The notes under the pieces were generated by a model. That model was given only the letters and a program-made list of their open reading frames with translations, was not told the origin of the DNA and made no database searches. Shown here in pieces: positions 1 through 46,163 of a stretch of 46,163 nt of DNA (position 1 is the stretch's first letter; each line of letters opens with the position of its first letter). Source of the stretch: a virus (Duplodnaviria > Caudoviricetes); the IMG/VR virus record IMGVR_UViG_3300017716_001567, positions 1 through 46,163 of that record; one strand, written 5' to 3'. Made by a program: the position numbers and the translations under genes.

Positions 1-123
1 CACCACGGTGGGTATGGACTTCGCACAGGGCATCACGGCAGCGCATGAGTACCAGGCGTATGGCTTTGTGCCGGCTAAGTACGAGCTACCGATTGTGCGG
101 GGGTTCTTCCAGAATCCGAGAAG
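1..123. repeat. Exact 123-bp direct repeat of window end (circular assembly overlap)
   Basis: 1-123 is identical to 46041-46163, and the reading frame continues across the join. Confidence 0.97.
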
Positions 124-463
124 GCAGGGTCAGGAAGTATATCAATTCTACAAGTACATGGAAGACATAGAACCTGCGGCTCTCACATCGAAGCACCTGA
201 GCGAACCAGGTAACCTCGTGAAGAACTCGCAGGCCTATATCAACTACTACAAAGAGAACGCAGCGAAGATTAATCTCATTGATACCTTCACGGAAGCTCG
301 GAAGGATATCGGTGAATACCGCAGGGCCTTGGAGGACATGGATAAGATGAAGGCTATCGTCTCGCAGTCAACGATTGAGTCTGTTAAGAAGCAGTATCTC
401 ATGTTGATTGAGGAAAGAGCACGATCGGCTAATCTAGTCGCCAAGGCCATGGGGATGGAGTGA
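1..463 (+). CDS. C-terminal end of the giant virion protein starting at 40888 (wraps the circular join)
   Basis: ORF 8..463 is in frame with the open frame from 40888 (position 8 = 46048). Confidence 0.9.
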   Translation, partial: TTVGMDFAQGITAAHEYQAYGFVPAKYELPIVRGFFQNPRRQGQEVYQFYKYMEDIEPAALTSKHLSEPGNLVKNSQAYINYYKENAAKINLIDTFTEARKDIGEYRRALEDMDKMKAIVSQSTIESVKKQYLMLIEERARSANLVAKAMGME

Positions 464-468
464 TACAA

Positions 469-1635
469 TTATGTATCGCTTTCGGCTAGAATCTTAGCTG
501 AATAGATACGATGGTTACGGATCTCAATACGCTTCGCGGCTAGGAGCGTATTGATGATCTCATCCAACTCCTCAATCCGCAAGTTGTAACCGAACTTGAT
601 GATGAGTTCCGATCGTGTGGTGCCTTCGCGCCGCATGAGCATGTCACCGAGAACTTGCTCCATGTCGTTCTGTAGGGGATTCCGTCCCATCCCTGCGAAC
701 GCTTGGGGCATTTTCTTTTCTACTTCCTCCAGCGTCATGATGGCTTCGTCGAAGTGCTGACGAGTGATAGTCATCTGGTCGGAGTACTGCGCACACATAA
801 TCATGGCGAGCTTGATCGCATGGATGTGCTTGCGTTCGTAGTACGAGGCCATACGGGGGTCAGCAGAGCGACCACTACCGGACAAGTGTTCCGGATACCA
901 CTCGTTGTTGTAGTATCTGAACGTATCGTCATCCATCTTCATCTCACCAGACATATTAGCAATGGCGGTGAGATCAGCGATGAGTGCATCCTTCATGGCG
1001 ATCTGTGTGGGAGTCAGGCGCTGGATGGCAGGACGGATACGGGGTTCAGACTCGAACACATAGACGATACGTGAGTTGAGTCCCGTGCCGATTGTATCTA
1101 GCGGGAGACCTTTGGATAGCCAGTCGGGGGTGGTGCCGGCTTGGAGGTTAAGCCAAGCGTTCTTGATTTCCTGTGTGCCGCCACCCTTGGTACGGTGGGT
1201 CCAGATGTTCGGGGAGTCGAAGATGTCCGTGAGGAACATCACCATGTCCATTGCGCTAGTGGCAACGAATGATGCGAACTCCGAGGACTGAACGGTGAGA
1301 GACGAATGTCCATCCACGTTGGTCTGGGAGAGGTCAGTGATCAGTCGTTCACGGGAAGTGCTATCCACCGAGTACGTTACACCAGGTACCACCTGTCCAA
1401 TCGACCTACCGATACGCATGGCAGTGGACTTCTTACATCTCCCAGGAGGACTCACGAGTACAATGAACATGTTAGGGAACACTTCAAAGTACGCGTGATC
1501 GAACCACACCTTGCGGCGTAGCGCAGCGGCGATCGTACTGATGCCAGTCCACAAGTGGAATGACTCGGGGGATTCTTGTGAGTCGGTGAAGGCGAGATAT
1601 CCGCGGAGCCATCCAGCTTTAATGATTCGGCTCAT
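469..1635 (-). CDS. DUF3987/YfjI-like P-loop NTPase, putative replicative helicase
   Basis: Walker A-like VLVSPPGRCKKST, helical C-terminus; ATGA overlap with the polymerase stop favours start 1635. Confidence 0.7.
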   Translation of the reverse strand: MSRIIKAGWLRGYLAFTDSQESPESFHLWTGISTIAAALRRKVWFDHAYFEVFPNMFIVLVSPPGRCKKSTAMRIGRSIGQVVPGVTYSVDSTSRERLITDLSQTNVDGHSSLTVQSSEFASFVATSAMDMVMFLTDIFDSPNIWTHRTKGGGTQEIKNAWLNLQAGTTPDWLSKGLPLDTIGTGLNSRIVYVFESEPRIRPAIQRLTPTQIAMKDALIADLTAIANMSGEMKMDDDTFRYYNNEWYPEHLSGSGRSADPRMASYYERKHIHAIKLAMIMCAQYSDQMTITRQHFDEAIMTLEEVEKKMPQAFAGMGRNPLQNDMEQVLGDMLMRREGTTRSELIIKFGYNLRIEELDEIINTLLAAKRIEIRNHRIYSAKILAESDT

Positions 1636-4115
1636 GCAGCATTCTCCTTCTTCCACTTCTCGTAGTCGATCAGCCCGCGAGGGTTGCTCCCGTCTTTCCC
1701 ACGATGACCCCAGTTGTATCCCACCTGCACATCCGTGGGGATGTAGAAGGTATGATCGCCGATAGTCATAGGAATCTTCATGGCTTCTTCAATCGCCACG
1801 ATGGATTCAGGGATACGGTCGATGCGGACTTGACTCACGAGCGCATCGTGTACGTTGACGAGGACTTCCCCACCCAGCGGTTCGAGTAACTTATCCGCAC
1901 GAATCCATGCCTGGCCACACAGCACACCGACGGCGGACTGAGGGACGTGGGCATACGCTTCATTCAAGGCTTTCTGATTATCCATCCGACCGTAGAACGT
2001 CCGGCTCCAGCCGAAGGGATTGCGGAGAGTCTTGGTTGCGTTCAACTGTGCCCGCACACCAGCCCAGAAGGTATCCTTGAGCTCAGGGTAGATCATGAAG
2101 TAAGCTTGGAGAAGGAACTCCGCCATCTTCATGTCGATACGGATGCCCGTGGTTTCCGCATCTTGATTCACGATCTGCACGAGGCGATCCGGTCCCATGC
2201 CGTAGTTCGATGCGTGGACTACACGCTTGGCAAGGTACCGCTCCTCCGGTGTGACATCTCCACCATTGGCGACTAGCTTCGGAATCTTCTTGTTGAAGAT
2301 CCGTGCTGCGTTCTCGCAGTGGATGTCGCGAGTCGGATCGGTGAAGAGTTCAATCAGCCCCTTACAATCTGCAAGATACGCCACCACGCGAGCTTCAGCT
2401 TGTGAGTAGTCGCTGTATACCATGACGTAGCCTTCATCCGCCAGGTACATTTGCCGGAGTTCTTCCGGTTGGTTTTGGAGGTTGGTTCCGCTTCCGCTAA
2501 GCGAAGCGCGATAAGCGAGTCGCGAGGTGCGGGTTCCAGTAATGTCCACGCTTGATCGCATTCTGTTGTCCGCGTCGAGCTTGACATTAAGATACCGTTC
2601 AATGAGATCTCGCCGTTCGCGGATCTTGAGGATGGTAAGGAGGGCCGGATTGTTGTGTTTGGCAGCGAGGAGATTAAGGGCGTCCTTATCTGCCGATACA
2701 GTTTTCTCATACGTGCCATCTGCTTTCTTCCGTTTGGAGTATTGTTTGGGGAGCTTGAGCTTCTCATACAACAAGTGCTGAACTTCAGGGGAGGACTTCA
2801 CATTGATAGGTCCACCCGCGAAGATATCCAGCACAGCTTGAAGGCGGGAGATTTGCAGTTCGTAGTCTGCCTTCATCTCCTCCCGACGCTTCAGATCCAC
2901 ACGGAGGCCGCGCCGTGTCGCTTTGAGAACAGGATGCACCAAGCCCATTTCGTGAGCGAAGTGGAACTCCCCGCCAGGGTGAGACTTGAGTTCACCAATC
3001 TGGACTTCTTGAATCTCCTTCGTCACGCAGCAGTCGAGTGCGTTGTAACGGTAGAACATAAGCCGATCACCGTCGATCTTCCACAACTTACCGTCATCTT
3101 TATAGAACGGCTCATTGGTGTAGATGGAAGTCTGAAAGGCTAGTCCCTTCGCAAAGGCAGACTGGCGCTTCTTACCAGTGAGCTTCGCAATCTCATCACC
3201 ACCACTTGCAGCTTCCGCAAACAGCGTGTGATGTGCGAGCATGGTATCGTAGGTGAAGTTCTCACAGATGATCCCACGTTCACGTAGCACAGTGTAATCA
3301 AACGATCCGTTATGCATGACCTTCGGGATAGCATGCTCACATGCACGCTTGATGCGCGTCATGTTGGAGCCGCTATCCGCCGTGAGTACAAGTGCACGAT
3401 CTGGGCGATCAGCAAAGCCCACACACGTGAGTTCCCAGTTCCCCACTGCGTTCTGGTGGCACTCGATGTCCACACTCAAGTATGGTGCGGTGAGCATCTC
3501 GGCGAGTATGCTATCCACATCGTAGGATTCTTGAGTGTTCACCCACTCGGTTCCGACCCGTCTGGTTACGTTCCCACCAGGGAGATAGAACGTACGGATA
3601 GGGTACACAATGTGAGGGAATGCAGACTGCACACGAGCCTTGCGGAGGTCGAACTCCGTGATGGCTTTGTAGTCATACATCTTCATCACATAGCTAGGAT
3701 GATAAGTACCGATGGTCTTACTCCCAGGGATGAGCACACCAGGAAGGATGGACCCACGGTACTTATCAATCCCAACCTTACCCGTGAGGACTTTGAGCAC
3801 ATGCGATCCGAGTGCGATCACCACATTCGGCTTGTACATCTGCACATCTTGCTTAAGCTGAATCATCCCAGCCATTAGCTGTGGGATGTTGTCCTTCTTG
3901 TAGAAATGAAGGAAGTCATTCTTCGGTGCGGGGACATGAGTTACATTCGTGAAGAAGCAATCACGCTTGAGGATCCCCGCACGTAGCAGCATCTTATCCA
4001 ACAACACTCCAGCACCCCCAGTGAAGGGGGTACGGGAGTTCACATCGCCTTCAGTCGGGCACTCCCCCACTATCATGATCTTGGGAGTCTTGCTGCCCGC
4101 TTGTATAAGTTTCAT
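1632..4115 (-). CDS. polA: Family A DNA polymerase with N-terminal uracil-DNA-glycosylase-like domain and 3'-5' exonuclease
   Basis: UDG-like IVGECP..PFTGGAG..TNV..TYHPSY; Exo I/II/III SVDIE, HNGSFD, YNALD; motif A DYSQAEAR, motif B RYLAKRVVHASNYG, motif C VHDA. Confidence 0.93.
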   Translation of the reverse strand: MKLIQAGSKTPKIMIVGECPTEGDVNSRTPFTGGAGVLLDKMLLRAGILKRDCFFTNVTHVPAPKNDFLHFYKKDNIPQLMAGMIQLKQDVQMYKPNVVIALGSHVLKVLTGKVGIDKYRGSILPGVLIPGSKTIGTYHPSYVMKMYDYKAITEFDLRKARVQSAFPHIVYPIRTFYLPGGNVTRRVGTEWVNTQESYDVDSILAEMLTAPYLSVDIECHQNAVGNWELTCVGFADRPDRALVLTADSGSNMTRIKRACEHAIPKVMHNGSFDYTVLRERGIICENFTYDTMLAHHTLFAEAASGGDEIAKLTGKKRQSAFAKGLAFQTSIYTNEPFYKDDGKLWKIDGDRLMFYRYNALDCCVTKEIQEVQIGELKSHPGGEFHFAHEMGLVHPVLKATRRGLRVDLKRREEMKADYELQISRLQAVLDIFAGGPINVKSSPEVQHLLYEKLKLPKQYSKRKKADGTYEKTVSADKDALNLLAAKHNNPALLTILKIRERRDLIERYLNVKLDADNRMRSSVDITGTRTSRLAYRASLSGSGTNLQNQPEELRQMYLADEGYVMVYSDYSQAEARVVAYLADCKGLIELFTDPTRDIHCENAARIFNKKIPKLVANGGDVTPEERYLAKRVVHASNYGMGPDRLVQIVNQDAETTGIRIDMKMAEFLLQAYFMIYPELKDTFWAGVRAQLNATKTLRNPFGWSRTFYGRMDNQKALNEAYAHVPQSAVGVLCGQAWIRADKLLEPLGGEVLVNVHDALVSQVRIDRIPESIVAIEEAMKIPMTIGDHTFYIPTDVQVGYNWGHRGKDGSNPRGLIDYEKWKKENAA

Positions 4116-4341
4116 CTGGATTCCCGCCGTTGAGGATCACGAAGGCTTTGGTGAGGATGCGTACAATCGTGTTAGCCGAAGCGATGTCTTGGATGACCCG
4201 CATTTTAGCCGCGCTTTCATCCGTACCATACAGCGAGTCGACTATCACGTTACCAGGGAGACCTTCGTTGATGGCAGCGATAAGCGCCGTCAAACGAGAG
4301 AAAGATTCTGTGCGGAGTTGCTCGCCAAGTTCACTCATCAT
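4051..4341 (-). CDS. Hypothetical protein
   Basis: ATGA-coupled to the upstream MTase; overlaps the polymerase start. Confidence 0.6.
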   Translation of the reverse strand: MMSELGEQLRTESFSRLTALIAAINEGLPGNVIVDSLYGTDESAAKMRVIQDIASANTIVRILTKAFVILNGGNPDETYTSGQQDSQDHDSGGVPD

Positions 4342-5576
4342 GACCTCGTGTTGGCAGCGATCTTGTTGATGGCATAAGCACGACGAGTCGGATCAAGTTC
4401 CACTCCGATGTACTTACGTCCAGTGCTTGCGGCAGCAGCAGGGCAACTACCCGACCCCACGAAGAAGTCCGCCACGACCTGGTTGGGAAGTGTAAGACGA
4501 CGGATGAGTTCGGCGTAGAGTTCGATAGGGCGCTCAACCAGCGTTTCACGCTCTTCATTTCCGACAGGTGGGATACGAAGAATGTTAGGCTTCGACTTCT
4601 GCACCATAACTGGATTACCCTTGAACGCATGAAGCGCCACATCGTACCCACGGGTAAAGTAGCGGTCAGGTCGGTTGGTGAAAGTCCGTCCATCGGTTCG
4701 GTCCCAGATGATAGGAAGGTCATCGACAGTGAAGCCCGCATCACGGAAGGCCTGGCGAACTTCGGGATACCAAGTCATACCGAAGAACCACACGCAGAAG
4801 CTATCGGGCTTCAGCACACGGTACAGATCGGGGACCATGCTCAAGATTCGTCGGTATGACTCGGGAGAGTCTTCGTACGCAGATGCAGTTCCAACCGAGC
4901 CGAGCACCCTGGTGTCATAAGCCACACCAAAAGGAGGATCTGTAATGATGCAATCAACAGATTCGTCCTCAAAATGTTTGATGACTTCAACGCTATCACC
5001 CAGGAAGATACGGTCCTCGATAGCGACTTTAGCATCAGACTTTACCTCGGTCTCAGCGTCAACCATCCGGCCCACGAGTTGAGCCTTCCGCACAGCCATG
5101 TTCATAGCTTGAGACATGTTCTTTGCGGAACTGATCTCGGGGAATAGTTCCATCATCTTGGTGAGCTTAATCGCATCGCTCACGTCAGCACGACGACTCG
5201 CACCCACGACTGCGGCAGTTTGCTGCTGGCCCCAGTTCGGATCAGCGACACGCTTGAGTCGGTCGATTTCGGAGATGGCCTTGGCACGTTCCTGCCAGGA
5301 CATATCCTTCCGGCGGATGTTTGTCTCGAGTTCAATCTCGCGTGCGAAAGTCTCCGACACATCGGACTTCAGCATACCCCCGATGTGAGTCCACCCAAGT
5401 GCACGAGCGGCGCTCAGTCGGTGCATACCGTCAAGCAACTCCATCGTATCGTCTACGATGATGTCTTGGAGCTGACCGAATCGCAGGAGCGAATCACACA
5501 GCTCATTCAGCGTCGAGTCATCAACTTCACGGAAGCGCTCACGTGAAACTTTGATATCTGTTATGAGTAATTGCAT
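4338..5576 (-). CDS. ParB-N domain fused to beta-class N6A/N4C DNA methyltransferase
   Basis: ParB box LLDGMHRLSA and ELETNIRRKDM; catalytic DPPF precedes SAM-binding DFFVGSGS. Confidence 0.88.
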   Translation of the reverse strand: MQLLITDIKVSRERFREVDDSTLNELCDSLLRFGQLQDIIVDDTMELLDGMHRLSAARALGWTHIGGMLKSDVSETFAREIELETNIRRKDMSWQERAKAISEIDRLKRVADPNWGQQQTAAVVGASRRADVSDAIKLTKMMELFPEISSAKNMSQAMNMAVRKAQLVGRMVDAETEVKSDAKVAIEDRIFLGDSVEVIKHFEDESVDCIITDPPFGVAYDTRVLGSVGTASAYEDSPESYRRILSMVPDLYRVLKPDSFCVWFFGMTWYPEVRQAFRDAGFTVDDLPIIWDRTDGRTFTNRPDRYFTRGYDVALHAFKGNPVMVQKSKPNILRIPPVGNEERETLVERPIELYAELIRRLTLPNQVVADFFVGSGSCPAAAASTGRKYIGVELDPTRRAYAINKIAANTRS

Positions 5577-5593
5577 CGCGCTTGGGTACAAGA

Positions 5594-5637
5594 ATGGGGT
5601 GAATAGCGGTACGGAATTGTACCACTACCCACCCCAT
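5594..5637 (-). terminator. 19-bp RNA hairpin (terminator or processing site)
   Basis: AUGGGGUGGGUAGUGGUAC-AAUUCC-GUACCGCUAUUCACCCCAU is fully paired with G-U only on the minus strand; followed by UCUUGU. Confidence 0.6.
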
Positions 5638-5645
5638 GCGGTTGA

Positions 5646-6029
5646 TTAGGCCTTCAGGTACTTCGCGATCTTGTCGGAAGGCTCACCGTTGTACACGTCG
5701 GCTTCCACGACGATGTGGTAGGTGGCACCGAGGAACAGGTCCGTGTCGATGGGGTAGGACTTGCCGGCCTTGAGGGCATCGGCTGCTTCGTCCATACCAA
5801 CTGCACGGAGGAAGTTCTCGAACTTGAACGCCGCCTTGCCAGACGTCACGATCCAGTCTTTCTTCTTCCGGTTCACGCCGTTGTAGTCCACGGCGGACTC
5901 CACTACAACCATCGGGTTACCGGACTTCGACGTAGCGGTCTCGATGGTGAGGCATGACGCGGCGTAGGTGCCAGCGTTCATGGGTCCCATCGACTCAACT
6001 TCGGTCAGGTCAGGCTCGATAATGGGCAT
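5646..6029 (-). CDS. DUF669-like single-stranded DNA-binding protein
   Basis: GTY..SKSGNPM pattern, size and position next to the Sak4-like gene. Confidence 0.7.
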   Translation of the reverse strand: MPIIEPDLTEVESMGPMNAGTYAASCLTIETATSKSGNPMVVVESAVDYNGVNRKKKDWIVTSGKAAFKFENFLRAVGMDEAADALKAGKSYPIDTDLFLGATYHIVVEADVYNGEPSDKIAKYLKA

Positions 6030-6030
6030 G

Positions 6031-6906
6031 CTATGATACCTTGGTGGTGAGTTTGTTTGCAGCCAGAGTGACTGCGACTGCTGCTTGGATCGCTTTGTAG
6101 TTCCAAGCCGTTCCGTTCGGGATGTTCAGTGCACGAGTGCCTACAAGTCTGATACCATCAGCTTGTGTTGTGAGCTTACGCGTTACATTGATCCCCTCCT
6201 TGATTGCCCGCAGGTTGTAGACTTCATCAAACTTGAGCGGAATACGCTCGGTGGACTGACCAGTGAACAGTGGAACAATATCAACTACGGATGAGCCGTC
6301 TTCGCTGTAGTTGGTCTTCTCATGCGCGAGGACGATGACGTTCTTGTTCGCGTCCAGAAGCATAGCAACGAACTGCTCCGTCATGCTACGCTCGGCTCCG
6401 AAGTCTTGCTGCTTGAGCGTAACGAGACCAGTGGCAAGTGCGGACTTGTGGGTTTGGGATAGTGACTTCCCAGTCCCAGATCCCAGCACGATGATGCCCT
6501 TACGGGTAGCAGCTTCGGCAAGCGTTGTACCGGAGTCGAGTACCCAGGTGTCGAACATATCTGGGTGGACATCGTACGTCTTACCATTGCTAGTGCTGGT
6601 CCACTTCGCACCACCAGGCTTCATGCACGCATCGAAGTATCGGCAAGCATCGTCGAAGGAGTTGGCAGTTACATGTACGCCCTTCTGCAGCGCACCACGC
6701 TCGGGGAACTGCTCATACATGACGTGGGAGTTATCGCCGTACTCACTCCGCCACCAAGGGGAGAGCATAGTACCGACACCCTTGTCGAAGTCGATCACAT
6801 TCGGACGGGGGAAGGTGCCAGCACCCGCAGTCTTGCCGACTTTACTCCGACCGTACACGAGCATCTTGAGCTTAGTGTCGATGGAGAGCTCTTGAATGGG
6901 AGGCAT
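6031..6906 (-). CDS. Sak4-like AAA_24 ATPase / ssDNA annealing protein
   Basis: KMLVYGRSKVGKT Walker A, IDFDKG, VLDSGT, VLAHEK. Confidence 0.8.
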   Translation of the reverse strand: MPPIQELSIDTKLKMLVYGRSKVGKTAGAGTFPRPNVIDFDKGVGTMLSPWWRSEYGDNSHVMYEQFPERGALQKGVHVTANSFDDACRYFDACMKPGGAKWTSTSNGKTYDVHPDMFDTWVLDSGTTLAEAATRKGIIVLGSGTGKSLSQTHKSALATGLVTLKQQDFGAERSMTEQFVAMLLDANKNVIVLAHEKTNYSEDGSSVVDIVPLFTGQSTERIPLKFDEVYNLRAIKEGINVTRKLTTQADGIRLVGTRALNIPNGTAWNYKAIQAAVAVTLAANKLTTKVS

Positions 6907-7283
6907 CAGAGGATGTCCTGCCCTTCAAGCACAGTCTTTGCGACTTCCAGAAACTTCCCGTAGTCGTATGATGCGTACTCGGAAGACTGGCCTTGCTCGA
7001 GCGCCCACGCGATCTTATCCAACTCACGCGCGGTGTCGAAGCAGTCATTCTTCCGGAGGCGGATCAGATCGTTACGAGTGATCTTGAGCCGCTGAATCAC
7101 AGCAATGGGGGAGAGATCACCCAGCACTGCGACTACCTGATCCACCCAGACTTCATCGGTGGAACCTTCGGATTCATCCAGATCCCGTCCGGCGTTCTCA
7201 CGGACAGTCTCAGCGATCAGTCGAGCTTCAACCTCGTTGTCGGCATCATACGAAGCCACAACGGTTGCGTAGTACGTTGCCAC
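6906..7283 (-). CDS. Hypothetical protein
   Basis: Translationally coupled on both sides. Confidence 0.75.
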   Translation of the reverse strand: MATYYATVVASYDADNEVEARLIAETVRENAGRDLDESEGSTDEVWVDQVVAVLGDLSPIAVIQRLKITRNDLIRLRKNDCFDTARELDKIAWALEQGQSSEYASYDYGKFLEVAKTVLEGQDIL

Positions 7284-8260
7284 TAGTCATCCCCGTCGAG
7301 GAGGTTTGCGGACTTGAGAGCGGAGCCACGAGACTCGTGATTCCAGTGTTCCTTTTCGTACATCATCTCGAGGTAGCGTTCTTGCTGCGTGTTCGAGCCC
7401 ATCACGTGAACATCGCGGAACTCACAGTTACCATATAGGGTACAGGCACTTGTGAACTGGGGCCACTGCCCACTGTTGTATGCGATGCGGATAAGATTAC
7501 AAGCGTGCTGGACAGACTGCACCCAGTTCGGGAAGTCATCTTCGCTACGCACAGTCAAGTGGCGCTTGAACTTCGTGGGTGATTTCTTGTACAACCCGAT
7601 CGCGTTAATGAAAGCACCACCCACTCGACGGTTGGTGAGTTGCGATGCACCCCACAAGTAGCCAGTGATCTGGTTGTTCGGCTTGTACTGGTTGAAGTAG
7701 TAATCACCCAAACGCGTAGTCGTCTTGTGATCCATGATGTAGAACTGACCATTGAAGTCCAGCATCAAGTCGAAGATCCCACCGTACTGGATGGCATAGC
7801 CATCGTAGGTGTACAGCTGGTTCCCGTTCGCATCAAGGAGTGGGAGTGTGAAGCTGACTTCCAACATGGGGTTGGTCTTGTCGGCATCTACCACCCGCCA
7901 CAGTTCGGAGGGATACTCCCGAGTGTACTCCCCGAGGACTGAGATACACTTGGATAAGTCCCGCCAGTCATCATCAGGATGGTTGGCAGGCCAAGCTTCC
8001 TGCACGGCAATCTCCGCCGCTTCAAGCGAATGAGTGCGATACCACACCTCGATTCCCAGGTGAAGCATCTGCCCGAAGCCAAGTGCGGCGCCCTGCTTTC
8101 GGGGTTTCCACCCTTCAACAATGCGCCGCTTGAACTTCGCTGGACATGTCTGGAACATGGACAACATGTAGTTATCCACCACCAGGATTTTATCTTCCGC
8201 ACTCCCAGGGAGAGGCGGGAACAGTTTACTCTGTTCGGGTAGCACGGGTAGCGGTAGCAT
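7283..8260 (-). CDS. PD-(D/E)XK Cas4/RecB-like exonuclease
   Basis: CPAKF, FGQMLH, GIFDL..IMDHKTT, QITGY, C-terminal C-x5-C. Confidence 0.85.
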   Translation of the reverse strand: MLPLPVLPEQSKLFPPLPGSAEDKILVVDNYMLSMFQTCPAKFKRRIVEGWKPRKQGAALGFGQMLHLGIEVWYRTHSLEAAEIAVQEAWPANHPDDDWRDLSKCISVLGEYTREYPSELWRVVDADKTNPMLEVSFTLPLLDANGNQLYTYDGYAIQYGGIFDLMLDFNGQFYIMDHKTTTRLGDYYFNQYKPNNQITGYLWGASQLTNRRVGGAFINAIGLYKKSPTKFKRHLTVRSEDDFPNWVQSVQHACNLIRIAYNSGQWPQFTSACTLYGNCEFRDVHVMGSNTQQERYLEMMYEKEHWNHESRGSALKSANLLDGDD

Positions 8261-8456
8261 AGAGTGTGTCGATTTCCGCTGTGATGAGTTGCTCGACTAG
8301 GGTGAGCAACGCGATACGGGAAGCTTTGCCCTCGGGGGTGAGTGGAAGGTTATCAGTGGAGACACGTAGTCGTGTCATGGCGATGCGAGCGCGGTATAGA
8401 TCCGTGATGTCAGTGAGTTGGATCATCCGCTTGTGGAAGTTCAGATCGTGGGTCAT
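8226..8456 (-). CDS. Hypothetical protein
   Basis: ORF starting directly after the tRNA-like element. Confidence 0.55.
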   Translation of the reverse strand: MTHDLNFHKRMIQLTDITDLYRARIAMTRLRVSTDNLPLTPEGKASRIALLTLVEQLITAEIDTLYATATRATRTE

Positions 8457-8458
8457 AT

Positions 8459-8532
8459 GGGGGTAGGTGGACACTCGAAGTCCACATCCAAAAGGGTGCG
8501 ACCCTTTGCTCTGCCTCTTAAGCTACTACCCC
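8459..8532 (-). ncRNA. tRNA-like element 1 (collapsed anticodon loop, 6-bp T stem)
   Basis: GGGGUAG-UA-GCUU AAGAGGCA GAGC-A-AAGGG UCGCA CCCUU-UUGGAU-GUGGAC UUCGAGU GUCCAC-CUACCCC-C. Confidence 0.8.
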
Positions 8533-8541
8533 AACCTACTG

Positions 8542-8985
8542 TTACGAGATTGAAATGCCCAGTGCAGCCAGCGTCTCGGCGCTGATCGAACCGTTGGCGA
8601 TGCCCTCGAGGATCTTGGAAACCTGATCCCCACCGATCTTCTCCGCAGCTCCGGCAACAGCCTTCGTCGCGCGAGACTTCGGGGTGGTGCCGCTCATCCG
8701 CGAACCAGGACGGAAGGCAACCTGTGCAGCAGCGATCTCATCCGCAGACTTCTCGGCGGCCTTATACCGACGAGCGATGTTCTGGAAGGAAACTCGCAGG
8801 GACGTGCCATCGAGTACATCCATCACACCCTTGATTCCGTAGTGCACAACAGCGGCATCAAGATCGTCCCACACGAGGAGCCGCACATCACCGAGAGAAG
8901 TCGTACCACGAGCGGTCTTGACTTCTTCGAACTCGAAATGTGCGCCTTCCGGTGCAGCTACAGTCAGGGCGGTTGCTTCAGACAT
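8542..8985 (-). CDS. Unknown protein, probable paralog of 17794..18276
   Basis: GAGGT RBS, own promoter; shared H[YF]G..V...L....S[LI]RV..Q.I.R block. Confidence 0.8.
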   Translation of the reverse strand: MSEATALTVAAPEGAHFEFEEVKTARGTTSLGDVRLLVWDDLDAAVVHYGIKGVMDVLDGTSLRVSFQNIARRYKAAEKSADEIAAAQVAFRPGSRMSGTTPKSRATKAVAGAAEKIGGDQVSKILEGIANGSISAETLAALGISIS

Positions 8986-9065
8986 GCGTCTTACCTCACG
9001 AGGAGTGAATGACACGCGGGAGAGTATTCTCCCAAACCGACCCACGGATTGTGGACCGGACATAC

Positions 9066-9094
9066 AATATACGCAGAGCGGGAAGAGTTCGCAA
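9066..9094 (-). promoter_or_regulatory. sigma70-like promoter TTGCGA-N17-TATATT
   Basis: Intergenic; same architecture as 12848-12876 and 16626-16654. Confidence 0.75.
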
Positions 9095-9113
9095 TGGTTG
9101 ATTTTACCCGCTA

Positions 9114-9362
9114 TCACCGGATGTAATGATGGATCATGACTGATACACCCATCTCGTGGAGCATCGTGGTGATAGGGGAGATATCATTGCTGTCGAACAC
9201 TACGATACGCTCTGGTAGGGTACGGAGGAACAGGAGCAGATCACTCGGCTTGTCGGCTTTCCGGCAGATCGTGATGCGTGTGCCGTCAGCATACCGGAGG
9301 ATCTCCCTCGCGAACGCGGAGTTATCTTTCCAGTCATTCGCCAGGATCACGAGTACGTGCAT
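9114..9362 (-). CDS. Hypothetical protein (weak resemblance to SLOG/DUF2493 N-terminus)
   Basis: MHVLVILANDWKD start; fills the gap in the operon. Confidence 0.5.
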   Translation of the reverse strand: MHVLVILANDWKDNSAFAREILRYADGTRITICRKADKPSDLLLFLRTLPERIVVFDSNDISPITTMLHEMGVSVMIHHYIR

Positions 9363-9852
9363 CGAGTGCTACCGATTCGAGTTTAGCGACTAGCTGCAGG
9401 AGAGGGAGATCACTCGCCACGGTGCGATTGCGGGAGTACCAGTTGTGCATCTCTCGTGCTTCCGCATCGGAGTACTTCGCACCGTGCTTACGGAGGATGT
9501 CGTACTCAGGGCGGTTGACACGGCGGAGGACTGAGTAGACAGTCTGCCTGGAGATTGAGAAGATACTAGCAAGCTGGTACTGTGAGGCGCCGGCTAGTGT
9601 CGCACCGAGGATGAAGTGGCTACGCGTCGGGTCGACTACGTAGGCTTTCTTGGGGGTAGTCCCACCCGTAGGGAATGGTACCTCCGTTGGGTCACTTGCG
9701 AATCCGTCAGGGATGGTGAGACGGAGCAACGCATCCACATCAGCTTCGTCCAGGTGAGGGTATGTGGCGGTGAGATAGCTATTAGCTTCTGCCCGAAACA
9801 TACCCTTCAACCTTGCCATGTCGTTAAGCGGAATGGGAAACAGGTTGTCCAC
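9334..9852 (-). CDS. Helix-turn-helix DNA-binding protein
   Basis: GASQYQLASIFSISRQTVYSVL HTH. Confidence 0.7.
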   Translation of the reverse strand: MDNLFPIPLNDMARLKGMFRAEANSYLTATYPHLDEADVDALLRLTIPDGFASDPTEVPFPTGGTTPKKAYVVDPTRSHFILGATLAGASQYQLASIFSISRQTVYSVLRRVNRPEYDILRKHGAKYSDAEAREMHNWYSRNRTVASDLPLLQLVAKLESVALDARTRDPGE

Positions 9853-9858
9853 TAGCGG

Positions 9859-10233
9859 TTAGTCCTCGAAGGAGGTCGTGACAACAGGGGGAGGAGCCAT
9901 CTCGACCTTGCTCACGATCTTGAGCACGTAGTACGGACGGTCCTGGCGGGTGAGGTGTGCAGCATGACGGCTAGCTTCCTCCACGTTCTGGAAGAACTTC
10001 TGAGGGATCTGGATCTTTCCGTTCTGGATCTCATCCAGCGGGGCGACGATGTAAGGGCGCTCCTTGACGATGGGTACAGGGGCGTTGGCTACGATGATGG
10101 ACATCTTGGATGAGTCTGAGGTGGTGTGTGGAGTCTGGATACGGCGAGGCCGCGTGTGCGCAGGCAGATACCCGAAGTCTTTGTTCACATACGGAGGTCC
10201 ATTAGTGAGCCAGTCGAGTTCGGAGTCATCCAT
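9859..10233 (-). CDS. Hypothetical protein
   Basis: AGGGGT RBS upstream of ATG 10233. Confidence 0.65.
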   Translation of the reverse strand: MDDSELDWLTNGPPYVNKDFGYLPAHTRPRRIQTPHTTSDSSKMSIIVANAPVPIVKERPYIVAPLDEIQNGKIQIPQKFFQNVEEASRHAAHLTRQDRPYYVLKIVSKVEMAPPPVVTTSFED

Positions 10234-10326
10234 ATTTGTACCCCTATGTTAAATGGTGGAGACAACAATACGGCGAGTGGCAAGAGGCCACCCACCGGAC
10301 ATTAGCAAGATTGCGATTCGTACTAG

Positions 10327-10393
10327 TGCACTCCCTCGGGATCGAACCGAGATAACGCTGGAGGACCGCTATGCGCCGACACACGCGGAGTGC
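10327..10393 (-). ncRNA. tRNA-like element 2 with anti-SD sequence in the anticodon-equivalent loop
   Basis: GCACUCC-GCGUGUGUCGGCGC-A-UAGCG GUCCUCCAG CGUUA-U-CUCGG UUCGAUC CCGAG-GGAGUGC-A: canonical 7-bp acceptor and 5-bp T arm, reduced D arm, no variable loop. Confidence 0.75.
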
Positions 10394-10430
10394 AGAGTGG
10401 GAGGTGGTGGTTAGCCACCCCCCGAGACTA

Positions 10431-11873
10431 CTACTGCATGCTGAACGTACGCGGAGAGTCAGCGGTGAGCTGTGCCGCCTTGAGCGTACCATCGGCGAGC
10501 ACACGAGCCGCAACGATGCTCGGGTGTTCCACGATGGGGGTCTTGTGGTTCAGCACATCCAGCTGCTGCTTCATCGAGGCAGCCGCGCCGAGCAGGTCAT
10601 CTTCACTGATGCTCCCTGCAGTCGGAGCGTGGCCCGTGCGCCAGATGGACTGGAGCTTGGACCGTTCCACCACCTCACGGATCACAGCGGGGATGAGACC
10701 GGACAGCTCATGGGAGAGCCGGTTCAACTCGCCATCTTCCACCAGCCCCTTGCCGTACACACGGACGAGACGGAGTGCAGCCTTCGCATCCGGCGGAGTG
10801 ACTTCCACCAGCACGTCGATACGGCCAGGACGGAGCATCGCAGTGTTGATGTTCTCGAGGTGGTTGGTAGTGAGAACGACCATCACGTCGGTGTTCTTGG
10901 AGTCGATGCCGTCGAGGGTGTTCAGCACATCGTCGATCTCCTCGGTACGGTCCTGACCGCCCACGACACGATCCACGTCTTCCGCGAAGATCACGGCGGG
11001 CTGGTACTGCCGTGCGAACTGGATGGCCTCGGGAAGTTCCGCGACGTGCTTGATGTAGATGAAGGTGGTCTTGGACTCCACGCAGAACTTGGCGACCTTC
11101 CGTGCGAGGAGGGTCTTACCGGTACCGTACTTGCCGGCGAGCAGAACACCACGCTTGAAGGGGATGCCGGCGAGCTTGCAAGCAGCGCGATTCACGATGG
11201 GAGCGTAGATGTTCGCACCGACGAGCTGCTCGATGTGATCGGAGAACGTGAGCGCGTCGACTTCGGGGGAATCGAAGTTGTAGAACGTGATGGAAGGCAT
11301 GGCACGAGACTCACCGTTGTCCTCGCGGAAGGACATCGTGAGCGCACGACCCGAGTAGAACGGCTCGGTCCAGATGTAGTGCTGCATCTTCGCGATGATC
11401 TTCTGCACGAGGTGATCGTGCTTCTTCCGGTACTCACCCTGGACCTGGAACTTCACGCGGTCGTCTTCCATCACGCCGCTGGTGTGCAGCCACCCGCCGT
11501 CAGGGGAGATCTGCATACGGCCCCAGATGATCTCACGCGTCTCGGTGAGTGAGACGGGGATCGAGATGCGCGAGGGCGGAGTGGTACCGAACCAGCTTTC
11601 CACCGCGACTTCAGTCGTGAAGCCCTGGATATCCTTGATCGCGCGTTCGAGGGCCATGCTGCCTTCCCACGGGAAGACATTGAACGTGCGCTGGAACCGC
11701 ATGAGGGACTCTTCCGCCTTCTGCTGGCGGTCGAGGACTTCAATCGCATCCTTGAGTGCCATCCCCTCAGGGACGAGGAGCTTCTCCCCAGTGCGGACGA
11801 CCTCCGCTACCGTGGTGGAGTTCTTCTTGTTCACAGCGTCAGTGATGACTGCCAGCATTTCGTGCGCTTCCAT
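10431..11873 (-). CDS. Classical-clade AAA+ ATPase
   Basis: RGVLLAGKYGTGKT, IFAEDVD, LTTNH..AMLRPGRID second region of homology. Confidence 0.9.
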   Translation of the reverse strand: MEAHEMLAVITDAVNKKNSTTVAEVVRTGEKLLVPEGMALKDAIEVLDRQQKAEESLMRFQRTFNVFPWEGSMALERAIKDIQGFTTEVAVESWFGTTPPSRISIPVSLTETREIIWGRMQISPDGGWLHTSGVMEDDRVKFQVQGEYRKKHDHLVQKIIAKMQHYIWTEPFYSGRALTMSFREDNGESRAMPSITFYNFDSPEVDALTFSDHIEQLVGANIYAPIVNRAACKLAGIPFKRGVLLAGKYGTGKTLLARKVAKFCVESKTTFIYIKHVAELPEAIQFARQYQPAVIFAEDVDRVVGGQDRTEEIDDVLNTLDGIDSKNTDVMVVLTTNHLENINTAMLRPGRIDVLVEVTPPDAKAALRLVRVYGKGLVEDGELNRLSHELSGLIPAVIREVVERSKLQSIWRTGHAPTAGSISEDDLLGAAASMKQQLDVLNHKTPIVEHPSIVAARVLADGTLKAAQLTADSPRTFSMQ

Positions 11874-11939
11874 GTGAGTACTCTCCAGTACAAGTTGTGC
11901 AGGATACGGCCTGCACTCCGTTGGGACTCAGTCCCGAGG

Positions 11940-12422
11940 TTACCGCTCGTTTTTGATTGACTCATGGTACACATGCGTCATGCTGTGGACGAGGATCTTG
12001 AGCACGCGAGTGTGGAGTTCCGCATCCACGAGGTCACCACTCACAGCGAAGAACTCGGAGTTCATCTGGCGCATGTTCTTATTCACGAATTGCATCAAGT
12101 CAGCGATGAGCCTCCCGCGCTTGAACTTCCCCTCCACGAACATGTACTGGGAAGTAATCGCGATGAGTTGTGCAACATGACGTGCGGTGCGGATCTCGCA
12201 AGTCATCGTGTAGTGATTCGCATCAGGTCCGGCAGGCCCGCAGGACTCCAGCAGGTCTGCGTAGGTCTGAATGATGTCCATGGGAGTGTCGATCTTGGCG
12301 AGCTTATTCGCCACCATGCTGATACCGGAGGTAGTGGAGAGCATATACTCCGCCATGTCGGCAGGGATACCGGACTTCTCCACCATCTCCCGATCAAGGG
12401 CAGATGAGATGCGATTAACCAT
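11940..12422 (-). CDS. Hypothetical protein
   Basis: Coupled ORF with phage-like codon usage. Confidence 0.7.
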   Translation of the reverse strand: MVNRISSALDREMVEKSGIPADMAEYMLSTTSGISMVANKLAKIDTPMDIIQTYADLLESCGPAGPDANHYTMTCEIRTARHVAQLIAITSQYMFVEGKFKRGRLIADLMQFVNKNMRQMNSEFFAVSGDLVDAELHTRVLKILVHSMTHVYHESIKNER

Positions 12423-12771
12423 TGACGAGTTCCTCCATCGTGGAGATCTGAACTTCCGTCATGGTCATGCAGATGTCCCGCAGGTTGGACTTGATGATCG
12501 CGTTAGCGATGGGAGTGTGCATGGCGAAGGTCATCCTCAAGCGCATGAACTCCTGGATGAAGCCAGGATCGAACTCGTTATCCTCGGTATCGTTGAGGAG
12601 TTCCATGAGGGGGTGGAGGAGCTTCGCGAGTCCGGTAGTGATCGTGACACTCGCAGTGGCGCTGAGTCCACGCTCGTAGATGTCGTGCTTCTCCACGTCA
12701 TCGCAGAACATATCAATCTTGGTCATGAGTTCCTCCTGCCGCTGCTTGAACTTCTCGCACATCTCACACAT
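12415..12771 (-). CDS. Hypothetical protein (MCEMC start)
   Basis: CTGGAGG RBS; first gene after promoter 12848-12876. Confidence 0.75.
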   Translation of the reverse strand: MCEMCEKFKQRQEELMTKIDMFCDDVEKHDIYERGLSATASVTITTGLAKLLHPLMELLNDTEDNEFDPGFIQEFMRLRMTFAMHTPIANAIIKSNLRDICMTMTEVQISTMEELVNG

Positions 12772-12847
12772 GATTGCCTCCAGGCAAGTTGGGTGTAGTG
12801 TGGCAGGAGCGCGCGCCAGGTAGCGGTCGCCCCGTGCCACATAATAC

Positions 12848-12876
12848 AATATACCACCAGACCAACAACTACGCAA
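12848..12876 (-). promoter_or_regulatory. sigma70-like promoter TTGCGT-N17-TATATT with TG extension and A-rich UP element
   Basis: Minus strand AAAATAAAAATAC...CCATTGCGT-N14-TGG-TATATTGT. Confidence 0.8.
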
Positions 12877-12905
12877 TGGGTAGTGTATTTTTATTTTGGC
12901 AGGGG

Positions 12906-13121
12906 CTAGCGCCCACGGTAGATCGCACTGGCGATCGCCTCACGATCACCGGAGATGACAGCATTCCGAACTTTCTTGCATCGCGTCTTGATCGGTTCGT
13001 AGCACTGGCAGTACCCAGTCTCGAGCGCGAGTTCGATCTCGGAGGCGAGGGCGAACTCCGCATCGGTGTGAGTGGACGGCGATGAGTCTTCCGTTGTGAC
13101 GAGAGTGAACTCGGCAAGCAT
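12906..13121 (-). CDS. Hypothetical protein
   Basis: GAGGGA RBS, in operon. Confidence 0.6.
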   Translation of the reverse strand: MLAEFTLVTTEDSSPSTHTDAEFALASEIELALETGYCQCYEPIKTRCKKVRNAVISGDREAIASAIYRGR

Positions 13122-13123
13122 TG

Positions 13124-13330
13124 TCAGTCCCTCGGATCGAGTGGGTGGGTGGCAGGAAGCGATACACCTTCAATCTCTGCGTACTTCTCGAGCTTGAATC
13201 GGCGCGCGAGGTGAGAATCAATCTCATCACGGAGCTTCCAGATCTGCGCGTCGATGAGTTTGACTTCCTTCGCGACGTTCTCGGAGACGATCTTCTCGAT
13301 GTTGGTCTCGAGGATGATGGGGCTACTCAC
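13124..13330 (-). CDS. Hypothetical coiled-coil protein
   Basis: GTG start overlapping the upstream stop, GGAGG RBS. Confidence 0.6.
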   Translation of the reverse strand: MSSPIILETNIEKIVSENVAKEVKLIDAQIWKLRDEIDSHLARRFKLEKYAEIEGVSLPATHPLDPRD

Positions 13331-13607
13331 TGGGCAATCCCTCCACGAACTTGTCGAGCGCAGCGAAGATGATCGCCTGTCCATCGTCGGTGGCCTTGGA
13401 CATATCATCTGCGGCGGTCTTCGGATCAGGGTTGAGTGCAATCACCAGATCCATGATGGACTCGGGGACTCCCTTGAACCCATGCCCAGGGTACGACACA
13501 ACGAAGCCATCCAGCATGACACTCATCGCAAGGAATGTGGAGGCGGGGACAGTGATGGTGAGGTCCTTCACTGCTTCACGCAGTAGGGATGCGTCTACGG
13601 TCTTCAT
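13323..13607 (-). CDS. Hypothetical protein
   Basis: GGAG RBS, in operon. Confidence 0.65.
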   Translation of the reverse strand: MKTVDASLLREAVKDLTITVPASTFLAMSVMLDGFVVSYPGHGFKGVPESIMDLVIALNPDPKTAADDMSKATDDGQAIIFAALDKFVEGLPSE

Positions 13608-13608
13608 G

Positions 13609-13983
13609 CTAGGGGTGCTCCGTGAGTCCCGATTCATCGGGGATGAGGGTGTCGTTGATAGTACGGGGGATCAGTTCGAGTTGTACATTTTCGTACGCCT
13701 TCACAATCGAATACATCCACTGCGGTCGGGCGATCTGGTTGGACATGTAGGAGAACTTACGCATAGATGTGATGCGACGCTTGACTTCGTCGGGGTTCTC
13801 CTTCCGCCGTGTTACTTGCTCACACGCGAGCATGTAGTTCAGCGCGTTGCGGATAGTAGACTCGCTGCAGGCTTCACGCTTAGCGAGAGCACTGACTGAT
13901 GCTGCAGGCACCACGCGTAGGATATTGAGGATCTTCTCCACGCGTTGCTGGATAGTGATGTGTCCGTACTTGTGTGCCATCAT
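13609..13983 (-). CDS. Winged-HTH DNA-binding protein
   Basis: QRVEKILNIL..SVSALAKREACSESTIRNAL, DeoR/HTH_11-like pattern. Confidence 0.65.
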   Translation of the reverse strand: MMAHKYGHITIQQRVEKILNILRVVPAASVSALAKREACSESTIRNALNYMLACEQVTRRKENPDEVKRRITSMRKFSYMSNQIARPQWMYSIVKAYENVQLELIPRTINDTLIPDESGLTEHP

Positions 13984-14162
13984 AGTGGATTCCTGAGAGT
14001 ACGCATGACGGAGGTGCGCTTGAGTTCGTCCAGATCTTTCTGGAGTAGCGCGATCTTCCGCTCGAGTCGCTCAAGCGCGTCGACTACCTGCTCCGATGCG
14101 AAGCGGGTGAGGGGCACTTGATCGAGTCCGTTACGTGCGAGGGCTTCGGTACGCTTACTCAT
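13980..14162 (-). CDS. Small coiled-coil protein
   Basis: MSKRTEAL..LERLERKIALLQKDLDELK; coupled on both sides. Confidence 0.6.
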   Translation of the reverse strand: MSKRTEALARNGLDQVPLTRFASEQVVDALERLERKIALLQKDLDELKRTSVMRTLRNPL

Positions 14163-14325
14163 CTTTGGTATCATCCTCATCGTTGAAGAGTTCTTCATGT
14201 TCATCCAGGTCTGCGAGGAGTTCCGCAGCACCTTCATCACAGTACTCATCGTCAGCGAGGAGTACATATCCCACGAAGTCAGAGTCTTCCATCTTGTGGT
14301 GGTGTTGGCAGTAGAAGATACTCAC
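14155..14325 (-). CDS. 56-aa highly acidic protein (not in ORF track)
   Basis: GTGA-coupled start; MSIFYCQHHHKMEDSDFVGYVLLADDEYCDEGAAELLADLDEHEELFNDEDDTKDE. Confidence 0.65.
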   Translation of the reverse strand: MSIFYCQHHHKMEDSDFVGYVLLADDEYCDEGAAELLADLDEHEELFNDEDDTKDE

Positions 14326-14495
14326 TGGTTAGGTTCCGGTTGAGGTACCGGTTCGATCTGATACCACGGCTTCCCGTTGCTGTTCTCCCAGATAGTTCCG
14401 TCGTCACACAGCACAGTCGTGATATGGGCTAAGTCGTTCGTTTCAGACCAAGGGACTACCGCAGTAGCGATCTGGATAACCTTGCGTCTGGTCAC
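14322..14495 (-). CDS. Small phage protein with LCDDGTIW motif
   Basis: GAGGAGG RBS, GTGA coupling. Confidence 0.65.
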   Translation of the reverse strand: MTRRKVIQIATAVVPWSETNDLAHITTVLCDDGTIWENSNGKPWYQIEPVPQPEPNQ

Positions 14496-14692
14496 TTGGA
14501 CGCCTCCTCGGGTTGAGTCTCGTCGATACAGTCGAATCCCAGATGGTCGAGCATCGGCATGAGGTCTTGCCACTCACGCTCACGAAACACCAGTGTCCCG
14601 CATAGCGCCATGTGATCGGACTTCACAAGTGATCCGAACACTCGCACGTGTACGTGACTGCCGAGGAGCTTGTAGCGGAATCGGAGGTTCAT
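14492..14692 (-). CDS. Hypothetical protein
   Basis: GGAGA RBS, in operon. Confidence 0.65.
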   Translation of the reverse strand: MNLRFRYKLLGSHVHVRVFGSLVKSDHMALCGTLVFREREWQDLMPMLDHLGFDCIDETQPEEASK

Positions 14693-14693
14693 G

Positions 14694-14951
14694 TTACTGA
14701 TTCTCCATCATGAGGTGCATGACTGTGTTACAACGAGGAGACTCAAAACTCCCAAGTACATCCGTGAGCTTCTGTGCTTCGCTTCGCTCAGCATGGATGT
14801 ATCTACTACGATCCACGATCTCGTTGGCTTCCTCGAGTGAGTACACCCCCGCGAAGTGTACATCTGCAGCATAGCCACACTGATCAGCACCCCACCACAT
14901 GTTGTGCTTGTATGACCAGATGAGGTATGCTGTGTCCCATGTGAGCTTCAT
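14694..14951 (-). CDS. Hypothetical protein (WS.KH.MWW...GY motif)
   Basis: GGAGG RBS, ATGA coupling. Confidence 0.65.
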   Translation of the reverse strand: MKLTWDTAYLIWSYKHNMWWGADQCGYAADVHFAGVYSLEEANEIVDRSRYIHAERSEAQKLTDVLGSFESPRCNTVMHLMMENQ

Positions 14952-15220
14952 GACTTCCTCCGTTGTGCGACTAGCGCTTCCGCAAAGTTGTACTTTTCAG
15001 TTTCGAGGTCGGATTTCTCCCAGAAGTGCCAACGTGCGCCACAAGAGAGGCACTCGTAGAACAGGTCAATCCCCCAGGCTACGTGATGCGCGCAAACTTC
15101 AAACGCACTATCACACAGGCAAGTATCCGGATCGTTGCCTTCATCCTCCGGAGTGATCTCGATCTCAGGCTCATCCCATGAGGGATCGTAGTCATTGCGT
15201 GCTGGGATGCTGTTACGCAT
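14948..15220 (-). CDS. Acidic Zn-ribbon-like protein
   Basis: CLC...YECLSCGARW. Confidence 0.6.
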   Translation of the reverse strand: MRNSIPARNDYDPSWDEPEIEITPEDEGNDPDTCLCDSAFEVCAHHVAWGIDLFYECLSCGARWHFWEKSDLETEKYNFAEALVAQRRKS

Positions 15221-15443
15221 AGGGAGTACCCTCCAGAGTGCGCTTCATCATGCGCTTGGCGTCAGGGTGGATGTAGATGCTACCACCGAACTGGGAGAGC
15301 GCTGCAAGCGCGATGGAGAATGCCTGTCCAGGATCTTCCGAGTACTGCTTGTGCTCCCCGCGCTGGATTCGGAACTTCCGCCAGAACTGCGAATAGAAGA
15401 TCCGAATATACTGGGGATCGGGGTTAGACTTATGGGAGCGCAT
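15213..15443 (-). CDS. Hypothetical protein
   Basis: In operon, GAGG RBS. Confidence 0.55.
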   Translation of the reverse strand: MRSHKSNPDPQYIRIFYSQFWRKFRIQRGEHKQYSEDPGQAFSIALAALSQFGGSIYIHPDAKRMMKRTLEGTPYA

Positions 15444-15444
15444 C

Positions 15445-15621
15445 TTACCGTGCCTCGTCCAGGATGATACGATCCACATAGACCGCACGTACTGTATCGA
15501 AGTCTCCCATGATCGTGGCGACTTCCACCCAGCGCCCGTTGCGGTAGACTTGCTTTACAAGCTTCCGACGGTGCCAGGAGAAACAGTACACATCGTCAGT
15601 CATGCTCCACACGATCAGCAT
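15445..15621 (-). CDS. Hypothetical protein
   Basis: AGGAG RBS before MLIVWS. Confidence 0.55.
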   Translation of the reverse strand: MLIVWSMTDDVYCFSWHRRKLVKQVYRNGRWVEVATIMGDFDTVRAVYVDRIILDEAR

Positions 15622-15622
15622 G

Positions 15623-15802
15623 TTAGCACTCCTGTCCGTTCTCATGGGTGAGGAACCCACCAGAGTTGAGGATGTGGAGGAGCATCGACTCGAGCACGAT
15701 AGTCGCACGGGAGCGCTTGGGATGGATAAGAGCGTACTTCCCAGTTCCCATCGGGATGACTTCTGCAATCTCACCGATGCGGTCTGTGATGAAGGTACTC
15801 AT
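15623..15802 (-). CDS. 59-aa hypothetical protein (not in ORF track)
   Basis: ATGA-coupled; MSTFITDRIGEIAEVIPMG... Confidence 0.55.
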   Translation of the reverse strand: MSTFITDRIGEIAEVIPMGTGKYALIHPKRSRATIVLESMLLHILNSGGFLTHENGQEC

Positions 15803-16041
15803 GGGCGCACACTCGGCATGGTCACGAGGGTGGCAATGGAGGTGGATGATTCCGAGTTGAACATAATCACGGAGTCACACACGCAGTTATGCACTTGCCC
15901 ATCTTCATCTCCCATAGTGTCGAACATTCTCATAATCCAATCGAGTGCTTGTGACTTCTCAGCCCACTCGGTCACGCGCCAGGTTGGTATCGACACGAGT
16001 GCTCCAGACATCCGGAAACTTGCTACATACGTGTACTTCAT
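15799..16041 (-). CDS. Hypothetical protein
   Basis: GGAG RBS. Confidence 0.55.
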   Translation of the reverse strand: MKYTYVASFRMSGALVSIPTWRVTEWAEKSQALDWIMRMFDTMGDEDGQVHNCVCDSVIMFNSESSTSIATLVTMPSVRP

Positions 16042-16140
16042 GTGGACTCCGACTTGAGTTCCATGCGGGTGTTGCAGCCCACCACCGAGGTGTGATGGGC
16101 TATGGTACGATCCGGCACGATTAATGCCGGCTTCGCCTAG

Positions 16141-16542
16141 TTATCCCAGGCAGATACGCGATCCGTGCAACCTCCAGCAGATCGGACACTCGATTCCCTC
16201 GGGGAGCATATCCCACGAGGTGGAAGGCTCGAAGGTGTACTCATCAACCTCCGGTCCCTGCTGTGCCTCCCACGGGATGATCTCCATGATCTCCCCCCAC
16301 GCCGTGGCGAGGGTGATGAACCTCGGATCACCCAAGCGGCAGCGCTTCATCTCATCCATGAGGATGGCTGCGTGCATGATGTGGGCGAGGGTGTACTCGT
16401 ACGCAGTGTGGTACGACCTCGCCATTCCCGTGCTGTACTCCAGCACCACGTCGAGCACATTCGCTTCCGTACGCTCGAGGATGGCATCGAGCACCCCGAC
16501 TTCATTGTAAAGGCTCTCCAACTGTACCATCTGCTGCTTCAT
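16141..16542 (-). CDS. Hypothetical protein with C-terminal CPIC..H...C
   Basis: GGAGA RBS; first gene after promoter 16626-16654. Confidence 0.7.
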   Translation of the reverse strand: MKQQMVQLESLYNEVGVLDAILERTEANVLDVVLEYSTGMARSYHTAYEYTLAHIMHAAILMDEMKRCRLGDPRFITLATAWGEIMEIIPWEAQQGPEVDEYTFEPSTSWDMLPEGIECPICWRLHGSRICLG

Positions 16543-16625
16543 GTCCGTATTCTCCACGAGTGGGAATATCTGCGGCGTGGCGAGGTCCACGTCCGCGAGT
16601 ATGGGCGCGATCCGGCCCACATCAC

Positions 16626-16654
16626 AATATACCACCCCTCCCCACACTACACAA
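16626..16654 (-). promoter_or_regulatory. sigma70-like promoter TTGTGT-N17-TATATT
   Basis: CATTGTGT-N14-TGG-TATATTGT, matches the other early promoters. Confidence 0.75.
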
Positions 16655-16949
16655 TGATTAGTGATGATCGGATTTCCATCTGCACGATAGTTGCCGGCTG
16701 CGCCTAGCACATGAGTGGTACAAAAATGTGCAACTGACATGATTATGGCCGACTTCGTCTACCACCGACATACTCACATGCGGCCCTGTTGGGATGGCGA
16801 GCTGGGCCGTACATGGTGGGATTCGATGTGCGCCGCAGGCCCCGTGAAACGGCGTGAAACGCCCCACCACGCCACGATCGGCCTCCGGCCATACCCACGT
16901 ATGCCCAGGATCGTTTGTGCCCGCATTTGCGTCAGGACCTCCTTCCCAT

Positions 16950-17305
16950 GCCTGCTGGCTGGTAGTCCTTAACCCACAGTCCTTCCACGTAAGTCGTTGC
17001 GGCACATGGGTTTACCCCACCTGCGTCAGGCTGGCTTGCTCACCTACCTGCCCCCCCGATGCACGTGAAGGACCTTACCCCTGCCTTCCTCCCAGCCTGC
17101 GTGTGTATGCTAGCTGGCTAGCTGGCTTGCTTGTGCTAGGTCCTTTTCCTCTCTATATACTATCTAAAAAAAAATTTTATAGTGAATAAGAGAAAAGTGT
17201 TAGTACATAAGCACATTACACTCGATCAGGCTGGCTGGATGGCAGGCTGGCTCCACGGGTACATCACGGGGGGAGGTAGTAGAGCCAGCAAGCAAGCCTG
17301 CAATC
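16950..17305. other. Non-coding region: AT-rich core flanked by GCTGGC repeats (origin-like)
   Basis: AT-rich 17143-17220 including an A-run; CAGGCTGGCT at ~17027, 17227 and 17243, further GCTGGC copies and inverted GCCAGC. Confidence 0.45.
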
Positions 17306-17529
17306 GTGTAACCCGTTGTGGCATATGGAGTTACGCATTTTGGACTTCCGTCAGTACTTCCTTCCTGACGTGTGACATTCATCACCAAGTTGTGCAAGTG
17401 GTACACATTTGTACACCTCAAGCTCTAGTTCACGAGTAAGCTACCTTGTCAAGGTCATGTGTATTCTTGATTCCGGATATACCAAAAAGCACGACTCGAG
17501 GGATGTAAAGTCCCCCAAGTACGTGCTAG

Positions 17530-17733
17530 TTAGCTCTTATTACCTCGCATCGTCCGCAAGAATGCGTGCACCTCATGCAACTTGTACACAAAGAACGCAT
17601 CAGTCTTGAGACAGCTAAGCACAATCCAGACTGTCCCGCTTAGCACTGTCACATCCTCCACACGGCAATCTTGCCTCTCGATCGCGTTGAGTTCGGACAC
17701 CTCAAACGTATCGCGTACGAGTACTGACGACAT
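17530..17733 (-). CDS. Hypothetical protein
   Basis: CTGGAGG RBS. Confidence 0.65.
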   Translation of the reverse strand: MSSVLVRDTFEVSELNAIERQDCRVEDVTVLSGTVWIVLSCLKTDAFFVYKLHEVHAFLRTMRGNKS

Positions 17734-17763
17734 ATGGCCTCCAGGCCGTTCGGTTAGTCGTTA

Positions 17764-17789
17764 TGTCTGACTCCCCAAGGTCACATCCC
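17764..17789 (-). repeat. 3' arm of imperfect 26-nt inverted repeat enclosing gene 17794..18276
   Basis: Pairs with 18354-18379: 21/26 Watson-Crick plus 3 G-U on the minus strand. Confidence 0.85.
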
Positions 17790-17793
17790 TTAA

Positions 17794-18276
17794 TCACGCG
17801 AGAGTCTGGCTGCTAGCCAGGGCCGTCGCGATAGCCGCCGGAACACCTGCTTCCACGAGCGCAGCCGCGTACAGCTGCTGGAACTCCACCACGTCACTCC
17901 CATTGTACAGTTCGCCGTTCGGGAGCGTGTAAACCCGCACCTGGATCGGGCTAGCTGTCGCCCGCACGCCACGCATAGCGTTGTACACAGCGTTCCGCAA
18001 GTTCTCAGTATCCTTGTCCCCAGCTTCCAACCGAGCACGGTTGATCGCCTGAGCACGGACACGGATCGAGTTGCTCGCGTTCAGCATAGCCAGCACCGCC
18101 AGCTTCCCAAAGTGCGCCTCGAACTTCTCGAAGTCAGAAATCTTCGGGAGCTGCGCAGGCGTCGCAAACGCCACGCGATCAGTCTTGTTCGGACCAGCCT
18201 GCTTGCTGACCGTTTCCGTCTCCCACGTCATGCCGTAGTCAGCCCAAACGTGAGAAGCGCTAGAAGTTGTTGCCAT
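17794..18276 (-). CDS. First early gene, unknown protein, probable paralog of 8542..8985
   Basis: CTGGAGG RBS; downstream of the TTGACA promoter. Confidence 0.85.
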   Translation of the reverse strand: MATTSSASHVWADYGMTWETETVSKQAGPNKTDRVAFATPAQLPKISDFEKFEAHFGKLAVLAMLNASNSIRVRAQAINRARLEAGDKDTENLRNAVYNAMRGVRATASPIQVRVYTLPNGELYNGSDVVEFQQLYAAALVEAGVPAAIATALASSQTLA

Positions 18277-18353
18277 GTTGATATCCTCCAGGGATATTGA
18301 CCTACATGAGTTTCCTACGGGAACCAGGACGATTTCCTAGTTCCCCACACTGG

Positions 18354-18379
18354 AGGATGTGACCTTGAGTTGTCAAACA
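18354..18379 (-). repeat. 5' arm of imperfect 26-nt inverted repeat
   Basis: UGUUUGAC-AA-CUCAAGGUCACAUCCU pairs with GGGAUGUGACCUUGGG-GA-GUCAGACA. Confidence 0.85.
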
Positions 18380-18485
18380 GCGCGTCCAAGTCGCCCCACC
18401 ATGATGAGGGCTACCTGGTCGGCTCGTGGCCCCAACTCGCGACGCGCACCTTCCGCACGTCACGCTCGCCACGTCCGACACCATC

Positions 18486-18513
18486 AATGTACTACATCCC
18501 GCCGGAATGTCAA
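18486..18513 (-). promoter_or_regulatory. sigma70-like promoter TTGACA-N16-TACATT driving the leftward early arm
   Basis: Consensus -35 and near-consensus -10, followed by a long GC-rich 5' hairpin. Confidence 0.7.
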
Positions 18514-18663
18514 GCTGCCACCATGCCGACGGGGGGCACCCCCCACAAAGACATGGGGTGGCGGAGAAGCATATCCTCCCCAAATCGCACCACTTTTGAA
18601 GCTATTCAGTGGTACAATAATGTACAAGTGGCGGAGGGGCAAGGTATAGTCGCTAACGTCCAG

Positions 18664-18692
18664 TTGCGGAGAAAGGCTAGATATGGTATGTT
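18664..18692 (+). promoter_or_regulatory. Rightward promoter TTGCGG-N17-TATGTT, probably giving a leaderless TerS mRNA
   Basis: Same TTGCGN-N14-TGG-TATRTT form; ATG lies 5 nt after the -10 with no SD. Confidence 0.6.
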
Positions 18693-18697
18693 GGGAT

Positions 18698-19273
18698 ATG
18701 GCGAATACGAGGAAGCCCGACTGGGCGCGGACATATGGGACACAGGTGGAGTACGAGCGCCGTGCGAAACGCACTTCGCTTAGCCCCCGTGTGGAGCACG
18801 CGTTGCGGTTGTACAGTATGGGCACTGCGCCAACCAAAAAGAAAGCTGCTGAGATGGTGGGACTCACGCCGGCAAGCTTGTATGGTGTGACTGGAGCATT
18901 CAACGGGAACAATCTCGCGAGGCGTTTCTTGGAAGATACTAGCGCACAAATCCATGAGCGCGCGGTAGATGTGGGAGCGCTCTTGCATCGGTTGAGTCTG
19001 GAGGCTATCGGAACCATAGATCACATTCGCAAGAATGGGACTACGGAGGACATCCGCCTCAAGGCTAGCATCGACCTCGCCGATCGTGGTCCGCAGACTG
19101 GAAAGATCCAGAAGCACCAAGTCGAATCGTTCACACTTGCTGGTAAGGATGTGGAGAACATCCGACGTGCGATGCTCGAAGGTGCAGATGTGCAAGCTCT
19201 GTATGGTGAGGTCGCCCAGGATTTCGAGCAGGTCACATCTACCACGGTTAGCGATGCTAGTCAGTCAAGCTGA
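18698..19273 (+). CDS. Putative terminase small subunit (HTH)
   Basis: TKKKAAEMVGLTPASLY HTH, EDIRLKASIDLADRG; first gene of the late arm. Confidence 0.65.
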   Translation: MANTRKPDWARTYGTQVEYERRAKRTSLSPRVEHALRLYSMGTAPTKKKAAEMVGLTPASLYGVTGAFNGNNLARRFLEDTSAQIHERAVDVGALLHRLSLEAIGTIDHIRKNGTTEDIRLKASIDLADRGPQTGKIQKHQVESFTLAGKDVENIRRAMLEGADVQALYGEVAQDFEQVTSTTVSDASQSS

Positions 19274-19547
19274 AGTCGTGCTAGCGCTTTTCAGCGCAGC
19301 CCTCGGTGGTATGGCTGGTGCGGTGGGAGGAGCATTCGGAGCAACGAGAGCACTCCAGAAAGAATTGCAAGATCTTAAGCTCATTCATGGGGATAGGTTG
19401 ATCCGTGTTGAGACTCGTGTGGGGATCACAGAGGAAGGCGCTCTCACCGGCAACGGACTGATCGGCACCATCCGAAATGTAACAAGACGCATGGACGCTC
19501 GTAACGATCGACAGCACCCATTCACTGGAGATGGTAATCATGGCTAA
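19254..19547 (+). CDS. Single-TM membrane protein (holin-like)
   Basis: N-terminal hydrophobic helix followed by a coiled coil. Confidence 0.5.
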   Translation: MLVSQAEVVLALFSAALGGMAGAVGGAFGATRALQKELQDLKLIHGDRLIRVETRVGITEEGALTGNGLIGTIRNVTRRMDARNDRQHPFTGDGNHG

Positions 19548-19641
19548 GAAGATACCGTTCGGGAAGAAGGCAGTCAAGGGCCCGAAGCCTGAGAAGATGT
19601 GCGCGAAGTGCAAGAAGCCCATGAGCAAGTGTAAGTGCTAA
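19540..19641 (+). CDS. 33-aa Lys/Cys-rich peptide (not in ORF track)
   Basis: MAKKIPFGKKAVKGPKPEKMCAKCKKPMSKCKC, CTGGAG RBS. Confidence 0.6.
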   Translation: MAKKIPFGKKAVKGPKPEKMCAKCKKPMSKCKC

Positions 19642-19642
19642 G

Positions 19643-19864
19643 ATGAGCACTCTAGCCGAGCATTCGAGCAGCAAGACCGAGGTACTTCAAGTGCTATTCG
19701 GTCCCGCTTGGCGTGAGCTTATCGCAGCCATCGCGTGGGAGTTGCTCGACCGCATGGATCCTAGCGCCACTGCCATCACGATCCAGAAGTGGTTCATAAA
19801 TGTACGCGTCACATGGGCGGATATCGCTCACGCGGTGAACATACTATTTGGTCCGCACCCATGA
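19643..19864 (+). CDS. Hypothetical protein
   Basis: Coupled ORF. Confidence 0.6.
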   Translation: MSTLAEHSSSKTEVLQVLFGPAWRELIAAIAWELLDRMDPSATAITIQKWFINVRVTWADIAHAVNILFGPHP

Positions 19865-21564
19865 GTCTGATGACACTATCACCTCGTCGTGGGGGAGTGG
19901 CTAGCGCACCTGTCGTGGGTGTTGCGGCGGTTCTTACACAGCAAGGCACTCCAACAACTGGAACGCTCCGTTTTACAGGAGGATTCTGGTTACCGGAAAC
20001 TGGTAGTTATTCGATGAGCGAAGCTGACGTAACTGCTAAGAAGTTCAGCGTGTGGATCGGCGGCGTTGAACAGGCTATTCATGCTGAAGCAATGCGTGGC
20101 CGGCATCCTAACGGAAATGTGCGATGCGTTCGATACGATCTTGATTACACCTGCGCATCCACGGCTGACGTCGTGGCTAGTGTAGTCATCGGTGTAGCCC
20201 GAGGAACAACTGATATTTCCCGCCGCGCCATCACGCAGTCTGTGAGTCAGGCAAAGCGTTGGCTTGTCGCGACTGATACAGACTTCACTACGTCGACAAA
20301 AGCGACAGGGATGCCGCTTGCAAAGTCGTCTTTGTGGAACGCAGCCGAGACAGCATTCTTCACCACGATGTTCGATTATGCCATTTTCTACACTGACACA
20401 TATCAGAGTGGAAGCAAAGGTGCAGCAACGTATGATCCAGCGCGAGCATGTGTGAGTGCTTTTCTTTGTACTGGTAACATAACGTACTTAAGCCAAGCGT
20501 ATGTTATCGCTACGAAGTGGATGACAGAGTACCACTTGCAAGCTGGAACAGACAACAACTACGGTGGCACAACACAGATTGATACTGAGTCTCTTGGTGT
20601 GTACGCTGTGTCATTCCCTGAGCAGTACTCCCTCATGGAGTGGTCCTTTGGGCTAGCGTATGAGTTAACAGGGTGGTCGTACTACTGGGCGTTGCTGAAC
20701 CAGTATTCACAGCGATTCTTCTGTGCGGCTGGTGTTGAGGCGTCACAGCGCACAACGGGTGAGTTTCTTTACCGTGCGACTGCTGGTGATAATTCAATTC
20801 GTAGAGCGTATCGTAACCTTCGGTGGATGCTTGGTGGGTATACGTTTGATACTACGTATGCCTACGGGGATGCAGACAGTGGTCCACGCAATCCAGATTG
20901 GGCTGCGGAGCTGCCTTGGCATCTAGACTCAATCGAGTACAACAAGTACGACACGTCTGCTGGGGCGTATAAAGTAAACTTCCGTGGACAGAATCCCGCG
21001 CAGATTATCGCGAGTGGTGCTTGGTCAGCGGGTGATTTTCAGAATTTCGCGGTATCCATCGTAAACAACGCACTGATTGATTATCTGGAGAACATCAAGA
21101 CAGATGCACGTTTGGTGGGATGGGTTAAGATAAACATGGATATCGTGTTAGCGAACGCGAGCGAACTGCCCGCGCTGCACTACTACCACAACAACGGTGG
21201 CGCGACGAGTGGGAAGTACGCGACTCCGTATAAGAATACATCTACCGCCGTGACATCGTTATCTGTCGATGGCGGACCAAGTGGCTCAGGTGAATTGAAT
21301 GATCCGTTTGACTTTTGTATGCACGTTCGGGCACTAGCATTTCTCGCTGTTGAGTATCCTAGCGACGTTGTGAATGGCAAGACGTACGCCCAGTGGCGTG
21401 ATCTTGCTATGCGCCCAGAGCAGATGGAAGGTATGGCGTGGAACTGGAAGTTCATCGGCGAAACCGTGCAGGCTTTTGACGCTCCGTATCGTCGCATTTA
21501 TGGTAACCCGTCGCGTCCTGCCACGATTCGTACTCCCACAATCCACACGAATCAGCCGACATGA
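19861..21564 (+). CDS. Probable virion-associated protein, possible alpha/alpha-barrel glycan-active domain
   Basis: Aromatic-rich helical repeats (TGNITYLSQA, YELTGWSYY); ATGA coupling. Confidence 0.5.
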   Translation: MSLMTLSPRRGGVASAPVVGVAAVLTQQGTPTTGTLRFTGGFWLPETGSYSMSEADVTAKKFSVWIGGVEQAIHAEAMRGRHPNGNVRCVRYDLDYTCASTADVVASVVIGVARGTTDISRRAITQSVSQAKRWLVATDTDFTTSTKATGMPLAKSSLWNAAETAFFTTMFDYAIFYTDTYQSGSKGAATYDPARACVSAFLCTGNITYLSQAYVIATKWMTEYHLQAGTDNNYGGTTQIDTESLGVYAVSFPEQYSLMEWSFGLAYELTGWSYYWALLNQYSQRFFCAAGVEASQRTTGEFLYRATAGDNSIRRAYRNLRWMLGGYTFDTTYAYGDADSGPRNPDWAAELPWHLDSIEYNKYDTSAGAYKVNFRGQNPAQIIASGAWSAGDFQNFAVSIVNNALIDYLENIKTDARLVGWVKINMDIVLANASELPALHYYHNNGGATSGKYATPYKNTSTAVTSLSVDGGPSGSGELNDPFDFCMHVRALAFLAVEYPSDVVNGKTYAQWRDLAMRPEQMEGMAWNWKFIGETVQAFDAPYRRIYGNPSRPATIRTPTIHTNQPT

Positions 21565-22190
21565 GTGTACTCAGAACCGACTTCAGCGGCGCATTTGATG
21601 CAGCGCTTTTTAACAAAACAGAAACTGCTGGTACCGTCACGCAAACAGGTGGAGAGATACTCTTCAACTATAATACAGGGTATCCTGGTATTTGTTATGT
21701 TGAAGACGTTACAGCAGTAGATATGACAGGGGAAGATATGGTGATCGAGATGAGCACCTTCCCTACGACGAACCCGTGCTATATGCGGTTCTACTTAATG
21801 GATTCGACAGGAAAAGGTTGGGGTTTGCGCTTTAACTACTCCACCACAGCTTCTGGTGGGCTTGGTATTACTAAGCTTGTTGGAGGCACAGCATCAGTAG
21901 TAAGTAGCTTAGGTAACTACGACAACGTTACGCACAAGTTTATGCGCTTGCGAGAAGCTAGCGGAACTGTATATTTTGATCGTAGCCCTGACGGTACAAC
22001 GTGGACTAATATGTCTAGCTTCACTATCGCGGCTGAGATTAGCGGTGTTGATCTGACTGCTATGAAAGCACGCTTTGGGCAGTTGGACAGCGATGGTAAT
22101 GGCATCTACGGTGTGTCTAGTTACTATGCTCCCGCGCTTGCTACTGCTAGCAACGTCTCCGCGCTCATCGGTGGAGGGCTCATCACGTGA
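21561..22190 (+). CDS. Concanavalin/lectin-like beta-sandwich virion protein
   Basis: HKFMRLREASGTVYFDRSPDGTTW. Confidence 0.55.
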   Translation: MSVLRTDFSGAFDAALFNKTETAGTVTQTGGEILFNYNTGYPGICYVEDVTAVDMTGEDMVIEMSTFPTTNPCYMRFYLMDSTGKGWGLRFNYSTTASGGLGITKLVGGTASVVSSLGNYDNVTHKFMRLREASGTVYFDRSPDGTTWTNMSSFTIAAEISGVDLTAMKARFGQLDSDGNGIYGVSSYYAPALATASNVSALIGGGLIT

Positions 22191-23710
22191 GTATGATGAT
22201 GATGGGGACGAAGCCAGGTAAGCGTGGATCCTACATGTGGGCACGTAAGCCTGTTGTACCCACGCCGACTGCGCCAACTCCTATTCGCACATTTTACGTA
22301 GACGCAGCGAGTGGTAGCGATGGTAATGCTGGCACTATCGGCTCACCGTTTCAGACCATCGGTAAGATCAATACCACAGCTACAGCTGGGGATTTGTTCT
22401 ATTTGAAGGGCACATTTACTGGCACCACGTCACTTGGCATCGGCGCGGCGTCTGGCACATCGAGCGATTGGATTCAGGTAGCTAAGTGGCCAGGACAGTC
22501 ATACACGCTGAACAACGGTGGTGGCGGGTCTGAGTACTACAGCATCGACCTTTCAGCATCATACTGGTGGCTATCCGGTGGTACGGTTACTCCAGCTGCA
22601 AGTGCGTATACAGCTGCGCGCTGGACTGCTGCGAATCATCGTCTGGTAGACATGACGTTCAGTGGTGAGCCTCGCATTGGGTGTCAGGTGTACGGTGCGG
22701 ATAATGTGGAGTTCTACGACTGCGCATGGAGTGGTTCGCACGGTGGTACTGCGTCAGCGGCGGAAGGTAACGTCGGTGACATCATCATGGTGGGTCAAGG
22801 TAGTGATAACTTCAAGCTGGTGCGGTGCTCGTTCGATGTGCGCTCATACCACGGTACAGTAGGTATCGGCTCGTGGTCTGGAGCATACGTGGGTGCAGAT
22901 AACGCCTACATCTTCGATTGCTACTTCCGCAACACCGCAGCAGGTGGGCTGTGGGCGGGCTATGGCGCAGCATCCAACACGGTGGTAGAGTGGTGTACGT
23001 TTGAAGATATGGCAATCGCTCAGGATGCAACGTATCCACCCGCGTCAGTCGAAGCCATCCTGTGTCAGTCACCCGACTCCACGATTCGCTTCAACACGAT
23101 CCGCAACGGCGGCGGACGCGCAGTGCTGTTCTCGTCGTACTACTTCGGTGGTGAGTTGCAAACGTGCAAGCGGCTGAAGTTCCACAACAACACGATCACG
23201 GGCTGTGTGGGCATCGGCTTGTATTTTGGTGGTGGCCCAACCTCCAACGCAGCGACGGATCTCACTGACAACATCATTGAGAACAACGTCATCTGGAACA
23301 ACAACACGGGCGCAGCTACAGAGCAGAACGGATTTTACGAAAGCGAGTGGTATCCGATCTTTTTCAACCTGTTCCAGAACGGTACAGGCGTGTACGGCGC
23401 GGGATCGTTGGGCGGCAACATCTTCCGCAACAACTTGATTGGGCGTAGTACAGGTGACACCAAGATGATGCTGCTGATCCGCAACTTCGACGGCGGCGGC
23501 AACATCAAATATACCAAGGCGCAGATGGAATCCACGTTTGCGGGACACGCTAACAACATCAGCGCCACCGATCCGCTCCAAGTGTCGAGCACGGACGCGC
23601 ATTTGCAAGCAGGTTCGCCGTGCATTGATGCGGGATATGCCACCAGCGGCGTGAGCTATCTGGGGAGCGCGGTGGATATCGGCGTCTACGAGTACGGAGG
23701 GAATGACTGA
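22187..23710 (+). CDS. Right-handed beta-helix (pectin-lyase-like) protein, putative depolymerase/spike
   Basis: YVDAASGSDGNAGTIGSPFQTI, repeated NN[TV]I, HLQAGSPCIDAG..DIGVYE. Confidence 0.8.
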   Translation: MSMMMMGTKPGKRGSYMWARKPVVPTPTAPTPIRTFYVDAASGSDGNAGTIGSPFQTIGKINTTATAGDLFYLKGTFTGTTSLGIGAASGTSSDWIQVAKWPGQSYTLNNGGGGSEYYSIDLSASYWWLSGGTVTPAASAYTAARWTAANHRLVDMTFSGEPRIGCQVYGADNVEFYDCAWSGSHGGTASAAEGNVGDIIMVGQGSDNFKLVRCSFDVRSYHGTVGIGSWSGAYVGADNAYIFDCYFRNTAAGGLWAGYGAASNTVVEWCTFEDMAIAQDATYPPASVEAILCQSPDSTIRFNTIRNGGGRAVLFSSYYFGGELQTCKRLKFHNNTITGCVGIGLYFGGGPTSNAATDLTDNIIENNVIWNNNTGAATEQNGFYESEWYPIFFNLFQNGTGVYGAGSLGGNIFRNNLIGRSTGDTKMMLLIRNFDGGGNIKYTKAQMESTFAGHANNISATDPLQVSSTDAHLQAGSPCIDAGYATSGVSYLGSAVDIGVYEYGGND

Positions 23711-24423
23711 TGGCCGCACCAACCATTACCGGCACGCCGGTCAGCGCATCGCCATATGCTACGGCTGGCCCGATCACGATCTCATCGTACAGCACGCACC
23801 CAAGCGGCGATGACATTTTTGTTTTCGTCGGCCACTCGTACAACGCAGGTGCTGGTACTGCTACGGACGTGACGTGGAACGGCGCGTCGATGACGAAAGT
23901 GGGCGAGCAGCAGCACGCAGGCGCTGACGTGAACGCCTCGCTGTGGCGCATTGCCGCTAGCACCAACACGACGGGCAACATCGTCGTCACGCTGCCGGGA
24001 TCATCGGACTTTATAGGCACCGTCGTGGTATTCTCGGCGAATAACGTCGGCTCTATCGGCACGCTGGTAAAGCTCACATTCAGCTTCGCCGGAACGGCGG
24101 GCGTGGTGACGACGGTAACCGACGGGACAACCGATTCGCTAATTCTCGGCATGAGCGTGGCGCGACGCAACGGGACCAATACCTCGTTAGCAGCGTTCAC
24201 GGTGACGTCAGGCGGTACGGACATTGTGAATGCGGGCGTCTCAACTTCGAACAACTTGGGTGACCGGACGTGCGTGTTCACCGAAGCGGGTGCGGCGAGT
24301 GTCGATCTCGACTTGACGTACGCCTACGACTCCGACCGTATCGTGATGCTGGGACTAGCACTTAACGGCGCCGCCGCCCCAACATCCTCCCGTGCAGGTT
24401 TCTCTCGCGGTTTAATCTTCTAA
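23710..24423 (+). CDS. Beta-rich virion protein
   Basis: T/S/G/A-rich; VTWNGASMT motif typical of phage fibre domains. Confidence 0.6.
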   Translation: MAAPTITGTPVSASPYATAGPITISSYSTHPSGDDIFVFVGHSYNAGAGTATDVTWNGASMTKVGEQQHAGADVNASLWRIAASTNTTGNIVVTLPGSSDFIGTVVVFSANNVGSIGTLVKLTFSFAGTAGVVTTVTDGTTDSLILGMSVARRNGTNTSLAAFTVTSGGTDIVNAGVSTSNNLGDRTCVFTEAGAASVDLDLTYAYDSDRIVMLGLALNGAAAPTSSRAGFSRGLIF

Positions 24424-24435
24424 ACAGGACAGCAC

Positions 24436-25194
24436 ATGGCATACTATGGGGATTACCTCAAGGGAACAACGGTGTACATTCCGTTCAACTCCAACGGGGG
24501 AGATGGTGCGTCGATCACACTCGCGACAAACGGTACGCCGAAGGCGTATGTTAATGGTGGGACGACGGAGATTACAACTGGAGTATCGCTCGTGGAAGAT
24601 CATGATGCGATCACGGGTAGGCACTTCATTTCAGTTGATACGTCGGGGAGGGGGTTCACGGCTGGTTCAGATGTGGACGTGGCTATCGACGCGAATACTG
24701 TGGATGGTAAGACGGTAAATGCGTGGGTTGGGAAGTTCTCCATCCTGCGTGCGAAGTACGAGACTCCAGTTGTGGGCCTGGCGGTTGCTGCGACTTCCAC
24801 AACCGTCACACTTCCCGCTACCGCCGTAGCAACGAACGATTACTACAACGGATCGGTTATCACGATTGCCTATGGTACAGGTGCCGGACAGTCGCGGGTG
24901 ATTACTGATTACGCATCCACAAAGGTTGCGACGGTTGAAGGTTGGACCACCACACCGGATACTACGAGTGTCGTGATGGTGACTGCGGTTGCACCGGCTG
25001 CTGCGGCGGATTTGGATGCTATCTCTAACGCGGTGAATGAAGGCGCGTGGGATGTGTTCAAGACTGTCAAGCGTACTGGAACGAACGGAAACACTGGACT
25101 GAGTGCAACGCTTCCCACGACTGGTGCGGTTACTACGACGCTCGATACGGACGTGGCAGCACTTCCGATCATCGAAGTTGACACTGCGAGCTAA
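24436..25194 (+). CDS. Virion structural protein
   Basis: NDYYNG..I..GTGAGQSRVITDY motif. Confidence 0.6.
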   Translation: MAYYGDYLKGTTVYIPFNSNGGDGASITLATNGTPKAYVNGGTTEITTGVSLVEDHDAITGRHFISVDTSGRGFTAGSDVDVAIDANTVDGKTVNAWVGKFSILRAKYETPVVGLAVAATSTTVTLPATAVATNDYYNGSVITIAYGTGAGQSRVITDYASTKVATVEGWTTTPDTTSVVMVTAVAPAAAADLDAISNAVNEGAWDVFKTVKRTGTNGNTGLSATLPTTGAVTTTLDTDVAALPIIEVDTAS

Positions 25195-25196
25195 CC

Positions 25197-25316
25197 ATGT
25201 TGCTACTACTTTGGTTTGCGCTGTTCGGCGCGGGTGGAGAGGAAAGCGGTGGACCTACAGTTCCTCCTGGCTCCGGTAACTTGTACTGGAAGATCTACCG
25301 TAAACGTCGGGGATAG
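25197..25316 (+). CDS. 39-aa peptide (not in ORF track)
   Basis: MLLLLWFALFGAGGEESGGPTVPPGSGNLYWKIYRKRRG fills the gap before TerL. Confidence 0.45.
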   Translation: MLLLLWFALFGAGGEESGGPTVPPGSGNLYWKIYRKRRG

Positions 25317-25326
25317 GGGTACAAAA

Positions 25327-26967
25327 ATGGATAAGGATATAGACCTCCCAGGACAATCTAAAGCCATCGTGGAGCTCCCAGCGGATCTTCGGGAGGATAT
25401 GCGGCAGCGTGGACTGGGAGATCTGTATTACTTCGACAAGGCGGTGCTAGGGTATTCGGATATGACTGTCGGCGCGCATGGACATCTGTGTACGTTCGTG
25501 CAGATGAATCCCAAGCGGTTCAAGCGGATGCTCATGCCGCGAGATCATCTCAAGACATCTGTGATTACTATTGGTGGTAATCTGCAGATGGCGGTGAAGA
25601 ATCCGAATCACCGGATCTTGATTGGTAACGAGTCCGCGACAAACAGTGAGCGTATGCTCCGTGGTATCAGGCAGCACTGTGAGTCTAACCGGATGTTTCG
25701 AGCACTGTATGGGCATGTGATTCCTAAGGACACTCGGAAGGTCCGGTGGAATGACAGTGAGTTAGACTTCGTACGGCAGGACATCTTCCCCGAGCCGACG
25801 TTCGATACTATCGGTATGACGGGTAGTGTTACATCACGACACTACAGCCACATGTGCTTCGACGATCCGATTTCGGAAGAAGCTGTGAAGTCGGAGAAGG
25901 TGATGTACGATGTTATCAACCGTATGAAGGCGATCACATCGCTGCTCACCGATGCGACGAAGGATACTGTTTGGCTGGTTGGGACCAGGTGGGCACTGTT
26001 CGATGTGTACAGTTGGTTCGACTCGAGCTTCCCACCTGAGTGGTTGGGGAAGTTCAGCCGGAGTGTTATCACTCCCACGGGTGATCCGATCTGGTTGGAG
26101 CGCTTCCCACTTGACCTGATCGCGCTGAAGCGCAAGATCATGGGGGAGTATAAGTTCTCCTGCCTCATGATGAACAACCCTCGCAATGCCGAGAAGCAGA
26201 TCCTCCCAGTGGATCAGATTCGGTACTGGGAGTTCGGTGATGCGAAGCAGGAACAGATCGTGTTGTATGATCTCGAGAATCTGCCAGTGCAGATCATCGC
26301 AACGCATAAGTTAGACATCACGATCTGTGTTGATCCTGCGCCGGCGGAGAAGATCACGAGTGACTTCAACGCGATCACTGTACTCGGTATGACGCCGGAA
26401 GGTCAGGCGATTGTGCTGGAGGCAATCCTTACCCGATGCGATCCGCTCGCACTGATCGACTTGTTGTTTGATCTGCAGAAGCGCTGGAGACCTCGAGTGG
26501 TTGGTATCGAGTCTGTGGCGTATCAGAAGATGCTTAAGTACTTCGTGAAGAATGAGAGTACTAAGCGTAACGAGTACATCAACGTGGTGGATCTCAAAGG
26601 ATCCACGGTTGGAAAGTCGAAGGACTATCGGATTAAGGGACTCCAACCCATGATTGCAACTGGGCGGTTGTTCTTGCATAAGACGCAACAGTCGCTAATC
26701 CAGCAACTGTCCGAGTACCCGCTGGGCGAGCATGACGATGGGCCGGACTCGCTCTCCATGCACGCGGAGATTGCGACTTGGTGGTACTCGAATGAGCGCG
26801 TGGAGCAGTTGAAGGCAGCGGAAAGGGCGATGGCGAAGGAGATGACTAAGCAGACGAAGTACCTGTCATCCCCATTCGCTAAGACTCGTGATGAGGAAGA
26901 TGAGCAAGAAGATCTCTGGTTCGGTAACTCATTTCACAACGTGGAAGAGGTAACTCTCGATGGGTAA
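25327..26967 (+). CDS. terL: Terminase large subunit
   Basis: MPRDHLKTS Walker A, CFDDP Walker B, VGTRW, ICVDPA and HDDGPD nuclease motifs. Confidence 0.92.
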   Translation: MDKDIDLPGQSKAIVELPADLREDMRQRGLGDLYYFDKAVLGYSDMTVGAHGHLCTFVQMNPKRFKRMLMPRDHLKTSVITIGGNLQMAVKNPNHRILIGNESATNSERMLRGIRQHCESNRMFRALYGHVIPKDTRKVRWNDSELDFVRQDIFPEPTFDTIGMTGSVTSRHYSHMCFDDPISEEAVKSEKVMYDVINRMKAITSLLTDATKDTVWLVGTRWALFDVYSWFDSSFPPEWLGKFSRSVITPTGDPIWLERFPLDLIALKRKIMGEYKFSCLMMNNPRNAEKQILPVDQIRYWEFGDAKQEQIVLYDLENLPVQIIATHKLDITICVDPAPAEKITSDFNAITVLGMTPEGQAIVLEAILTRCDPLALIDLLFDLQKRWRPRVVGIESVAYQKMLKYFVKNESTKRNEYINVVDLKGSTVGKSKDYRIKGLQPMIATGRLFLHKTQQSLIQQLSEYPLGEHDDGPDSLSMHAEIATWWYSNERVEQLKAAERAMAKEMTKQTKYLSSPFAKTRDEEDEQEDLWFGNSFHNVEEVTLDG

Positions 26968-27472
26968 GCAGTGGACGGAGCACTTCAACGAAGTTGAGTT
27001 CACGGTATCACGCTCGCATCCGGACCTAGTTGTTCGGATTCCATCGAAGTACCAAGACTCCATGAAGCGCGTGGCGGTGGAACTGTTCGAGCCGATCCGA
27101 TCTGAACTCGGACGGACAATCAAGATTCTCAGCGGTTACCGTTCGCCAGAGCTCAATGCCGCCGTAGGCGGTAGTCGCACTTCCCAGCATGTACTCGGCC
27201 AGTGCGCGGATGGGACAGCGGTTGAGCTTCGTGAGGTGATCTACCTCATCATCGACATGGTGCAGGATGGGAAGCTTGATACAGCGGGACAGATTATCTA
27301 CTACCCCGATCAAGCGTTCTTCCATATCGCCCTAGCGAGTCGGCGTTATCCGAAGCCTACGCTCTGTATTAAGTGGCCGGCGCAGGACTACAACTACACC
27401 CCGTGTCTCATGACGCGAGAAGCATTTGACGAGATGGTGCCTCCTCACCTCGATCCGAACTACGACCTATGA
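26960..27472 (+). CDS. Peptidase M15A endolysin
   Basis: SGYRSPELNAAVGGSRTSQHVLGQCAD...FHI. Confidence 0.88.
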   Translation: MGKQWTEHFNEVEFTVSRSHPDLVVRIPSKYQDSMKRVAVELFEPIRSELGRTIKILSGYRSPELNAAVGGSRTSQHVLGQCADGTAVELREVIYLIIDMVQDGKLDTAGQIIYYPDQAFFHIALASRRYPKPTLCIKWPAQDYNYTPCLMTREAFDEMVPPHLDPNYDL

Positions 27473-29499
27473 CCATCCCGTTTGATATGCAGGACATGAA
27501 TCCTGCGCCGCCCTTCATGGAGGAATCCATTGAGGACATGGGGCGGGTAGCTGCGGCAAAGCAGGAGGAGTTCAAGAATCCGAAGGCGATCATGCGGATG
27601 TCTACGGATACACGGAAGGAACTCAGTGTGTGGCTCAGCGATCAGCTCACCCAGCTCACCGATGAATACGAGGGTAAGCGTGAGGAGTGGGCTCGCTACG
27701 AGCACGCATACAAGGCGTATCCGGAAGTCGCGAAGTCGATTCCCTTCATTGGGGCTAGCACGGATAACATCCCGCTGATCGCGAGTATGGTTGATCCAGT
27801 ACACGCGCGACTTGAGACTGGCATCTTCCGTCAGTCACCTCCCTTCACCATGACTGCTCTCCGCAAGTCCATGATGAAGTACGAGAAGCCCTTGCAGAAG
27901 TTTGTCAACTTCTACATGAAGAACATCATCGACGCGAGGAAGGTAGCGAGTCCTAGGTTGCTGGAACTTGCAAAGCTGGGCACCGCAGTGTTCTACATTG
28001 ATTACCGTATTGACAAGAAACCCCGCATGTCTTATATTGGAGGTAAGGCGGAAACCGAAATGGTGACGAACTTCCAAGGCCCTGTGCTAGAGGGAGTTGA
28101 TCTAGGGGACTTCTTGTTCCCTGCATTGTACCAAGATGTGCAAGCTTGTCCGTTGGTAGCACGTCGCATCCGTACGACTATTCCGCATCTGAATAGCATG
28201 GCCCGTAGCGGGTGGCTGGTGAATGTGGATAAGGTCACTGGCTTCGGTGGGCGTGAGCGTACTACAGTTGAGGAAGCACTTGAGGACACCCAGGGTCTCG
28301 CGTCGATTCAATCTAACGAATCTGTGGAGATCGTGATCTATGAGGTGTTCTTCCGGTACGATGTAGGAGATGGGGTGGAGCAGATGATGCGTGCAGTGGT
28401 TCACATGCAAACCTCAGATGGCCATGAGGGATCACCGCTGACAATTCTACAGCTCCGCCCTAATGATGCCTGGCACGGGAAGTACCCGTTTGTGTTGATG
28501 AACTACACCATCAACAACAATAGTTTGCTAGGCACGGGGTTGTGTGAGATGGTGTATCCCTTCCAAGAGTCCGTGAAGCGGTATCACCAACTCGCACAGG
28601 ATAACGCCTTCATCGCGAACGCGAAGATGTTTATCGCTAAGCGTGGGATTCCTGGACTGGAAGGCGATATTAAGGTGTATGCAGGGCGGACGATCTACAC
28701 TGATAATCCAGGTGCTGATCTGATCCCGCTCAGTATGGGTGACATCTACCCAAGTACGCTTACCGAGAGGCAGAATCTCCTCGGGCTCGCGGAGAAGCGT
28801 ACAGGCGTTTCCGACTACATGGTTGGTCGTGAGTCACCGATTGTAGGAAGCCGAGCCACTGCGACTAGTACCCTCGCGCTGATTCAGGAAGGCACCAAGC
28901 GCGTTGAGCAAGTAATGGAAAACATCCGAGTGGGCTGGAACGAAATCCACGAGATGTTCTTTCACCTATGGGCTCAACACGGAACATGGGATCTGAACGA
29001 GATTCAGTTTGGGGATGAGGAAGATGTGCGACTAGTGGAGGAATTCTTCACTACCGTCGCCCCGAAGGCTCGCCTCACAGGTGCGTTCTCGATTAACATC
29101 GGCGTGACTGACGCCACCACGAACAAGCAAGTGCAGCAACAGATGCAACTTGCCCTCATCAACGTGATTCAGGGCTACTTGAAGCAGTTGCTTGAGATGG
29201 GTCAGCTTGTAATCCAGACCCAGGGAATCCCACAGTTCGTCGGACTCGTAAAGGAGGTGATCGAATCTTCCACCGCGATGTATCGTGATCTGCTGAGCAA
29301 GTACGACATCCCTAATTCAGAGGAATACCTTCCAGATGTACTCGACCTCCTCGCATCCGTGGGTGCCCCAGGGGCTGAGCAAGGGGGAACTGGAGGAACT
29401 CCACCAGGAGTTAAGCCAGATACTGGACTCTCCGGCATGGACGATCTTCTTGCGATGGTTAGAGGATCAACTGGCCAACCACCACAGGGTGTTGCTTGA
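27469..29499 (+). CDS. Portal protein
   Basis: 676 aa; YPFV...GTGL, EKRTGVSDY..G..TAT motifs; position after TerL. Confidence 0.85.
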   Translation: MTIPFDMQDMNPAPPFMEESIEDMGRVAAAKQEEFKNPKAIMRMSTDTRKELSVWLSDQLTQLTDEYEGKREEWARYEHAYKAYPEVAKSIPFIGASTDNIPLIASMVDPVHARLETGIFRQSPPFTMTALRKSMMKYEKPLQKFVNFYMKNIIDARKVASPRLLELAKLGTAVFYIDYRIDKKPRMSYIGGKAETEMVTNFQGPVLEGVDLGDFLFPALYQDVQACPLVARRIRTTIPHLNSMARSGWLVNVDKVTGFGGRERTTVEEALEDTQGLASIQSNESVEIVIYEVFFRYDVGDGVEQMMRAVVHMQTSDGHEGSPLTILQLRPNDAWHGKYPFVLMNYTINNNSLLGTGLCEMVYPFQESVKRYHQLAQDNAFIANAKMFIAKRGIPGLEGDIKVYAGRTIYTDNPGADLIPLSMGDIYPSTLTERQNLLGLAEKRTGVSDYMVGRESPIVGSRATATSTLALIQEGTKRVEQVMENIRVGWNEIHEMFFHLWAQHGTWDLNEIQFGDEEDVRLVEEFFTTVAPKARLTGAFSINIGVTDATTNKQVQQQMQLALINVIQGYLKQLLEMGQLVIQTQGIPQFVGLVKEVIESSTAMYRDLLSKYDIPNSEEYLPDVLDLLASVGAPGAEQGGTGGTPPGVKPDTGLSGMDDLLAMVRGSTGQPPQGVA

Positions 29500-29626
29500 T
29501 TCTGGTACCGCAATCGAGCAAATTCGCATCGCGCAAGGCGCATATAACGCGATAAAGCTGGTGCAAAGCGCACCAAGGACCATGCAGACAACACTTCTCG
29601 CACTGAGAGCTAACACAGATGAATGA
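29336..29626 (+). CDS. Small helical protein overlapping the portal 3' end
   Basis: ILDSPAW...IRIAQG pattern typical of post-portal genes; start uncertain. Confidence 0.55.
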   Translation: MYSTSSHPWVPQGLSKGELEELHQELSQILDSPAWTIFLRWLEDQLANHHRVLLDSGTAIEQIRIAQGAYNAIKLVQSAPRTMQTTLLALRANTDE

Positions 29627-30392
29627 CAGGCACCCGTTCGATGATGGCGTACTGCTTGAAGATCTGGATAAGGAGTTCCCAGATGAAACAACAGTCGTCA
29701 AGCCGGCTAGTATGGACCCTTCCACCATGCGTTTGGAAGGCGATAACATCCCAGAGGACCTCCGTGGCAAGTCGGTAGAGTCACTTCTCACCGATCGCGC
29801 TCGGATGGAATCCCTCATGAAGGAACTTGGGAGCAATCTTAACCGTCCTGCTCCCGCGCCAGTTGCCCCGATCGAGCCCGATCCTGTGTATGATCGGAAT
29901 GCTATCAAGGAACTGCTCGAGAACGGCAACGTGATGGAAGCAATGGAAGCGATGATGGGCTTCGCGTACAAGCGAGTGTCCAAAGACTTCGAGACTCGCA
30001 TCGCTCCGCTGGTTAGCACGACGACAAGTGTAGCGGAAAGCTCGATGCGGGCAAAGTATCCGGCTGAGTTTGAGTTGTTCGGTCCGCAGATTGCTGAACT
30101 CGCACGAAACGCGGGACAGGCTATGAGTAACCCCGAAGCGTGGGACAACCTGATCGCGTTTGTGAGAGGTCGGGGGGATAACTTCGACAAGCTGGTGGAA
30201 CATAAGGCACGGAAGCGCAGCACTCCGAGTGAGATTCCACCGAGTATCTCCAGCGGTGCACTTCGTGGATCCTCGGTGAGCAACCGTGAAGGTGTGAAGG
30301 CGACAAAGGAAGAGTTGGCTAACGATCCCGCAGTCCAGAAGATGCTTCGCGCTTCTGGTATGTCTATCGACGAATACTACAGGTGGTTCTAA
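29619..30392 (+). CDS. Scaffolding protein
   Basis: Acidic/helical; C-terminal GMSIDEY; lies between portal and capsid. Confidence 0.7.
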   Translation: MNDRHPFDDGVLLEDLDKEFPDETTVVKPASMDPSTMRLEGDNIPEDLRGKSVESLLTDRARMESLMKELGSNLNRPAPAPVAPIEPDPVYDRNAIKELLENGNVMEAMEAMMGFAYKRVSKDFETRIAPLVSTTTSVAESSMRAKYPAEFELFGPQIAELARNAGQAMSNPEAWDNLIAFVRGRGDNFDKLVEHKARKRSTPSEIPPSISSGALRGSSVSNREGVKATKEELANDPAVQKMLRASGMSIDEYYRWF

Positions 30393-30393
30393 C

Positions 30394-30957
30394 ATGGGAA
30401 AGTACGCAGACAGTCTGATTCCTGGCAGCACGGAATCAATCGACATCAGTGAGCCTACCGCGAATGACCGTGCGGCTAGCTCGAACACCGTGGAACCTGC
30501 CACGCATGTGAATCGTAGCGCTGAAAAGCGTGGATACACTGTGCAACAGCAGCGTGCGCTTGATCGACTCGAAGGGAAACTTGAGGGTGGTGCGATTTCG
30601 CTCACCCCCAAGGAGCGTTTGCTCGATGCGGAAGAAGCTAAGAAGCTGAATCCCGATTCTCACGTTCGGTGGCTCTCCCTCCGGAACACTGAGAAGTTGG
30701 ACAGCCGTAAAGAGGAAGGGTATGTCAAGCTAGCTGAGGAAGACGGTGGACGCCAGCTAGGCGACAGCATGGCCCTCTTCGCAATTCCACGACAGCTTCG
30801 CGATGCACGCGTGAAGCGTCAGGAAGAAAGCACTCGTGCCAGAATGGGATCGGTGAAGGAACTGTACGGGGAAGTTGGTGCACGCCTCGCACATGAACTG
30901 AAGCGCTCTCACGGTTTGTCGGACTCGGAAGTCCGGCGTCTAATCATCAACGAGTGA
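30394..30957 (+). CDS. Head-module hypothetical protein
   Basis: HVRWL...EEGY motif, position. Confidence 0.65.
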   Translation: MGKYADSLIPGSTESIDISEPTANDRAASSNTVEPATHVNRSAEKRGYTVQQQRALDRLEGKLEGGAISLTPKERLLDAEEAKKLNPDSHVRWLSLRNTEKLDSRKEEGYVKLAEEDGGRQLGDSMALFAIPRQLRDARVKRQEESTRARMGSVKELYGEVGARLAHELKRSHGLSDSEVRRLIINE

Positions 30958-30964
30958 GGCAGAG

Positions 30965-31432
30965 ATGGCAACGAGCTTCCCTATCACCTTTTCGGTAGGT
31001 GATAACCACCCGTTCGTGCGGAACTATCCGGTGTACTCCGGAGAGACGTTCAGCGCGGGTGATCTGGTGTACTACGATACGTCGGGTGTGCGGCTGTGTG
31101 GCGCTGACCCTTCGTTGATCCTCGGAATCGCGATGACTGGTAGCGCGGACGCTTCGGCGTTGCTTCCCAGTGCGCAGATTCCCGTGGCGATTCTCACTCC
31201 GGACATTGTTTGCATCATGTCCAGCGCGACGACGCCTGCACTGGCTAATCTCTTCACCGCATACGGCTTGGTTCGCACCAGTGCCGGACTGTGGCGGATT
31301 GACACGAGCGATACCTCCAACACGCGAATCAGTGTTGTCGATTACTCTCCGCACACTGGTGTGTTCGGACAGGAAGCCTGGATGGTTAAGTTCACGGCTG
31401 CTAACCTTCAGGGCGACGCTGTCGCTAGCTAA
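30965..31432 (+). CDS. Capsid decoration/cement protein
   Basis: FSAGDLVY..ILGIA beta-rich protein directly before the MCP. Confidence 0.65.
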   Translation: MATSFPITFSVGDNHPFVRNYPVYSGETFSAGDLVYYDTSGVRLCGADPSLILGIAMTGSADASALLPSAQIPVAILTPDIVCIMSSATTPALANLFTAYGLVRTSAGLWRIDTSDTSNTRISVVDYSPHTGVFGQEAWMVKFTAANLQGDAVAS

Positions 31433-31444
31433 GGAGAATAGATC

Positions 31445-32344
31445 ATGACGATGTTCCGTGGTGGGTTTGCGAAGACGATTTCCCCACTCTATCGCAAGGT
31501 GCTGTTCAACACCTTCAAAGAGCGGGCGTTGGAAGGCAACATGCTGGTCAACATGAACACGGCACCTAACCGTGCGTATGTTGATGACTTCCAGGTTGCT
31601 GGTTTCGGTACCCTGACCGAGAAGGCTGAAGGTGGCCCGTTCGCAATTCAGGATGCCAAGGAAGGCGGGACGAAGCGTTACAACTGGACCACGTATGGTC
31701 TGGGCTTCCGCGTGACGGAAGAGATGTGGGAAGACGATCTGTACTCGCTGTTCGGAAGCAAGATGACCGCTGCACTGGGTCGCTCGGTTCGGAACAACTT
31801 TGAGCTCGTCGCTCACAGCCCGTTCAACAACGCCTTCAACACGTCGTACAGTGGCTTCGTGTCGGGTGAGTCGCTTTGCGGCACTCACACCACGATCCGA
31901 GGCGGTACCCTCACCAACACGCCGACGACGCAGGCAGACTTCGATCTGCTTACGCTCCAGGCTGCGTTGGAGCACTTCCACTCGCTCACTGATGAGAGCG
32001 GCCTCCCTGTGGTGTACATCCCCAAGAAGGTCATCCACTCCATCGGTGATTACTGGACGGTGAATCAGATCCTCAAGACTGATAAGCTGCCTGGTACGAA
32101 CCAGAACGACATCAACCAGTTGGCGAAGGAAGGCCTCACGCCGCACCTCTCGCACTACCTGGACGATCCTGATGCGTGGTTCGTGCAGTGCGACATGCAC
32201 GATGTGAACTACTACGATCGAGTCAAGCCGACTTTCCGTAGTGGTGATGACTTGAACACGGGTGATGCTGTGTTCATGGTTCGTCGTCGTAACGGAGCGG
32301 GTTATGGCGAGTGGCGTGGCGTGTACGGCTCGAGCGGAGCGTAA
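31445..32344 (+). CDS. Major capsid protein
   Basis: AAGGAG RBS; EKAEG, YGLGFRVTEEMWEDDLY, YLDDPDAWF, GYGEWRGVYGSSGA. Confidence 0.88.
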   Translation: MTMFRGGFAKTISPLYRKVLFNTFKERALEGNMLVNMNTAPNRAYVDDFQVAGFGTLTEKAEGGPFAIQDAKEGGTKRYNWTTYGLGFRVTEEMWEDDLYSLFGSKMTAALGRSVRNNFELVAHSPFNNAFNTSYSGFVSGESLCGTHTTIRGGTLTNTPTTQADFDLLTLQAALEHFHSLTDESGLPVVYIPKKVIHSIGDYWTVNQILKTDKLPGTNQNDINQLAKEGLTPHLSHYLDDPDAWFVQCDMHDVNYYDRVKPTFRSGDDLNTGDAVFMVRRRNGAGYGEWRGVYGSSGA

Positions 32345-32346
32345 CC

Positions 32347-33036
32347 ATGCCCCTTCCTACGAGCGCGCTTGGGGGCCGTATTCAGGCCCCCTTGCGTGTG
32401 AGTGGTATCAAGGCACAGACTCGTTTGCTGAGCCCCACGCCTGTTGCTACTCTCACGCTATCGGATACGTTTACAGATGTCGCGGCAGGCAGCACGACGG
32501 CGATGTTGAGCACCGGAGTGGCTGGTCCTAACACGACGACTAGTACGGTACTCGCTGCTTCATTCGACGGAGCGATTGGCGTTACTGGTGTTATCCCAGT
32601 GGGTCGGAACGTGGTGGTTACTGTGACGCACGGTAGTTCCGTGGTTGCGGTAAGCGGTACGATCACTGGGACGGATAAGTACGGTCGGGTGATTACGGAA
32701 GCATGGAGTGTCACCGCGACTGGTACGACGAAGACTTTCACTGGTGCAAAGGCGTTCAAGTCTGTCGTGAGCATTTCGATCACTGCAGCGGCGGATGCTA
32801 GTGCGAACACGGTGAAGCTGGGTACCGGCAACTTGCTGGGTCTCAGCTACCCTGCTGCGGCTCCGAAGATCATTGCGGAGACTCAGGACGGTGCGGCTCC
32901 GACTGCTGGTGCGCTTGTTGCGGCATCCAGCTCGGCAAGTGCAGATCGTCGTGGAACCTACGCACCAAACGCAACTCCAGATGGATCGAAGGATTTCGTG
33001 GTATGGTACCTTGTGGATGACGCCACAGGGATTTAA
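32347..33036 (+). CDS. Virion structural protein
   Basis: TITGTDKYGRVITE..GAKAFKSVVSI motif. Confidence 0.7.
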   Translation: MPLPTSALGGRIQAPLRVSGIKAQTRLLSPTPVATLTLSDTFTDVAAGSTTAMLSTGVAGPNTTTSTVLAASFDGAIGVTGVIPVGRNVVVTVTHGSSVVAVSGTITGTDKYGRVITEAWSVTATGTTKTFTGAKAFKSVVSISITAAADASANTVKLGTGNLLGLSYPAAAPKIIAETQDGAAPTAGALVAASSSASADRRGTYAPNATPDGSKDFVVWYLVDDATGI

Positions 33037-33068
33037 CCACCACAGGCGTACAAAAAAGGACACCTGAC

Positions 33069-33332
33069 ATGGGACGTCGTCTTGCTATGGTCGCTGCGGA
33101 AGGTAACTATACCTCTCCGTGGATTCTCGCGATGGGGCGGGAACTTGAAGTACACGTAACGGGAAGCGGTACGATTGTCATGGAGCTGGAGAGTCGAGAT
33201 GGCACCGTGAGATTGCAGTCACTACTAGACGGCTCTAGTAAGCTGGATGACATGAAGGCTGTTAAACGCTATCGTGTGCTCAAGACGGCCGTAGCAAGCG
33301 ACACCCCAACTACTGTGGAGGTTATCTACTGA
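33069..33332 (+). CDS. Hypothetical structural protein
   Basis: ORF in late operon. Confidence 0.6.
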   Translation: MGRRLAMVAAEGNYTSPWILAMGRELEVHVTGSGTIVMELESRDGTVRLQSLLDGSSKLDDMKAVKRYRVLKTAVASDTPTTVEVIY

Positions 33333-33670
33333 TGGCAAGATCACTGGTGGTACTCGGGACGCTAACAGTGGCCAGTTCGGGCACGACTAGCGGGTGGTTG
33401 AATAGTAAGCTCGGATTCGGTCGTGCTACGGACATCGTGATCTACGGACCGGCTGCGGCGACTGGTACGTTCGGGGTGGAGGTTAGTTGGCTCGATGCGC
33501 CTGGTGCATCGGACTACGGGGCACTCAAGATTGACGGTACTCAGGTCACCGTTGGTGCGTTGGATGCTGCGGTGTGTCCGAGTTCTTCATTCAAGTCGCT
33601 TCGTGTTAAGAGTTCCGCGAGCGAAGGTGCTGAACGGACGCTTATCGTCATGGGACAACTGGAGGTGTAG
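33332..33670 (+). CDS. Hypothetical beta-rich structural protein
   Basis: GGAGG RBS, coupled. Confidence 0.65.
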   Translation: MARSLVVLGTLTVASSGTTSGWLNSKLGFGRATDIVIYGPAAATGTFGVEVSWLDAPGASDYGALKIDGTQVTVGALDAAVCPSSSFKSLRVKSSASEGAERTLIVMGQLEV

Positions 33671-33671
33671 C

Positions 33672-33875
33672 ATGGATAAAAAGATCCTATCAACACTTAC
33701 AGGAGGTACTCTTGGCGCAGCTGGTATTGTCGGATTGGCTCTAAATGCCGGATTCACGACTAACCAGCTGTTTGTTATTTTCATCGTAGCACTTGTGCTT
33801 ACAGCTTTCGGTGCGCCGTTGGGAGAGTTGTTCAAGGATAAAGCTAAGTCGGAATCCCCTACTGACGAGAAGTAG
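33672..33875 (+). CDS. Two-TM holin-like protein
   Basis: Two hydrophobic segments and a charged C-tail; CTGGAGGT RBS. Confidence 0.6.
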   Translation: MDKKILSTLTGGTLGAAGIVGLALNAGFTTNQLFVIFIVALVLTAFGAPLGELFKDKAKSESPTDEK

Positions 33876-33877
33876 TC

Positions 33878-34564
33878 ATGGCAACAACTACGCTTGATCT
33901 TAAGACAAGGCTTAGGGCTAGAATTGGTAGTCCTAGCCTTGTTGCGTTACCGGATGCGAGTGCCATCGCATATGTGAATAGGGGATACCAACACACGTTG
34001 GATCACTTTATTCACCCAGTTACTCGCGCTGAGTACACGCTTAATACCGTTAGTGGAACTGCCACGTATACGGTTCCTCGGGCGTATCGGGCACTCATGC
34101 GCTTGTGGAATAAAGACTACGGAACGAAGATTGCCAAGGTTACTCACACGCGGTTGTTTGAGTTCCGAGATGGTGACAACCGCACAGCGACTGGGAAGCC
34201 CAAGTGGTACTACAAGAATGGAACTGAGCTTCGTCTTATGCCCACCCCAGACGCGGCATACGAGTTGATTGCGCTGTGTAAGGTTAAGCTAGATGATCTT
34301 ACGCTTGACGCAGATGAAATCCAGATCGACGACTGGGATGACATCATCCTGTCCCGTGCAGTGTATGCGTACTATCTGGACATCGGAGATGAACCGAAGG
34401 CTAAGTGGAGCCTCGCGGTTTGGCAGGAATCAGTTGGAAGCAAGCCTTCACAACTGGAAGAAGAACAAGTGGACCAGGAGATTCCGAATAGTGCGGTTGA
34501 TTACTACCGGAGTCCATCGGGTAACTATCGCCGGCGCATGACTACTGATCCCTGGGGGGCTTGA
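33878..34564 (+). CDS. Head-tail adaptor
   Basis: GTATYTVP..TGKPKWY..LRLMPTPDAAY. Confidence 0.75.
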   Translation: MATTTLDLKTRLRARIGSPSLVALPDASAIAYVNRGYQHTLDHFIHPVTRAEYTLNTVSGTATYTVPRAYRALMRLWNKDYGTKIAKVTHTRLFEFRDGDNRTATGKPKWYYKNGTELRLMPTPDAAYELIALCKVKLDDLTLDADEIQIDDWDDIILSRAVYAYYLDIGDEPKAKWSLAVWQESVGSKPSQLEEEQVDQEIPNSAVDYYRSPSGNYRRRMTTDPWGA

Positions 34565-35091
34565 TGGCATACACTAGAGTTTGGAGTGAAACTCGCCCAC
34601 TCGGGACACAGCGAGTTAAAGAGTTGGATGATGAGATTCGGTATCTGCGGGTGGACATCAGCGAGCGTCTTGTTACGCTCCTCGGTGTCACGATGTCGGC
34701 AGATCCACTTCTCGTCACGAAGGTTGGTGCGGCTGTAACGTTCAATGGGACTGGGTATCAGGCTAACCAGCCGATGACAGATCTGGGGAACATCAGTGGG
34801 ACAGTTGCACTAGACTTCGATGTCCGTGGTAACTACATCAAGTGCGTGTTGACAGGTAACACTACGTTCACTGTTAGCAACATGCGAGTTGGCACCACGT
34901 ATGTACTGTACATCGTACAAGATGCTACCGGTGGTCGGACTGTTACATGGCCAGCTGGACTTCGTCCGCCTGGAGGCACAGCACCTACCCTCAACACAAC
35001 GGCCAATCGTGCAAATCTTCTCACGATTACTCCATACACTACAAGCATTGCTGCGTTGGTTCTTGCGGGGACTAACATCAATGTTTCCTAA
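34564..35091 (+). CDS. Tail fibre-related protein
   Basis: IVQDATGGRTVTWP motif. Confidence 0.7.
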   Translation: MAYTRVWSETRPLGTQRVKELDDEIRYLRVDISERLVTLLGVTMSADPLLVTKVGAAVTFNGTGYQANQPMTDLGNISGTVALDFDVRGNYIKCVLTGNTTFTVSNMRVGTTYVLYIVQDATGGRTVTWPAGLRPPGGTAPTLNTTANRANLLTITPYTTSIAALVLAGTNINVS

Positions 35092-35755
35092 GCCCATCGG
35101 GAACAACCGTAGCGCGCCAGGTACTTATAATGGCGGGAGCTACGGTACGTCGTATGAGAGCTACACTGGTACGACTGTTGTAAACTCTACGCTTGCAATC
35201 AACAACCAGGATGCTAGCGATGTGGAGGAGTTTGAGTACTGGAACGGATCAGCGTGGGTAAGTATCGCATCGTTCGGTGCTTACATCGCGTTGGGGTACT
35301 TCGTGGGGACAAAGATTCGTTCTCGTATCGTGAATGCGTACTTCGGTAGCGCCACTGCATATGTGGAAGGTACTACAAGTGGTCATGAGGATACCGGTGG
35401 TTCTGGTTCGATCTCACTTGTCGCCCCAACTGTGCCGTTCAAGCCTGCATACATCAGCCCAGGCTTCGTGCGGGTGGAGTATACTGTCGACACCACCATG
35501 ACAAGTGCGCGTAACTTGTATGGTGCGACTGTCTTCGTCAACGCATCGTATGTAGGTGTGGATGCTCTCCAGCACCAGGTCAACGTTACGTTGCCTTGGC
35601 CGGCTAGCACTGCTACCCAGCTGGTTGACATCGCCACGCCAGATGCTGCTGATCCTGCTACTACCGCTAATCCGATCTGGTTCTCTCAGGTTGTCCAGAC
35701 TGCCTCGTGGGTGGATAGTGGACCCACTGCAAGTGTTACCACCACGACTCCGTGA
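35081..35755 (+). CDS. Tail-associated hypothetical protein
   Basis: T/S/Y-rich ORF within the tail module. Confidence 0.55.
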   Translation: MFPKPIGNNRSAPGTYNGGSYGTSYESYTGTTVVNSTLAINNQDASDVEEFEYWNGSAWVSIASFGAYIALGYFVGTKIRSRIVNAYFGSATAYVEGTTSGHEDTGGSGSISLVAPTVPFKPAYISPGFVRVEYTVDTTMTSARNLYGATVFVNASYVGVDALQHQVNVTLPWPASTATQLVDIATPDAADPATTANPIWFSQVVQTASWVDSGPTASVTTTTP

Positions 35756-35763
35756 GGTAATCC

Positions 35764-37383
35764 ATGCCTGAGAATCGTGTCAAGAGGTATCCGAATCAGG
35801 GTAGTATTAACGTTCTCAGCACGGATACCTCGCAGACAATCGGTGTTACTCCTACGGATGTGGAGTACTTTCCCATCCGTGGGATGGTACGCGATAAGCC
35901 TTCTACGCAGCTAGTCCCAGGCGAAGCGTGGACGGTGAAGAATATGTACTGGCGAGATGGCCAATACAAGACTCGGCCTGGAGTTAGCGCGATTGGTGGG
36001 GTGCTCACTAATCCGGTGTGTGGAGTTATCATCTTCACGAGTAGCTCCACGGGTGACCAGTTCGTTGTAGCACAGCCAGCGGGATTCTCGTACTACGACG
36101 GATCAGCGTGGACTGCGCTAACCGGAACCGCACTAACCGCGACAGTTGATACACTATACTCATTCACACAGTGGGGAAGTTCTCTCATCTATGCGAATGG
36201 TGTAGATGCCATCGGCGCGGTGGATATGACTGGTCTATCATTTGCGGTACTCACAGGCGCACCAGTTGCACGGACGGTATTTAACTTCGGTCGTCGTATT
36301 ATCGGCTGTGATGTCGGAAGTAATCCCGAGCGTGTGCAGTGGTGTGTGAGTGGTAACAACGCGGACTGGAGTGGACTAGGCTCTGGGTATGAAGATCTCC
36401 GTGCTGCTCCAGGTGGTGTGGTAGATGATGCACTCATCGGAATCCCTATTACAGACGATAGTGCACTGTTGATTAAGCGCCGTAGTATCTGGATCATGAC
36501 GAGGACGGGATTCTTTGATACTCCGTTCGCGTTCAGCAGGCGATATCAGACTCTCGGTACTGAGTCTCCGAACACGTTCAAGTTGACTCCCATTGGAGTT
36601 ATTGGGTTGTTTCTTGACAACGTGTACGTGTTCACAGATGCTGAACCCCCTCGTGCGATTGGTACCGCAGTACGTAACGAGATCCTCCGTGGGGCTAATC
36701 TCAGCAACGCGGTGGGTATCTACGATCGGTTCTTGAATGAGTACCGCTTGTTCGTACCGAAAGCTACCCGTGATGGGACTAGCGCGGTGTGGCGTTACTC
36801 GATCAGCGATGCCAGATGGACCTTCGATGAGTTCCCCTTCGACGTCGTGGACTTAACCGCGGAGTACTACACCATTGATCCGACTATCGACGGAACAGAA
36901 GATGTGGTGGATTCACTTGATATTCCCGTGGATGCTATGGAAGGCGTCGGGAACACATCGGGGCTACTCATTGCTCAGTACGGGTCGACTGGTAAGGTCG
37001 TGGGACAACTGCTCGACGGTAATACAGATGACATCACCCAAGGTTCCGTCACGCAGAGTGCGGCGATCGAGACGGATATTACGCTCGGGGAAATTACGCC
37101 AGGAACATCGCTTCGCAGAGCGAACATCATCGAAGCGCAGATTGAGCATTTCAACTCTGCAGAGGTTACTCTCGATGTGAACTATAGCGAAGACTTCGGG
37201 ACGAATTGGAGTGTGTACGATCAGTGGTTGACTGGTCCAGATGGTGTACCGACGATCTCGAGGTTCACGAAGTATGTGGAAGCCAAGAGACTTCTCATCC
37301 AGATTACTAGCGCAGATGCCGCTGGACTCGCGTTGAATAGTATCGTACTCCGCCTCAACGTCGGATCGAAGCATGCTCATTGA
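35764..37383 (+). CDS. Tail nozzle / stabilisation protein (P22 gp10 / T7 gp12-like)
   Basis: 539-aa beta-propeller-like; N+YWRDG.YKTRPG start; position. Confidence 0.7.
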   Translation: MPENRVKRYPNQGSINVLSTDTSQTIGVTPTDVEYFPIRGMVRDKPSTQLVPGEAWTVKNMYWRDGQYKTRPGVSAIGGVLTNPVCGVIIFTSSSTGDQFVVAQPAGFSYYDGSAWTALTGTALTATVDTLYSFTQWGSSLIYANGVDAIGAVDMTGLSFAVLTGAPVARTVFNFGRRIIGCDVGSNPERVQWCVSGNNADWSGLGSGYEDLRAAPGGVVDDALIGIPITDDSALLIKRRSIWIMTRTGFFDTPFAFSRRYQTLGTESPNTFKLTPIGVIGLFLDNVYVFTDAEPPRAIGTAVRNEILRGANLSNAVGIYDRFLNEYRLFVPKATRDGTSAVWRYSISDARWTFDEFPFDVVDLTAEYYTIDPTIDGTEDVVDSLDIPVDAMEGVGNTSGLLIAQYGSTGKVVGQLLDGNTDDITQGSVTQSAAIETDITLGEITPGTSLRRANIIEAQIEHFNSAEVTLDVNYSEDFGTNWSVYDQWLTGPDGVPTISRFTKYVEAKRLLIQITSADAAGLALNSIVLRLNVGSKHAH

Positions 37384-37675
37384 TCGCTATATATCCGATG
37401 TTAAGCTCATGATCGACCAGCTGGTTCGTGCCCTCACGAATCGGCTAACCGTGGAAGATAACATGCAGGCGAAGCAGGTCACCGTGACCTCTCACGCTAC
37501 GCCTGGAACTGCCTTCACTGTAACACACTCTTTAGGCAAGGTGCCGACGATATGGATAGCTATGCCACAAGCCAGCGCGATAGTGTACGAACACAGTCGC
37601 TCGACCTGGACGGACTCGACCATGCAGTTAAAGTGCAGCGTGTCATCGGTAACAATCGTCTTGACAGTCCTGTAG
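37373..37675 (+). CDS. Small tail protein
   Basis: VTHSLGKVP motif. Confidence 0.6.
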   Translation: MLIDRYISDVKLMIDQLVRALTNRLTVEDNMQAKQVTVTSHATPGTAFTVTHSLGKVPTIWIAMPQASAIVYEHSRSTWTDSTMQLKCSVSSVTIVLTVL

Positions 37676-37677
37676 CT

Positions 37678-38160
37678 ATGGATGGGGATGTTATCATCTA
37701 CAAGATGGTAGCATCGAAGGAGAAGCTGGAGTACATGTGGAGACAGTCCGTCAAGCACAAGTCGTTGTTCTGGCATAGCAAGATGGGCTCGCAGGAGATG
37801 TTCGCTGATGCGATGTTGAATCCCAGTTGGGTGTTTTTCGAGGTGTACAAATTTGGATACCTCTGTGGGTTCGTGTACTTCACGGATGTAAAGGAGCTTG
37901 AGTACGTCCAGATGCACGCGATCTTTTTCGACCGTGCGCTGACGGATAAGCTGATTGTCGGAAAGCTCCTGATTCACTGGATGTTCGACCATTATCCGAT
38001 CGAGAGGATCGAGGCCGCTATTGCAGAACCCTTCCATGCTACTCACCGGTTTGTGCAGAAGCTTGGAATGAAGTACGAGGGTATCCGAAGGAAGGGCATT
38101 CTGCTTTACGACGCGTGGACGGATCAGAAGATCTTCAGTGTAATCAGAGAGGAGGTATAA
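37678..38160 (+). CDS. GNAT-fold protein preceding the ejection genes
   Basis: RFVQKLGMKYEGIRRK motif. Confidence 0.75.
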   Translation: MDGDVIIYKMVASKEKLEYMWRQSVKHKSLFWHSKMGSQEMFADAMLNPSWVFFEVYKFGYLCGFVYFTDVKELEYVQMHAIFFDRALTDKLIVGKLLIHWMFDHYPIERIEAAIAEPFHATHRFVQKLGMKYEGIRRKGILLYDAWTDQKIFSVIREEV

Positions 38161-38161
38161 C

Positions 38162-39658
38162 ATGGGTGCAGGCGGTATGAAGGGCCAAGAGGGGACAATT
38201 AACACTATGCCCGAGGATGTTACTGGCCTTCGCGGGGATGTGATTAGTTGGCTCCAGCAGGCTAGTGGTGGTAACCCAGGTGCGGCAGCCGAAGCATCGT
38301 TTGAGAAGATGTTTGCTAAGGAACGCTTGGATTACCTCGCACAGCTCCAGAAGAATGGCGTCACTGGGCCGGCGTTACTACAAGCCGGTGCACAGTTTGA
38401 CTCAAATAAAGCCACACGGAAGGAAGCTTATGTTAAGCAGAATCCAGGTGGTAGCTTCGGAGCTATCAATGCACAAGCTGCTCCGATGTACAATCCCGCA
38501 GCATCCGGTGGTTCGACTATCGGGAATCTTCCTCAGGCACCCAAGACTAACCTGGGTCCTGCTTCGCTTAGCTCGTTTGATCCGATTAGTGCTGGTGCCG
38601 CTGCGAAGGGCGATCCGGTGTCTATGGGAAAGACTAGCGGACTGCAGCGAGATAAGAACTTCGATGGCATCATCGACATGATTGTAGGGCGTAGCAAGGG
38701 TGGCAACATGGCTGGACAGGCCACCGCTGGACAAGCAGCTAGCACCGTGGGTATGGTTCAGTCAATGGACCAACTCGGGAATAGCTTCTTTAAAGAGAAT
38801 GTCATGACGCCCTATCGTGACATGTTTGCGCAGACACGGAAGGAAGGACTTGCCGCTGCGAATGAGGCTAGCGGAAATCTTACGGGAAGCGGCTTTGCGA
38901 ATAACCTCGGCACGACTGTGAACAGGAGCATCGGTGAAGAGAATGCTGCACTCAGTGGAATCCTTACCCAGCTCGGACAGTTCGAAGTCGGGCGGCAACA
39001 GCAAGTTGCGGAGCGTGAGCAAGGCCGACTGCTTGGAAACGCGGGTTTCACGACTCAAGCTGAGATTGCTAACGCTGGCAATCGGACTACTGCAAATCTG
39101 GCCGGTACTCAGAATCTTGCTCAACTTGCTGCTTTGTTTAGCGGCGAGAGCATGGATGCGGCTAAGCGGGCGGACGGTATGTCTATGTTCAATGCGGGAG
39201 AGTCGAACAAAGCGCTGATGGACTTCCTGGGACGTAGCGATACGATGTCCCAGTTCAATACGAATCAAGTCAACACAAGCAAGACTCAGCAGTCCATACG
39301 CAATGCGGAGCTTGCAACCCAGCAGGCGATTGAGCAGGGCCGTATCACGAGTGCAGAGGCTACGAACTATTACAACCAGCAGCTGCAACTCAACACGAAG
39401 CAGGCTGAGCTCGATCAGAACAACAACCAGTTCAACGCTGGTGAGACGAACAAAGCTGGGATGTTCAACACGCAGAATCAGACTAACGTCAACCAGCAGA
39501 ACGCACAGAATTTCTTGCAGCTTCTGCTTGGCATGAGCACGACTGGCGTTGGACCGAATCAGCCTTCGTACAAGCCTGGCGGCTGGGATGCAATCTCGCA
39601 GATTCTCCCGTTCATCGGAACGGTAGTGGGTTCATACTACGGCGCGAAGAAGAACTAA
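38162..39658 (+). CDS. Internal virion / DNA ejection protein
   Basis: G/A/Q/N-rich with QFNA repeats, hydrophobic C-terminus. Confidence 0.65.
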   Translation: MGAGGMKGQEGTINTMPEDVTGLRGDVISWLQQASGGNPGAAAEASFEKMFAKERLDYLAQLQKNGVTGPALLQAGAQFDSNKATRKEAYVKQNPGGSFGAINAQAAPMYNPAASGGSTIGNLPQAPKTNLGPASLSSFDPISAGAAAKGDPVSMGKTSGLQRDKNFDGIIDMIVGRSKGGNMAGQATAGQAASTVGMVQSMDQLGNSFFKENVMTPYRDMFAQTRKEGLAAANEASGNLTGSGFANNLGTTVNRSIGEENAALSGILTQLGQFEVGRQQQVAEREQGRLLGNAGFTTQAEIANAGNRTTANLAGTQNLAQLAALFSGESMDAAKRADGMSMFNAGESNKALMDFLGRSDTMSQFNTNQVNTSKTQQSIRNAELATQQAIEQGRITSAEATNYYNQQLQLNTKQAELDQNNNQFNAGETNKAGMFNTQNQTNVNQQNAQNFLQLLLGMSTTGVGPNQPSYKPGGWDAISQILPFIGTVVGSYYGAKKN

Positions 39659-39667
39659 GGAGAACTC

Positions 39668-40888
39668 ATGGCTGATATCGTACAGTTGAACAACCCGCTG
39701 GTCAACATCATGAAGGCGCTGGGGCAAGGTGGGACGAACTTCCTCGGTGCTAAGACTGGGATGGAAGATCGTCGCCGTGCTCAGGAACAAGAGGACCTCA
39801 AGACCTTCATCGCACTCATGCCGTATCTGAACGGTGGTGGTGCGGGAAGTGTCGGTCCGAATGGGGAGTTGTTCCCTGCTGCACCTATGCAAGCACCGAA
39901 GAACATCCAGAACATCGTGAGTAAGATGACTGGTATGGAGAATCCGATCTTCGGTCCCAGTGCTGCAATGCGGAAGGATAACGCAGGCGCCTACGTCGCG
40001 GAGGCGACTAGTGGAAACACGGTTAAGCAGTCGGGACAGGCAGTTGCTCTTGGCGACAAGGCGATTACCTCTGCTGAGATCCAGAACCAGGCTGGACAGT
40101 ATGGGGTGGATACGACACCCATTAAAGATAAACAGGTTTACATCAAGAATGAAGCCCCCAACTACGTGGCGAATGCGATTACTCCCGAACTCCCCGCCAC
40201 AGACAAGAACCGACAGAAGTTGATCCAACAGGCGTATAAGGCGTTCAACATGGGAGCACCTGATACACTGTATAAGAAGTCTGTCCGACCGGATGACTTC
40301 GCGGGAGCAGTGGATGCTGCAATCATGGCGGAGAAGAATCTCGCTATGGAACGTGCGCGGGTTAGCGCGTACGCACGACAGGTATCTGCGAGTGGTACTC
40401 CGGACTATCTGAAGGCGGCGAGTGAGATGCGCATGACGCTCAACAATCGGTTGCAGGACATGAAGTCCGATAAGAACCTCATGAACATCGTGACGTTGCA
40501 GGAGTCTGGTCAGGTCACAGATGAGAACGCGCTACCGCCTGAGATTCTCAGCAAGTATCGCGTGTACAAGGGATTGCTCCAGCAGAGCGATGCCCTCATG
40601 CGGGTGCAGAGTGACATCATGAGCAACGGGGGTGTGCCGAGTAAGGAAGGCATGAAGCTTCTCAGTGCTGCACTCAGCGCTACTGGTGCCGATGCGAGTA
40701 CGGATAGCGGTATTGGTGCAAGTGGTGGTAGCGGTATGGATGCTGCAGTTAGCCAGTTCACTGACGCCATCCGCTCGTTGCCCGAAGTCGCACGTATGGC
40801 GAAGCTCAAGGCTGCAAAGGCAGAAGGCTTGCTGACAGATGAACAAATCCGTGCGATCAATAAGGCACTCTCGGGAGGTAAGAAGTAA
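39668..40888 (+). CDS. Internal virion / DNA ejection protein
   Basis: AAGGAG RBS; helical Ala-rich; position. Confidence 0.6.
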   Translation: MADIVQLNNPLVNIMKALGQGGTNFLGAKTGMEDRRRAQEQEDLKTFIALMPYLNGGGAGSVGPNGELFPAAPMQAPKNIQNIVSKMTGMENPIFGPSAAMRKDNAGAYVAEATSGNTVKQSGQAVALGDKAITSAEIQNQAGQYGVDTTPIKDKQVYIKNEAPNYVANAITPELPATDKNRQKLIQQAYKAFNMGAPDTLYKKSVRPDDFAGAVDAAIMAEKNLAMERARVSAYARQVSASGTPDYLKAASEMRMTLNNRLQDMKSDKNLMNIVTLQESGQVTDENALPPEILSKYRVYKGLLQQSDALMRVQSDIMSNGGVPSKEGMKLLSAALSATGADASTDSGIGASGGSGMDAAVSQFTDAIRSLPEVARMAKLKAAKAEGLLTDEQIRAINKALSGGKK

Positions 40889-43800
40889 TGCCAACCCAAC
40901 AGGATGATCCCCTGGAAATTCTGCGGAAGAACAAGCAGCGTCAGGCACGGTTGCTGGCGCTGGCATCTTCCGACGATGATGAAGGCTACGATAAGGCTCT
41001 TCAGGAAAGCGCAACGGGGCGAGATTACCGTCGTGAGTCCTACCGTGCGAGGCAGCTCAAGACCACCGAGGAAGGACTAGCAGATCCGAACATTACGCCT
41101 AGCGCACGGCGTAGTCTCACGATTCTGAAAGACTACATCACCTCTCCAGACTTTGGTAAACTCCCCGCTAACCACGGGGAGGACATCAAGGTTGTGAATG
41201 AAGATGGGATGGTAGTGAGCGGTGGATCGGATAGGGCGAGATCGCTAGTTACAGGCTTCGCAGATGCGATTCCACAGCTAGTCGATTTGCCCCTTGCGAT
41301 TGCGCAGAAGCTCGGTGTGCATACGGTAGTTGATAAGATGCGCGCTGGGTTGACGGAAGGCCGAGCGATGGTACGGGAGAGCATTGACGCACGGACTCCA
41401 GGGCTGGAAGGTACAGCACTGGAGTTCCTCGGTGCGCTCAGTAATCCCGCTGCACTCAAGGGTTACAACAAGAGCACCGAAGCATCTGGCAAAGTGATGT
41501 CTGGTGCAGCGAAGGCAGTGGGACTGGAGAAGCTTGGTCAGGGAATTACCTCCGGACTGACTAGCGCTAATCCCTTCGCACGTGCTGCCACGAACGTAGC
41601 TACGGGACTTCCGCTTAACATTGCACAGCAGGCACAACTGCCAGATGGTGCAAGTGGAAGCGATCAGGCTAAGCAGTTACTCTTTGGTGTGACTGCGGAC
41701 GCGCTAGGTGGTGCTGCGTTTGGTGGGCGTCGAGCGTCGGACCCCGTGCGAGTGATTGATCCTAACATCCCCAAGCCTGATCTGGAAGCTGGTGGGGTAG
41801 TCGAGGTTACCCCTGATAAGCAAGCTATCCTTGATGCTATGGCGCTCAAGGCGAAGCAAGCCGCTGCGCGTAAAGCAATCGACGAGGAGGCAAAGGCGTA
41901 TGACTCCGCATCCCGTACACAAGCCGCAGCGGAATGGCAAGCTGCGAATATGGGAGAGAAGTGGCGCGATGTTCCGAAGGATGATCGAATCAAGATTGTC
42001 ACCGACTGGCAGAAGGAACACACGATTGACTGGTGGCGCGAGAAGGTTGGCAAACCTGCACCGGTGGTTGAGAATCTTGCAGAGGGTGGCGTACTTCCGA
42101 CCACTGCGCCGGTTGATCCTCCACCTGCACCTGTGGCTGCACAGGAAGGGGTGGCGATAGTACCACAGGAACCAGAGGTTGTAGTTCCAGTTAAGTCCGA
42201 ACTCGAGTTGATGCAGGAGAAGTTCGCTGCAACGAAAGCGGCTACTGCAATCGCGCGTGGGGAAGTACAGGCGCCAAGTGTAGAGTCACTCCGCACACCC
42301 GAGATGCGAGCACAGGAAGTCGCATTGGGTGATGTGAGTGCTATCCCTGACATCATGGAAGTCGTAGATGCGCGAGTAGCGATTTATAAAATATTCGATA
42401 CTCCGTATGCAAAGAAGACTCCAGAGATGCTGGCATCGGCTAAAGAGAATCTAGCGATGCTAGAGATGTCACATAAGGTAGCACAGGACTATCCGGAGTT
42501 GGTATCGGGTAACTTCATCGCTGAGGCTAGAGACTCACTCAGTGAAGCTAAGAAGTGGGTAGATGTAATTGAGGAAGCTGTCAACATGCGGGTGACAGCA
42601 GCAGCAAAGACAGCTGAGACTAACGCGTACTATGAAACACGGCGAGTACAGCTAGCGGATGAGTTAGCTGCTGCCAGCCGACCGAAAGTCGAAGCTCCTG
42701 TACCAACGAAGCTCCCCAAGGAACTCGAGAAAGCATCACCGAACTATAGCTATGGCGAGAAGCGATTCACGCTCAAGTTCGATAGTGATGTGGATAAAGC
42801 TGCGTACATCACTGCACAGGCTACCAAGTCCAAGCGCGATAAGGACTTCCTAGAGTTTGCGATGAACGCAACTGGGATGGATGAAGCAGCTGTCCGTGCG
42901 TATGGTGCGCAGGTTAAGGCACGCATCAAGAACATGGCGAAGGATGGTACAGCGGGTGTAATGCAGGTGGACGCCGGTACTCCTGGCGTTGTCGGGCAAG
43001 AGCAAGGATTCCGTGGGCTGAAAGTCGTATCGTCTATGGACAAGGCTACAGCGGAGATTCCCAAGGTAGCTGAGCCTATCCCTGATGTCCCGCCAGTGGT
43101 ACAGAATAGTACCCCTGCCGCACCGACATTTAAGGAGCTGGACAAGCTGGAAGATAATCTCATGAAGAAGATCTCCAAGCTTGAGAAGCGTTGGCAGAGT
43201 GAGAATCCTGGCAAGTCGCTGCGCTACATGATTGACTGGAAGGATCCTGAGTACATCGCTACACGGAATCAGCTTAACGAGGTCAGCACACAGAAGGATC
43301 TGCTTCCGGATGAGGATGATCTAGATGATGTGGTGGAGATCGTTAATCCGAAAGCCCCTACTGGTGGGACTGTACGAGTTGCACCGAAGGTTGATCCGAC
43401 TGCACCGACACGTAGCGTCGAGCAGAAGGTAATCACACCGGCTAGCAAGGATCTTCGTGAAGCCCAGATCGACATGCGGAAAGCGATGTCGCCACGGAAG
43501 CTTACCGATGAGGAACTAGTATCGTACGTGAGTGGTATCCAAGAGCGCATCGGTACGCTCGGTGATCCGGATGCAGAGAAGCAATACATGAAGCTTCTCG
43601 AGGGTGTGATCGGCGAGCAGACTGCACGGAAGGTCACGAATCAGATGAAGTCCCAAGCCAACATGCCTCCAGGTGTGCTTGGTGCAGGTGTGGGGTTTAC
43701 CTACGGAGTCGCAACGACGGATGAGAAGGATCCTGAGGCTGCGACTCGCATCATGATGTGGACGCTAGCCGGCGCCGCTGCGGGTTATGGTGCAGGGAAG

Positions 43801-46163
43801 CTTGGTGAGAAGATCCAGATTCGTCAGGAGACCAGGAGCAAGATTAACAACTTGTTTCCTGGCCAGTCTGCAATGGCGAAGGATCAGGCAGATGTCATCG
43901 GGATTGGAGATAAGGTAAAAGCCAAGCAGCCGTTCACTGCCATGATGCGCAACTGGTACAACGGTGGAGTGCGGAGGATTGCATCGTTTGAGAATATGGT
44001 TGGGAAGCTTCCTGTGCAGAATAATCTTCCCCTCGCACAGAATCCTGTCAAGCTCGCCGAGCACTTCAATCGTAGCATCGCACGTACGGAGAGCTGGAAT
44101 CACCTCGCTGTGGTAATCGACGGGCCAGATGGAGAGCCGATCTATATTGGTCCTACGTTCTTCGGGGAGGAAGTCAAGCCCGCACAGCACATCCTTGCGA
44201 TGGTGAATCAGGATAAAGAAGGACTCGGGAAGGTGATGGTGGCACTTACGAGTCTGGAGTTGCACAGCATGGGGCATGAGCGAGTGCCGTATGCAGAGGA
44301 CTTCGCTACGCTGATCGTAAAGAACGCACCACAGAACTACATCGACGCGGCAAGGGAGTTTCGTAAGTTTAACCTCGCTATGCTCAAGGTCATGCAGTTC
44401 AGCGGGCGGCTTAGTCAAGAAACCTTCGATGTGATCTCCAAGGAAGAGTGGTACGCTCCGTTGTATCGGAGTGTAGAAGGCGGTACGACTCGTAACATTC
44501 GTGATCTCAAGAAGGATCGCATCAACACTGGTGATCCGTTCAAGGCTCGACAGGGTGGAAGTAAGAAGCTGGATGTCATCAATCCAGTCGATCAGACTCT
44601 CACGCTTCTCCCATATGTACTACGTCACCATGAGTACTCACAATGGGTAGACGGCACAGTGAAGCTGCTCCGTATGCAGCCACCGGAAGTTCAGCGTCAG
44701 CATATTAAGCTCGTCAAGTCATCCGACAGCGAGACTGTCAAGAAGATCATGGAGGAAGCTAAGACTCTCCGTGAGTCTGTCCCCATGACGAATGCAGAGA
44801 GCGATCGCCTCATGGCGTTCAAGGATGATGGTACGAGTGCAACAGGTGGGGGTGGGTATATCACGCACTGGGAGCAGGGTGTACTCAGCACATACAAAGT
44901 ATCAGATGTGGTCTTTGACACGGCGAAGTCGCTGCTCCCGTTTGAGCGAGATGTAGTGAACAACTTGCTGTTCCGTGCTGCACGGGGGACCACAAGGCTT
45001 GCCACGAAGGGCGTCGTGATGAACCCGAAGTTCGTTGTGGGACAGTTCATCGTGGATACCTTCGATGCAGCGCTGACTAGCAAGTACGGCTTCCGTCCTG
45101 GGATTGATAGTTTCCGTGGATGGTGGTCACAGGTTGCACGGACACCGGAGTACTTGCGCGTCATGGACATGGGAGGTCCTGGTTCCATTCAGTCGCTTCC
45201 ATACCAGAACGCGGAGAGTGCTACCAAGATGTTCGCGGCGGAGGGTAAGAGTGCCCTCGCGGTGAGCTGGAATCACATGAAGGAGATGCACCCGATTGAG
45301 GCGTACAAGGCACTGGCTATGCCACTCGCGGATGCAAGTCGGATGGGTGAGGCGCTTCGTGCGTTCGATCATAAGGCTAGCACAATCGAGGCTGTATTCG
45401 CAGCACGGGAGGTGGGCTTCAACGTATCAATGGAAGGTTCGTTCACTTCCATCCGTGCGCTTCACCAGTTGTCTATGTTCACACGGCCTGGGTTCCAAGC
45501 CATTGACGCACTCGCACGGGCGGCTATGCGAGACCCTGCGAAGTTCCTCGCGAAGGGTACTGCATACATCGCACTCCCGACAGTCGGTCTGTGGTACGCG
45601 AATAAAGACGATAAGGAAATCCAGAAGTGGCGCAAGACTCAGGTTGGTAAGGCGTACTGGTTCGTGAGGGGTCCGAGTGGAGATGTCATGCGGATTAGAA
45701 AGCCTCACGTTATCGGACAGTTGTTCGGCACCGCGATGGAGGAAGCACTCGACAAGGCGTATGGGCAGGATCCTCAAGTCGCGGAAACGCTGAGCCAAGT
45801 GTACCGTGATGCAGCGGCTAACATGCTCCCGTTGTTTGGAGTGATTCCACTCAGCTTGCTCGCGGATAAGGACTTCTCGGACCTGGGCGAGATGCGTCCA
45901 ATCACTACCGAGTCAGACCAGGGACTCGATCCGAAGTATCAGGGTCGTGATCGGGCGTCACTCCCAGCGCGTATCATCAGCGATGTGTCGAGGAACATCC
46001 TCAGCCCTGCACAGACGGACTACATTATCCGGACTGTGAGCACCACGGTGGGTATGGACTTCGCACAGGGCATCACGGCAGCGCATGAGTACCAGGCGTA
46101 TGGCTTTGTGCCGGCTAAGTACGAGCTACCGATTGTGCGGGGGTTCTTCCAGAATCCGAGAAG
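40888..46163 (+). CDS. Giant internal virion protein (~1871 aa incl. wrap to 463) with C-terminal LPD38-like domain
   Basis: TAATG coupling; frame open to the window end; WYANKDD..YWFV..MRIRKPHVIGQLFG resembles LPD38. Confidence 0.8.
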   Translation, partial: MPTQQDDPLEILRKNKQRQARLLALASSDDDEGYDKALQESATGRDYRRESYRARQLKTTEEGLADPNITPSARRSLTILKDYITSPDFGKLPANHGEDIKVVNEDGMVVSGGSDRARSLVTGFADAIPQLVDLPLAIAQKLGVHTVVDKMRAGLTEGRAMVRESIDARTPGLEGTALEFLGALSNPAALKGYNKSTEASGKVMSGAAKAVGLEKLGQGITSGLTSANPFARAATNVATGLPLNIAQQAQLPDGASGSDQAKQLLFGVTADALGGAAFGGRRASDPVRVIDPNIPKPDLEAGGVVEVTPDKQAILDAMALKAKQAAARKAIDEEAKAYDSASRTQAAAEWQAANMGEKWRDVPKDDRIKIVTDWQKEHTIDWWREKVGKPAPVVENLAEGGVLPTTAPVDPPPAPVAAQEGVAIVPQEPEVVVPVKSELELMQEKFAATKAATAIARGEVQAPSVESLRTPEMRAQEVALGDVSAIPDIMEVVDARVAIYKIFDTPYAKKTPEMLASAKENLAMLEMSHKVAQDYPELVSGNFIAEARDSLSEAKKWVDVIEEAVNMRVTAAAKTAETNAYYETRRVQLADELAAASRPKVEAPVPTKLPKELEKASPNYSYGEKRFTLKFDSDVDKAAYITAQATKSKRDKDFLEFAMNATGMDEAAVRAYGAQVKARIKNMAKDGTAGVMQVDAGTPGVVGQEQGFRGLKVVSSMDKATAEIPKVAEPIPDVPPVVQNSTPAAPTFKELDKLEDNLMKKISKLEKRWQSENPGKSLRYMIDWKDPEYIATRNQLNEVSTQKDLLPDEDDLDDVVEIVNPKAPTGGTVRVAPKVDPTAPTRSVEQKVITPASKDLREAQIDMRKAMSPRKLTDEELVSYVSGIQERIGTLGDPDAEKQYMKLLEGVIGEQTARKVTNQMKSQANMPPGVLGAGVGFTYGVATTDEKDPEAATRIMMWTLAGAAAGYGAGKLGEKIQIRQETRSKINNLFPGQSAMAKDQADVIGIGDKVKAKQPFTAMMRNWYNGGVRRIASFENMVGKLPVQNNLPLAQNPVKLAEHFNRSIARTESWNHLAVVIDGPDGEPIYIGPTFFGEEVKPAQHILAMVNQDKEGLGKVMVALTSLELHSMGHERVPYAEDFATLIVKNAPQNYIDAAREFRKFNLAMLKVMQFSGRLSQETFDVISKEEWYAPLYRSVEGGTTRNIRDLKKDRINTGDPFKARQGGSKKLDVINPVDQTLTLLPYVLRHHEYSQWVDGTVKLLRMQPPEVQRQHIKLVKSSDSETVKKIMEEAKTLRESVPMTNAESDRLMAFKDDGTSATGGGGYITHWEQGVLSTYKVSDVVFDTAKSLLPFERDVVNNLLFRAARGTTRLATKGVVMNPKFVVGQFIVDTFDAALTSKYGFRPGIDSFRGWWSQVARTPEYLRVMDMGGPGSIQSLPYQNAESATKMFAAEGKSALAVSWNHMKEMHPIEAYKALAMPLADASRMGEALRAFDHKASTIEAVFAAREVGFNVSMEGSFTSIRALHQLSMFTRPGFQAIDALARAAMRDPAKFLAKGTAYIALPTVGLWYANKDDKEIQKWRKTQVGKAYWFVRGPSGDVMRIRKPHVIGQLFGTAMEEALDKAYGQDPQVAETLSQVYRDAAANMLPLFGVIPLSLLADKDFSDLGEMRPITTESDQGLDPKYQGRDRASLPARIISDVSRNILSPAQTDYIIRTVSTTVGMDFAQGITAAHEYQAYGFVPAKYELPIVRGFFQNPR
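46041..46163. repeat. Exact repeat of 1-123
   Basis: Direct sequence identity. Confidence 0.97.

Follow-up and report, generated by a model that had tools for sequence, protein, structure and literature searches.

The first early gene of an uncultured freshwater phage is flanked by two complementary strands, one in its 5′ UTR and one in its 3′ UTR, and the locus raises the question of whether the resulting helix processes the message, protects it, or controls its translation. The window analyzed here is the whole 46,163-nucleotide stretch of IMG/VR virus record IMGVR_UViG_3300017716_001567, a phage record that is complete at 46 kb, has direct repeats at its termini, and encodes a family A DNA polymerase, a primase, a terminase, and an SU10-type portal (positions are those of the window, and features lie on the minus strand unless indicated otherwise). 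Sequencing runs containing this stretch carry freshwater, riverine, or sediment habitat labels, with only one run, possibly the source, containing most of it. Among deposited phage records, the first early gene had no match and the best terminase match was 33%. An Rfam scan of the window returned a single match (E 0.58) and neither a ribozyme nor an rRNA match. Several other features were recorded along the way. The DNA polymerase (4115–1632) carries an N-terminal uracil-DNA-glycosylase-like domain, and a 19-bp hairpin (5637–5594) between the genes at 6029–5646 and 5591–4338 is the strongest contiguous minus-strand helix. A near-palindromic motif of about 23 nt occurs in four copies (16714, 17397, 18608, and 19788; plus strand) around the divergent promoter region, with look-alikes in the related locus L002, and these copies are possible operator or packaging sites. 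The noncoding stretch 17017–17310, rich in short direct and inverted repeats of the GCTAGC/GCTTGC type beside an AT-rich run and with a counterpart in L002 (1469–1549), is a candidate origin or genome end.

We infer that the 160-aa ORF at 18276–17794 is the first early gene from its place behind a sigma70-type promoter at the head of a minus-strand arm that ends in DNA-replication genes. The promoter (18513–18486) consists of a −35 box (18513–18508), a spacing of 16 nt, and a −10 box (18491–18486), with 10/12 consensus matches. Its detection is weak alone, as the scan finds 5 such sites per 7 kb against 4.8 in shuffled sequence; a matching promoter lies 5′ of the orthologue in L027, L036, L037, L040, and L042. 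Transcription would start at about 18479 and produce a structured 5′ leader (18479–18382) with two predicted stem-loop domains, a layout that is similar in L002. In both leaders a CAUCAUGG loop caps a hairpin just 5′ of the boxA-like motif described below (18406–18399 in the window and about 449–456 in L002), on differing stems. Downstream of the gene, a second small ORF of 67 aa (17733–17530) is probably part of the same transcript and is followed by a terminator-like stem-loop (17520–17494), a weak candidate given that 3 such structures were found where 4.0 were expected in shuffles.

The protein itself gives little indication of its role. No Pfam or PHROG family was common to more than 1 of 94 family members, and a PDB sequence search with the 160-aa protein gave no match under E 0.4. 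The structural model is confident (pLDDT 93.8) and describes an alpha/beta protein, for which Foldseek returned no match at E 0.001 (best VIA Z 4.8); this absence of a fold match is evidence neither for a new fold nor for any function. Atlas searches returned only unnamed clusters or low scores. It has a pI of 6.7, with 15 basic and 15 acidic residues. Twelve close homologues were found, and the family comprises at least 140 clusters at 50% identity. The window also encodes a 147-aa paralogue (8985–8542), roughly 9 kb from the first early gene. Paralogues were found at 11 loci (L028, L030–L035, L038, L039, L041, and the window), most of them with a sigma70-type promoter of their own. The paralogue is followed by tRNA-like elements with T-loop motifs, in the window at 8531–8459, and ESM Atlas holds viral clusters of 52–192 members near it.

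The original prediction placed a 24-bp helix between 18379–18354 and 17789–17764, the latter beginning 5 nt past the stop codon, and folding reproduced it as 8 bp, a 2 × 2 AA/GA internal loop, and 16 bp, with an energy of −41.5 kcal/mol and three G-U pairs among the 24. These G-U pairs had been taken as a sign of selection at the RNA level, an argument that holds for the window, where the opposite strand folds at −32.5 kcal/mol, but does not extend to the family: the transcribed strand is the stabler one in only 4/7 helix-bearing loci, and the opposite strand folds equally well or better in 3/7. None of 60 dinucleotide shuffles of the 3′ region and none of 500 shuffles of the arm reached the observed energy. 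The minus strand of the window has 35 helices of at least 14 bp within 1 kb and the plus strand has 44; a 16-bp core of Watson-Crick and G-U pairs is thus not rare in this genome, and the case therefore rests on relatives.

Within the leader, the 5′ arm shares 5 nt with a cis anti-Shine-Dalgarno sequence (anti-SD; 18358–18350) that is, as claimed, a perfect 9-nt complement of the SD at 18291–18283 (SD region 18297–18282). Between the two lies an 11-bp spacer hairpin (18345–18319; −19.2 kcal/mol), whose sequence varies in a relative (sequencing run X5) with no listed change in arm or SD. That the anti-SD cannot serve both partners at once was borne out by folding of growing transcripts from 18479, at equilibrium and on RNA free of ribosomes and Nus proteins: the predicted probability of anti-SD:SD pairing was 0.96–1.00 in 7/7 transcript lengths ending before 17784 and 0.00–0.02 in 7/7 lengths reaching 17780 or beyond. 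In these folds, the presence of the trailer abolishes the predicted pairing at a sharp switch point, which was unchanged when the boxA-like motif was held unpaired in folding. The predicted unmasking of the SD in the window is partial, because in the full-length fold the SD refolds into a weak 6-bp local hairpin (−4.3 kcal/mol) that covers half of it. The mean unpaired probability of GGAGG after the switch is 0.59, and the cost of opening the SD goes from 9.0 kcal/mol before to 6.0 kcal/mol in the "on" state. A third partner, a perfect 13-nt complement of 18363–18351, is located in coding sequence inside the second ORF (17660–17648). In folds of transcripts to 17600 or 17490 this 13-bp pairing is preferred by 1.6–2.4 kcal/mol and the 24-bp helix has a probability of 0.08, with the SD released either way; the third-partner pairing forms later than the 24-bp helix. 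It is apparently lost in a close relative (run X4), if the contig and the X4 5′ arm belong to the same genome. A single change was seen in the X4 5′ arm, opposite a 3′ arm that is unreadable base by base.

Relatives were therefore compared at eight distinct first-gene loci (the window, L002, L027, L036, L037, L040, L042, and L044) and at 11 paralogous loci, including that of the window. Family members are encoded in 15 of the 16 retrieved loci; L029 lacked one and was dropped, and L043 and L045 duplicate L036 and L040. The weakest orthologue by score, L037 (E 1e-17), was placed by position, with its paralogue L038 on the same contig. Single-protein and close-alignment scans of viral contigs and a genome-contig scan yielded no relative, and 23 loci retrieved with a leader DNA pattern were treated as chance, none of them being similar to the window by blastn. 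Terminases of the five related records checked are 45–54% identical to that of the window, and the enclosed ORFs of the orthologous loci encode 138–160 aa. A 5′ UTR/3′ UTR helix beats shuffled sequence in 7/8 orthologous loci (reached by 0–2 of 60 shuffles; z −2.1 to −4.7) and in 0/11 paralogous loci (5–56 of 60 shuffles); the window paralogue, which has neither boxA nor helix, serves as an internal control. When the arm was defined by a fixed rule as the 30 nt after the boxA-like motif and own-locus pairing with the 3′ tail was compared with 5040 permutations of the loci, the true assignment was the best of all (mean −37.4 versus −16.7). Between loci, the arms agree at only 3–12 of 30 positions, with the exception of L027 and L042 (26/30), which leaves six independent arm types. 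The structure of the helix is thus kept, by sequence comparison, while the sequence of its arms turns over. Covariation in homologous loci had been put forward as a check, and it came out positive in the form of this locus-specific pairing, the arms being too divergent for column-wise counts. The AA loop is common only to the window and L002, and its AA belongs to boxA; readings of the AA/GA loop as a twister, K-turn, or Mini-III element were dropped on these grounds. The remaining orthologous locus, L040, has neither boxA nor helix and instead shows a strong local hairpin after the stop codon, so the frame is, as far as its sequence tells, dispensable in at least one lineage.

The sole sequence common to the seven helix-bearing loci is a TT(G/C)ACAA-cored motif located just 5′ of the arm or overlapping it. 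It lies inside the leader, 3′ of the promoter and directly 5′ of the leader strand, in 7/8 orthologous loci, with one change in the L002 copy. In the window, the motif (GCTGTTTGACAACTCA; 18381–18366) overlaps the outer 8 nt of the 5′ arm, has its sole exact copy in the genome here, and is a likely NusB/NusE site, a feature that the original prediction had passed over. An 11-nt form of the motif was then sought upstream of 16S genes, which gave 23 loci: 7 from Gemmatimonadota, 7 from Acidobacteriota, 3 labelled Gammaproteobacteria, and 6 others where the motif looks like a −35 box and a distinct boxA lies farther downstream. Where a trailer was available, the leader-trailer helix of the 16S locus begins at or within about 13 nt of the motif in 6/8 cases. 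Among 30 Gemmatimonadetes 16S leaders, drawn from 106 matches irrespective of the motif, 29 have a boxA of this form 146–182 nt before the 16S gene, 13 of them with the TTGACAA core. That core serves as boxA in 2/29 Acidobacteriota leaders, most of the rest having an AAAA variant; similarity scores for Acidobacteriota are biased by included −35 boxes, and only the listed motifs were used. G465, G466, G098, and G502 are counted in the tallies behind these two sets of leaders but are absent from the 59 leaders compared. G004, which is unpublished, underlies the L064 leader and helix, is one of the five genomes tested for NusB and RNase III below, and is the center of the Terriglobia RNase III and Acidobacteriota surveys.

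We read the motif as boxA and the unit as an rrn-like frame. The motif does contain a perfect −35 hexamer (TTGACA), which also forms the −35 box of the paralogue promoter in 6/11 paralogous loci, and together with the strand symmetry noted above, where the opposite strand folds as well or better in three of seven loci, this would fit arms that act as DNA inverted repeats at an inversion or insertion boundary behind a second −35 box. We find this hard to credit: no −10 box that fits the promoter pattern follows the motif in any of the seven phage loci, the arm sequences are unconserved, unlike recombinase sites, all 8 orthologues stand in one orientation behind their promoter, and four related runs contained no inversion joints, with patchy cover. 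Reading the motif as boxA, we find the resemblance to rRNA precursors that the original prediction had suggested to be stronger than claimed, given the boxA-like motif at the head of the 5′ arm. For the rrn antitermination complex of E. coli, boxA is described as both required and sufficient, the proposal being that the leader remains tethered, with the RNA looping out, up to the point at which the trailer appears (PMC10250234; bioRxiv 2026.03.17.712431); the rrnTAC is further described as bridging the 5′ and 3′ arms (bioRxiv 2026.03.17.712431). The phage unit has the same order as the rrn leader described there, namely promoter, boxA, and immediately thereafter a leader strand whose pairing partner, the trailer, lies several hundred nt downstream (PMC10250234; bioRxiv 2026.03.17.712431), and its motif matches a host-type boxA in sequence and position. 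Judged by its sequence, the unit is built like a miniature rrn operon around an mRNA and would work like an rrn frame, except that it encloses an ORF and no rRNA. Unlike in the rrn leader, the leader strand doubles as an anti-SD or anti-start strand, the helix has about 17–31 pairs compared with 25–40 in Enterobacteriaceae, there is no conserved boxC, and the likely host group mostly lacks RNase III. In the window and L002, the two cases in which transcription would read through past the trailer, boxA is a clean pairing partner of the trailer as well, apart from its AA, which stays unpaired; as these loci are each other's closest relatives, this may reflect shared descent.

Masking of the start region until the 3′ UTR is made had been proposed for the window, and the same two-state design is predicted in 7/8 loci with locus-specific sequences; the part of the proposal that weakened is the completeness of the release, in view of the partial unmasking described above. 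Pairing of each arm with its own start region was again the best of 5040 permutations (−20.4 versus −13.2), and it beat shuffled arms in 6/7 loci (0–7 of 500), L037 being the one that fails (74/500). The element that the arm covers until the trailer is present is the SD in the window, L002, L036, and L044, the SD flank in L027, the flank and start in L042, and the start codon in L037. In whole-transcript folds, with transcript starts set by hand about 7 nt past the −10 box, the energy needed to open positions −15 to +9 drops with the trailer in 7/7 helix-bearing loci, by 1.9–9.0 kcal/mol: from 13.5 to 8.8 kcal/mol in the window, 8.2 to 6.3 in L002, 14.8 to 8.9 in L027, 11.6 to 6.0 in L036, 14.9 to 5.9 in L037, 9.9 to 4.6 in L042, and 9.1 to 6.3 in L044, compared with 9.2 and 9.2 in L040, the locus without helix and boxA. 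It could be argued that boxA and the helix serve only fast, Rho-proof transcription and the protection of the ends, giving a stable closed-loop mRNA, and that pairing with the start region is a by-product of an arm that complements a G-rich trailer. Trailer and start region are indeed alike in several loci, and accessibility improves by only 1.9 kcal/mol in L002 and 2.8 kcal/mol in L044, and incompletely in the window. We nevertheless regard a by-product as rather improbable, as the arm matches its start region in a locus-specific manner and the window anti-SD runs 4 nt past the helix, where the 3′ arm sets no constraint.

A further claim had been that the anti-SD is nearly the same 9-mer as the loop of a tRNA-like element. 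The element in question is a tRNA-like cloverleaf (10393–10326) found by ARAGORN at a relaxed threshold only, whose loop at the anticodon position contains the SD-complementary CCUCCAG. The match is 8/9, and no connection emerged beyond the SD complementarity of both. By its sequence, this loop could pair with ribosome-binding sites in trans.

The identity of the host bears on how the helix would act. Judged by boxA, and among the phyla surveyed, the host is likely a member of the Gemmatimonadota; the window motif matches Terriglobales leaders over 15 nt and the best Gemmatimonadales leader over 16 nt. The gene family had no match in 401 Gemmatimonadota genomes, a comparison of window positions 100–19900 with the same 401 genomes gave only short chance-level matches and no prophage link, and no CRISPR spacer or tRNA link was found among seven re-aligned matches, two of which were checked for flanking repeats. 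NusB is present in 5/5 tested genomes of boxA-bearing bacteria (4 Gemmatimonadota and 1 Terriglobales) and Rho in 5/5 Gemmatimonadota genomes. RNase III was detected in 15/151 Gemmatimonadota genomes, 60/61 Terriglobia genomes, and 0/5 of the tested genomes behind boxA loci, and it has been reported absent from Gemmatimonadetes (bioRxiv 10.1101/705046). Gemmatimonadota (e.g., L047, L052, L063, and L068) keep long 16S leader-trailer helices though 136/151 genomes show no RNase III domain.

These counts have to be weighed against the idea that the helix is mainly a processing stalk, cut by RNase III (or opened by the host factor that opens the 16S helix) to free a monocistronic mRNA with paired ends and to remove the anti-SD context. 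The geometry matches host rrn leaders, and the uninterrupted helix cores of about 16–22 bp are of a length that RNase III can cleave; in phage lambda, RNase III cutting relieves repression of N. In E. coli, boxA-led complexes are described as boosting co-transcriptional RNase III cutting (bioRxiv 2026.03.17.712431), and the Terriglobia, which share the motif, nearly all have the enzyme. The scarcity of RNase III in Gemmatimonadota nevertheless speaks against a stalk, as do the arms, which share no common sequence or loop motif save the AA loop of the window and L002. Excision would also be needless in five relatives with a terminator-like hairpin after the trailer and in L002 with its hammerhead (below), and cutting alone leaves the locus-specific match of arm and start region unexplained. 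We consider a processing stalk unlikely, and the RNase III excision put forward originally is not supported; it is weakened if the host belongs to the Gemmatimonadota and would be more plausible if the host is an acidobacterium. Because the likely host group mostly lacks detectable RNase III, the helix probably acts by strand exchange and not by cutting.

How the 3′ end of the message arises differs between loci. In five relatives the trailer is directly followed by the terminator-like hairpin, four of these hairpins having a clear U run, and in the window and L002 a second ORF follows, in L002 behind a type II hammerhead (1074–1125, plus strand) that begins 5 nt past the trailer. This hammerhead has an intact core with stems I–III and scores 25.8 bits, below the gathering score of 37. 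The last bases of the L002 trailer could instead extend its stem II. No hammerhead was found 5′ of the gene in L002, and the six other orthologous loci were empty in Rfam. Type II hammerheads have been described in phage intergenic regions (PMC3088659), and the one right after the L002 trailer resembles them. Unlike the conserved core of the unit, it occurs in 1/8 loci and would be an optional route to a 3′ end. The hammerhead would also be an ingredient of a quite different arrangement, in which the helix either allows closed-loop re-initiation by setting the stop codon beside the start or, given a self-cleaving ribozyme and a ligase, readies the mRNA for covalent circularization; this would agree with a helix that begins within about 15 nt of the stop in 7/7 helix-bearing loci. 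With no ribozyme match in the window or the six other orthologous loci and none 5′ of the L002 gene, we regard such an arrangement as very unlikely.

Sequence and comparison establish that the helix exists and is conserved despite changed sequence, that arm and start region match locus by locus, and that the motif is identical to rrn boxA. From these, from folding, and by analogy with E. coli, we think it on balance likely that the first early gene sits in a miniature rRNA-operon frame whose leader strand is a completion-dependent translation switch. Folding suggests that the anti-SD would pair with the SD once the SD is transcribed, that about 10 nt of trailer would later begin to pair with the 11 nt of the arm still free and strip off the five shared pairs, and that the start region would then be 1.9–9.0 kcal/mol cheaper to open. 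A start hidden during transcription would leave the message exposed to Rho, and boxA would supply the protection: if the E. coli case is a guide, it would recruit the Nus antitermination complex, which would keep Rho off the nascent RNA while it is untranslated and would keep the leader close to the exit channel for as long as the trailer is missing, and the closed ends would also stabilize the message. A leader strand that the Nus complex keeps in the exit channel might be unable to form the anti-SD pairing on nascent RNA. The message would end at the predicted intrinsic terminator in the five relatives, at the hammerhead in L002, and after the second small gene in the window. We would guess that the benefit of delayed translation is a durable, high output of early protein from a stable message. 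Tentatively, we extend this to a family of Gemmatimonadota phages that may have turned the host rRNA frame into an RNase III-independent device that finishes first and then translates, in which boxA would keep a ribosome-free message Rho-proof, the leader would silence the start, and the trailer would displace it and seal the ends, evicting NusB/E in the window and L002.

The RNase III stem of lambda lies within the leader itself, cleavage brings about the release, and boxB and the N protein are required. The phage locus resembles the lambda N leader in that translation would be held off on nascent RNA and released later, and also in having boxA between an early promoter and the first early gene, as described for PL-nutL-N (PMC5725501). 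For suhB and lambda N, the same source describes looping that depends on boxA and repression of translation (PMC5725501). Unlike in lambda, the partner strand of the phage lies 3′ of the stop codon, and nothing marks the 160-aa protein as N-like; the leaders of the compared loci contain hairpins, but no common or conserved boxB was seen. The aapA/IsoA and hok/Sok systems, as described, share with the phage a transient SD-masking structure that is replaced by a 5′–3′ long-distance interaction in the full-length RNA (PMC6733600). In those systems the full-length RNA is described as inert and activated by 3′ trimming (PMC6733600), whereas the full-length phage fold is predicted to be open, start-region accessibility being predicted to rise in the full-length RNA in 7/7 helix loci, opposite to a type I toxin mRNA. 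They also differ in having no boxA, and the phage has neither a small hydrophobic toxin, its product being an alpha/beta protein, nor an antisense antitoxin by promoter scan. In Staphylococcus aureus icaR, pairing of the two UTRs of one mRNA likewise controls translation, but there the 3′ UTR is described as pairing with the SD, blocking initiation, and feeding RNase III (PMC3868564), whereas the phage 3′ UTR would pair with the anti-SD. The nearest published cases, as aapA/hok (PMC6733600) and icaR (PMC3868564) are described, are thus of opposite polarity. In the open-access full-text literature, which mostly leaves out subscription journals, we found neither a phage mRNA in a frame of boxA plus leader-trailer helix nor a 3′ UTR that activates in cis by capture of an anti-SD.

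We conclude that the RNA element is real and conserved, a form of the rrn leader-trailer system used on an mRNA, with a putative translation switch that has good computational support, and the case adds comparative support for competing pairing at the start region. The design is kept across phages with terminases only 45–54% identical. If the switch is true, it would be a natural case of a 3′ UTR that activates bacterial translation in cis and purposely separates it from transcription. The bacterial 5′/3′ UTR pairings considered here (icaR, aapA, and hok) silence translation, whereas the far end of the phage message is predicted to switch it on. It would also be a case in which a phage applies rrn-type antitermination and leader-trailer pairing to an mRNA with no recognizable N protein involved, and would offer a 700-nt model for whether Nus factors chaperone long-range pairing outside rRNA. 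For a phage group without a close match among the deposited phage records searched, the boxA match is a host clue, and the phage helix raises the question of the role of leader-trailer helices in a phylum from which RNase III is mostly absent.
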